Part shown: positions 1 through 61,081 of the stretch, in pieces
Layout of the letters: each line of letters begins with the position of its first letter
Numbering within the stretch: the stretch's first letter is position 1
Source of the DNA: Atractiella rhizophila
Lineage: Eukaryota
Assembly: GCA_021432655.1 (NCBI GenBank)
Contig: MU271243.1
Coordinates: 6,374 to 67,454 of the forward strand
Direction of reading: 5' to 3'
DNA: 61,081 nucleotides
Program-made: the position numbers and the translations under genes
Notes under the pieces: generated by a model
Seen by the model: the letters and a program-made list of their open reading frames with translations, nothing else
Told to the model about the DNA's origin: nothing
Database searches by the model: none

Positions 1-410
1 GTCACGGAGCGCATCGTGACAGCAGTCTCCACCCGACCCGTTACACCTTCAATCCTTCTCATGCCCATCAACCCCTAACTTTCCATGACCAGTGAAAGTA
101 CGTACTTGCTTGCTAGTCGCAGTAGATTGAGAGCTTCATTCTTCTTTCGAATAGCATTGCTTGCATAAATTCTGGCGGAATCAGTGTCATTATTCTGAAG
201 AGCTTTCTTGAGCTTTTGTTTCTGAAGTCCCTCGTCCTTAGTTGCTTTTGCAGATTGCTTCTGCAGTTGCTTCGTCGTGAACTGGCAAACGGGATAAGCA
301 TCACTCTTGCAACAGAGGAAGACCCACTTTCAGCTGGAAAAGAGATTCTGCTCCCTAATATCAGCGTCTTGCGAGAGGCAATCAGAAGACCCACTTTCTA
401 AGCCGCTCAT
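1..410 (-). CDS. DID2: ESCRT-III-associated protein Did2/Vps46/CHMP1 (5' part; runs off the window edge)
   Basis: Manual splicing from ATG at 410 gives MSGLEK|SLFQLK|FTTKQLQKQSAKATKDEGLQKQKLKKALQNNDTDSARIYASNAIRKKNEALNLLRLASK|IEGVTGRVETAVTMRSV, the typical Did2/CHMP1 N-terminus. Not present in the ORF track. Confidence 0.92.
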
Positions 411-545
411 GATGATGTCTTGCGAGTTCACAGGAGGTGGTCGTTTGTTCCTATTTGTTCGTCGCGATCAACAGAAAGTGTGTTGATTAATATTGATTGT
501 CCAAAAGCTTGCAGAGCAGAAAGTATTGCGGTGTTATACAGTAGT

Positions 546-1874
546 ATGGTTAGTTGTATTGTTTTCACAAGAGGGGATTACCCCATGCTTCCTAGTGGTG
601 CAGACTTCACAGTATCTAGCGGAGTTCGCGTCAACATCATCGGGTCCAATCTGGTGTTGTAAATGGATTGATTCTTCCTTCACGCCGTCAGGATCCCTGG
701 TTATAACTTCTGGAGTGGATCGCAAAGTATCGATATGGTACAATTTTGCTTTAGCAGCCGTCTCTTACTTATCTGAAATGGTTTAGGGATCCTCAGAAAC
801 CCGATCAACCGCAGGCCACCTTCGAGAATCCCTCAAGCTTGGGTGTCAACGCGTTAGACTCTAGAGAAGATTACGTGCTTACCTGCTCTCTCGATTCGAC
901 GGTGTGCCGCTGGGATCTAGGAGATGGAGGAGCGAAGCTTGTCGGGAAGAAAGCTGCCAATGCTGGTCAGTGTTATCCATGTCCAGAAACGACGCGCTGA
1001 TGTGAGAATGTTGCAGCCGACATATTCACAATTGCTCTCAGCCCTAAATCTAGCGTATTTGCAACGACTGGGAGGCAGGGGAATGTAAAGCTGCTAAATG
1101 CGACTGGAGGAGCCTTTGCAGAAGAATTGGGTAGCTCGAAAGGTCGAGGCGATTTTGGCATGTCACTTTCATGGGTTCGTTATCCAATAATTATTTTTTC
1201 TGTTGTAATGATCCGTAAACAGAATCGTGACGGCTCCATGTTCAGCATGGGCAGTGAGGCTGGCCAAATATCGATCCTAAACGCGGAGACTTGCGCTGTA
1301 ATAGATACATTTCCGGGTGCGGCTCTTGTTCCTCAACAAATGCATAACTAATCGCGTCAGTGAATAGCTCATACAAACGCAATCCGCTCCCTCGCCTTCT
1401 CTCCGGCCACCGTCTCCAATTTTCTGATTTCGGGCGGTGACGATGGGAAGATCAATGTCTTCGATATCCGCACTTCCCATTCACAGTCCAGAAAGGGAGG
1501 AGGAGGACATATCGCCCAATTTGGCTTTGGACCAGCTGCCGCGAAGATCAGCTTGTGGGTTACGAGTATAGCCATCAAAAGCGATGGAAAACTTCTTTGC
1601 GCCGGAGGTTCTGACGGGTTCGTTCGTTCTTTTTTCACAGTGTGTCGTAATTGAGAGTCGTACTAGGTCACTCGCTCTCTTTGACCTTTCCAACTTGAAT
1701 CCGTCGCCGTTGGCAGTGTACCCAAGGCAGCATTCTGGAGACGTCTGGTCCATGAGTTGGAAACCGGAAGAAGCATCGGGAATGCTTGATGGAATGGCAC
1801 CGGGAGGAGGTGGCAAGTGGGTCAGTTGTGGCGAAGATGGGGTAATTAAGTGGTTCAGAGCGTCAGGGAGGTAA
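546..1874 (+). CDS. SKI8: WD40-repeat protein, Ski8/Rec14/WDR61-like (multi-exon)
   Basis: ATG followed by an intron, then TSQYLAEF...IWCCKW...ITSGVDRKVSIW; several WD-repeat exons; ends HSGDVWSMSWKP...WVSCGEDGVIKWFRASGR*, which resembles the Ski8 C-terminus. Confidence 0.7.
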
Positions 1875-2005
1875 CCAACTAGGCGTGTCATGCATTTGCC
1901 AATATCAGTCACGTGTAACAATAGTCCTTTGAACTTGGGGAAGAACAAACCAATCGACGAAGTCCTTTGGTCTGACGGTGTCACTCTTGAAATTTCTTTC
2001 GTGTA

Positions 2006-3450
2006 ATGTTTTTGCTTCACCTCACTTCGTATTTCGCTGCTCTAGTAGCATTCTTATTCGTCACTCTTTCACTCGCCAGTGGCCTCCTCTACATCGCTGA
2101 GGCAATCGGTACGCCACCTGTCCATGACTGTGAGGCCTACTAAAGAAATACATGCAGAGGAGAACTCAAGCTTAGCAAAGACAATAGGGAAGCGGTTGAT
2201 ATATGTGGGTGTTAATCTGCACGCAAAGTCCATTGTTGAATGCTTGTCTGCTCTTCAGGGAATCATCTCCTTGCAGATCCTGCTCTGCGTTTTCGACGGA
2301 ATCCCCGTTTCTCTCACTCTCCTAGGCATAATATGCCACATAGTCTACCTCTCCAACTTCTCGTCCAACTGGCCATTCATCTCCCTCACCTCGCCAAAAT
2401 TTATCCTCTCAATCGTGCTCGTCATATTAGACCACTTCGCATACTTCTTCTTCTTCGCTGAACAGTCCAAGAATCCGGCAGCATGGAGAAATCCGAGCCA
2501 GAGAGTGCCTTATAGGCCATCTTGGGAGGACAGGAAAGCGGCGAGGAACTCGGGATTTGGGTTTGGGCAGGGTCCACCTGGAATCATGGAGATTGCGACC
2601 TTCTTTGGGGTCTGCGTTTGGCTTGTGCCATTTTACTTATTCCTGAGTTTGAGCGCGAATGACAATGTCTTACCGTCTAATGGTGAGTCTCTTTCTGGTA
2701 ATATGTCTTTGGGCTTGTGAACCAACGAGGACCTCAGTGGACCTAAACGATCCTGCATATGGACCAAAGATCATTGCCACCGCCCCAAACCAGGAGCAAT
2801 ACCCCACGAAATCTCGCCCGCCAAATCTCAACCTCTCGGCGATTCAAGCCAGCCAGTCAACAGGAGGCGGCTCCATCTTCAGAGCTATTGTGTCCGCAAT
2901 CCCATTGCCCAATCTACGCAAGGCACGGACGTCGCACCGAGAACTCGATGGATTAATAGCATCTCCAGCACTTTTGCCACGGAGTCGACCTTCGAGTCCG
3001 GCACCGCATTGGAACGAAGGGAACCAACAATGGGGAGGAATGCTCTCCCCCTCGCCGAGCTTACAAATGCTGGATGATCGTACACGAAGCTACTTCGACT
3101 CGCCTCCCTCTCCCAACATCCGCCCTTCATCTCCCCTCGCCTTTCCCAACAACATCAATTCCCTCTCTCCCAAATCGTCCCTCTCGTCCTTTACACGGCG
3201 ACAGGGCTACGACTCACCGCCTCAACGCCCTGGATCAAGTGGAGGTCTGCCACGTAAAAGTCCGGTGAAGAAGGTTCAAAGGGCGACAACGAGCCCTACT
3301 GAATCGTCTAGCTCAGCTACCAGTTCAACGAGATCGTCGGCAGATGAAGAGCCATTCCGTCTTAATGGAGATGGCAATACCATCTCAGATCATGCCATGG
3401 GGATGGTAGGAATGGGAATGACTGGTTTGGCGAAGCGAAAGGTGGTATGA
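2006..3450 (+). CDS. SVP26: Svp26/TEX261 ER-Golgi cargo adaptor with a Ser/Pro-rich C-terminal tail
   Basis: MFLLHLTSYFAALVAFLFVTLSLASGLLYIAEAI|EENSSLAKTIGKRLIY, WPFISLTSPKF and FFGVCVWLVPFYLFLSLSANDNVLP are Svp26 family motifs. Confidence 0.88.
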
Positions 3451-3653
3451 ATGGACTCACTATTAATTGGCTCGTGTATGTTCGTTGGGTATTCGTGGAC
3501 TATCGCTTTATTCTGCTCCTGCAATCCATTATGCTTTCCTTGTTCAATTAAAGTTGCGGTGGCAGTTGACTTCCATTTCTTACTTCATGTTGACTGTTCA
3601 ACGCACTTTTCATACAATATGGGGATCAGGTCATTCTGCACAAGAATAACATG

Positions 3654-6053
<2,400 letters not shown>

Positions 6054-6177
6054 CGCTGCTGCTGAGTGACTTGAGGCAGGATCTGAGCTGGATGGCTGTT
6101 GGCTGCCTTGAAATTTTTGGTCCCTTCCTCCACAACGACATAAACTTTGTTTCACAACAAAACGCGCCGCGTCTGGG

Positions 6178-6770
6178 ATGAGCTTGCCACTAGAACGCAA
6201 AAGCTCTGGGAATATCAGTGACATCGTCAGGAGCCCGCTTTTGCCCCTTTCTAATGTCGCACTTTGTGCCCTTACTTTTCGGCGTTCGCGACTTTCTCCT
6301 CAAACGAAAGGCGAGTACTTTCTGCTGAATTTTGAATCGAACGCATTCTGAGCATTAAAATAGGTTACATGCCCGTAGGCCAGCTCAAAGTGTTTTCAGC
6401 ACTGTGGACAGCTTCGAGTGTCGCCCTGGCATTAGGATATCAGTGAGTCGCTTCTGCCTCTGATCGCCCAGTTGTTAATGAGAAAGAAAGGGACGCTGGG
6501 CTTGCATCGAACCTGGGCAAGCCTTCTCGTCCATCCTGAGCTCTAGAATATCCTTACGTTTGGGCGTAGCGGTATCTTCAGCATGGCTTTTTGAATCTCT
6601 GCCTCTTCTGAGACATGGTCTGTTGCTCAGTCGTCTCACATTTGTTTCAGCGTTAACCCAAGGTGAGCGCTCAAAATTTCGCCAGGCTGAAAGGTTACTG
6701 ACGAGAAGTAGGTGGTTTGTGCTTAGCCGCGATGATTAGTGGAGGGGGACAACAGGAGGATAATGATTGA
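6178..6770 (+). CDS. Possible small multi-exon membrane protein (weakly Aim19-like); model tentative
   Basis: ATG at 6178 (MSLPLERKSSGNISDIVRSPLL...), followed by a run of donor/acceptor-like sites and hydrophobic exons (YMPVGQLKVFSALWTASSVALALGY; VSSAWLFESLPLLRH). The 3' exons are uncertain. Confidence 0.35.
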
Positions 6771-6820
6771 AAGTGATTGAGGTACTGCATTGGAACGTTG
6801 GGACGGAACATTAGCATCGG

Positions 6821-7346
6821 AGCAGGAACGAGATCCATGCATTCGACGTCTAACATGAAAGGGGACAGGATGGAAAGTAAACATTAGGATAAAGAAAGCC
6901 GAACCACTACCGTATATTTAATCCGTAGCCTAACGTAGTAATGAAAATATCTTGTCTTCTTTCCTTTTTGGCATGACCGTAAGACCCATCAGTAACGAAG
7001 GGGATATCTGGAACTTCGGAATGGATGTGGAGTAGTGAAATGTGACTGGACAAGAACGGGAGTCTGAATGGTGTTGTTGACAAAGCAGGAACGAGATCCA
7101 TGCATTCGACGTCTAACATGAAAGGGGACAGGATGGAAAGTAAACATTAGGATAAAGAAAGCCGAACCACTACCGTATATTTAATCCGTAGCCTAACGTA
7201 GTAATGAAAATATCTTGTCTTCTTTCCTTTTTGGCATGACCGTAAGACCCATCAGTAACGAAGGGGATATCTGGAACTTCGGAATGGATGTGGAGTAGTG
7301 AAATGTGACTGGACAAGAACGGGAGTCTGAATGGTGTTGTTGACAA
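6821..7346. repeat. 263-bp tandem duplication (6821-7083 / 7084-7346)
   Basis: AGCAGGAACGAGATCCATGC...GGTGTTGTTGACAA occurs twice head-to-tail; no differences seen by eye. Confidence 0.95.
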
Positions 7347-8490
7347 TCTTTTTTAATGATGTTGATGCGATAGTGAGATGGAGATGCTGTATCAAGAAGT
7401 GTCGACTCGCCCTGAGGTAATTCAAGTGTACAACGAGCCGAGGTCATGGACTCAGAAATGGCGGCAGATGTCGCGGATCCGTATTCCTTATGATCTACAT
7501 GGCCACCCTTTAGACGGAAGTCAAGAGACGACAATAACCACATACAGCATCCGTCGAATAATCTTGAATGAAAAGCTGGTCCACCAACCGCTCTTTCGGA
7601 CTAGCGTATCTCGAATACTCCTCGAGAATAGTTGAAAGGTCCCAATCCATGAGTTTCCTCAGACAGCCGACCAGAACCCCTGTCCGATGCTGTTTCCCCG
7701 TTAGCAGTCGAATCATGGCCGGGGCGGCGGAATTGCACACCTTTCCTTTGTTACAGTGAATCAAGATAGGGTGGTTCCTGCGATCGAGTACGAGGGAGAG
7801 AGCCGCGTCAATTTTATGTTTTGGAACTATTGTCAGAGACGGGTAAAAAAATGAAAGTCACCGTGTGAACACTGAAAAAGGAGGGAGAGAGGAACGGCTC
7901 GCCGGAGTTGCAAAGGTTGGCTGCAAGCTGGCTGGCCATAGTAGGATCAAAACATACTTTGTTCGGTCGGTTCCTACACCAAACAATTTGGAATTGGTAT
8001 TCCCCAGTCGCCTGGGATGGAGGGGAGTCGAAGGAGGATATGCACCTTGACACCAGCAATCCCAAACTGGTAGAAATTTATCCCTTCCTCCCTTATGAAC
8101 CGCAGATTCTCTGCCGGATACTCCTCCAGCGTAAAAGACCTTGATGACGCAACCCACGTCTATCCCGAATCCTCACAAAAGAAAAGAAGAAGCTCACACG
8201 ATCGTTCGTAGCCCAAGCGACTTCAAATAGGCAAAGTTCTGATGCCTTGGGAATCCACTTCTAAAAATTCCATCTTCCACGACCCCGAAGTTTTCTGGTG
8301 GCACGAAAGGTTCCTCGAGCATGGGAGGCGGGAGAGTGAATGGTAATGTGGAGGTGGACGGGAGTGACGACGACCTGGAAGAACCCGAAAAATTCTGTGG
8401 AGAGGATCGAGAAGACAATGATTCTGAGGCAGAATTCGAGGCCTCTGATGGTGAATAATAGGAATAATTCCCAGGGGAGGATCTAAACAT
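7193..8490 (-). CDS. SIW14: Siw14/Oca-family atypical dual-specificity (inositol pyrophosphate) phosphatase
   Basis: FVPPENFGVVEDGIFRSGFP, SLGLRTIV|SFTLEEYP, catalytic LIHCNKGK|HRTGVLVGCLRKL, EEYSRYASPKER. The last exon and stop are uncertain because they overlap the duplication. Confidence 0.85.
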
Positions 8491-8748
8491 CGTGAGGTGG
8501 TCGTTTTAATGCGAGCCAACAGTCTCTACATTGGCACACGATTGGCGGCTCAGACGACTCCACCCAAACAAAGATTTCTTCGCTTCAGCGAAGGCAAAGC
8601 CGATGAGAGTCGTGTGCCAGGGCTACTTTCAACCTAAAAGGCTGATGGCCTCATCCAGGAACGTTGCTGAAGTTTTGCATGGATCTCGATCAATCGAAAA
8701 ATATTGCAGTTTTCAACAATGGAACAGTAAATATCCCCACATCTAGCA

Positions 8749-11465
8749 TCAAGGCGTCCAGAGCTTGCCAATTCCATCAGCTCCAACGCTCACGAGCCAC
8801 GGTTCTCTCGGGTGCCACCGAGCATCCAACACACCCAAGCCTTCCCTTGGTTCATGGCCATGGAGGATCTACATCGTTTGCGTCAGCATCGTACTCAAAT
8901 TAGACATGGAAGCAAACCTTTAAGGGGACAATAAGCGGATTGGTGAGCAGGTCAGAATATACAGTAGCGTGAAAGATGTGAATGGCACCGTCGTCGGAAG
9001 TTGAAAGGAAGAGGGGGAATCGGGAAGAGAAAGCAACAGAGCGGATGGCGCGACCATGAAACTTGAGTGTACGATAGGGGCGATCGCTTAGATCCATATC
9101 GTGCCATGAAAGTATCTTGTCGTAACTTCCTACGAGCACATTGTCTATGGAACAACTATCAATAATGTAATTCAGAGAAGTGGGGCAATTCTGCTTACCA
9201 CCTAGAGGATGAATGTCCATGCTTGAGATCCATTTCACGTTCGGTAGCAAAGTTTTGACCAGTGTTTGTCGTACAAGATCATACACCCTGACCGTTCGTT
9301 GTGTCTATGAACAAATGAGCATCATCCACCAATGTCCACACAGTAATGATTTAGTGCATACCGCAACAAAGAATTGAGCTTTTGAAGGATGAAAGTCGAC
9401 CTTCTGTACATCTCCTTTCAGTTTCTTGAGTGGTGCTTGCGTCTGATGACTGCTGAGCTGATGGATCATGATCGCACGATTTGTAGCATCCGAAGCAACA
9501 CTAGCGAAGTAATCGCCTCCTGCGTGCCAAACTACCTGTTTTGGCGTCCCAGGTACCTTGATCTCCAACCAGACCCCTCTATCCTTTACAAGTTCCCCCG
9601 CACATTTCCGCCAACGGACGCCTTCCGGTTGTTCGTGCTTTTTACTTGCTTTTTCCTCTTCCTTCGCAGCAGAAGGAGCCTCGAAGGCATTGAAGACTTT
9701 TGTGGTCATTGTTTGAAGCTGAGATTCTGTCATGATGTCAATAGGAGAAATGAGGTAAAGCTTCCCAGCGCTATTCAAATATTTCCGTGAGAAATCTTGT
9801 TACTGTCGTGAAAGGGATCAACTCACATTGCGACTGCAAACAACAACCTATCCTCCCCACTCCCTTTGCACCAAGATACACTATATACTGGACCCTTGCC
9901 CTCTCCTTCCCCTCCACCAAGCTTCCACTCTGAAGTTTTGCGGCCCGTCCTCGTTTCCCAAAGCCGAACACTTCCATCGTCGCCACCAGTCAGCGTCCAT
10001 TCGCCGTTAGCGCTAATGTCCACACTCCGTATCCTTGCCCCATCACCATGTTGAAACTCATAGGCCACCTTTTCGGGAAACGGTCGAAGTGTGTCCTTGT
10101 CTGGGAGTTTGGGAAGGAGATCATCCGCCCCATCGATATCAAGGCGAGGCTTCCGTCGCGCTTTCCGTGGGGCGAGATAAAGATCGAGGCAGCGCTCAAA
10201 CCGTTCTTTGACCGCCCCTTCATATGCTCCGACCTTGCGTAAGCTGTCAAACTTCTTGGGGACAAAATCGATGCGCCGGTCTGACGGTTCAGCTTCCTCC
10301 CACTCCTTAAGCTCTTCAGGGGAAAATAAGTATTCTGCAGGAGGATTATAGCTCTCTTCGTGAGTCGGAAGTGGAAGCGGAGGGGCTGGTATGCGCATGG
10401 GATGGTTGTAGGCTGAGGGAAGGACATCCGAATTGTTCCAAAGGGCAAAGTAGCGAGAGGTAGGAGCCGAATCGGTCTGAGGTTTAGAAGGTACTATGCG
10501 CCCAGACCGTATGGCACGAACAATCTTCATCATCTTCTGATGTTCCCATTTCGATGGTGCAAAACGTCTTTTCGGCTCTGGTGCTGCATTAAGAGGAGTC
10601 GGCATGACTTGTGAGCTGAACCATTCGATCGTTGGTTCATATGGATCGTAATTAGCGTCAGGGTTCTCCACTTTGACAAGTCTTCTGATTACGTCCAACT
10701 CTTGCTCTGTGAGCTGGATGTCCTTGCCTTCAAGTTCGTCTCGAACGGTCATCCTACAAGCAGCACAATGGGTCAAGGTTAACTGCAGATAATTTTTCAA
10801 CACACCACGCATCTTCGTTCTCAATTGTATCCAAGAACTTGTCTAGAGCGTCTTGATTTTTGATGGGACGCATTATCTTCTTCCCGTCAATGTTGTAACC
10901 AATGTGCGGCATGTCGTCGTAATAATGAGCTGGGATCTTTCCAACGCGATTTGTGGTCTAGGAGTACAACCACTGAATGTTAGGTCAATGACAGGCAAGC
11001 TCTATAGAACCAAACAGCGCTCGAAACCCAGCAAGTGAAACAGCAAACACTTACCTCTTCTGTGCTGCTCTCACTTCCATAACCAGCTTCCCAAACGTCC
11101 TCTGGATCCCATTGCAGCATCATCCTTCCAGTAACATCGCTCTTGACTTCCCTAGCTTTGGCCATGAATCCCTCTCGCTTGAGTTCACTTCCTTCTTCTG
11201 GCTTTTCAAAGTACTGTTCAATGCTGCCCACTTCGCTGCTGTTTTCCTCCTCGGCCAGCTCCCTTGCTAGAACTTCTTCTTCATCTTCTTCGCTCGGCTC
11301 GAAATCAGAATCGTGAATAGAGAACTCGTCATCCCCTTCTTCCAGCTCCTCAGCTGAAGTCTCGCTGGACGGCGGAGGTGGAGTTGGTTCCCGCTTTCGT
11401 TTTTGCGATAAATTTGGCTTTCCACGCACATTTTGAGCTGTGCGCGCTCTAGCCTTTGAAACCAT
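8749..11465 (-). CDS. ERB1: Ribosome biogenesis protein Erb1/BOP1
   Basis: [43 protein letters not shown]-terminal WD40 repeats, [14 protein letters not shown], ending [22 protein letters not shown]. Confidence 0.95.
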
Positions 11466-11563
11466 AGCTGAATAGACTTGAAAAAAAAGATAATTCAGTA
11501 GAGATTGAAAATTCCTCGACTCAAATGCGGATCACGTGTTGTGATGCAATCAAACAGCCGAAA

Positions 11564-11569
11564 ACGCGT
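11564..11569. promoter_or_regulatory. Candidate MCB (MluI cell-cycle) box upstream of SAE2
   Basis: ACGCGT in the ERB1/SAE2 divergent intergenic region, with further CGCGT cores near 11592 and 11693. Confidence 0.35.
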
Positions 11570-11716
11570 TCGTTTGACCACTTGCTTGAATCGCGTCGTA
11601 GGTTGTACTGCATCGAGAACGTTGCTGGGTTGTGTTGGCTTAAGTGAAGGTTAGGCTGGTCAGTAGCAACTCTTCTTAAGTTAATTGGGTGCGCGTGCAG
11701 TAAACACCTTTTCGCT

Positions 11717-13971
11717 ATGGAAGCACCAACGGTGGCCGACCTCAGAGGCATGTCTTTTCTTGACTCTATGTTCGTGTTCTAAAAACGATTGCAGAGCTCA
11801 AGCGACAGAACTCTCACCTGCAGGCCGAAGTGCAGTACCTCCTCGAATGCATCGGCACACTACCCTCAGGTCAAGATGTTGAGTCTTGGATCAAATCCCA
11901 TAATCTGCCTTCCGAAACTCTCCTTTCAAGCATCGAGTCCCTCCAGGATTCTGTCTCTGAAAACTCCAAAGTTACTGACAAGCTCCAATCTGTGAAGGCG
12001 GAGTACGAGCAACAAATCCAAAGCCTGCAAGATCAGGTCTCTGCTCTTCAAACTCTTTGCGACAAGTTCCAGGGAGAAAAGCGAGACCTGGAGGCTAGAA
12101 TGCTCAAGGAGAAGACATGTCGAAGCCCTTCAAAACAGACCGGACGGCAAACTGTTGGAATGCTTGATCCCATGTCACCTAAAAAGTCGCTGCCCGCCAT
12201 GGCCTCCATGGAATCCCTCCGCTTACTATTTGCTCGTGCGCCTCCTCCTGTTCCCGCACTACCACTACATCCTGCAGATCCTTCGTCAGATCAACCACCC
12301 ACGTCTCCTGCTCGCTCTCCCAGATCCAAATCCAACGCAAAGTGTACCGTATCCATGTCCAAGTTCGAACGGATGAGGAAGCGCTTTGAGGATGTCAAGA
12401 AGGACTTTACCGAGACTTCCGCTCATTATCAGGAGCAGAGAAGGAAGTGGTTGAGCTATACATCCTGGTGGAACAAAACGAAGAGAGCTATTGCGGACCG
12501 AGAGGGCAAAGAGAACCAGCTAGAGATGAGAAGCCCGTTGCACAAGAAGAGAAAGGCAGTCGAACCTCTTCCAACATCCCCACAGTCAAAGAGGATCAGG
12601 ACAGAGAAGGACAAGTCGTCTCCGCCATCCACTCCTCAGACCATCTCTCGGCAGGCTCTACACCCAGCCACTCCAAAGGTTCCTCTCTTCCCTAACCGAC
12701 TCTCAAACGATGCTAAATCTCCGCCTCGCTCTCCGGCCCACGCTGAAGCTATTAACATTCAGGACAATCCGGTGAAGAGCGAGATTGCAGAGGCGAACCT
12801 TGGCAATCCCACACCCACAACTGAGGAAGCTGGACCTGCACGGACCGCTCGAACAATTCATGAAACTCCTCTGAATGCGACCTTCAAGCGCGGTAAAGGG
12901 CTGGGTTTAGCAAGTGCGGACACGGGCTCAAGCAAGAAGTCACCCGCCGTCTCCGACACTGCTTGGATACGAAAGAGTGATAAAAGTAAAGGGGGCGATC
13001 CTTGGGCTATCAGAATAGGACCACCTGAGAAGGATCAACCGTCCTCAAAGAAGGCCCGACTGACGACTACTCTGTTAGAGTTCGAAAAGCCTGCCCCTTC
13101 GCTACTTGCGCCAGCGGTGGGGGAAGGAGAGAATATTCCGGAGATGCAGACCGAGGATCCTAATACTATGGCGATTGGAAGTAACGAAGAGTTCAGAGGT
13201 CAGAATTACCTCCGAAAAATCAACGACAAGAGGAGGAAGGATCTTGCCCAGGACCCTCTAAAGTACAAAGGGCACGGCCAATATGAGAAACAATTGCCGA
13301 GGTACTGTTCTCTCCTCCTCTGATGCTGTGACACTCAACGTCTCTGCAGGCCAGGTGGGCCACAGTCGTTTAACTCGCGGTTCGAAATTATACCAGAGAG
13401 AAATCGTGGGCTGAACTTTCAATTCGATGATGTTGTGCGCAATAAAGACGAAAGGAGAAAAATGTCGGCTGCAGAATGCAGTTGTTGCGCTGGCGCAAGT
13501 ATTCCTGCTTCCGTGCTCGATTGAAACGGCAGCTTATTGTCCTTTCAGTACTACGAGCGAGCGGCAGAAACTAAAGCCAAGCAGTTAGGGAGGGACCTGC
13601 TCCCTGATGAAGTTGAAGATGTGCTCGAGGGGATGAAAAGGCAGCATCAACACAAAATCTCACGACATAGAGAAACTTGGCACAAGCTTGCAACGCCACC
13701 TCGATTCTGGTATGCTCACCGCTTCTACTGACAAATATCCTCCTTCATTGCGGCTGCAGGGAAATGGGATTTCCTAACACACAGCAGGCAGTGGAATGGA
13801 ACGACTTAGGAAAAGAGCAGACGGAAAAGCGGATGAAATTGCTAGAAAAAGAGGCAATGTGAGTCATGTCATAATCCCAATTTGATTTTTATCAAGGTGT
13901 TACTCAGGGACCCAGACGGTCGCATCAGGTTTAAGCAGAAGAAGGAAGACAGGTTTGCCAGCAAGAAGTAA
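11717..13971 (+). CDS. SAE2: Sae2/Ctp1/CtIP DNA end-resection protein
   Basis: N-terminal coiled coil; C-terminal ECSCCAG|YY (CxxC) and ISRHRETWHKLATPPRFW|EMGFPNTQ (RHR and TPPxFWxxxFP motifs). Confidence 0.9.
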
Positions 13972-14028
13972 ATGGAACGTTACACTCAAAGCTCCGACTT
14001 TGATCTCCATGCCTCCACATGTCCTTCA

Positions 14029-15607
14029 TCAAATTATCACTTTTTTAAGCCATTCTGCAAGTCTCGTTGCCACCTATGCATTGGAATGAGATGTTGTCGA
14101 ACTCAAAAAAGGAAGTTAACAGACCTCTTCGTGCCTTTCGACAGGCAGGAAATGGCCGGTTTGGTCATCGCCTATTCTAGCTTGAGTGAGCAAACTCTCC
14201 TCAGCGACCAATCTCTTCCATATTCCTTCCACGTCCTGTCTAGAGGACAAGTGGATGGAACAAAGCTGTAGGACTGGCACTTGGAGCTTCCTGCCATTTT
14301 GGCGGTCTTCTTCTTCGATCATAGTATCACACCTGAAACCTAGGATCATGGTACTCTCAGTGTTGTCATGTCAGCATTGTATGGAACTACATACCGGCAC
14401 GATAATCAGCGAGTGCACCTTGAACACAACGCGGATTGCGATAAGGAAGAATCCAAGACTGCATGGCATTTTCATCGAAATTGCCCTTAAATCGAGTTCC
14501 AGTCCAGCTGTCAACTTAAAGTTTTGTTATACTTGAGACTGCAACAAAGCAACAGACAAACTCGTGTGACTGAGCTCTGAGGTTCAACGACAACGCATAC
14601 TCGCACAAAGACACTTACCGAATGTAAAGATCCGGATTAGCTGAAATAAGCTGCTCTGGTAAGGGAGGAGGTAAGGCGAGGAAGATCTGTCATCATTTCA
14701 AGTACATCCACCGCAGTTCACAGATATCATCTCCACTCACCCAGTGATAGGTCCCCAGCATCGCCGCACGATTGCGTGACAAACTGTCGAATACCTGTGG
14801 TACGACCTGAGCACGACAAATACAGAGTCGAGTGAATTGGAGGCACCTCCGTGAATGGGACGATGTCCTGCACGTTGATTCCCAGCATCCTGTCAGCTAC
14901 AAAGCATGAAATTTGAGTTCATTTGAACGACCGAGAGGTTGTAAAACCATACGATGGTCCAATCCCAGGCGGTAACAGACACGAGCTGAAAAGAGCTCAG
15001 TTTTACAAACTTTGTCCAAAATGTCGAGCTCACCTCCACGATCGTGACCGCACGCGATGAACTTCTTCCCCTCCCCGTATATCTCATCGATCAGATGGAC
15101 GATATCATTACCCATAGCCCGCTAAAACCCAAGTTAGCTAACACTCTAGATCCAAGGTCGAAAACGACACCTTGGAATAGTTAGACCACGATCCATCGGC
15201 CGATGGTTCTTTCTTCGAATTGCCATAGCCTTCTGTCATTGTCAGCGTAGATCAGCTTCGAACAAAAGTTTCTCAACCTGGAAGATCAGGAATAATGACA
15301 TCGTACTCCAGCGGCAATAAGGGTGCAACTTGGTACCTAGCATGATAATGATCAAGACTGTGCAACCAATTGATTAATTAGACTGGCCAACCAGAGAGTA
15401 TGATTCTGGGGGTATCCTACATCGACCTTCAGTAAATAGCTGAGATCTAACAACTTCCTCACCGTGCAACAGAACAACTGGGGTCGCATCCTCCTTCACC
15501 GACTTGCGTATCAGAAAGAACAATTTTGTATCAGCAGGCGCATCGACTCCACGGTGTAAATCCGCAGAATGAGCTTCAAACTCATCTGGGTACAACGTCG
15601 TCGGCAT
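14029..15607 (-). CDS. Alpha/beta hydrolase, haloacetate (fluoroacetate) dehalogenase / epoxide hydrolase family
   Basis: Spliced motifs VVLLHG|YPQNH, IPDLP|GYGNS, GHDRG|ARVCYRL, TYHW|IFLALPPPLPEQLISANPD, LADYRA|G, GHFLPVE. Confidence 0.85.
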
Positions 15608-15964
15608 TGACGTTCGCGTAATAGAGGGAAGCTGAAAATTGCGTCCCATTATAAATATAAGCGATCAGCTAGCAGGTCTGACAGCTTATTGAAGCTGTAA
15701 GCTGCGGTGGCACTGGCACACGCGATGGCTTTACAGGAACACGTGAGATATTAGTAGCAAACTGATAAACCGTGTATATCGGCCCAGACGAAGAGAATTC
15801 ATCTATATTCAACAGTCACAATTCAAGATCGTGACCAAAGATAAGTTATTAGCGACACGGCTAGGATTGAATAGCAAAATAGCTTTATAAGCTTGCGATT
15901 GACTATATATTTCGATGCAAGCTACAAATGTGGTACCATCCATGCCAATACGTTTGGCAATGAA

Positions 15965-17095
15965 TCAGAGATTGGCCTTTCCTCTTTTAATGGAGACTGG
16001 AAGCTTCATTTCGTCCTCCTGAGCGCTAAAAGAACTGGCTATGATTTCCACTCTATCCAGCTGGCCCGGTGCCTTACGCTCGAATTGAGGTTTTCGAGGA
16101 GAGTAGGCGATTTCAGCCACTTGAATGAGAATGTCGGCGGTGAGACCCCATATTCGCTGTTTCTTGGATTGGAATGTATGGAATCTGTAGGGTGGATTAT
16201 CTGGACTGGGCCACCGGGAATCGCTGAAAGTGTGATACGGCTGCTCGCCAGTTGCTATTGGACGAGGGAGGGAATGCAAAACCGGCTCTTGAGGTTCTAT
16301 TGGTTCTCATAAGAGCGTAAAAGGAATGCAAGAGGAACCCACCGTGGAAAAGGAATGCCTCCAGCGGGTGGGAGAAGATGGAGGATACTTCCGATGGATT
16401 CAGCGAAGGCTGTTGGTATGGATCAATTATCAGGCAAACTGAAAAGCTGTTAAAAGAAAATTAAGAGGGGTTGTTGAAATACTAACCAACAGGCGTAACT
16501 ATGAGACCCGCTCGGCTGTAGAACGGCTCTAATAATGTCAAAAATCGAATTTTATCGGAGTCGATCTCCAATCCAATCTCCTCCCAAGCTTCCCTACGTG
16601 CAGTGTGTACAAGAGAGGCATCTTGTTGCTCCCATTTACCGCCTGGACATAATGTTTGTGACGCAATGGCGATGAGTTGAATGGACACTTGCCTGGTAGT
16701 GAGACTTCTCCGGGATGGGAGCGTAGTGTCAAGGCTCGAGTATTCAGCAAAACATAAAGGTCACCGTGCCTAGTATGAGTGTGTCCGTCAACAGTTCCAA
16801 GAAGTGGTCGAATGAAGCGGCGCACCTTCCAGGAAACAAAGCTGCTGGAATTCAGCGGCAATCATCGACAGGAGAATGGTTGACTTACCTACCTATTAAA
16901 CGTGAGTTCTCGATTCATTATGGAAATATAGGGACGGACCATTACAGCAGCTCGACGTTCCATGGGAAAAGTGTCTTCCCTCGGGGTATATTCGACTAGG
17001 TTATTCAAGGCCAGGAGGCTGGTTTCTGTCAAAGGGTCCATGTCCAGTGGCGGAGGGGTGTCGTCTAAATCATAAGGCGGTTTGCTGGGCGACAT
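15965..17095 (-). CDS. PCD1: Nudix hydrolase, CoA diphosphatase (Pcd1/NUDT7-8 type)
   Basis: RRAAVM, VLLNTRALTLRSHPGEVSLP|GGKWEQQDASLVHTARREAWEEIGL (NuCoA motif plus Nudix box), RIWGLTADIL. Confidence 0.85.
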
Positions 17096-17593
17096 TTTGT
17101 TTCTTCTTCTCTTTGAAAAGTACGTCTGTTCGCATTTCCTTGTTTGTCAGATATTTTGGCAATTCATTCATTGTTGGAAGCGAAGAAGGAGAATCAAAGG
17201 GCAATCTTGCATGCATAGACTAGATGGCCAATTAAGGTGTCCAGTCACATTCACGTCCTACAAGGATATGGTATAAACGAGAAAACGTTAGGGTTGAGAG
17301 AGTCATCGACAGCCTGAACACACTGCACTCGCTCAAGCATTCTGAAGCTGACGCTCAGCGAGCTTGAGAACAAAGAAGTCGTGTGACTTAAGACTCAGTC
17401 GAAACTTTATGGCACTCACCTCTTCTGTCTATTATCTGCAAGTTATCTGAGCCGCAATAGTTTCAACAAAATTGTTGACCACTTTGCATAAGTTGCATGT
17501 TGCGTAACAGTTGTCGGCTGCTGCAGCCGTGCGGATGTTTGGCGAGTAAACGCGTGACAAGGTTGCACAATCAAGATCGTGCGCTTGAACACG

Positions 17594-20500
17594 ATGGGTG
17601 AGCCTTTCTACCTGTTCTTCAGCTGCATCAGCTAACATTCCTGCTGCAAGACAAGGAAATTATTAAGGGGCTCCTAGACAAGTGAGCTCTCAGCCTGCGT
17701 TAGAGTGTCTTATAATGAGACCCTGTGGAGCAGGCAGTATGACAGGCGGAAGAAAGCCACCCAGGAGATCGAGAAAACGGTCAGAGAGCTCGTTCTGCAG
17801 CCAACAGGGGCCGCAAAGATCAACGAGATGATATCTCAACTTGCGGTCCTGGCTGCGTCCCCAGACAGCGCGCACAACGCTCGAATAGGAGGAGCCATGG
17901 GTCTTGCATCCGTGTCACTGGCTTTAGGGCCTGCTCACCTTGTGAAGACATTTCCCTCCCTTTGCTTGGTTGCGTCTCACATAATCGCACATAGTCCAAA
18001 TTCCTGGGCAGCCTCATTCCCCCTATCAGCATTGGCCTACGAGATTCTAGCAATTCTATACGATACTTCGACTTAGAGAGCATGTACAACGTTACTAAGG
18101 TCGCTAAAGGGGACATACTGCCATGGTTTAATGAACTTTTTGATGCTCTTAGTGTGGTGAGCACAATTCCGATTATTGTACCGCGAAGGTGGTTGTGGAG
18201 ACCTTCTTCAGCTAGTCTGTGATCACGACGCTCCGGTTCGAAGCGGAACTGAACTCCTCGACCGTCTCCTCAAGGACATCGTAGCCGAGCAAGCCGCTAG
18301 TTATATCTCCCCAGACTACGAAGCCCAGCTAGCTCGAGAAAGCGAAGAGGAATCAGAAGATGAGAATGAGAAGATCAACTTGCTCCATCAACGTTCGATA
18401 CAGAATGGTATCGATGGAAAAGGTAAGTGCGCGTTAGAATAATGATTTGGCATCTGATGATTTGTGGCTTGTAGATGTGACTCCAAGAAACCTGCCTGCT
18501 TCACTCCCTCATCCTTACGACACCCCACAGAATACGCCGACGAAGAAAAAACAGAAGAAGCGAGAATACGAACCTCCAGCTCGAATTCGAGCGTTCAATC
18601 TTGAGAGATTTATTCCTCTCCTCAAAGAACGCCTAACTGTCCTTGCTCCGCCGACACAAATGTTTCTCTGCTCCTGGATCTCTTTGTTCAATAGCATCCC
18701 AGACCTATCGCTGGTCAATTACCTCCCGAGCTTTATGCCTGGACTCTTGAAATATCTCGGAAATGACATCAGCATAGAAGTCGTTCAAGAAGCCCTTGCA
18801 TTATTGGGCCAATTTCTGAGGGAAATCGAATTGGCAGAAGAATATAAGGAGAGGAGGAGGAGGAGGCTGGAAGACCTTAGACGAGAGCGGGAAGAGCACA
18901 AGGAAGCCCTTCTTGCTCAAGGCCATGACATTAATGACCTGGACCTCCCTGAGATCACCGAAGATGACCTGGAAGACGACGGTTGGGTCCCTGAACAGCT
19001 CAACATCGATCATGAGGGTATCGTCGACGCTCTTGTAACAGCCATGGAACTTTACTACGACGGCAAGCATTTTTCCTTTCACTTTTTACTTGTTGATGTC
19101 TCTCGTTAGATGTGACAACTCTCAACACAATCCTCAAATGGCTTCACGCGTTTTTGCGTATCGCACCTAATGTCCTCATCCCTTTCATTCCTCGCCTAAT
19201 CCCCTTCATTCTCAAATCACTTTCCCACGACACCCCATATATTCGTGAAGCCGCGGCTCGAGTCGATGCTGATGGACTTAGAGCCCTTATTCTATCTCTT
19301 CCTGACCCTGCGCCGCTCCCAGTTCGGATAGATTCGCTGGCATCGCAAGTCAATTCATCGCCTTCAGTGAAAGATCGCAATAAAACTGCATCCCCGACGC
19401 TATCGACCAATTCATCAGCGTCTATTCCGTTCCCCTCTGGTACTTCAGCCTCTTCGGTTTCCGTTCCGAACGCCACCAAGGCGAGCGTCAGATCAATCCC
19501 CTCCGGCCTGTCGCAGGGAACCATCGTGGAGAGCGCAAATACTAGCGTGGACTCTTTGCCGGTCATTTCGGAAGGAAAGCCTCCTCCTTCCCCGAGCCAG
19601 GATGACCAAGGTCCCAAATTTGAGCTTGTCGAACGACTGGACTGGGACTCGACCATACATGCGCTTCATGTGCTCTTCGTGCACGATAACAAGAAGACTC
19701 GTGTCGCTGCCATGGAGTGGCTGATGATGCTTCATCAAAAGGCACCGACGAAGGTGAGATCTCAATCTCACAATGATACAGTTTTGACTGTTCCTCGTAG
19801 ATAACGGCTTCAGGACCGGTCTTTCCTTCCTTACTCACCTGTTTATCGGACGAATCGGATGAAGTGATCATGACGGATCTACGCTTGGTAGCACAGATCC
19901 TTGGGGCCTCTCCTGAAGATGCTCTTCGAAACTACTTGATTGATCTTTTAAAGCTACTCGCTTCAGATCGACGGTTGCTAGAGACCCGAGGAACTTTAAT
20001 CATTCGTTTGCTTTGCGAATACCTTGCAACGGAATCTGTTTACAAGATGCTCGCTGAACTGTTAGAGAAGGACGTGGTACGTAAAAGGTCGCGAACGCTC
20101 TCCGTTTTACTGATCCCAAGTACCGTTCTGTAGGTTCAAGATCTTGATTTTTGTAGCACAATGGTCCAGAACTTGACCATGATTCTTCTCACGACGCCTG
20201 AAATGGGAGAGTTCCGTCGCAAGCTCAAAAATCTTGATACCCGCGTACGTATCGCTCCCCAACCCGCCAAACATTAATCGTGCTTTGCAGGACGGGCAAG
20301 TCGTCTTCACGGCACTCTACCGGTCATGGTCACATAATGCTGTCGCTACATTTGCCCTCTGCCTACTTGCGCAGGCTTATGAGCACGCTGCAAATCTTTT
20401 ACAAACTTTGTGAGCTTCAGCGCTGTCGTTCAACCAGATATCCTGACTGCTCTAAAGCGGGGACTTGGAAGTTACAGTCAATATGCTCATTCAGATAGAC

Positions 20501-23500
20501 AAATTTGTCTCTCTGTTAGAGTCACCGGTGTTTACAGGTAAGCACTCGATACCTGTTTCACTGTTGCCTAATCTTCGAATAGCTCTGCGGCTGCAGCTTC
20601 TAGAACCTGAAAAATACCCATACCTCTTCAAAGCTCTTTACGGCCTACTGATGCTACTACCTCAGAGTAGCGCTTTCACTATGCTGCGAAATCGTCTCAA
20701 TAGCGTCAGCGCGCTGGGCTTCCTCCATGCTGTTCCGCGAGGGTAAGCGGTGTCCCATCGAACGCGTAACGCAGCTGATCAAGCGGCGCAGACCTTACCC
20801 AACCCCCCAACCAACACCCAACTCACGGCCATCCACTCTTCGTGGGAGAGAGGACCTCAAATGGAACGAACTACTTTCCCATTTCCGGACCGTGCAATTA
20901 CGACATGAGCGCTCTCGTGGACGGTCGAATTACTATGACAACGAGGTATACGAGCCTAGTTTTACAAGACAATACTCACAGATTCCCCTGGAAGGGCCGC
21001 CGCAGTTCAAAGCAGCCCCAACAAAGAAGAAGAGATATTGTACCGCAAAGGTGGTTGTGGAGACCTTCTTCAGCTAGTCTGTGATCACGACGCTCCGGTT
21101 CGAAGCGGAACTGAACTCCTCGACCGTCTCCTCAAGGACATCGTAGCCGAGCAAGCCGCTAGTTATATCTCCCCAGACTACGAAGCCCAGCTAGCTCGAG
21201 AAAGCGAAGAGGAATCAGAAGATGAGAATGAGAAGATCAACTTGCTCCATCAACGTTCGATACAGAATGGTATCGATGGAAAAGGTAAGTGCGCGTTAGA
21301 ATAATGATTTGGCATCTGATGATTTGTGGCTTGTAGATGTGACTCCAAGAAACCTGCCTGCTTCACTCCCTCATCCTTACGACACCCCACAGAATACGCC
21401 GACGAAGAAAAAACAGAAGAAGCGAGAATACGAACCTCCAGCTCGAATTCGAGCGTTCAATCTTGAGAGATTTATTCCTCTCCTCAAAGAACGCCTAACT
21501 GTCCTTGCTCCGCCGACACAAATGTTTCTCTGCTCCTGGATCTCTTTGTTCAATAGCATCCCAGACCTATCGCTGGTCAATTACCTCCCGAGCTTTATGC
21601 CTGGACTCTTGAAATATCTCGGAAATGACATCAGCATAGAAGTCGTTCAAGAAGCCCTTGCATTATTGGGCCAATTTCTGAGGGAAATCGAATTGGCAGA
21701 AGAATATAAGGAGAGGAGGAGGAGGAGGCTGGAAGACCTTAGACGAGAGCGGGAAGAGCACAAGGAAGCCCTTCTTGCTCAAGGCCATGACATTAATGAC
21801 CTGGACCTCCCTGAGATCACCGAAGATGACCTGGAAGACGACGGTTGGGTCCCTGAACAGCTCAACATCGATCATGAGGGTATCGTCGACGCTCTTGTAA
21901 CAGCCATGGAACTTTACTACGACGGCAAGCATTTTTTCCTTTCACTTTTTACTTGTTGATGTCTCTCGTTAGATGTGACAACTCTCAACACAATCCTCAA
22001 ATGGCTTCACGCGTTTTTGCGTATCGCACCTAATGTCCTCATCCCTTTCATTCCTCGCCTAATCCCCTTCATTCTCAAATCACTTTCCCACGACACCCCA
22101 TATATTCGTGAAGCCGCGGCTCGAGTCGATGCTGATGGACTTAGAGCCCTTATTCTATCTCTTCCTGACCCTGCGCCGCTCCCAGTTCGGATAGATTCGC
22201 TGGCATCGCAAGTCAATTCATCGCCTTCAGTGAAAGATCGCAATAAAACTGCATCCCCGACGCTATCGACCAATTCATCAGCGTCTATTCCGTTCCCCTC
22301 TGGTACTTCAGCCTCTTCGGTTTCCGTTCCGAACGCCACCAAGGCGAGCGTCAGATCAATCCCCTCCGGCCTGTCGCAGGGAACCATCGTGGAGAGCGCA
22401 AATACTAGCGTGGACTCTTTGCCGGTCATTTCGGAAGGAAAGCCTCCTCCTTCCCCGAGCCAGGATGACCAAGGTCCCAAATTTGAGCTTGTCGAACGAC
22501 TGGACTGGGACTCGACCATACATGCGCTTCATGTGCTCTTCGTGCACGATAACAAGAAGACTCGTGTCGCTGCCATGGAGTGGCTGATGATGCTTCATCA
22601 AAAGGCACCGACGAAGGTGAGATCTCAATCTCACAATGATACAGTTTTGACTGTTCCTCGTAGATAACGGCTTCAGGACCGGTCTTTCCTTCCTTACTCA
22701 CCTGTTTATCGGACGAATCGGATGAAGTGATCATGACGGATCTACGCTTGGTAGCACAGATCCTTGGGGCCTCTCCTGAAGATGCTCTTCGAAACTACTT
22801 GATTGATCTTTTAAAGCTACTCGCTTCAGATCGACGGTTGCTAGAGACCCGAGGAACTTTAATCATTCGTTTGCTTTGCGAATACCTTGCAACGGAATCT
22901 GTTTACAAGATGCTCGCTGAACTGTTAGAGAAGGACGTGGTACGTAAAAGGTCGCGAACGCTCTCCGTTTTACTGATCCCAAGTACCGTTCTGTAGGTTC
23001 AAGATCTTGATTTTTGTAGCACAATGGTCCAGAACTTGACCATGATTCTTCTCACGACGCCTGAAATGGGAGAGTTCCGTCGCAAGCTCAAAAATCTTGA
23101 TACCCGCGTACGTATCGCTCCCCAACCCGCCAAACATTAATCGTGCTTTGCAGGACGGGCAAGTCGTCTTCACGGCACTCTACCGGTCATGGTCACATAA
23201 TGCTGTCGCTACATTTGCCCTCTGCCTACTTGCGCAGGCTTATGAGCACGCTGCAAATCTTTTACAAACTTTGTGAGCTTCAGCGCTGTCGTTCAACCAG
23301 ATATCCTGACTGCTCTAAAGCGGGGACTTGGAAGTTACAGTCAATATGCTCATTCAGATAGACAAATTTGTCTCTCTGTTAGAGTCACCGGTGTTTACAG
23401 GTATGCACTCGATATCTGTTTTCACCGTTGCCTAATCTTGGAATAGCTCTGCGGCTGCAGCTTCTAGAACCTGAAAAATACCCATACCTCTTCAAAGCTC

Positions 23501-23989
23501 TTTACGGCCTGCTGATGCTACTCCCTCAGAGTAGCGCTTTCACTATGCTGCGAAATCGTCTCAATAGCGTCAGCGCGCTGGGCTTCCTCCATGCTGTTCC
23601 GCGAGGGTAAGCGGTGTCCCATCGAACGCGTAACGCAGCTGATCAAGCGGCGCAGACCTTACCCAACCCCCCAACCAACACCCAACTCACGGCCATCCAC
23701 TCTTCGTGGGAGAGAGGACCTCAAATGGAACGAACTACTTTCCCATTTCCGGACCGTGCAATTACGACATGAGCGCTCTCGTGGACGGTCGAATTACTAT
23801 GACAACGAGGTATACGAGCCTAGTTTTACAAGACAATACTCACAGATTCCCCTGGAAGGGCCGCCGCAGTTCAAAGCAGCCCCAACAAAGAAGAAGAGCG
23901 GGTCAACACCGCAGAAGAGTGAAGGGGCAGTAGGTAATTTCCTTTCCGCGATACAGCCCCGGAGGCGGTTTCCTAGCCTCAAACGCTAG
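17594..23989 (+). CDS. VAC14: Vac14 scaffold of the PI(3,5)P2/Fab1 complex; as assembled it contains a 2.86-kb internal tandem duplication
   Basis: [95 protein letters not shown]. Confidence 0.93.
18174..23898. repeat. About 2862-bp near-identical tandem duplication (18174-21035 / 21036-23898)
   Basis: Identical ORF sets at an offset of about 2862; junction ...AAGAAGAG-A-TATTGTACC; a handful of SNPs and indels between the copies. Confidence 0.97.
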
Positions 23990-24078
23990 AGAATGTGAAA
24001 CAATTTCTTGTACAAACACTGTATTTCGCGTAGTATACGTTAATATCATAACTGATTTGCCTCTTTGGGATCTGAATT

Positions 24079-26494
24079 TTACTCTTCATCCAAAGAGTCT
24101 GACCCAGCAAGATCAAGATACCCGTTCGAATCCTTATAGATCTTTAATGCTTGCTGGAGTTTAGGATAGAGATGTGAGCTAAAAAATCAGTCAGCGCCTG
24201 CTCAGCTATAAGAAGGGCAATCACAGATTTTCGGGCAGATTTCGACCACCTGCGAAGTCAATAGATAATATAAACATACAACTTAGCTGCGAAAGCAAGG
24301 ACCACAAACCATCCAGGTCGCGCATAAATCTAGCGATGGTCAGTTAGTGAATGATAACAACAAGGTCATGAGACATACCTTTGCTTGCACTCCCTGTAAT
24401 TTCTGTTCGGAATTTTAGGAACAATAACGTCCCAGTTCAAACCGACATCCGCAATCATTTCCACGAGGAGCTTGTCTTCATCTGGCATCCATTGATCGGA
24501 AGGAATGTGGTTCTTCTTGACGGCAGTTTCCCTCTAGTGTTACTATTAGTTTATCAATCATCTCCTGAAAATGTGAGGCACCTTCGGGGTTGTATGAACG
24601 ACTTGAGAAGTTGGAGCGAAACCAGATGAGTTTGAGGAGGACACTGCTGAATCGGGGGACAGAGGCAGAATGCGTGAAGTGACTGTTCCAAACATTGCGG
24701 CAGAAGTCGTCGCCCGTGCTGCACTGTTGGGCACACTTCCCGGAGTAGGGAACAAACTTGGCTTCTGCAACTCAGGAGGAGGGGTCTTCTCGGGATGCTG
24801 CTGCAATCCTTGGGTAGAAGCATGCTCCGCGAGGACGTCTAAAGCACTCTTTCGTGGAGCCAAGGGAGTGAGTGCAGTAGACGCTCCAGAAAGCCAGCGG
24901 GTGTCGCTTGAATCCACCCTTCTTCTCTTCGGACTCCCTCCGGGCACGTCGCCAGCCATGGGAGATAGCAGCTCGGTTTGCTCGCCTCTTGACGAGGTTC
25001 CTTCCGTGAAGATAGATTCCGCTGCATGTAATAGGTCGTCCATCCCGCCGCCCATGGAGGTCCTTGAAGTAGATAACGGAGCTTGATGCTGCGTCACCGC
25101 ACCTTTCCTTCGATTCGTCTGCGCGGAAAATGCTCGACGATGGGGTACATTGTTTGTCGAAAATATTTCCGAGTGGCCTCGATGCCTCTTAGGAGGGGAC
25201 GGAGGTGGAGGAGTGGTCAGGGTTTGTCGCTCGTCGTGATTCTGTTTGTATTGGTCTAAATGGTACGGGAGAGGAGAAACCTGCGTCGAAGGAGTCTGAG
25301 GTGGTTTGAGTTGCACAGATCCAGGGTGCGACGCTGGATGTGGCTGGAAAGGAGTCTTGGGGGATTGTACATCGTAGACACGATTCACCTGGGCCAAGCG
25401 CTTTCCAGCAAGGAGAAGAAGCTCCGATTCAGCGTCTCCCATGAGAGGCATCCGTTTCTTACTCCTGTCGACGGGATCTGTTTTCGTTGGAGCAGGACGT
25501 CGGTCGTGAGCATCTGGTGTAGGTGGAAACAGGGCAGGGTCGAGCGGAGTGATTCCAGAAGGAGGTGCTGGAACTCGGACGACCACCCTTGGCGCGCCGG
25601 TGAGAAGGTGTGATTTGAGTGAATGGACCTCCTTCGTCATTTGTTCCATTCGGCCTTCCGCCGTTGCAAGCTGTTGTTTACACCGTGAGACCTCCAAGTG
25701 CATCAAGAAGACATTTGTTACTCGCCTTCCTCTTCAAATCAATATTTTCGCTTTGGAGCTTTCGTTTATCCATTTGCAGCTCATGTTTCTGGTCCATCCA
25801 ACGTTGAGAAGAATCTCTGAAGCAAGAGAGAAGGAAACCAACCTCCACGGCATCAGCGTGTAGGGACCGCGCTGTAGGAGCGTAAACCGGGTCGTTGGTG
25901 GGAACTGGACCAAGTTTCCTCGCTAGTGCCAATGTCTCCCTCTTCAACATTTCTTTCTCCACCTCGGCGCGAGCGAGGTCCACCTTGGACCTGTTGAGGA
26001 TGGAAGAGTAGAGGGTGCTGTAAGTGCTGTTGAGATGGGCGATCTGCCAATAAAGTCAGCCGTTGAAGCTGGGCGAGGATCAGAAGATCTTCACTTTAAG
26101 GTCAAGCTCAAGCTTTTCTTGCTCATGCTTTCTCGTTACTGTCGAAGTATGATCTGCCAGACGCTTGACCTTCAACCCGACCAGAGTTCATCTCTAAACT
26201 ACAAGGCGAATAGAAACTCACCAGTTCCTTTAGCTCGAAGCTCGAAGCGTTTGCGTTCGCTCTCTCAAGAGCTTCCCTGACTACATCGTCGTTAATGGTG
26301 GCAGGATCTTTTGACTCGGGAAGCTTGTTTGGGAGTGACTCTGCTCCTGCGATGGACGTTGAAGAAGTTGTCCTATATTTCAAAGGACTTGTACTACCCG
26401 CAGGATGATGGGCAACCTTGCTTTTACCGCTTGGTTGATCGTATAAAGTGCGCAAGTCAGTGTAACGAGAATCCACAGGAATATCGGTAGACAT
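24079..26494 (-). CDS. Coiled-coil / low-complexity protein with a C-terminal Myb/SANT domain (putative transcription or chromatin regulator)
   Basis: The exon at about 24380-24530 translates DQWMPDEDKLLVEMIADVGLNWDVIVPKIPNRNYRECKQR, a Myb/SANT pattern. Upstream ORFs are coiled-coil and Pro/Ser-rich. Start (MSTDIP) and stop (DSLDEE*) are inferred. Confidence 0.7.
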
Positions 26495-26774
26495 GGTGTT
26501 TGACTGCAACTCGCGCGGAGAGAGATGTTGGTGGGTGTTATCGCTGGTGGTTCCTCTCAGTAAACAAATGTTGGCATAAGTGTTCGCATGAGAAAGTAGT
26601 AGTCGACGAATGCCTGATAAAAAGCAGTGGCAACGCCGCGTGTAGGTCACATGACGAGATTCATCAATGAGCATCAGCCTGGCATTATAGTATCCCTTTC
26701 ATTTTAATTAAGTAGTGAAGTAACACTTGCCCACTTTTCCTTCAACCAGCCACAGGCAAGCCACACTAGGCAGG

Positions 26775-29700
26775 ATGGACCATCCGAAGCCAGTCACCTA
26801 CGCTCAGCTCGAATCCAACGTCGATCTTTCTGCACCTGAAAACTTGTACGATTCTACATATGACAACCGGTTGCCCCCCGGCGCTGGGCAGGCATACGAC
26901 CGCAGAGATTCAACCTACAGCAAAGATTGGGCGAGCCAGAAGAGCCCGGGATTGCTGCTCCCTACCCTCTCGAAGGAGGCAAGCGCCCAGAAAGATTTCA
27001 CTGACGACTCAGTCAAGCCAGGTGGTGCGTCAACTTTAGCAGCATTCCACAGGGAAGCCGCTGATCTCATGCAGCTCTCGTCGAGGAAACACAAACTTCT
27101 GGAGCGCGAAGATTATGGCTGGTCATCGTCTGGGGATTCACCTGGTGGATTCCTTCCTGGGCTCTGACGCATCTGGGAAGGATGAAGCGGCCAGACGTCA
27201 GACTGGCCTGGAGGGAAAAATTGACGCTTTGCAGTGAGCTACCGCTTTAGTTTCATTATACTGGTACAGGGTTAAAGCGGTGTATAGTCCTCATAGCACT
27301 GCTGTGCGCTGCCAATATTTTCGTCATTGTCGTATTGGGCAGGCTATTATGTGCGCTCTGTTTATCCTTTCAGCCAACTTTCTTAACTTTCATCTCCAGG
27401 TCCTAATTTCAACAAAGCCTGGAACGAAAAGGAACTTAGTTATCACCAAGGAGAAAACGATTATTGGGCAGCTATCCATGGCGAAGTATACGGTTGGTAC
27501 CCCTTTGCCAGACTCCCAACTGGGCTCATTGCGGCTTTTCAGACTTTACAAAGTTTTGGAGGCGCGATCACTCAGATATCACCGGTGAACCTGCTTCCCA
27601 GGAAGATATGATTACACTTGCCGGGAAGGTACCGTCTTTGTCAGCGCTGCTTTCCGTGGCTCATCCACATTTAGGATCTCACATCTTACTTCCCCGTCCC
27701 CCTAGCTCTGGGCTGCGAAGGCTTAGTGGATAATAAGAACCTCGCTTTGACGGTGGGCATTTACTTCGAGCGACAGAACTGGTAGGCTAAATGTCCATCT
27801 TTACAGGCCGCCAACTTTACGCCTTTGGTGACAACCGCGATCCACACCTCTGGGGTGCAGCAATCTGTTGCCACGTCTGCTCTCAAAGCGGAGGACTGGT
27901 ACACCGCTACGCTCCTCCCAAAGATCAAGGATTATCACAAGGGTCCCTACGTCTGGTCAACGGGTGCGGTCAAGAAGAGGGCGAATGACTGGGGTCGTCA
28001 ATGGGCTATATATGAAAATGGGGTTTATGGTCTGTTCATCGTCATTTTTTTAGAGTGTCGAGCTAACAGGCATCAGATCTGAGCGATTACTTCAACACGT
28101 TAGACCTGAATCCAGGCGTCGACGAATACAAATTCATTGAGGACAGCATCAGTACTCTCTTTCAGGAACAACCTGGAAGTGACATCACCAAGTCACTCAA
28201 CAACATACCTCTCAACGTTACTGCCAAGTCTGCCAATCTCGCCTGTTTGAAAAACGTGTTCTACGTCGGAGAGAAAGATTTCCGAAAGAGCGCCAGATGT
28301 CAAGCCCAGCCTTACCTCCTGCTCGCTTTCACTGTCGTCATCGCTGCCGCCATTCTCGCCAAATTTTTGGCCGCTTTACAACTTACCAGGAAGAGGATCC
28401 CGGAGTTGAGAGACAAATTTGTGATCTGTCAAGTTCCGTGTTACACCGAAGGAGAGGACAGCTTGAAGAAGACGATTGATTCGCTCGCCACCTTGAAGTA
28501 CGACGATAAGAGAAAACTACTGTTCTTGATCTGCGACGGTATGATCATCGGAAGTGGAAATGATAGGCCGACCCCTCGGATTGTACTCGACATTCTCGGT
28601 GTCGACCCAAAGATTGATCCTGACCCGCTGCTGTTCAAATCTATCGGAGAAGGATCGCGACAATTGAACTACGGAAAGGTCTATTCGGGATTGTACGAAT
28701 GCGAAGGTCATGTTGTGCCTTATATCGTAGTGGTGAAGACTGGCAAGCCGTCCGAACGGTCTCGACCGGGAAACAGAGGGAAGCGAGATTCTCAAATCCT
28801 GTTAATGAGATTCCTCAACAGGGTTCACTTCGATTCGGAAATGGCCCCGCTCGAATTAGAAATTTACCATCAAATTCAGAATGTCATTGGAGTCGACCCA
28901 AAGCTTTACGAGTTCATCTTGATGATCGACGCTGATACCGAGGTTATGCCCGATAGCTTGAACAGACTGGTTGCTTGCGCTGCCGATGATTCGAGGATTA
29001 TTGGTATCTGTGGCGAGACGAAACTGTCCAACGAACAGACAACTTGGTGGACCATGATCCAAGGTAAGTGGTCCCAAGGTCTTCTTGAGTCGCCATCTCA
29101 CTGTCTCACAGTCTACGAGTATTACATCTCTCATCACCTCGCGAAAGCCTTCGAATCTCTGTTTGGTTCTGTTACCTGTCTTCCTGGTTGCTTCTGCATG
29201 TATAGGATCAGATCTGTTGACAAGGTAGTGTTCATGAAACCACGGAGAACGTATCCTCACAAGTGGTTCAGGGACGACCTCTGATCGTGTCTAGTCTGGT
29301 CATCGATGATTATTCCGAATGCAATGTGGATACACTCCACAAGAAAAACTTGCTCAGTTTGGGAGAAGATCGATACCTGACAACTCTAATCCTGAAGCAT
29401 TTCCCAAGTTCGTCTTCTTTGATGTTTTCTATCAAGTAGACTCTGACCTGGGACTCCCAGCTTTCAAGACCAAGTTTACACCTGATGCACTTTCGATGAC
29501 GGCAGCCCCGGAGTCTTGGCGCGTGTTGTTGTCTCAGCGTCGACGATGGATCAATTCGACCGTTCACAACCTTGCCGAACTCGTTTTCCTTGACAACCTG
29601 TGTGGCTTTTGCTGTGAATTTTCAGTTACGATAAGATAGTACATCAGCTTATCTTTTCTAGGTTTCTCGATGCGCTTCGTCGTCTTCATTGACCTGCTTG

Positions 29701-30945
29701 GAACGCTCATTTTGCCTGCCACATTTGTATACCTGGTATGGCTCTCGTGACCTCTATATGCATCACCTCACAGAACGTTAGATTTATCTCATCGTTTCGG
29801 TGTCGACTGGCAATGGTCAAGTCCCTATTTTTTCAATCGTCCTCCTTGCCGCCGTCTACGGTTTACAAGCTGTCATATTCCTTCTCAAAAGACAGTGGCA
29901 GTTCATTGGCTGGCTGGTTGTTTACATCCTCGCCTACCCTATCTACAGCTTTCTTCTTCCGATTTACAGCTTTTGGTCTATGGACGATTTCAGTTGGGGA
30001 AACACGCGTGTTGTGGTTGGTGAAGGCCGCAGCAAGAAGATTCTGATGGATGACGAACCATACGATGACAGCATTATTCCCATGGCTAAATTCTCAGGTA
30101 AGGATGCATCCACTTCCTGAGAGTCAAATGTAACTCCGTGGTCAGATTATCAGAATGCCATGTGGGAACGAGGTTCCCATAGCACGGCAGCGTCAAAACC
30201 TATGGCCAAATCTCAGACACAGTATTCCATGGGTGCCTTTAAGAACGGCAGCGTTGCGTACATGTCCCGTCTATCATTTCGATTATATCTGACGCGCTCA
30301 GCAGTGGTGACTTCTATCGTGACAATACAGCACTCGCCGGCCAACATTCTCGTCAAGGTTCCCACTCTCCTGCTGCTATGGCGCCATTCCCTTCCGCGAT
30401 GTCTATGTCTATGCCTATGCGCACAGCGTCTCCATCCATGACTGGCATGAATATGTTCATGCCTCAACATTCGCACACTCCATCTTTCGCCCCATCGATG
30501 AACGCTATGCCTATGTTCCCCATGGCAGCGCCAACGAACTACGCGCCATCCATGGTGGGGTCTGAACTTGGTGTCCTTGGAATGCAACATCATGATCGAT
30601 CGATGTCCTCTTTCATGGGCCAGCAACAGCAATCGTTCCCTCATTCACGGGCCGGTTCAACTTACTCTTTTGGTGGAGCTGCACCAGTCCAACCGCCTCA
30701 AGTATCGCAGTCAGACAATCCGACTGACGAGGAGTTGCGGTCCGCTATTAAGAGCTATCTGTCGACGCAGGTAAGACCCTCGTCCCTCACCTTTGGTTAT
30801 CTGCTTACGCCTTAACTAGGATTTAATGACGGTGACCAAAAGGACGGCTCGGGATGGCCTCGGGGCCTTGTTCCCCAACGCTGACTTGTCAACACGCAAA
30901 GCTTTCATTAATCAGACGATTGATGACACTTTGCAAGGACGTTGA
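26775..30945 (+). CDS. Chitin synthase (division 2, class V/VII-like, no myosin motor domain; probable cytochrome b5-like region and C-terminal DEK_C)
   Basis: [69 protein letters not shown]-terminus [25 protein letters not shown]. Confidence 0.95.
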
Positions 30946-31194
30946 ACTTATCACATGGACCCCACACACTTGAGTTTTCGTTTTGTCGATGGACCAACGT
31001 CTTGTTTTATAGATTCTGGACGTACGTTACGGACATTTCTTTACGTGCATTCACTCCTTTTATGTTGCCTCCGTCTATATCCCACTTCGTCTCGTCTCAC
31101 AAGAAAGTTCTTTAATTTCAGCAAGTATATGTAAACGCAATCAATAATTTAGTGCACAGTGATTAAATGAACAAGGGGGACTGAATAAACAAGA

Positions 31195-32536
31195 TTAATG
31201 CTTGCGTAGGAAGATGTAGCCTTGAAGTAGCAGAAACGTCAATCCGACAAAATGCGAGTATGCTGGAGACAATTGTGGCAATGCCGTCGTCGATAAGGAA
31301 TGATGTGTCGATTCGTCATGGACGACAAAGTTGGATGAGCTAGGGAACCTGACGACAGTGTCGGATGTATTCTCCGGAAATTTGAGCAACGACTCGTTCT
31401 CCATCATTTCAATGTCCGTCGTACCGCCAAAAAATTCGGTGATGAACACTTTATCCAGTGGCCTTGCATATAAGTCGCTTCGCACACCAGGATTTGAGTG
31501 CAAGTCTGCGGGATTGAAACTTGCAAACTATCCCATCGTTAAGGCCCATGCGGCTACAGCGGCGAAGGAATGCCTACGAATTCAGCCATTGTTCGCTTGC
31601 TGGTTTGATTCTCCTTCTCCAAAAAATTGAGGGCCGCATTCGTGTACCTATCGACAACAGCGACTCCGACATCCCCATCGGCGTGATGCTGTCTTATATT
31701 CAGAAGTGTGCAAGAGTGCCGACAGCTGCTTACTGAATACGCATTTTGTCCTTTTGCTGAGGAGCCAGTCGCCAATATGTTGGGAGAGTAAAATTTGGAG
31801 TACATAGTATTGGCTTGACATGTGTCAATCATGAAGAAGATTTCGTTGTACCTGGACCCATTTATCCTAAGCGGTCATGGCTATCAAAACAAAAACACAC
31901 ACCGTTTTTTGACGTGCATCTGAGCAAATGCATCAGCTAAGTCGTATGCGCTGATTTCCTCCGCGTCTTGGAACTTAAGAAACTCATCCCCACCGTGTCC
32001 AGCCATGTAGACGAATATGTTAGAATTCTCGTCCGTCATCAGCCGCTTTTTTGACGGTGTCGTGTCGTCCACCCTCCCTGAGAGCCATCAGGTTTTCTGC
32101 CACCACTCAGAGTTAGCTCACCAGTCAGAAGCCTGATAAAGTTCTCCACTGATACTTCATTTCCGCGATAATCGACTTCAATGTTTTCTCCGTATAGGTC
32201 GAGGTATTTCGCAGAATCCGCATAGACACTGCCCGTGTATGTGTTGCGCGGATTGCAAGCGACTTCGTCAGGAAGCATGAGGATGATTTGGGAGTCAGGG
32301 ATTCCAAGGCGCTTGACCGTTCGGTACCTGATCATATAAGTAAGCGGTCATTGTTGTCCCTGAGCAAGTAGACAGACATGGCGAGAGTGTTCGACATGTG
32401 CTATGTAGATTGCGGTGTGTATTAGCCAAGTCCCAAGGAGAAGCAAGTTTGGACTGCTTACGCGATAATTGAACCAGAAGCGTGAGGTGCTCACTAGTAC
32501 AGCCCAATTGTTTGTTTGCTGCTTTGCTGGTACCAT
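31195..32536 (-). CDS. GPI8: GPI-anchor transamidase catalytic subunit Gpi8/PIG-K (peptidase C13); 5' end uncertain
   Basis: [77 protein letters not shown] signal-peptide exon may lie further upstream. Confidence 0.95.
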
Positions 32537-32734
32537 TGTAATATTATTTGCTGTTCAGCCTGATCTGGGATGTGGTTGTTCGGAGTAGAGTCACTGGGAA
32601 ATGCGACGTGATCCTAGCGACCACGAAGAAGCAACCAGCCAGCAAAGCAGATTAGCAGAATCCGAGTGCCAATATCGCTACCAGAACATAGAGACCTTCT
32701 GAAGTATTCACTTTAGACTACGTAACGATCGCTC

Positions 32735-35706
<2,972 letters not shown>

Positions 35707-35799
35707 GTGCCAATTCAACCGTGTCGTCACAATGTAATGCTGTCCCTCAACTCTACCAAAACTGAATTTCCTTTTATGTTGCAACATCTGGACAGATGC

Positions 35800-37502
35800 A
35801 TGGGATGGAATGTGCAAAGTACATAGGTCGAGTGCTTGAGGCATTGCTTGCGTGTCAAAGAACACCCAATTTCCCCCAAAATGCTGGCGCCGTGAGCAAA
35901 GCTTCCGTCAGCTCAAATGGTCGAGTCTTTGAAAATCCTGATACTTTGAAATGATTGTGCGTGTCGGATTCAGTTAAGACTCCAATGAAGACGCTACAGA
36001 AAAGGATAAGAGGCAGGACGCTAGACCCAAGTGAGACGCTTACGTCCTGTTGGAACTGGCTGGCACTCCTCGCAATACTTTCATTGCTTGGACTGCCTCA
36101 CCTCCGGATTCTGGATTGAGCAGAAGGGGATAGAAAATTATCTACTTCGGCTGTGAGACACAGTGCAGCTTATGTAACCGGGAAGAAAACTCGCCTTCTC
36201 AACCTTGACGGTTCTTTGAAGGATCTGATATTCTTCTTTATTGAAAAAGCAGGTAGCAATGATGACGCCGACATCTTGGGACACTTCTTGAAGGTGAAGA
36301 ATGAATGACTCGAGATCTGTAGAACTGGTAGTAGCATCGATGGGAAATGGAGATAAGATGCCTACCTGCATTTGCCTTGATTACGAAAGGAAGAGATGGA
36401 AGAGGGTTGTTTTGAAATGCCTGGACAAACAGGCTTTCCAAAAGAAGTGGATCGCAAAAAATCAAAGTATAACCCTTCGACAAGGTAGGGAGAGTGCAGA
36501 GAACGTTGATTATATGCTGATTAGCCACAGGTGTCCCATGATTCTTCACAAAATATACCGGGACATGGTGATCACGAAGGGGCGGTGGGGCAACTGCCAA
36601 CGGGGTGTCCTGTTCTTCTGAATTGACAATGGTCCCGACGGTGGTGGTGGATTGTTGGCGGTTGAGGAAGTCTAGTTTTTCTTCAAGAGCAACAGTCCTC
36701 TCACGTTCACCTTGGAGGCTGAGATAAATCTCTTCAGCTTCTTGCTGGCATTTGGAAAATTCGGCCATGCGATCTAAAAGCTCCATTTCTGTCGCTCGCA
36801 GGCGGCGTTCTAGTTCGGACTTCGCTAGATGATCCTCTTCTAGGCGAGCAATCTCCTTTCTTTGATGCAATACTTCCTCCTCCAACTCCCTCTGCCGTGA
36901 TGCATATCCTCTCAGCCGATCCACTTCTAGTGATAACTCTCGGATGGTTGACTGCAATGTCTGGCGCTCTGTGGTGAGTCGGCCACATTCTTCCCTAGCA
37001 CTCTTAAGATTGATCTGCAAGTCGTCCTTCTCTACGTGATCAATGGATGCCTTCAGTACCAAGAAGTCTACCATCTCCTTGTATGGAAAGGTGGAAGTAG
37101 GTGGGGCTCCCATGTCAAGGACGGAAGTGAGGACTGAGCGGTCTGGATGAGAGCTGGACAGGGGAACGCTGCGATCAGGAGGCGGACTGGACGGGCGCTC
37201 AGCGATCGAGGGGGAAGGACTTGGATGATCAACATCCGTTGAACAGCTCGGCGAGGGTTCCACATCAGTCGTAGTTGGGGGCTGCGTGACTACATCCACA
37301 ACAGCAGTCTCAGGAGTAATGTCCTGGGGTTTTGGTGAATTGACCCTGCCGAACTTCGAGGAAAAGGAGTCGAAACGCTGGCGCAAAGGAGCTGAACCAA
37401 AAACGTGCCTCTGGGAAAGTCATGAGAATATCCTCAGCAGGTGATAATGCTTACACGCAGTCGATTACAAGTCTCTGTAAAACTGTGGTTAAGGGTAGCC
37501 AT
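35800..37502 (-). CDS. Hypothetical coiled-coil protein (3' end approximate)
   Basis: MATLNHSFTETCNRLR splices in frame to the 382-aa ORF 36238-37386, which has a long heptad-rich segment; further short exons follow. Confidence 0.6.
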
Positions 37503-38276
37503 GCTGATCGAAAGAAGACGATGCTGAAGAATGAGAATTGGGAGAAATAGTGCACTCTGCAAGTTATAAAGCAAAGGCTAGAGTCAACATCGTGTGCCCT
37601 GCTTGGTCAAGCTGCATCGAAGGGCGGCCTCACTGATGTTTGGGCGAAATGCCAATGCGACACAACATTGGGGCAACACGCAGAAACTCGCCAAACTCGA
37701 CATGTCCCGAAACAACGGTTGCTTCGGAAATAAACCAGGTGTTGGACCTTGCGCGAAATCTCTTGCAGAGTCCACAAGGAGTCTCAGCACTTGACCAGAA
37801 AGCTGGAATGCATCTGCTCTCTTTTTAGTGGATCGTAGATACTGTAGATTCCAATCACGCCGCGATCCCATAATCGTGAATAAAATGCACTTTGTTTGCA
37901 GCTCGTTATTCGCCCGAAACTGCCAGACTTCAAGCTGGTTATAAATCTTTGTCAACTTGGCAAAAGTTGTATTCCCATCATTCATCACCTGACATCCCCC
38001 AGCTCTCGTTAGTGCTAATGCAAATCTTGGTCCGCGACCTGCGTCCACATTTTTGTACCTCGACAGGAAACGGAATACAAATGATGATACAATGATATCC
38101 AAGATATCGTTCACTGATACCTTTAGTTAATGTGACAGAACGGAGATATTGTTTGGTGTAGAAGGGGCATTTATTTACGATACTGCCAACAGCTCATCAT
38201 CCGAGCTGGTTTATCAAAATATGAGAGGTGCAAAGGTGATGAGATTGTTACAGAGTTCAAAGTAGAACACGCAACA

Positions 38277-38667
38277 TCAACCGGCTGAGCCTTTGGCGTC
38301 TGAGAGAACACCGCGCCGCTCTTGATGACCCCTGAACCGCTCAATCTTCTCTTCCGAGAGTGTACCGCCAGCGTAAACAGTTTGCCTGTCCTCTTCGGAT
38401 AGCTGGGAAACGGGCTAGGTATTAAGTCTGGAGGCTCAACATGGAGAAAACTCACGTCAGCCAATGCAGCCAAACGTTGCTGCCGGCGGTTCCAGTAGAG
38501 GGAAACAAGGTAGTAAGTACTACCGAGGAACAAACCAAACAATCCAGTGACCGCCGTTCTTTATGCAGGACTCAGTAAACGAAATATCCAAGAGAAACCA
38601 TGCACCTGTGGATCTTATCCGCCAAGGGCATATGAGGCTTTTGGGCAAGCCTTGGGCCCCTCTTCAT
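38277..38667 (-). CDS. Small single-TM protein, possibly Cox14-like
   Basis: Three-exon model MKRGPRLAQKPHMPLADKIHR|TAVTGLFGLFLGSTYYLVSLYWNRRQQRLAALAD|LSEEDRQ...SAG* with GT-AG introns. The family assignment is from memory of the motif only. Confidence 0.5.
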
Positions 38668-39250
38668 AGGCCCCAGCCCTCTCGGCGGTAAATCTGGTTT
38701 CGTCCAGTTGTAGGACATGGGAAGGGTGAAGTTCAGGTTGGAGTCTGCATACAGGTCTCATGAGCGGTTTGCACATTAGGATGAGAACACAGGATCAGGA
38801 ATGGGAAAATAAGTCAAATGACAGCATTTTGGTGAGGTTTTCATCTGAGCGAAAGCCCGGGACGCGCATTGGTAATGTTTATATATAAAAGGGCACGCAC
38901 AGTTGCTCGCGCTACCTCAAGATTATTGGTAGCGGCGCCCAACATTTATGTGCGCTTTAACTCTCGAATCCGTGCCGTCTCTCAACCAGTTGTGCTGAGC
39001 ATGCAGCAGTGAACATAGGGATAAACTCACAGTACTTCTAGTATTAGGAGGTCGTAAGATACCTAACGCAACAATTTCTGAAGCTTTATGCAGCTCCTCA
39101 AAGCTCCTACCAGGCTGAATGCTCAAATTTGTCTGCTCACCGTTGTGGTTGAGCTAACCAGCGGTCGGAAAAAGAGCACAAAGACAGAATCAACAGAATC
39201 AACAACCTCAATCGAGCTAATCATTACGGGGCTGCTACTCTGGACTGTTA

Positions 39251-42200
39251 ATGACTATGGCCTCACCAATTCACTCGCCCGTCCGAAATGTGCTCCAGCT
39301 CTCGCCTTCCAGCCGCCCTCCCGCGGGTTACACCTCCCGCAGTGTATCCAATCCCATCTACGCCCTCAGCGCAGAAACAGTCAGCAGCGGTAGCTTCTCG
39401 TCCTCAAGCGCGCGCAGGGAGACAACCGGCGGCTTAGGTCCAGGTCGCGGCTTTCGAAGTCGTGAGTCTTCCCCCTGACTCTCGTGGTTGTGACCGTTGT
39501 GACGAGGAACCAGCTCCCTCTGAGTCCTGGGATGACGATTTCCTCTTTCAGAATCCTTCACCAAACCCTTCACCGCCACGGGCGCGTGCCACTACGCAGT
39601 CGTCACGCTCCTCACACATTTCAAAGGAACAAAACTCGTCACTCCTGCCATCTTTCCTGCCGAACGATTCCTCCGGCTCTCTCCCCGCGTTCGAAGAAGA
39701 TGAAGGCACGTCGCTTTCTCCAACCTACGACGAACATTGACCTAGAGATTGAGCAGAGCCGCACTGGGATTCATCGCCCGAAACAAGTGATGTCGACGTG
39801 ACCGCAACCCCTCCGAGCACGAAACTCCTTTCCACGCCGAAACAGCCTCAAAACGACTCTGCAGCAGGAGGCTCAGCTAGCGGCGGTTCGTCCAGAATCC
39901 CAGGCACACACTCACCGGTTTCCAAAGTTACGGATAAATCAACAGCATTCACCACAGAGGCAGCGGGCTTGCATAGTCCATCCCGACAGAATGGAAGCGA
40001 AGCAACTCCTCGAAAAGCCCACGACCTGTTTGGACGACGCGTGGGAGAACGAGAGCTCCCTCAGATTAGGGGAAGAAGTGGGAAAGAACTGATCACTCAA
40101 GGTACACACGAACTGAACACCACTGCAAGTGGGAGCAAGAAGAGTAGCTCTGGGACTGACGATATCATTGATTGGGAAGCTGCTTTTGAAGCACAGGAAC
40201 GAGCCGAACGGGAAGTCGAGGCTTCGTCGGTTTTCGAAGTCGCGTCAGACGGTAAGCGAGAAGCGCTTACATCCCAGAGTTCCATCAGTATTCCTCTCAG
40301 CCAGGTGGGGGATGATCGCACGGACGAAGAGGGAAAGCCCCGAAGAAGGAAACTGAGGAAAAAGACACGCCCTCCACCAACTAGAAGCAGCGGACCGTGG
40401 AAGTCTTCGACATCACTAGTTCTCAGTGAGGACGATGAGGATCCCTCATACACCCTCCTTGATGAAGTCACAAGTTCAACCAGTCGTTCCAGCGTCGGTG
40501 GTTCGTTGTCCGGAACACATATGGCATTTGCTGAGGACAGTGGGGACGAAGGGGTACGACGCCGAAGAAAAGAACCCACACCTCCCCCTGCTGGACTTCT
40601 GAGCGGGAAGCGCAATGTATCTCGGTCGAGTCTAGCCGCAATTCAAGAACATCCACCAGCCGCCGCCCGCCCAGGGTTCAACCGAGACGTTACTCCCCCG
40701 CCAAGTGCCCAGAGTGAACATGCGCTGCGAAGGCTGTCTGCCAGTGCCGGCAAATCACCGGGTAGCTCCCGTCGAAATTTCACCGGAGTTTTCTCTGACA
40801 TGCTCCATCGTTCGAGCTCTTCACGCAAAACAGATCAGTCACCTTCCAATTTCGTTGGGAGTTCACGAGTCGTACCTTCCGCTTTCCCCTTCCAACCGCA
40901 GCGTAAATTGCACAGACACTCCTCTTCTGCCAGTGACATCCCACCATACTCTACTCCCTCCGTCCTTCCTGCTGTGACTACCTCCGCGAGCTCTTCTTCA
41001 TTTTTTTCCAGAGCAAAAGTTTTGTCGAAGTCGTCCTGGGAGAAGTTCGGAAATGCACCCTCAGTTCCATCCCCTCCTCTTTCTCCAACAACATCTGCGA
41101 CTTCAGATATTTTGACCCCACGTCCATCTGTCAAGCGTACAAACTCTCTCGGCCGTGCGGCGCGTGCCTTAGTTGGTGTCCCTCGACCTATTTCTATTGT
41201 TTCCTACATCTCTGAATCTGCGACGATACGCGCGACATCGCCTGGGGGACCCAACGCCGCTCCTACTAACCAATCCACTGTCACTACATCAACTCGAGTC
41301 CCTGATCAGAAACGGCGCCAAATGCAGCATGCTCCTTCACTATCCTTGGATATGAAACCAGGTACTGCACGGTCCATACCATCCCCCACCAACCAATCGC
41401 GCCCGCAAACCGCAATCCCGTTCGGTCAGGTGGATGACGAAACTGTCGAACGAGAACTCAATCGCAGACATTCGCACACCCCGTCAGCAGCCAATGGCGG
41501 CGAGTTGAGAATCCCCAAACACATCACAAGCAAATCAGTCCGGCTCGAGGAGGACTTAGCAAATCTAGCCGCTTATCAGACTGGTGTTCGAGGTCTGTTC
41601 CCATTTCGTCTTGTCGATCTGACTGACCCTTCCCTCAGACCTCATCTACCTACGTGGGTTATACGACGAGCTGATTGCGGACCAACTTGCATCCACCACC
41701 GGAGTAACCGGTTCGTTGGCCAAGGGTAAACGTAGTTTACAGATGCTACAGAAACTAGACTACGATAAATGGTTTGAGGAGGCAGAGGTCTTAATCGAAC
41801 TGGGGGATGGCAACAAAGCCTCGCATCGCGAAAGAACCACTTCTTTACTCCCCGACCCGGATGAACCCGTAGGCGTTTCTGATAGACAAGCTCAGAACCA
41901 TTCGACTGTAGACTTGAACCAGGAAGGCGGGAAAGAGCGCAAACGTGATATACTCGAAAATATTCTATCCCCCCGAAAAGGATCTGATATGGAAGCCACA
42001 AGTCGTCCTTGTACACCTACAAATCCGCGGCCGTTCCCTCTTCAGGCTAAACCCTCACTCTCAACAATATCGTCCGTTCCGTCCCCGTCCCGAGTGGGAG
42101 ATTCTCCATCGAGAAGCAAACTTCGTCGTGTCAGCAGAGCAGGTATATTTGGAATTCAGCAGTTCCTAAAAACACTCAAGCTTCGAGCGAACGAGGAAAA

Positions 42201-42573
42201 TGAAAGTTTCCCAGAGACGTATGGGCGAGAAGATTCCCTTCATGCACCGTATCTCAGCGATCCCTCCTGTCAACCTCGCAAGAGCTTGTCAAACCCTCCT
42301 AGCACACCACGGGGGTCACATTCTGATGTGGATTTAGGGGAAGAATGGGATATTGTCGGGACCAGAACTGGGGCTAGCATAACGACGAGTCAACGGCACC
42401 GCACGCAATCCAGCCAGACCATTTCTCGAAGCCAGCAGCCAAAAGGCAAATTTAACATTAATACTAGTCACTTACCTGGTTTGACAAATCGAGTGTTTGA
42501 AGTAAGAAATATGTGCCAGATCATCATCAATGAGTTGCAAACCAAAAAGGATCAGCAGGCTATCCAACCTTGA
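39251..42573 (+). CDS. Large Ser/Pro-rich hypothetical protein
   Basis: Consecutive ORFs (39251, 39462, 39798, 41716) can be joined by short introns; conserved-looking islands ESWDDDFLF, LRIPKHI...LEEDL and YDKWFEEAEVLIELGDG. Confidence 0.7.
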
Positions 42574-42805
42574 GTCTTTGCTACCACTGTTTCCTGTCGT
42601 GTTTCCTTTTACACTATGGCTTCTACCCTTAGAAGAACATCATAATTGTATACTACTCACAACATTCTCAGAACACATTCTGTACATTCAATGGATCACT
42701 GAGGTGATGTTCTTATGGTTGACTGCAATCATGCCGTGTCGAAATTCTATGAGTGTCCATAAATAATGGGTAGTGTGAATGTACATTTTAGGTGAATCAG
42801 TATCT

Positions 42806-44402
42806 TCAACGTGAGCGTTTAAGAACCTTCCATGTGAGTTCGACGAGGGCATCTCGCGCAGTACTTTGAGGTAGGGTATCCAAAATGCAACCTCTGGCCA
42901 ATGCCGCGTGGTCCTCTGCTAGCTCAAGGGTGCGCTTCGGCCCTGATGAGGCCAAGACCAGTTCTCGAGCCTATTATCGTCTTCAAAATTGCGAAAACAA
43001 TCGGTTAGAATCTCACCTTCTCTACGTCTCCTGGCTTACTAAATTTGCGTTCAACCATGGGTCCCAACTCTGCATATTCTTCCCATGCGAAGAGAACTGG
43101 TGCTGTGGCGAGGCCCAGCTTTAAGTCCGCACCGTCGGACGGCTTTCCCAGGTCGGCTGCTGAAGCAGTGTAATCCAACAAGTCGTCGATCAACTGTGAC
43201 CAATCTGCATCATCATCTTGTCACGAGAGCAACGTAGTCATACCTGAAATGCAATGCCCAAGTTCCTACCAAATGAAAAGGCAGCGTCCTTCACTGATTC
43301 CCCAGCCTCCCAGCCCTGTCGGAGACCGCATCCTCCTAGAACAACGGCAGATCGCGCGGACTTAGCTATCAACGAAGCAGTCTTGAGATATGTCTTTTCC
43401 ATATAGTCGTTAAATGTATCCGCTGTCAAGCCAACTGCAGTTGATCGAATAGGGATCATTGCCGAAAATTTGTCCACCCAGTTCTTTTCTTTGTGTGACT
43501 TCGCTGTATGTCCTTTCATTTGCATTACCTCACCTTCCACCAGATTGGCAATACAGCTCGCAATAAGTTCGACTACTTCATTACTCCCTAATCGACTCAG
43601 TGCCATCGAAGCTCGCGCCAACATGAAATCACCAGCAAGGATAGACAGTTTGTTGCCGAATAGTGAAGGAGACGACGGCAAATCTCTTCTTGTATCTGAC
43701 TGGTCAATGACATCGTCATGGAGTAAGCTCGCCACGTGAATCATTTCTATGATCTCCGCCAGCCGAAGTTGGGTTGGCAGGATAGTCGACGTTAACACTC
43801 CTGGTGTAAAAGTTGGGGGAACGGCTGGCTTGAGAGCAGCACTCGCCAGGGTTTGCACCGCATCCTTTGCGTGCTCAAAGGGATTCTTGCGCCAGAACGG
43901 ATCGGAAGGATTGACATCCGTCAGAACGGAATGTTCGGATAGTGGTGCATCGATCGATGTCTCGCCACGCGTTGCTTGCCGCTGCGACAGAGAGAAAAAG
44001 TGGGGTGACAGACCGTTCGTTGCTTGCGCTATGAGCAGAATTATCAATGGCCTGAAATGCTTCCCCTCCGCTACAAGAGTTTGTGAATGGATACTTAACA
44101 TCAGTGTAGAACACGCAGTGCTTACTCTGAAAGTAATACTTCGCAATGGTGTCCAGTGCAGGATGCCCGCTACCGAGAAGGGTGCGCACATTGGCCCGGA
44201 GTGAACCTAGCTCGTTGGCGACAAGGCTGAAGGGATCCAAAAATGAACTCTCTCCGGCATTCCTCCTCACTGAACTGGGACGATCGTACTTAGTGAGCGG
44301 GTTAAGGTGGTGGAGAGCATTGGACCAAGAGTGCCGCCGACAAATGACCTGAAGCTCTGTAGGTAATGTTTTGACAAGGTTGCGAGAGCGAGCGGATAAC
44401 AT
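42806..44402 (-). CDS. COQ1: Mitochondrial polyprenyl diphosphate synthase Coq1
   Basis: GKHFRP, EMIHVASLLHDDVID (FARM), GNKLSILAGDF, KTYLKTASL, GIAFQ|LIDDLLD (SARM), DLKLGLATAP. Confidence 0.95.
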
Positions 44403-44639
44403 GAAAGCTTGCCACAGGTCAGTTAGGTGAGAATACGCTGGACATGTGCATACAGGACGTGGATTAGGGAAATATGGCCCACCGCTTCGCCTTCACTCGT
44501 TTCGTTTCGCGTCGTGTTATGATGCAATGAACGAATTTGAAATGACAAGATTTGATTTTGAGGCTCAACAACTGCAAAATTGAAATGCAAAAAAGCAAAA
44601 CTCCCGGCAAAGTGCAACCCTTGAGTTCGTCCTCGCCGG

Positions 44640-46900
44640 AGAGATGCACAGATAGCATTGCCATTTTAGGACTCTGTGTTGGGAGGTGTGGAGTGTGGAA
44701 ATTATGTTGCAGGCTCACATCCTCCCGGTGAGTGTCATTGTTATGTTATGCAACACTTGCATGAGCAACAACCTTGGTTCTTCATCCTCAAGCGTTGGGC
44801 TAGTGTTTGTGGGGAATGAAATCTTTGGCACTTGCCCATAGTAGTAAATACTGTCTGGAAGCGGCCATATGTTGGCATACTTAAGCAATAAATTCCTGGT
44901 TATAAGGAGCAGCACTACCTTTGCAATCAGTGATGGGCTTTTAAGGGCTAAGTGCACTGTATTTGCTATTGCCTTCTTTGCTGCTTCCTTGTGCAGGTGT
45001 TCATACACAGCACAATCTACCATGACATTGATGGTTCCCCTGCCTCTCAGCACCATGTGCATCCTTTGCCCAACTGCACTGCTCTGGTCCCACAGTGAAG
45101 TATGGCCTGGCTCAACTGCTCTACAAAATGGCACCAGTGTTGTCATTATGTGAGGCATTGCCAAGCAAGCACTAACGTGTTGGAGTGAGATTTATCCCTC
45201 TAAGACAAAAGATTGATCACTTCAGTGTATTAACAGCGGTACAGTACAAAGATGTCCACATGCTATGAGCCATGCATGAGTATGTTATCATGCAGTTTTC
45301 ATCTAGTGTGGCAGGAGTAACGTACCATGATGTGTGGGTTCTTACAGTTGTTGTGTACAGAAGTCTATCTTGCAAGTGGAAGTTTTGTCACCGTGTGAAA
45401 AGGAGTTAAAATGATTCAGATTCTTCTGTACAAAGCCAGGCTGAGAAAACATGATTTCACCTTTTTTTGAGAGTTACAACTTAAAATGTGAAACCTGTCA
45501 TGATGATTCCCAATTGCAAAATCCTGATTATGTGTAGAACCGGAATATGTGTCCCTTAAGGTGCGGAGAACGTGTTTGGACATCAGAGCTGTCCATCCGC
45601 AGGCTCATTCGAATGCGACCTTCAATTTTCTTCAACCCGAACTTGCATTATTCCCTCAGACTCCAAGCCATATTCTCCCATATTCTCCCATACCGATTTC
45701 TGTGTTCAGCGAACAGACACCTGGATCCAGCAAACTGGTCACCACAAGGGTTTTGCACTCAATTTTGTGGAGATTTGCGCCACATCAGGCTGAAGTGGTC
45801 GACCTCTGACCTCGAACTCAGATATTGTTGTTGAATGCAAAAATGTAGTAATGATTAACAATTCATTTTGAATACAATTTAGGCTGATCCAGTGTCTAAG
45901 TATTAGGGCAAACACTATCTGCGGTCACTGATGGGCGATGCGTCTGTAGTGGAGGTAAACCTAAGAGAATAGTATGGCATGAGAAGACTAACCTGTAGTG
46001 GAGGTAAACCTAAGAGAATACTCTAAGGCCACCACCGCTACAACTCAATGTATATATACATATGTAAAGGCACTGCCATAAACTGTAACATATGTTTCTT
46101 GAAACATGTAAGATAACTAAATCAGGAAGGTAATAGAGGGAATACTCGCTGAGCAGTACTAGTGAGAAAGGATGATAAGGCGAAAATGGGGACAGTGCAG
46201 ACCGGCGAAATGTATAAGGTTTGCTATGCGGCGATTTGTGTGAGAAAGGGGAAAGCGGCGGACAGCGCGGGCATGAGCAAAGCGGCAATGGGTAGACACG
46301 TGATCCTATGACGTGGTGAAGTAGGTCAGGTGACTGCATATAGTGCATTTCGGTAATGCACAGGGGCAAGCCTGATACTAGGAAATGGAATGTGTCTGTC
46401 TCCGAAGCCAAAAAAAATAAACTAAAAGGTATAGGTATGTGGAAACTTGAAATGTAATCACATCTTCCGACATTAATACCCAATGTGTTTTCCTGTTAAG
46501 TAGCTTGAATGTAACGTATGTGATGCTGTTGTTGCCCTGTATAACGTGTATAACGTATTGGATTAACCAATGAGCTAAAATAACTAGTCATTTACCAACA
46601 CTGCAGATTAACCCTTTGTACCCAAGTTCAACGTAACAATGAGTGAACATTAAAAAAGTGGAGCCAAAAATACTTACCTTCATATATCAAAAATACAATT
46701 TGCTATTACTTCACCATTATCCATCACATTTCGGGAGTGGGTAGGGCGAACCCAAGGCTTTAGAGCCAGCTACAATGATGTATGATCTGTAGTAAGAATG
46801 AGCAAATATTAGAAAAAAGTGGAGGACAAAATATGCACCTTATGAACATCAAAACATGGAATTCCCCATTGCTTCACCATTATCCTTCGTATTTAGACGT
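44640..46900 (-). pseudogene. Degenerate, CpG-depleted relic (probably a decayed transposon or gene)
   Basis: Few CpG and abundant TG/CA, broken ORF fragments (44715-45164), remnant splice-like signals and degenerate repeats; no recognisable domain. Confidence 0.35.
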
Positions 46901-46949
46901 GAGTGCGGTAAGTGATGGGACTGAGGGGTAGATTTTACTACATATAATG

Positions 46950-47695
46950 TGTTAGTTATAGTGTGTTGTTTTGGTTACCTGCCTCTCATGACTCGTATGA
47001 GTCATCACTATGCCTGTAGTTTAGTTCTGCCTAGCACTGTTGGTGCTCACTATTGACCACCAACTACGGCTAGGTATGTCTCTCTATACTACACTAATGT
47101 CATTATTGTTGACCACCAACCACTCCTAGCCTTAGATCCTTACATGATAGTGAGAGCTGGTGGCTAGAATTACACTTTGCCACACCCATCACCTTCTCCC
47201 TCCTCCAGACCACATTTTCACACCTCCTGCACTCAAATTTCACTCAATTTTAATGATCAAGACAGATCTGTGATCCTCAGATGTTCCTTTACCACCTCAG
47301 GAGGTGTCTGCTTACTCAGGAACCAAGAAATATCGAAATCTATCCCCTTACCACCCACTTGCTGCCTCAAAACACACTTTGCCACCCTGGCCTCAAACTT
47401 TGACAAATTTGGACGTTATAGGGCTCATTTTGATCGTGAAACACTGCACTACAACTTTACTAGGAATCATCTTGGTCACAAGCGAAAATTTTGAGATAGC
47501 CACTCCATCACCTTCTTCATACCCCCAAAATGCAATTTTCGACTTTTTGAAGACAAATCTGGTCTGATCTGGACAATTTTATCGCCATCGCATTCACAAT
47601 GGGCTATTCTACTATCCTACAACAGATCATCTTGATCAGAAGAGTCAAAATTTCGAAATTTGCCACTATCACATCATCATCACATCATCCCCTAC
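46950..47695 (+). mobile_element. Family-B copia 5' LTR (about 46950-47144), degenerate PBS and leader, interrupted by element A
   Basis: TGTTAG...CCTTACA followed by TGATAGTGAGAGC (a variant of the element-A PBS). The LTR matches the complement of about 54310-54486, and leader 47576-47694 matches the complement of 59036-59150. Confidence 0.8.
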
Positions 47696-47916
47696 TGTTG
47701 GATTAGGTGTTATATTTTGTGGTCTTGTGTTGTGTGGTCAGCCATCTTTGTTGTGTTGGCTTCATTTCGGAATTTTAGCCCCCTAGGGGGCAGTTTAGGC
47801 GGTCATCATCTTTCACCGCCAATCTCTGTCCCCTAGGTATGTGTTTCCCTATCAATGTCATCATCTTTGACCACCAATCTCTGTCCCCTAGCTCCATCCA
47901 GCATCAGATTCTCTCA
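47696..47916 (+). repeat. 5' LTR of element A (221 bp, TG...CA)
   Basis: TGTTGGATTAGG...TTCTCTCA; homologous to 57800-58019 and to the reversed copies at 54797-55014 and 55816-56022. Confidence 0.93.
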
Positions 47917-47929
47917 TGGTAGCGAGAGC
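47917..47929 (+). promoter_or_regulatory. Primer-binding site (probably initiator tRNA-Met type)
   Basis: TGGTAGCGAGAGC directly after the LTR's terminal CA; TGGTAGC complements the GCUACCA 3' end of many initiator tRNAs. Confidence 0.7.
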
Positions 47930-48103
47930 GGTGGCTAGGGATTGACAGATCAGTTTTGCCACCCACTTGGCTGAAAATTTTGATCACTCAGCCATCCATT
48001 GTCCAATCGGTTTGAAACTTTGGGATCATAAACGAGACCCCCTTACACCTATATCCACCCATTTCTACGAAGATCGGACGATCCAAACTCGAATTTTATC
48101 ACC

Positions 48104-51100
48104 ATGGCTGAAGAAAGTAAAATTTTGATTACCCCCCTTGGAGAGAAGAACTATGGCACCTGGTGCATTGATATGCAGGCGGAATTGATGAGAAAGGGGT
48201 TATGGGAGATAGTCTCTGGAGTAGAGACCAAACCAGAAGGTTTGAAGGAGCAAAAACAGTGGCAAAAGAACAGCTCCAAAGTGGCTGGGATCCTGTTCCT
48301 TAGCCTAGAAGCGACCCAGAAAGCCCATGTGGTCTCTGTCCTTCAAGATCCAGTCAAGATCTGGTCTACCCTTCAAGAAATCCACCAACAGAAGCGCTCC
48401 TCAACTCGTTTCACTGCCCTCAACACCCTCCTTGCCCTCCAGAAGAAGGAAAGCGAATCCCTCATCACCCTGTGTGCCAGAAGCGACCAGCTACTACTGG
48501 ACTTCACCAACACACTGTCCAAGGACTACTCCCTTGATGATTTGAAGGAGGATCTTCAATCCTTCGCCCTCATTCGTTCCTTAGGCCCAGAATATGCCGG
48601 TTTCGTCCAGAACTTAACCCTGATGACATCCACTGACCTCCAATCGATCAAACAAGCATTCTACTCCATCCAAGCCACCAAGAACTCGGAGGAAGCCATC
48701 TCCAACACTCAAATGGCAAATCAGGTGTCCAGCAGCAACAGAGGACGAGGAGGATGGCATCCCAGAGGTGGCAGAGGTGGTGGAAGAGGAGGAACTGGAG
48801 ATTTTTCGCAATCTGTGTGCAACTACTGCCACAGGAAGGGCCACTTCGCCTCCCACTGCCCAGAAACTGCTTCTGGACGCAATAGGATCGAGTTGGAGAA
48901 GTACAGATCGAAGTATGGCAAGCTGGAGGAGGTGAAGGAAGCCAAAGTCGAAGGGGGAAAGCCAGAATTCGCTGGAGAGACAAGTTATGCAGCGGTAGAT
49001 GATACCATTAGTCGCCAGAAAGCTGGGACTGACTGGATTATCGATACAGGAGCAACTTCATCAATGACTCCACATTCCCACTTCTTCAAATCCTATCAAA
49101 AACACGTTGTACCCATCAGAGTTGCGAATGGAGAAGTGATCTGGTCTACTGGGATAGGAGAAGTGGTAATTGAGGCGAAATTGGAGGATAAAAAGTCGAA
49201 GGTCACCATTCACAATGTCCTACACGTCCCCAAATTGTGCAGCAATCTCCTATCTGTTTTCAAGCTCACAATCTTCGAAGGTGTAACTGTGACCATCATT
49301 GGGAGCAGAGTACGCTTCCTCAAGGCCGGAAATCCCTGTTTCACAGCGACAGTTGATCACAGGAGAGGAAGCATGAGTGCCATCATTGATGGAAGAACAC
49401 TCATGGCCTCAGAATCCGTTGCACACGCCTCCACTACCCCTCTAAACGCTTCCCTGTGGCATAGAAGACTTGCCCACTTGAATCATGAAGATATAAAGCG
49501 AATGCTGAAGAAAGGACTCGTGAAGGGAATGATTCTGGACTCAGAAGACGCTCCTGACCCCATCTGTGAGCCCTGCATCGCTGGGAAGCAGCACAGGATC
49601 TACAACAAGGCTGCAGAGAATAGGGAGACGGAAATTTTAGGGAGAATCAGCTCAGATCTTCATGGACCACTCCCAGTTGCTTCAAGAGAAGGATTTCGCT
49701 ATTGGGTGACATTTATAGACGAGGCAACAAATCACTGGACCATTGCCTTTCTGAAGAAGAAGTCAGAAGCCCCGCAGCGCTTTAAGGAGTATAAGGCGAT
49801 GATGGAAACCCTGACTGGAAGGAAGATCAAGAGATTCAGGGAGGACAAAGAAAGGGCCTATTCCTCAAAGGATTTCGATGAATACCTACGAAACCGTGGC
49901 ATCCAGCGCGAGAAAACCATCAGGAACTCTCCCCATCAAAATGAGAGAGCAGAGAGAGCAAACAGGACGATTCAAGAGGGTATGGTGGCGATACTGGAGG
50001 AATCTGGTTTGCCACTATTCCTCTGGCCCCACCTTGCTTCGGCTGTTGTTCACATCAGGAACAGATCCCCCTCTTCCTCCATCAATCACTCAATTCCCAA
50101 CACGAAATTAACAGGAGAACTGGTCGATATTTCGCGTTTTAGAGTCCTAGGCTGCACTGCCTATGTCCAAGTTCAGAAGGACGAAAGAAGCCACAGTCTG
50201 GCATCTCATACACGAAGATGTGCCTTTATAGGTTACTCTCCCAGCGCTAAAGGCTGGGATTTCTGGGATCCAGTATCTAAGAAGGTCTACACACGAGATA
50301 TTGCGAAATTTGACGAAAGGGAAATGCTTTGCAAAGTCAGGAGGGAGGAAAACGCGTTGGAACCGCCTCAGGGACCACTGGACGAGTGGAAAGAACGTCA
50401 GGATCAGGTGGGAGAAAGAAAGAGAGATGGTCCTGCCGTCCTTTTGGATTTTGGTGAAGATGAAGAGGAGGAGGACGTTTTGAAAGGTCAGGGAGAGCGG
50501 GAGAGACTCAGGGTGGAGTCTCCAAATCATTTTGAAGGATTAAGGGACGAAGGAGAAAATCAGGAAGCGGAGCAAGAGAGGGAAGAAGCACCAGACAGGC
50601 CACAGGCTGCTCCAGAGCGGCCAGTAACACCCCCACTACGTCTTGTTCCTCAGAGAGACCCTTGGACTGGACTAATGATGGTGGGAAGACAGACAGAATC
50701 GCCTGATCCTCTCCAAATGACGCCTCCTCATGCTATCCCTGCCCCTGCAGCTCCTCCACCAGTCGAAAGACGCTATCCTGAGCGACAGAGGAGACCACCA
50801 GTCGAGTTCTGGAAGGCACCCAAGCTGCCCCAACCACAGGAGGAGAGCTCTGAAGACGAGTTGGCAATGCTGGCTAAGGATTGTTGGATTATTACAGAGC
50901 CTGAAGCATTGGAGTGTGGTTTTATGGAGGTTACTGAACAGGCCATGGCTACAGGAGCGCAGGATCACATCCCCAAGACATATGCAGAAGCCATGAAGAC
51001 CCCAGAGGCGAAACAATGGCATGAGGCGACGGTCAAGGAGGTTCAAGCACACTTGGACAACAAGAGTTGGGTGCTAGTAAAGCCACCAAAGGGAGCAAAG

Positions 51101-52546
51101 GTCATTGGATCCAGATGGGTGTTTGCTATCAAGAAGAAGTCTGATGGCTCAATTGAGCGTTATAAGGCTAGATTCGTCATCAGGGGCTTCTCCCAACGTC
51201 CTGGCTTCGACTTCTTCGACACCTTTGCATCCACAGTGAAATGGGCCACCCTCAGAACCATCCTTTTGCTTGCCTGTGTCCTAGACATGGAACTGGAGTC
51301 TGTGGACATCTCAACCGCTTTCTTGAACGGAGAAATGGATGCAGAAGTCTATGCCAAGCAGCCAGAAGGTCACCCTCAAGGTCCTCCAGAATACGCTCTC
51401 AAACTCCTCAAAGCAATCTACGGCACCAGGCAAGGAGGACGTCAATGGCAGAAGAAACTGGACAAGGAGCTCGTGTCTATGGGCTTCACCAAAGTCAAGT
51501 GTGACAGCAGTCTCTGGATCTACTCAAATGGCGAAGTCAAGGTGATTGTGCCAGTCTTTGTGGACGATATAACGATTGCTAGCACGTCCAGAAGCGCTGT
51601 GGAGGAGTTCAAGAAGGAGTTGAGCAAGAGATTCAAGCTGAGGGACCTTGGAGCGACAGAATTTTTGCTTGGAGTGAGGATTAGGCGTGATAGGAAGCAG
51701 AAGAAGATGTGGTTGGATCAGGAGCAATACGTTAAGGACCTTCTCTCTCGACAGAAGATGGATAGCTGCAAGCCTGTGCTCACTCCCCTCAGCGTAGGCC
51801 ACGGCTTATCGAAGCAAGACTGTCCTCAGACCAAGGAAGATGAAGAAGAGATGCGAACCATTCCCTACAGTCATGTCGTCGGCTCTCTCATGTACCTTGC
51901 AGTTGCCACACGCCCTGACATCGCCCACACTGTTTCTGTCCTCGGAAAATTCCTCTCCAATCCAGGCAAGAGGCACTGGGAAGCTGCCAAACACCTCATG
52001 CGCTATCTCAAGGGCACTCAAGACATGTGCATCAAGTACTCTGCCACAGATTTTGATATCTCTCAACCATTCAAGGCATATTGTGATGCAGACTTTGCGG
52101 GTTGCAAGGATACTGGCCGGTCCACTGGAGGATACCTCTTAACTGTCGGAGGAGGAGCAGTTAGTTGGAGTAGCAAGTTGCAGTCTCTGGTGGCACTCTC
52201 AACCACAGAGGCAGAGTACATCTCAGGGGTATCAGCAGGACAAGAGGTGGTTTGGCTCAGAAGTCTTCTGCAAGAGATTGGCTTCGCTCCAAAAGGTTCG
52301 ACAACACTTTTCACGGACAGCAACAGCGCTTTGCAAGTCAGCAAGAATCCTGAGCACCATGGACGCATGAAGCACTTGGATCTTCGTTTCTACTGGCTCA
52401 GGGACACAGTAGAATCTGGACTCATCACCCCAGTCTTCTGCCCTGGCGAGTCTATGCCTGCAGACCTCCTCACCAAGGCTCTACCGGTTGCTGGAGTTGT
52501 AAAATTTCGAGAAATGATGGGTCTGCGCCCCTACCCAAGTGTATGA
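48104..52546 (+). CDS. Copia Gag-Pol polyprotein, 1480 aa (Gag, zinc knuckle, PR, IN, RT, RNase H)
   Basis: CNYCHRKGHFASHC; WIIDTGATSSM; LWHRRLAH...CEPC; SDLHGP...ERANR; RYKARFVIRGFSQ; VFVDD; YCDADFAG, STTEAEY, MPADLLTKAL. Integrase precedes RT, the copia order. Confidence 0.98.
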   Translation: MAEESKILITPLGEKNYGTWCIDMQAELMRKGLWEIVSGVETKPEGLKEQKQWQKNSSKVAGILFLSLEATQKAHVVSVLQDPVKIWSTLQEIHQQKRSSTRFTALNTLLALQKKESESLITLCARSDQLLLDFTNTLSKDYSLDDLKEDLQSFALIRSLGPEYAGFVQNLTLMTSTDLQSIKQAFYSIQATKNSEEAISNTQMANQVSSSNRGRGGWHPRGGRGGGRGGTGDFSQSVCNYCHRKGHFASHCPETASGRNRIELEKYRSKYGKLEEVKEAKVEGGKPEFAGETSYAAVDDTISRQKAGTDWIIDTGATSSMTPHSHFFKSYQKHVVPIRVANGEVIWSTGIGEVVIEAKLEDKKSKVTIHNVLHVPKLCSNLLSVFKLTIFEGVTVTIIGSRVRFLKAGNPCFTATVDHRRGSMSAIIDGRTLMASESVAHASTTPLNASLWHRRLAHLNHEDIKRMLKKGLVKGMILDSEDAPDPICEPCIAGKQHRIYNKAAENRETEILGRISSDLHGPLPVASREGFRYWVTFIDEATNHWTIAFLKKKSEAPQRFKEYKAMMETLTGRKIKRFREDKERAYSSKDFDEYLRNRGIQREKTIRNSPHQNERAERANRTIQEGMVAILEESGLPLFLWPHLASAVVHIRNRSPSSSINHSIPNTKLTGELVDISRFRVLGCTAYVQVQKDERSHSLASHTRRCAFIGYSPSAKGWDFWDPVSKKVYTRDIAKFDEREMLCKVRREENALEPPQGPLDEWKERQDQVGERKRDGPAVLLDFGEDEEEEDVLKGQGERERLRVESPNHFEGLRDEGENQEAEQEREEAPDRPQAAPERPVTPPLRLVPQRDPWTGLMMVGRQTESPDPLQMTPPHAIPAPAAPPPVERRYPERQRRPPVEFWKAPKLPQPQEESSEDELAMLAKDCWIITEPEALECGFMEVTEQAMATGAQDHIPKTYAEAMKTPEAKQWHEATVKEVQAHLDNKSWVLVKPPKGAKVIGSRWVFAIKKKSDGSIERYKARFVIRGFSQRPGFDFFDTFASTVKWATLRTILLLACVLDMELESVDISTAFLNGEMDAEVYAKQPEGHPQGPPEYALKLLKAIYGTRQGGRQWQKKLDKELVSMGFTKVKCDSSLWIYSNGEVKVIVPVFVDDITIASTSRSAVEEFKKELSKRFKLRDLGATEFLLGVRIRRDRKQKKMWLDQEQYVKDLLSRQKMDSCKPVLTPLSVGHGLSKQDCPQTKEDEEEMRTIPYSHVVGSLMYLAVATRPDIAHTVSVLGKFLSNPGKRHWEAAKHLMRYLKGTQDMCIKYSATDFDISQPFKAYCDADFAGCKDTGRSTGGYLLTVGGGAVSWSSKLQSLVALSTTEAEYISGVSAGQEVVWLRSLLQEIGFAPKGSTTLFTDSNSALQVSKNPEHHGRMKHLDLRFYWLRDTVESGLITPVFCPGESMPADLLTKALPVAGVVKFREMMGLRPYPSV

Positions 52547-52784
52547 GGCAGTTATGGGGCGCAATAAAACTCTGTCCTCCTTCTGGGGGTTATAAGACGC
52601 CGCTCTAAACGGTACGAGGATCTCTCTACTGGTTTTAGGCAGTCAACTAATATGTTTTCTTTTTGCCATGCTATTTCATGCTGTCTTTATTCGGTGGGAC
52701 CTTTGTTCGGTGGCTATCTTGGATGGTTCTTGGATTTGGTGGGAGCCTCAAGAGGTGGCTGCCCAGGTGGGAGTGTTGGATTAG

Positions 52785-55700
52785 CACAGAACCTGTACCT
52801 CAACCTCAGTCACCTATAGAGATGCCGTAAGGAGTTGCCGCTATACCTACGTCTCCAGATACGTGTTGTTGGTCTTCCAGTAGGTGTCCCAGGAGGTCTC
52901 ATGCAAGAGTTCAATTAGTTCCGATAGATACCGTGTTCCGTTCCTCCTGCAGTTACCGTCTTCTTTGAGCTATTCCTTGAACAGCTATACCCTAAATTGT
53001 TCTAGTTCTCGCTGAGATCAGACACCTAAATGAGCTTCCCCCTGTAGTTTCATGAACAGGGCCAGAAACACCTACTATAATGCTAGCGATCGTGTAGTTT
53101 CCCACGACATCTCCTGAAGTTCTCCCTCAATCCCTTCGCTAAGTTTGAGTCTCTGGAACTTGGTTGCCAATTTAGGATGTACCCCAAGCATAATCCTCTC
53201 TATCTTTCGCTTGTTACTACACCAACCTGAGTTGTTGTCATCCAATTCCTGGAGGGATCTTGCGTTTGATCTACCTGGTAACGTTGGGACTGGTGGTTGA
53301 GGAGAGTTGGATCCTGTGCACAAAAGGAGTCGTTCGGATCGTAGAAACTGGTGTTTGTTTCCTTGTTGTTCTTCTTTAGGTCGTAGTTAGGTAGAGTGTC
53401 CGTTGCAGCAACCGAAGGTACTTGGTGAACTGGTAGAAGGTTCAATCCAAGAGGTAGTATAGCGAGTACGTCAGGTATTCCGGAACCTTTCATGGAGACT
53501 GATTGAGGACTCCTTTCGTTAACAGGTTACCAAACAACGGAGCAGATATTTGCAGTGGGTTATCGCTTTAGGAAGAGAACTTCGTTGACCCTCGCCAGGT
53601 ACTTCTAGACTCGAGTAGGAAGGATTTTAAAGGCAGAGGGATAAGAGACGTCGGAACAACATCTAGGATACGACGAAGGGTCGCTACGTCCCGAGTGTCT
53701 ACCCCAGTCCTCGCAGAAGACTCAGGTCTTAGTAAGGAAAGTGCTTCGGGAAAGAAGTCGTTCGTGTAATGTAGAAGTCGTAAGTTGACCCGTTCTTAGA
53801 GGACACGGTGTCCCTTCGCAAATCTTCTCATCACCGATGCGTAGGCGTTCCAGGTTTAGGGGAGAAGTTCTGTCGTCCTCGCGAGAGGTCAATAGGTTCT
53901 TAGTACTCGTGAGTACCAGCTTACCTTGTAGACCTGAAGCGAAAATCACCTAGTCCCTACAAGGTCTCTACTCGTTCTAGTCATGAGACGACAGGTCCAC
54001 AGTTATACGGTCGTCTGGAGGAGTGGTTCCGTGAAGGTCATCGGTCGCACCTGTTCAAAACTCAATAGTCTAACGCTGTTGGATGGGTTCACAGACTCCG
54101 TGAATACCCCGCGTTATTTTAAGGAATAGGAGGAGACACCGGAGTATTCTGCGGCGAAGTTCGCCATGGTCCTGGAAAGGTGAAGAGGTAATCGTTTTGA
54201 TTCTACGAAAGTTGCACTATAGCTATTGTAAACTTCTTAACACCACCCTCTCAGTACCTAAATCACCGTCGTAGCTCTTCGACGGGTCGTCAGGGTCGAT
54301 CAACACCGCTGATTACCAAGTAGATGGCGAGTACTGAGCATACTGAGGTCAGTTGATACCGAAAAGACGGATCCTGACAACCCGATAATAAGTGGGGTTG
54401 GTCGAAGGTCATGCAGCTAGATATGAAGAGGTTACACGAATAACGCTGGTGTTGGTCGAGGATCGTCACCTCTCACGGGAAAATGTGACTAGTGTGTGAC
54501 TCTTTTTAGAGCACGGAGGAGCAGGTGGACACGGTGTTCTCTGTGGTTGGAGGACTAGGTCGACTGACGAGGAGGACGGTTACTCACACTTCTCCATAGG
54601 AGGCTCATCTGGACGGTCACGGAACCTAGACGTTTCAGGTCTTGTTATACGGAACTTACCGACTCTCTAGTCAGCTTCAGTACTCCGTCTATATGAGCTA
54701 CGTGTAAGACCCGGAACCTCTACTCTCGTCTTCCTCAAACCGTCGAAGGAGTCACTGAGAACGTTCCTACCTTTCCATTAAAAGGCTCCTGTCACAACTC
54801 TCTTAGACTACGACCTACCTCGATCCCCTGTCTCTAACCACCAGTTTCTACTAATATAACTATCCTTTTGTGTATGGATCCCCTGTCTCTAACCACCAGT
54901 TTCTACTACTGGCGGATTTGACGGGGGATCCCCCGATTTTGAGGCTTCACTTCGTTTGTTTTGTCTCCACCGACTGGTGTGTTTGTATTGTCTTTATATA
55001 GTGGATTAGGTTGTGAGGGTGGACCGGTCGGCGGAGAACTTCGAGGGTGGTTTAAGCACTTGGTAGTTCTTATTGGTAGGTTACTTCGAGGGTGGCTTAC
55101 TTCCGTAGTACTTCACTGTAGTATGTTTCTTTTGTATAATCAATTTACAGATTTTGGTCATCTGTCTAGGAGCATGGCGAATTTCGCCGCAGAATATTGG
55201 GGGTCTTCCTCCTGTCTCAAACTAACGCGGGGTATTGACGAAGTATGTGAACCCAGTCCCCGCGTCTGGTTAGTAAAGAGCCCTAAAATATTGAGGTCGT
55301 TGGTTTCCGGAACTACTCCTCCAGACGTCGTTATCTGAGCGGTCCCGTCTTCCGACCCGACTACTCAGGTCTAAGATGACACAGGGACTCGGTCATCTTC
55401 GCTTCTAGGTCCACGAAGTACGCAGGTACCACGAGTCCTAAGAACGACTGAACGTTTCGCGACAACGATAGGCACTTCGTTCACAACAGCTTGGAAAACC
55501 TCGCTTCGGTTAGAGAACGTCTTCTGAAGAGTCGGTTTGGTGGAGAACAGGACGACTATGGGGACTCTACATGAGACGGAGGCACCAACTCTCACGGTGG
55601 TCTCTGACGTTGAACGATAGAGGTTGATTTACGTTCTCAATTCTTCATAGGAGGTCACCTGGTCGGTCATAGGAAGTTGGGCGTTTCAGACGTAGTGTTA

Positions 55701-56022
55701 GACGGAATGACTAACTCTCTATAGTTCTTAGACTCCGTCTCATGAGCTACTTGTACGGGACGCACGAGATCTCTACGCGTCCTCTACGAAACCGTCGACG
55801 GGTCCACGGAGAACTACTCTCTTAGACTACGACCTACCTCGATCCCCTGTCTCTAACCACCAGTTTCTACTACTGTAACTATCCTTTTGTGTATGGATCC
55901 CCTGTCTCTAACCACCAGTTTCTACTACTGGCGGATTTGACGGGGGATCCCCCGATTTTGAGGCTTCACTTCGTTTGTTTTGTCTCCACCGACTGGTGTG
56001 TTTGTATTGTCTTTATATTGTG
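52785..56022. other. Mirror-oriented block 1 (reversed but not complemented copia sequence)
   Basis: The complement read left-to-right from 52785 gives VLDMELESVDISTAFLNGDMDAEVYAQQPEGHPQGPPEY... (family-B RT). 54797-55014 and 55816-56022 read backwards give family-A LTRs, and 55015-55815 read backwards gives the A-type RT/RNase H tail, 3' UTR and PPT. Confidence 0.97.
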
Positions 56023-56270
56023 NNNNNNNNNNNNNNNNNNNNNNNNNNNNNNNNNNNNNNNNNNNNNNNNNNNNNNNNNNNNNNNNNNNNNNNNNNNNNN
56101 NNNNNNNNNNNNNNNNNNNNNNNNNNNNNNNNNNNNNNNNNNNNNNNNNNNNNNNNNNNNNNNNNNNNNNNNNNNNNNNNNNNNNNNNNNNNNNNNNNNN
56201 NNNNNNNNNNNNNNNNNNNNNNNNNNNNNNNNNNNNNNNNNNNNNNNNNNNNNNNNNNNNNNNNNNNNNN
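56023..56270. other. Assembly gap (248 N)
   Basis: Run of N. Confidence 1.
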
Positions 56271-58019
56271 CCACAGTGAAATGGGCCACCCTCAGAACCA
56301 TCCTTTTGCTTGCCTGTGTCCTAGACATGGAACTGGAGTCTGTGGACATCTCAACCGCTTTCTTGAACGGAGAAATGGATGCAGAAGTCTATGCCAAGCA
56401 GCCAGAAGGTCACCCTCAAGGTCCTCCAGAATACGCTCTCAAACTCCTCAAAGCAATCTACGGCACCAGGCAAGGAGGACGTCAATGGCAGAAGAAACTG
56501 GACAAGGAGCTCGTGTCTATGGGCTTCACCAAAGTCAAGTGTGACAGCAGTCTCTGGATCTACTCAAATGGCGAAGTCAAGGTGATTGTGCCAGTCTTTG
56601 TGGACGATATAACGATTGCTAGCACATCCAGAAGCGCTGTGGAGGAGTTCAAGAAGGAGTTGAGCAAGAGATTCAAGCTGAGGGACCTTGGAGCGACAGA
56701 ATTTTTGCTTGGAGTGAGGATTAGGCGTGATAGGAAGCAGAAGAAGATGTGGTTGGATCAAGAGCAATACGTTAAGGACCTTCTCTCTCGACAGAAGATG
56801 GATGCGGCAAGCCTGTGCTCACTCCCCTCAGTGTAGGCAACGGTTTATCGAAGCAAGACTGTCCTCAAACCAAGGAAGACGAAGAAGAGATGCGAACCAT
56901 TCCCTACAGTCATGTCGTTGGTTCTCTAATGTACCTTGCAGTTGCAACACGCCCTGACATCGCCCACACTGTCTCTGTCCTCGGAAAATTCCTCTCCAAT
57001 CCAGGCAAGAGGCACTGGGAAGCTGCCAAACACCTCATGCGCTATCTCAAAGGCACTCAGGACATGTGCATCGAGTACTCTGCCTCAGACTTCGATATCT
57101 CTCAGCCATTTAAGGCATATTGTGATGCAGACTTTGCGGGATGCAAGGATACTGGCAGGTCTACTGGAGGATACCTCTTAACTATTGGGGGAGGAGGAGT
57201 CAGCTGGAGCAGCAAGTTGCAGTCTCTTGTGGCACTATCAACCACGGAGGCAGAGTATATCTCAGGGGTATCAGTAGGACAAGAGGTGGTTTGGCTTAGG
57301 AATCTTCTCCAAGAGATTGGCTTCACTCCAAAGGGACCAACAACGCTTTACACGGACAGCAACAGCGCCTTGCAAGTCAGCAAGAATCCGGAGCACCACG
57401 GGTGCATGAAGCACTTGGATCTTCGCTTCTACTGGCTCAGGGACACAGTAGAATCTGGACTCATCGCCCCAGTCTTCTGTCCTGGCGAGTCGATGCCTGC
57501 AGACCTCCTCACCAAGGCTTTACCAGTTGCTGGAGTCTCCAAATTCCGTGAAATGATGGGTCTGCGCCCCTACCCAAGTGTATGAGGCAGTTATGGGGTG
57601 CAATAAAATTCTGTCCTCCTTCTGGGGGTTATAAGACGCCGCTCTAAGCGGTACGAGGATCTCTCTAGTGGTTTTAGACAATCAATTAACATGTCTTCTT
57701 TGTGTCATACTATTCAACGCTGTTTACATTCGGTGGGAGCTCTCTTGGACGATTATTGGATTTGGTGGGAGCTTCAAGAGGCGACTGCCCAGGTGGGAGT
57801 GTTGGATTAACTGCTAAATTTCATGGTGTTGTCTTTGTGTGGTCAGCCACCTTTGCTGTGTTTACTCACTTCGTAGTTTTTCTCCCTAGGGGGCAGTATT
57901 GGTGGTCATCATCTTTGACCACCAACTCCTGTCCCCTAGGTATGTGTTTCCTCATCAATCCAATCATCTTTGACCACCAACTCCTGTCCCCTAGCTCCAT
58001 CCAGTGTCTATTTCTCTCA
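56271..58019 (+). mobile_element. 3' part of a second family-A copia copy (frameshifted RT-RNase H, PPT, 3' LTR 57800-58019)
   Basis: Homologous to 51231-52784; 1-nt deletion near 56804; AGGTGGGAG followed by TGTTGGATTAA...TTCTCTCA. Confidence 0.95.
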
Positions 58020-59035
58020 CCTTAACATACTGTTCTTGACCCAACCACATCATTCTTCGCTTTTTATCCCTCCTAATACGAACCCCAAGTAGGAATTCCG
58101 TTGGTCCAAGGTCTCTGAGTTTGAATCGCTTCCACAACTCCCTCTTGAAGTCCTCTACAGCACCCTTTGATGTGCTAGCGATCGTAATATCATCCACAAA
58201 GACAGGGACAAGTACTTTGATGTCCCCCTTTGAGTAAATCCACAGACTAGAGTCACTCTTGATCTTCTTAAATCCCATAGCAACAAGTTCCTTATCGAGT
58301 TTCTTCTGCCATTGACGTCCTCCTTGCCTTGTGCCATAGATGGCCTTGATTAACTTCAGAACATACTCTGGAGGACCCTGTGGATGACCTTCTGGTTGTT
58401 GTGCATAGACCTCTGCATCCATATCACCGTTAGGGAATGCCGTAGAGATGTCCACTGACTCCAACTCCATGTCCAAGACACAAGCGAGCGAAAGAATCGT
58501 CCTAAGTGTCGCCCATTTGACCGTAGATGCGAAAGTATCAAAGTAGTCGAATCCACGGCGTTGAGAGAACCCCTTGATGACGAATCTGGCCTTGAAGCGC
58601 TCAATAGAACCATCCGACTTCTTCTTAACCGCAAACACCCATCGAGAACCAACGATTTTTGCACCTTTAGGCGGTTTGACCAGAATCCAACTCTTGTTGT
58701 CCAAGTGAGATTGAATCTCCTTCACTGTCGCTTCATGCCATTCCTTCACATTAGGGCTTGCCATCGCTCTTGAATATGACTGAGGGACCTCTACTCCTGT
58801 TGCTGCACTCATGGCATGCTCTGTGACAAGCATATAGCCGTATTCCATCGCCTCTGGCTCAGTGAGGATGTCACATTCCTTTACCAACATCCCAAGCTCG
58901 TCTGTTGACCCTTCGTCGTTGTTTTGAGGTGCTTCTGGGGTCCTAAATCTGTCTACAGGTCGTCCTCTACTCGTAGAATAAATTCTTGAAGGCCTGTTGA
59001 CAGGGGGAGGTGTCGAAGCTGCTGGAGGAGGTTGA
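58020..59035 (-). mobile_element. Family-B copia pol fragment (IN-RT linker and RT), cut by the family-A LTR
   Basis: ORF 57991-58890: ERFKARFVIKGFSQ, VDISTAFPNG, VPVFVDDIT; ends at GQEQYVK, where the LTR begins. Confidence 0.95.
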
Positions 59036-61081
59036 TAAAATAGCGGTAACCTAAGTGTTATCCGATAAGATGATAGGATGTTGTCTAGTGGAACTAGTCT
59101 TCTCAGTTTTAAAGCTTTAAACGGTGGTAGTGTAGTAGTGTAGTCGGGGATAGTGGGAAAGAGGTAGTGTAGTCCCCTAGAATCCTGAGTTGGTGTCCCA
59201 GATCCTCCTACAAACCCTACCTTTACCGAGAATTACCCAACCTTAAACGACCCGACTTGTCAGAACGACGTCGTTTACTACAGTGATACGGAGTTCGTTC
59301 GGAACTCACCTATCGTCTTTGACCACGTTGAGTAGTGGTGTACAGAGGACGGTAGCGGTCAGATACGAACGTCTTGGAGTAGTCTTGTTCCGAAATGGGG
59401 ATGGTCCTCATCGTTTTCAGGCTCTTTTACTAAACCTCACGACACGGTGATGGTCGTTCTAGGTACTTCGGTTCAATCCCCCTCGTTCTTCTTGTGATGG
59501 TAATGGTAGACCGTCTATAGGTTGTGCGGGGGAATTCGCGATGTTGTTGGAGAGATGGTCAGAAGTTCGAGTGTTAGTTGTTCCCTTACTCCCAGAGGTA
59601 ACGGTTCGATGTTGTTCGACAGAGATAACCCACCCTCGAAAGAAGGTCCTAGTTTTTGAGACGTACCATGACGGTGAACCACCCTCGATGTTCTCTACCT
59701 TCGGTTCCGCCCTTATGAGTTAATCCCTTGTGTGAAGGACGAGAGTCTTAACACGACCTTTACGTCGGTGTGACGGATACCTACGGAGTGACGCCTTAAA
59801 GTCTTGTGATCCCCTGTAGCATTAATCCTCCTGTAGTTCGTAGACTTCTGGTTGTTTGAGACAGTTGATCCATACTCTAAGGGCTCGTTACGTAGTCGAC
59901 CCTTGGTTGTATCCGAGACAGTTGTTCGAGTCGTCTCTGGTCCGTCTTCCTTCAGTGAGTCCCATCTTAGTCGAGTCTGGACGTACCTGGAGAAGGTCAG
60001 TGAAGGTCTCTTCCTATAGCTATAACCCAGTGGAAGTAACTGCTTCGTTGTTTAGTAACGTGTTAACGGAAGGAGTTCTTCTTTAGTCTCTCGGGTCTTG
60101 AGAAGTTCTGAAAGTTCTTAACCCATCTCTTACAGTGACCCTTCTTCTAGTTCTTCAAATCTCTCCTGTTCCTTCCGCGAATAAGGAGGTTTCTTAAGCT
60201 AGTTATGGAGTTCCGGACACCATAGGTCGCGCTTGTCTACTAGTCCTTGAGAGGAGTGGTCTTACCGTCCCGTCTTGCTCGGTTATCCTGCTAAGTCCTC
60301 TGATACCAGCGGTACAAACTTCTTAGACCTGAAGGAGAGAAAGAGACCGGTAGATAGCGAAGTCGTCAGCAGGTGTAAGCGTTGTCTAGAGGGAGTCGAA
60401 GCTAGTTGGTACGATAAGGGGTGTGCTTTGAGTGACCTGAATGAGGTTGGTAGAGTTCTAAGTCTTAGTAACCTACGTGACGGATGCAAGTTCAAGTCTT
60501 CCTACTTTCCGGTGTGTCGAATCCTAGAGTGTGAGCTTTTACGCGTAAATATCCGATAAGGGAACGTCGCTTTCCCACCCTCAAGACCCTAGGACAACCC
60601 TTCTTCCAGATGTGAGCTCTACAACGGTCTAAACTACTCTCTCTCTACGAGACGTTCCAGTCCTTCCTCTTCTAATGCAACCTTCTTGGTGTCCCTGGTG
60701 AACTGCTCACCTTCCTCGCAGTCCTAGTCCACCCTCTACCTGTCTTATCACGAGGTCGGCGAGGAGGCCGGTCCTAAAGCGAGCTGGTGTTACTGCTTCT
60801 TCTTCTACCTACCTAAGTTGTCGGTCCTCGTGGAGGATGTGGAGTCCTTGTTGGGTCTGGCGAACCTTATGTCAGAGGTTTGTCTAAAGTCGGGGAAGTC
60901 CAACTTCTTCTTCTTCTACTTCTTTCTCTTGTCAGAGGTCTGGGGTACGTCGAGCATGGACTTGCCGGATTTTGTGGGGGTGGAGCAGTCATGTGGTACG
61001 TCTCTCTAGGAACCTGTCCTCAAGTGTACGGATCTAAGGGTCTCAGAGGTCTAGGGGAGGTCTACGCGGGTTGTTGCGGTC
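59036..61081. other. Mirror-oriented block 2 (family-B leader, degraded protease region, integrase)
   Basis: The complement read left-to-right from about 59960 gives GRISSDLHGPLPVTSREGYRYWVTFIDEATNHCTIAFLKKKSE...SPHQNGRAERANRTIQE...KGWEFWDP; 59036-59150 is the complement of 47576-47694. Confidence 0.97.

Follow-up and report, generated by a model that had tools for sequence, protein, structure and literature searches.

What is a string of more than three kilobases which, as deposited, resembles nothing around it on either strand, but becomes recognisable retrotransposon DNA once its letters are read backwards? The question is raised by positions 52785-56022 of the window, by which is meant the whole stretch of 61,081 nucleotides of Atractiella rhizophila DNA analysed here. 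The original prediction, made from the letters of this stretch, held that the block is a mirror string, reversed without being complemented, and that a wrong-polarity extension or gap-filling step was far likelier to have produced it than real mirror DNA. The present analysis supports that preference, and two further lines of evidence, a second block and a homology-free polarity test, agree with it. With a probability of about 94%, both blocks are string-handling errors in which an overhang was appended with the wrong polarity at a right-hand contig end, and are not the organism's DNA. The features first needed are the following.

52785 to 56022, no strand: mirror block 1, 3238 nt of copia DNA reversed and not complemented, with the N gap as its right border
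56023 to 56270, no strand: run of 248 N, the only one in the window, a contig boundary adjoining block 1
59037 to 61081, no strand: mirror block 2, about 2045 nt, the reversed continuation of a minus-strand copia copy, ending on the window's last base

Block 1 as written gives no blastn HSP to the rest of the window on either strand (E<=1e-5). Plain reversal of the same letters gives 24 HSPs to neighbouring Ty1/copia elements with identities of up to 94%, among them alignments of 1036 nt (83.6%), 825 nt (89.1%) and 465 nt (94.2%). At the protein level the query was the polyprotein of the intact neighbouring element (ORF 48104-52546, 1480 aa, hereafter pol). It has no tblastn match in the six frames of the block as written and nine in the reversed block, a search that had been suggested alongside the original prediction; the best match, with an E-value of 6.7e-66, shows 73.7% identity across 156 aa and extends over pol 1059-1213. 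The predicted coordinates are exact, and standard homology tools do, as foreseen, miss the block. The peptides quoted in the prediction occur in the complement-only reading alone (frame 3 from 52787) and are absent from the other three orientations, and its quoted 18-mer is identical to pol 1059-1076. The further statement that the block has no meaningful ORF needs a qualification, the longest stop-free run being 131 aa as written or reverse-complemented and 147 aa when reversed or complemented. The orientations of block 1 are separated by homology, not by ORF length alone. As written, a single ORF of 100 aa or more (54961-55338) is contained entirely within a block, and Pfam gives no match for it. 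Both blocks have a GC content of 0.46-0.50 with small skews.

Blocks taken at random do not as a rule behave in this way. Nineteen of 20 random control blocks of 3238 nt gave no mirror HSP once reversed. The twentieth overlaps the copia element and gave eight, seven of which lie in block 1 and one outside it. Across the window there are 50 mirror HSPs, 42 with a partner in block 1 and eight with a partner in 59033-60765; each mirror match outside block 1 has its partner in the latter interval.

An ordinary inversion or a misoriented contig is ruled out for block 1 by the same absence of HSPs on either strand and of six-frame tblastn matches. Such rearrangements likewise place sequence in the wrong orientation beside a gap in repeat-rich DNA; they still match their paralogues on the other strand, however, whereas the mirror blocks do not.

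The left border of block 1 falls within an element, referred to here as E, whose correctly written part is organised as follows.

47696 to 52784, plus strand: correctly written part of E, with 5' LTR, PBS-like site, polyprotein ORF, purine tract and 11 bases of the 3' LTR
47696 to 47916, plus strand: 5' LTR with TG..CA ends
from 47917, plus strand: putative PBS-like site TGGTAGCGAGAGC, directly after the 5' LTR
48104 to 52546, plus strand: polyprotein ORF without an internal stop
before the 3' LTR, plus strand: purine tract GGTGGGAG, a polypurine tract
52774 to 52784, plus strand: opening 11 nt of the 3' LTR, correctly written

The polyprotein of E carries the Pfam domains Retrotran_gag_2 (residues 24-185), rve (514-609) and RVT_2 (986-1229, E 7e-57), along with gag_pre-integrs and others. 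By domain order and LTR structure, both the blocks and their surroundings consist of Ty1/copia LTR retrotransposon DNA, with copia-type gag followed by integrase and RVT_2 along the polyprotein and with LTRs ending in TG..CA. Nothing unusual was found in the copia element itself. In-place reversal of block 1 produces TGTTGGATTAGGTGTTATATTT at 52774, a 22-mer which occurs elsewhere only at 47696, the start of the 5' LTR, so that the predicted rebuilding of the LTR start is borne out. The restored 3' LTR agrees with the 5' LTR at 207 of 222 aligned columns, the two LTRs measure 221 and 218 nt, and both have TG..CA ends. After correction E is an otherwise complete element at 47696-52991, with its 3' LTR spanning the border 52784/52785. 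Corrected E differs from Ty1/copia in having no 5-bp target-site duplication around it, the flanks reading CCTAC on the left and TCAAG on the right. On the right it is bordered by a further partial copia copy.

The remainder of block 1 can be resolved into further copia pieces. Positions as written equal 108807 minus the corrected position, and none of these pieces is given a strand.

55815 to 56022: mirrored rest of the 3' LTR of E, 208 nt, which after reversal directly follows 52784
54797 to 55814: mirrored partial copy made up of an LTR and the 3' portion of the internal region, beyond RVT_2 (pol about 1278-1480)
53407 to 54793: mirrored mosaic, in which four diverged copia fragments abut one another with their order and orientation mixed
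52785 to 53319: mirrored reverse-transcriptase fragment, with the complement-only reading VLDMELES...VPVFVDDIT

Positions 1-208 of the reversed block match 47707-47917 at 92.4% identity (blastn). The partial copy, at corrected positions 52993-54010, matches E 4272-5296 at 91.0%, and its tblastn matches, which fall in two frames, span pol 1278-1478 and pol 1331-1460. The mosaic consists of fragments corresponding to E 4241-4501, 1084-1443, 4935-4577 and 1736-2156, with identities of 71-85%, and is rich in gaps (4-5 openings per 100 nt). The reverse-transcriptase fragment, when reversed, is 94.2% identical to 58020-58481. Block 1 thus remains odd even when corrected, with short abutting fragments in a mosaic and an element E that has no target-site duplication; the appended sequence may, on this account, be unfaithful in ways other than its polarity.

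The N run which adjoins block 1 on the right had been noted in the original prediction. Beyond it, two copia copies of normal polarity precede the second block.

56271 to 58019, plus strand: partial copia copy, normal polarity, equivalent to E 3536-5296 at 92.0%, from the reverse transcriptase to the 3' LTR
58020 to 59036, minus strand: copia copy of a diverged subfamily, normal polarity, running from pol 1211 to 899 and then on to the border

By tblastn the first copy corresponds to pol 1044-1480, and the second to pol 899-1211 at 58959-58021 with 76.4% identity. From about 59037 the sequence is again mirrored. This second block is absent from the original prediction, which had proposed looking through the assembly for other mirror blocks beside gaps; within the window there is this one more (about 59037-61081). 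A match to pol 288-874 is found only in its reversed string (59242-61071, tblastn). Reversal of the block in place merges it with the minus-strand copy to the left, giving a single HSP over pol 487-1211 that scores 989-1010 bits, where the string as written reaches 514. A continuous minus-strand polyprotein then crosses 59036/59037 in an open frame of 728 codons. The left border was placed at 59037 ±4 from a contig of the public run X3, which fits up to 59036, and from the start of the complement match at 59033. Thirty borders were tested by tblastn, and all ten in frame with 59037 scored 989-1010 bits.

A third line of evidence needs no homologue. The dinucleotide-polarity score compares the frequency of every dinucleotide with that of its reverse as a log ratio and sums these values cumulatively, and the model was trained on the gene-rich positions 1-44000 only. 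The sign of the score flips in the two blocks only, each of which departs from the null by over 10 sd. For block 1 the sum is -72.4, compared with a minimum of 27.7, a mean of 58.6 and an sd of 12.5 in 496 windows of equal length; for block 2 it is -63.9, compared with a minimum of 16.8, a mean of 37.1 and an sd of 9.9 in 508 windows. Kilobase windows that fall within a block range from -20 to -32 (k=2). Left of 52785, by comparison, all 104 such windows are positive with k=2, as are 103 of the 104 when k=4 is used, and over 56271-59036, between the blocks, the slope is +17.6 per kb. The one weak candidate for a third mirror block, 46001-47000, was rejected, being only slightly negative with k=4 (-2.2) and positive with k=2 (+2.0). 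The change-point for block 1 falls at 52780; the score locates this first border to within 5 nt and the others to within about 150 nt. The CA/AC, TA/AT and CG/GC ratios are inverted in both blocks, CG/GC being 2.16 and 2.47 there as against 0.53-0.60 in normal copia DNA.

Contigs from public runs provide some information on how the family is written elsewhere. The informative ones stem from different copies of a multi-copy element, or from its relatives, and where legible they show homologous DNA in un-mirrored polarity, which is the natural polarity of the family and not of this locus. Beyond 59036 the X3 contig has a loose end that corresponds to the plain reversal of 61081-61054 with a score of 22 of 30, the other three orientations scoring 12-13 of 30. 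Behind 47694, X4 and X2 contigs have loose ends that agree with 59152-59181 in its complement-only reading, scoring 26 and 22 of 30, respectively, against 11-14 of 30 in the other orientations. Contig depth was taken over 44082-61081 as written, at 90% likeness and in 30 bins. The runs X1 and X2, which derive from one sample, give depth in 22 of the 30 bins, and their eight empty bins all lie within the blocks (five in 53154-55988, three in 59391-61081); an uncovered stretch proves nothing without a joining contig, and as none is listed the empty bins are not counted as evidence. The other runs have depth in fewer bins (12/30 for X4, 10/30 for X3). Word shares of 46100-56022 are 0.30 and 0.29 in the best runs and 0.06 in X3-X5, so that none holds half, and they are not block-specific.

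The original prediction had also described the interior of block 1 as indel-rich and resembling long reads. This description is weakly supported, gaps of 1-2 nt being about twice as frequent in pairs involving the blocks as in normal pairs of like identity. Block 1 against E has 14 gaps in 1033 columns and a normal pair of like identity 11 in 1768, whilst block 2 against E has 27 in 896 columns and a normal pair 11 in 891; few are of homopolymer type (3/14 and 5/27, respectively). Against it stands corrected block 2, since raw long-read noise would not allow a frame of 728 codons. As the gaps in block 2 sit in a frame that stays open, most of them can be put down to noise in an alignment of 75% identity.

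How might such blocks have arisen? Each combines a mirror relation to copia DNA, borders that become seamless on reversal, a position at a contig end and an inverted k-mer polarity. Both left borders lie within continuous sequence. On the right, block 1 stops at the N run that begins at 56023 and block 2 at the window's last base, 61081, which is probably the end of the record, judging solely by its non-round length. Thus both of the two visible right-hand contig ends are mirrored; the left end of the second contig (56271), the only internal left end visible, is not. The location of both blocks at right-hand contig ends points to a step that appends overhangs, and we infer that the error originated at extension or merging. 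A candidate step would be one that extends a contig into a gap or beyond the end of a scaffold, or that merges it with a read or contig overlapping it. In one form an overhang needing no change would have been reversed; in another, an overhang from a minus-strand piece would have been complemented and not reversed. With either form the true sequence would be the block reversed in place.

The best surviving alternative to such a program error, though an improbable one, is a slip in hand-editing, file conversion or submission, for instance a plain 'reverse' applied to selected ranges. It would be expected to leave identical mirror strings, and nothing in the window points to a particular program. 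Against it, there are two separate blocks whose left borders, both inside a repeat, are placed exactly or to within a few bases, and whose right borders both coincide with a contig end, a pattern that looks rule-driven. Far less probable, to the point of being very hard to credit, is that the organism's genome physically contains the mirror strings, through some parallel-polarity copying, or in-situ flipping, acting on retrotransposon DNA. At this locus the deposited string meets no direct contradiction. All known DNA synthesis is templated antiparallel, however, so that copies are reverse complements and never mirror strings, and we know of no polymerase or repair pathway that makes a parallel copy. 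The borders, moreover, are an N gap and the window's end, which are properties of an assembly and not of a chromosome; reversal exactly restores an LTR and an ORF, which would demand a flip in situ that left no trace; and the public contigs, where readable, show the family in normal polarity only. Chance or low-complexity resemblance can be dismissed as practically nil in view of HSPs of up to 1036 nt with E down to 0.0, the protein match of E 6.7e-66, the 19 silent reversed controls and a twentieth that overlaps the copia element itself, and polarity scores of the blocks that depart from the null by over 10 sd.

The blocks can be compared with known mirror strings. Natural mirror repeats (H-DNA or triplex tracts) share with the blocks a mirror symmetry on one strand. 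Such repeats are tens of bases long and purine- or pyrimidine-rich, with adjacent arms. A natural mirror repeat is rejected for the blocks, which measure 3238 and about 2045 nt, consist of complex sequence from coding regions and LTRs, and have their paralogue partners kilobases away. Another likeness is found in deliberate decoys, the reversed, non-complemented genomes used in repeat and HMM searches to estimate false discoveries. These result from the same string operation and, like the blocks, keep base composition whilst destroying all homology; there the decoys serve as a control held apart from the data, whereas the blocks stand unmarked inside deposited sequence. A literature search found no report of reversed, non-complemented blocks as an assembly error.

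The result provides no new biology, and its value lies in data quality. About 5.3 kb of the 61-kb window (8.6%) is a string that is impossible as written, and the error breaks both an otherwise complete retrotransposon and a reading frame of 728 codons. Since reversal destroys homology, the blocks look novel to BLAST-type tools and are invisible to BLAST, to RepeatMasker-type masking and to gene-homology checks; they would count as unique, unannotated sequence and can yield orphan ORFs. With two of two visible right-hand ends affected, the error may be systematic at such ends and may recur at many contig ends, in this assembly and in others produced by that step. Whole assemblies could be screened cheaply with the dinucleotide-polarity score.

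The original prediction had taken the block at 52785-56022 (block 1) for copia DNA reversed without being complemented. In blastn comparisons with the rest of the window (E<=1e-5) in all four string orientations, block 1 as written gave no match on either strand, which covers the reverse complement. Its plain reversal gave 24 HSPs, including the following.

Blastn HSPs between reversed block 1 and the rest of the window
57006-58019: 1036 nt, 83.6%
51967-52784: 825 nt, 89.1%
58020-58481: 465 nt, 94.2%

The polyprotein of the ORF at 48104-52546 (positions in it are given as pol) behaved likewise in tblastn, with zero matches to block 1 as written and nine HSPs to its reversal, the best (E 6.7e-66) covering pol 1059-1213. 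Two peptides previously reported from the block appear in the complement-only reading alone, in frame 3 from 52787, and the first of them is identical to pol 1059-1076. Once block 1 is reversed in place, the 22-mer TGTTGGATTAGGTGTTATATTT arises at 52774; it occurs elsewhere only at 47696, the start of the 5' LTR, and the rebuilt 3' LTR is identical to the 5' LTR in 207 of 222 columns. The right edge of the block adjoins the sole N run of the window, 56023-56270. These results confirm the assignment to mirrored copia DNA to the base.

As a control, the same reversal and search were applied to 20 blocks of 3238 nt drawn at random from the left part of the window. No mirror HSPs came from 19 of them; the twentieth, which overlaps the copia element, yielded eight, seven within block 1 and one outside. 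A search of the reversed window against the window returned 50 mirror HSPs. In 42 of them one partner, and only one, lies in block 1; the remaining eight (four reciprocal pairs) each have one partner in 59033-60765, and uncovered a second mirrored block that the original prediction had not listed with this finding.

In this second block (block 2), pol 288-874 is detected at 59242-61071 in the reversed string only. A contig from one public sequencing run (X3) agrees with the window to 59036 and then carries 30 further letters, which match the plain reversal of 61081 down to 61054 with a score of 22 of 30 (12-13 in the other three orientations). Together these results have block 2 start at about 59037 and extend to the window's final base. 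To its left, at 58021-58959, lies a diverged minus-strand copia copy of normal polarity, running from pol 1211 down to 899 (76.4%), and corrected block 2 continues this copy. Reversal of 59037-61081 in place turns the 514-bit match to pol 899-1211 into one HSP spanning pol 487-1211 (993 bits), and opens a 728-codon frame across the 59036/59037 border. Of 30 left borders tried, the 10 that share this frame are equivalent in tblastn, which therefore sets the border modulo 3 only. The X3 contig (59036) and a complement match starting at 59033 set it at 59037 +-4.

A homology-free test gave the same picture. Reversal exchanges each dinucleotide with its mirror, such that the excess of CA over AC, AT over TA and GC over CG must flip in a mirrored block. 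The training set of a strand-symmetrised polarity model was limited to 1-44000, a gene-rich stretch with no copia coding match. Left of 52785, this model called 104/104 kb-windows normal at k=2 (mean score +18.1, sd 6.5) and 103/104 at k=4, the exception being 46001-47000 at -2.2. Kb-windows within the two blocks scored -20 to -32. Cumulative polarity reaches a maximum at 52780, a minimum at 55928 and a second maximum at 58893, with no recovery thereafter. The polarity sum of block 1 is -72.4, against a minimum of 27.7 in 496 windows of the same length (mean 58.6, sd 12.5); that of block 2 is -63.9, against a minimum of 16.8 in 508 windows (mean 37.1, sd 9.9). CG/GC is 2.16 and 2.47 in the blocks versus 0.53-0.60 in normal-polarity copia DNA, which is CpG-poor. 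The window holds no third mirrored stretch. The CpG depletion of the copia DNA at 44001-52784 and 56271-59036, relative to a CG/GC of 0.92 in gene-rich 1-44000, suggests cytosine-methylation-linked or RIP-like mutation of these repeats.

Correction of block 1 yields a complete element at 47696-52991 (element E), in which TGGTAGCGAGAGC immediately follows the 5' LTR, a purine tract precedes the 3' LTR, and both LTRs have TG..CA ends. Its polyprotein carries Retrotran_gag_2, gag_pre-integrs, rve and RVT_2 (E 7e-57) domains, and this gag/integrase/RVT_2 set identifies a Ty1/copia element. A 5-bp target-site duplication is absent (CCTAC on the left, TCAAG on the right), the right flank being another partial copia copy.

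Element E and the sequence that follows it in corrected block 1
48104-52546: polyprotein ORF, 1480 aa, without internal stops
Directly after element E: partial copia copy, element positions 4272-5296, 91%
Then, in mixed order and orientation: four short abutting copia fragments, 71-85%
Last, minus strand: RT fragment, 94% identical to 58020-58481

The minus-strand RT that closes the corrected sequence left of the N gap (55488-56022) breaks off at element position 3581, and the contig right of the gap (56271-56781) starts in plus-strand RT at 3536. The two RT arms thus stand head to head and are merely 78% alike, whilst the contig ends nearly coincide in element position.

Once complemented, the end of corrected block 2 matches the flank that hosts element E (47573-47694). 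Contigs of two further runs, X4 and X2, have loose ends behind 47694 that carry the empty-site form of this repeat, which stands complemented in block 2. Against the complement-only reading of 59152-59181, these ends score 26 and 22 of 30, respectively (11-14 in the other orientations), and therefore real DNA of independent runs has the family in un-mirrored polarity. Element E (flank 47573-47695) is inserted within this other repeat, also present at 59033-59181. Just upstream, contigs of X2 and of X1, a run from the same sample, show several joints skipping 83-551 nt at 45857-47144, and summed depth over 45783-47483 reaches ~124,000 versus ~390 in unique sequence, which marks a further repeat of high copy number that varies in length.

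The left 44 kb holds ordinary eukaryotic genes in normal polarity, among them those for an AAA ATPase, BOP1, a chitin synthase (Chitin_synth_2, 4.6e-123) and a polyprenyl synthetase. A Pfam family was found in 6 of the 12 ORFs scanned, and none for the single scanned ORF inside block 1. The gene set is fungus-like, and to its right the window turns into a transposon-rich tail, in which the assembly broke. Two tandem direct duplications lie in the left part. Copies 18174-21034 and 21036-23898, one base apart, differ by 7 mismatches and 2 gaps over 2863 nt (99.7% identity) and could be a recent gene duplication or, given the string-handling errors of the assembly, an unmerged overlap. Copies 6821-7083 and 7084-7346 (263 nt, 100% identical) may likewise be either a true duplication or an overlap that was duplicated when sequences were joined.

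The two blocks have much in common: each is a mirror string with a gapless left border, whose left flank becomes seamless after in-place reversal. Both right borders are contig ends: block 1 stops at the N run, and block 2 at the window's last base, inferred to be the record end from the non-round length of the window. The sole visible internal left contig end, at 56271, has normal polarity. The artefact reading preferred in the original prediction is supported and extended by a second case, and we put the probability that both blocks are a software or string artefact at about 0.94. That the polarity error arose specifically during extension or merging at contig ends is probable. The simplest process giving exactly this pattern would append an overhang to a right-hand contig end and write it in the wrong polarity. 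The extension string might be assembled in the wrong order, or the overhang of a minus-strand read or contig might be complemented and left unreversed; complementing a reverse complement gives the plain reversal of the original string. The earlier description of the interior as indel-rich and long-read-like is weakly supported: short gaps are about twice as frequent in pairs involving the blocks, and tblastn reads the frameshifted partial copy in block 1 in two frames, but the open frame of block 2 is long.

A slip during manual editing could have produced such strings but fits two rule-like blocks poorly. Real mirror DNA in the organism is exceedingly improbable: it requires a copying process of parallel polarity, and no polymerase is known to copy in this way; such DNA would, moreover, have to end exactly at assembly gaps. 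Ordinary misorientation leaves reverse-complement homology intact, unlike the mirror blocks, and is ruled out for block 1 by the lack of a blastn match on either strand.

Natural mirror repeats are short purine-rich tracts, from which the mirror blocks differ. Full-text literature searches found no reports of reversed, non-complemented blocks in assemblies. The same string operation is applied deliberately in decoy genomes for false-discovery estimates (bioRxiv 10.64898/2026.04.14.718546).

The mirror blocks are not a real biological feature. The finding matters for data quality. Impossible strings make up 5.3 kb of the 61 kb; standard tools call them novel, and a simple polarity score picks them up.

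Follow-up and report, generated by a model that had tools for sequence, protein, structure and literature searches.

How can the last 2 kb of a stretch of fungal DNA resemble a retrotransposon only when each base is complemented and the written order of the letters is kept? The question arises at positions 59036–61081 of a 61,081-nucleotide stretch of contig MU271243.1 from Atractiella rhizophila (assembly GCA_021432655.1), and this whole stretch is called the window below. A sequence written backwards without complementing, when read on the minus strand, equals the sequence complemented without reversing; we refer to this as the complement-only, or mirror, reading. The last 2 kb of the window is a piece of a copia-type fungal retrotransposon with its letters reversed and no swap of strands. 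We consider it highly probable that 59036–61081 is not a physical arrangement of DNA, and that it is the mirrored 5′ part of a minus-strand Ty1/copia element, produced by an in-silico error.

A retrotransposon piece that is read only in mirror orientation

In a four-way translation of 59036–61081, frame 3 of the complement-only reading contains 6 stops in 681 codons, located at 59182, 59410, 59476, 59809, 59821 and 59911. The longest open stretch in this frame is 389 aa (59914–61080), and the frame runs up to the window edge, where it terminates ...PESPDPLQMRPTTP. Each of the six ordinary frames of this segment contains 29–54 stops, and their maximum open stretch is 112 aa. An ordinary inversion is not what is found here, as the reverse-complement frames contain 29–39 stops and yield no homology matches. 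The segment, referred to as block 2, has no strand; complement-only from left to right, it reads as the 5′ portion of a copia element that is degenerate and belongs to a family designated B. Its left limit is known to about ±3 nt, with mirror homology to 47573–47694 starting at 59033–59036.

Our reference for the contents of block 2 is element A, an intact copia on the plus strand (47696–52784) with a 5′ LTR at 47696–47916, a polyprotein at 48032–52546 and the first 11 nt of a 3′ LTR. The polyprotein carries the Pfam domains Retrotran_gag_2, Pol_BBD, gag_pre-integrs, rve (538–633), SH3_retrovirus and RVT_2 (1010–1253). Domain limits in block 2 were obtained by aligning its complement-only frame to A and transferring the Pfam limits of A. 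The block opens with a leader-like stretch in the complement-only reading (59036–59151); these first 116 bases of the block are 92% identical to 47576–47694, the leader of a B-type LTR copy. A degenerate equivalent of the Pol_BBD protease beta-barrel lies at 59308–59574 (22 identities among the 70 of 79 positions that align to A), and a degenerate equivalent of the GAG-pre-integrase domain at 59740–59910 (13 identities among the 51 of 62 positions that align). The equivalent of the rve integrase core (59965–60252) aligns to A over 96 of 96 positions, 73 of them identical, and the equivalent of the SH3-like integrase C-terminal domain (60436–60648) over 71 of 71, 56 of them identical. From there a proline/acid-rich linker extends to the window edge (60649–61081). 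Judged from its sequence, the integrase retains D, D and E at the positions that we take to be the catalytic triad. A preliminary description of this DNA had read the block, complement-only, as a leader followed by a noisy protease and a clean integrase; this was accurate. Regarding gag, homology to A aa 1–311 was detected neither in block 2 nor in the leader of the B-type copy at 47138–47694.

The identity between B and A is uneven. It amounts to approximately 25–30% over 59242–59960, assigned to the protease/pre-integrase part with all six stops, and to approximately 76–79% over 59965–61071. This pattern reflects either uneven decay or a recombinant element.

Another LTR of the B type, with a PBS-like site, is present at 46944–47160. 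Together with its leader it forms a plus-strand segment of normal polarity (46944–47694), in which the LTR reaches to ~47137, and which is broken off where A inserted, at 47695. Its LTR is distantly related to the LTR of A, its PBS-like site resembles that of A, and its leader of ~560 nt is without gag homology. The B copy to which block 2 belongs carries no LTR within these limits of the window: on the 3′ side the copy is truncated at 58020, and its 5′ side would be found past block 2. In the domain order PR-IN-RT and in the way the elements interrupt each other, the locus is like the nested Ty1/copia elements of Agaricomycete-type fungi, but it differs from them in the degeneration of copy B, which carries 6 in-frame stops and a reverse transcriptase (RT) cut at 58020, and in which no gag homology was found.

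Homology searches were run on the mirror reading and on the sequence as written. With tblastn, aa 312–898 of the element-A polyprotein align to complement-only bases 207–2036 of block 2 with 49.7% identity (E 3.5e-166), whereas the same polyprotein has no match to either strand of the block as written. As an outside test set we used 120 copia polyproteins, collected with the neighbouring normal RT as query. At a threshold of E<=1e-5, 110 of the 120 match block 2 in the mirror reading and none match it as written. The corresponding counts are 120/120 and 0/120 for a second mirrored segment in the window, block 1 (52785–56022). Of the best-matching outside relatives, those that have a name are for the most part Agaricomycete proteins. 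Over the whole window, copia homology in the ordinary reading occurs only at 48032–52543, 56273–57582 and 57976–58956, and in the mirror reading only at 52757–53254, 53477–54059, 55235–55920 and 59281–61065. Self-alignment of a complement-only copy of the window (E<=1e-10) gave 36 mirror-type nucleotide HSPs, all 36 of which join one side inside a block to one side outside the blocks.

An independent view of polarity comes from k-mer usage and needs no homology. The k-mer usage of real DNA has a polarity, which is destroyed by reversal. We trained Markov models with k = 3–5 on both strands of the gene region 1–46000 only. The normal retrotransposon parts score +18 to +30 per kb in these models, block 1 scores −24 per kb and block 2 scores −36 to −41 per kb. 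In leave-one-out scoring of 1-kb bins, the normal bins have a mean of +24 (sd 9.2) and 53 of the 54 lie above zero, the sole non-positive normal bin being 46001–47000 with a score of −1.9; the bins inside blocks 1 and 2 score −23 to −49 in all five cases. The window has no further mirrored part beyond these two blocks.

These results bear on whether the mirror relation could be real or accidental. An E value of ~1e-166 excludes chance similarity for block 2. A real rearrangement has no result of our analysis in its favour. Natural mirror repeats do exist; they are polypurine/polypyrimidine motifs. The term has the same meaning in a published abstract (PMC9171763). Block 2 has the reversed k-mer polarity of its host genome, which speaks against a rearrangement, and so does general knowledge of DNA chemistry. 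The two strands of DNA are antiparallel, and inversion, recombination and copying always give the reverse complement; we know of no replication, repair or recombination chemistry that joins DNA in parallel polarity. The mirrored blocks must therefore stem from software, and an origin of the mirror relation in chance or in a real rearrangement is for practical purposes refuted. The preliminary description had left a choice between a hidden error and an event. The error stands; the biological event falls with the mirror-only homology and the lack of a known chemistry.

The remainder of the window is ordinary in its polarity. Recognizable genes are an AAA ATPase with a Vps4-like C-terminus (3657–4997), BOP1/WD40 (9826–10842), a chitin synthase (28067–29281; Chitin_synth_2) and a polyprenyl synthetase (43241–44206), all of normal polarity. 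The large open reading frames at 39753–41726, 36241–37419 and 24561–25733 have no Pfam match. Other open stretches in mirror frames, 130–189 aa long, were considered as extra blocks and rejected, as they have no copia homology and lie in bins of normal polarity, save 46001–47000.

Continuity with the adjoining reverse transcriptase

To the left of block 2 lies the RT of copy B at 58020–59035, which is on the minus strand and of normal polarity. It corresponds to A aa 920–1235 with 76% identity and matches RVT_2 (listed as PF07727) with an E value of 1.2e-52. At 58020 this RT is truncated by the LTR of A′ (56271–58019, plus strand), a second copy of the A sequence from RT to the 3′ end (A aa 1068–1504) that has its LTR at 57800–58019 and is of normal polarity. 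The minus-strand RT text QPPPAASTPPPVNRP begins at 59034, and element A has ESPDPLQMTPPHAIPAPAAPPPVERR; both match what the preliminary description gave. It had also seen no N gap on the left of block 2, and indeed the window contains no N run other than 56023–56270.

Since the minus strand of a reversed block spells out the complement-only reading, the far end of a reversed block 2 would meet position 59035. The integrase piece of block 2 stops at A aa 898, at the window edge, and the adjoining minus-strand RT begins at aa 920. Reversal of block 2 had been proposed to give one minus-strand element, and the two parts are colinear at the protein level, across A aa 898/920. Copy B then consists of A aa 312–898 followed by 920–1235, with the integrase upstream of RT in one polyprotein, which is the Ty1/copia arrangement.

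The junction itself can be placed within narrow limits. The unaligned linker is 77 nt long in B compared to 63 nt in A, and as the linker of B already has this length, between zero and a few bases would be missing beyond 61081. Limits of exactly 59036–61081 leave the frames of block 2 and RT 2 nt apart; the frames agree if the block runs to 61082 or begins at 59034. Among the outside relatives, identity to the RT piece reaches 56% at most, compared to 76% for element A; being less similar than A, they do not allow the junction to be placed to the residue. For the 28-mer immediately to the left of 59035/59036, no exact match exists in a metagenome contig collection.

In its geometry block 2 is like an ordinary inversion or a misoriented contig, in that the break points are sharp and a flip in place restores colinearity with the flank. 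It is unlike an ordinary inversion in that the strands are not swapped, and the arrangement is invisible to a six-frame search and impossible as DNA.

A second mirrored block at the N gap

Block 1 (52785–56022), also without a strand, is a single unit of 3238 nt reversed in place. It abuts the start of the N run at 56023–56270, which consists of 248 N and is the sole gap in the window, and position 56022 is the final base before it. The left junction of block 1 falls within an LTR. The 5′ LTR of A starts TGTTGGATTAGGTGTTATATTT (47696 onward). At the 3′ end of A, TGTTGGATTAG (LTR nt 1–11) is found at 52774–52784, and there the text breaks off. Read backwards from 56022, the sequence is GTGTTATATTT, which is the LTR from nt 12 onward, and the rest of the LTR is 92% identical over 208 nt. 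Block 1, the 3′-terminal piece of its contig, is reversed with single-base exactness.

Two copies of the A-type LTR are present in block 1, together with fragments of copia and an RT piece of B-like type. When reversed, the block reads as an LTR, an A-like 3′ internal piece (89% identical to 51967–52784), a second LTR and then the remainder, in which copia fragments in both orientations are mixed and the B-like RT piece is found (94% identical to 58020–58481). A target-site duplication of A was looked for behind the LTR copies of the reversed block, and none was seen.

The RT of copy B (at 58020) and the B-like RT of block 1 (at 53249) lose homology at the same base (CCTTAAC...), and their flanks differ. 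The shared end is either a common ancestral truncation or the natural end of the coding part of family B. No RNase H equivalent was seen for the B RT copies. On the other side of the N run, the first 500 bases after the gap (56271–56770) are 99–100% identical to A 51231–51730, and the identity beyond them is 87–97%. The near-identity after the gap could be due to recent gene conversion, or to a chimeric or collapsed contig start.

The junctions of the two blocks also bear on an alternative in which nothing was reversed. A plus-strand element could have been complemented in place from a break point on, in which case block 2 would run well past 61081 into a mirrored RT. A slip in colour-space decoding is one possible source of such an error. 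The complement-only reading is what is directly seen, and complementing in place would extend to a contig end, as block 1 does and block 2 probably does. However, for block 1 this explanation needs the 3′ LTR of A to be cut after nt 11 and, in addition, an inverted LTR at the far end to be cut at nt 12. For block 2 it needs a window that ends by chance at A aa 898 next to a neighbour that starts at aa 920. Reversal in place accounts for both LTR nt 11/12 and aa 898/920 without coincidence; we therefore reject complementing in place, which we regard as very improbable.

With reversal in place as the preferred reading, the anatomy of block 1 also suggests where block 2 ends. The end of block 1, at the N gap, coincides exactly with the end of a contig; by analogy, block 2 probably stops where the contig or record does, at or near 61081. 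The preliminary description expected normal polarity to resume just beyond 61081, with the leader and the 5′ LTR; we rate this as less likely than was thought there. The last 42 bases of the window have no exact match in three public contig collections (genome, viral and metagenome).

Origin and consequences of the mirrored blocks

The two blocks share one anatomy. Both are joined to their left flank without a gap, and the right end of block 1 is at a contig end, as that of block 2 probably is. This common anatomy agrees with the earlier suggestion of a systematic cause. The most economical explanation is a fault in software that joins or extends sequence, which would arise for instance during contig merging, gap closing or scaffold-to-FASTA writing. 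It might take either of two forms: a piece that needed to be reverse-complemented might only be complemented, or an extension might be written out in back-trace order. Block 2 would then end, like block 1, at the end of a contig or record, either at 61081 or no more than a few bases away. We see the chances as evenly divided that the fault is systematic in the strict sense, with every piece that was flipped on joining or extending being complemented and not reversed. Full-text searches of the literature returned no published description of such an assembly fault; the phrase “reverse-only orientation”, which was considered as a precedent, means the reverse complement. Upper/lower-case marking that could show filled-in sequence is absent across the window.

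The same transformation is used on purpose elsewhere. As a decoy, the Dfam authors employ genome sequence that is reversed and not complemented, since it “theoretically removes true TEs” (PMC3531169). The blocks are like a decoy of that type: composition and low complexity are kept, and ordinary homology is lost on both strands. The reversal might postdate the public record, for example through a decoy or test segment inserted during preparation of the window. Such sequence is a standard decoy (PMC3531169), and exact-match scans of three public contig collections returned no match for the source record, both of which would fit a reversal of that kind. However, block 1 ends at the first N and block 2 at the end of the window, and random planting would ignore contig limits; moreover, the left junctions continue real elements exactly. 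The blocks also differ from a Dfam-type decoy in being unlabelled in a genomic record and joined without a gap to normal sequence, and in that the mirroring is confined to the terminal pieces of N-free runs. We regard a reversal made after the public record as quite improbable.

Under the preferred reading, an in-silico fault in joining or extending sequence, block 2 is a data-quality warning and holds no new biology. Of the final 8.3 kb of the window, about 5.3 kb (52785–56022 and 59036–61081) is invisible to BLAST, HMM searches and gene finders on both strands. In consequence, the retrotransposon seems truncated and the mirrored sequence is taken for “orphan” DNA. Should the fault be systematic, many contig tails in this fungal assembly would be mirrored, possibly along with those of other assemblies from the same pipeline. 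Genes and transposons in mirrored tails would then be hidden from every ordinary homology search, and the repeat content, gene counts and synteny of the assembly would be biased. Two cheap detectors worked here, complement-only self-alignment and genome-trained k-mer polarity, and both are usable on whole assemblies.

The junction also affects an ordinary open reading frame. The minus-strand frame at 57991–59232, which contains the RT, runs by chance 197 nt into block 2, and a gene caller would output from it an RT protein with a spurious N-terminus of 66 residues.
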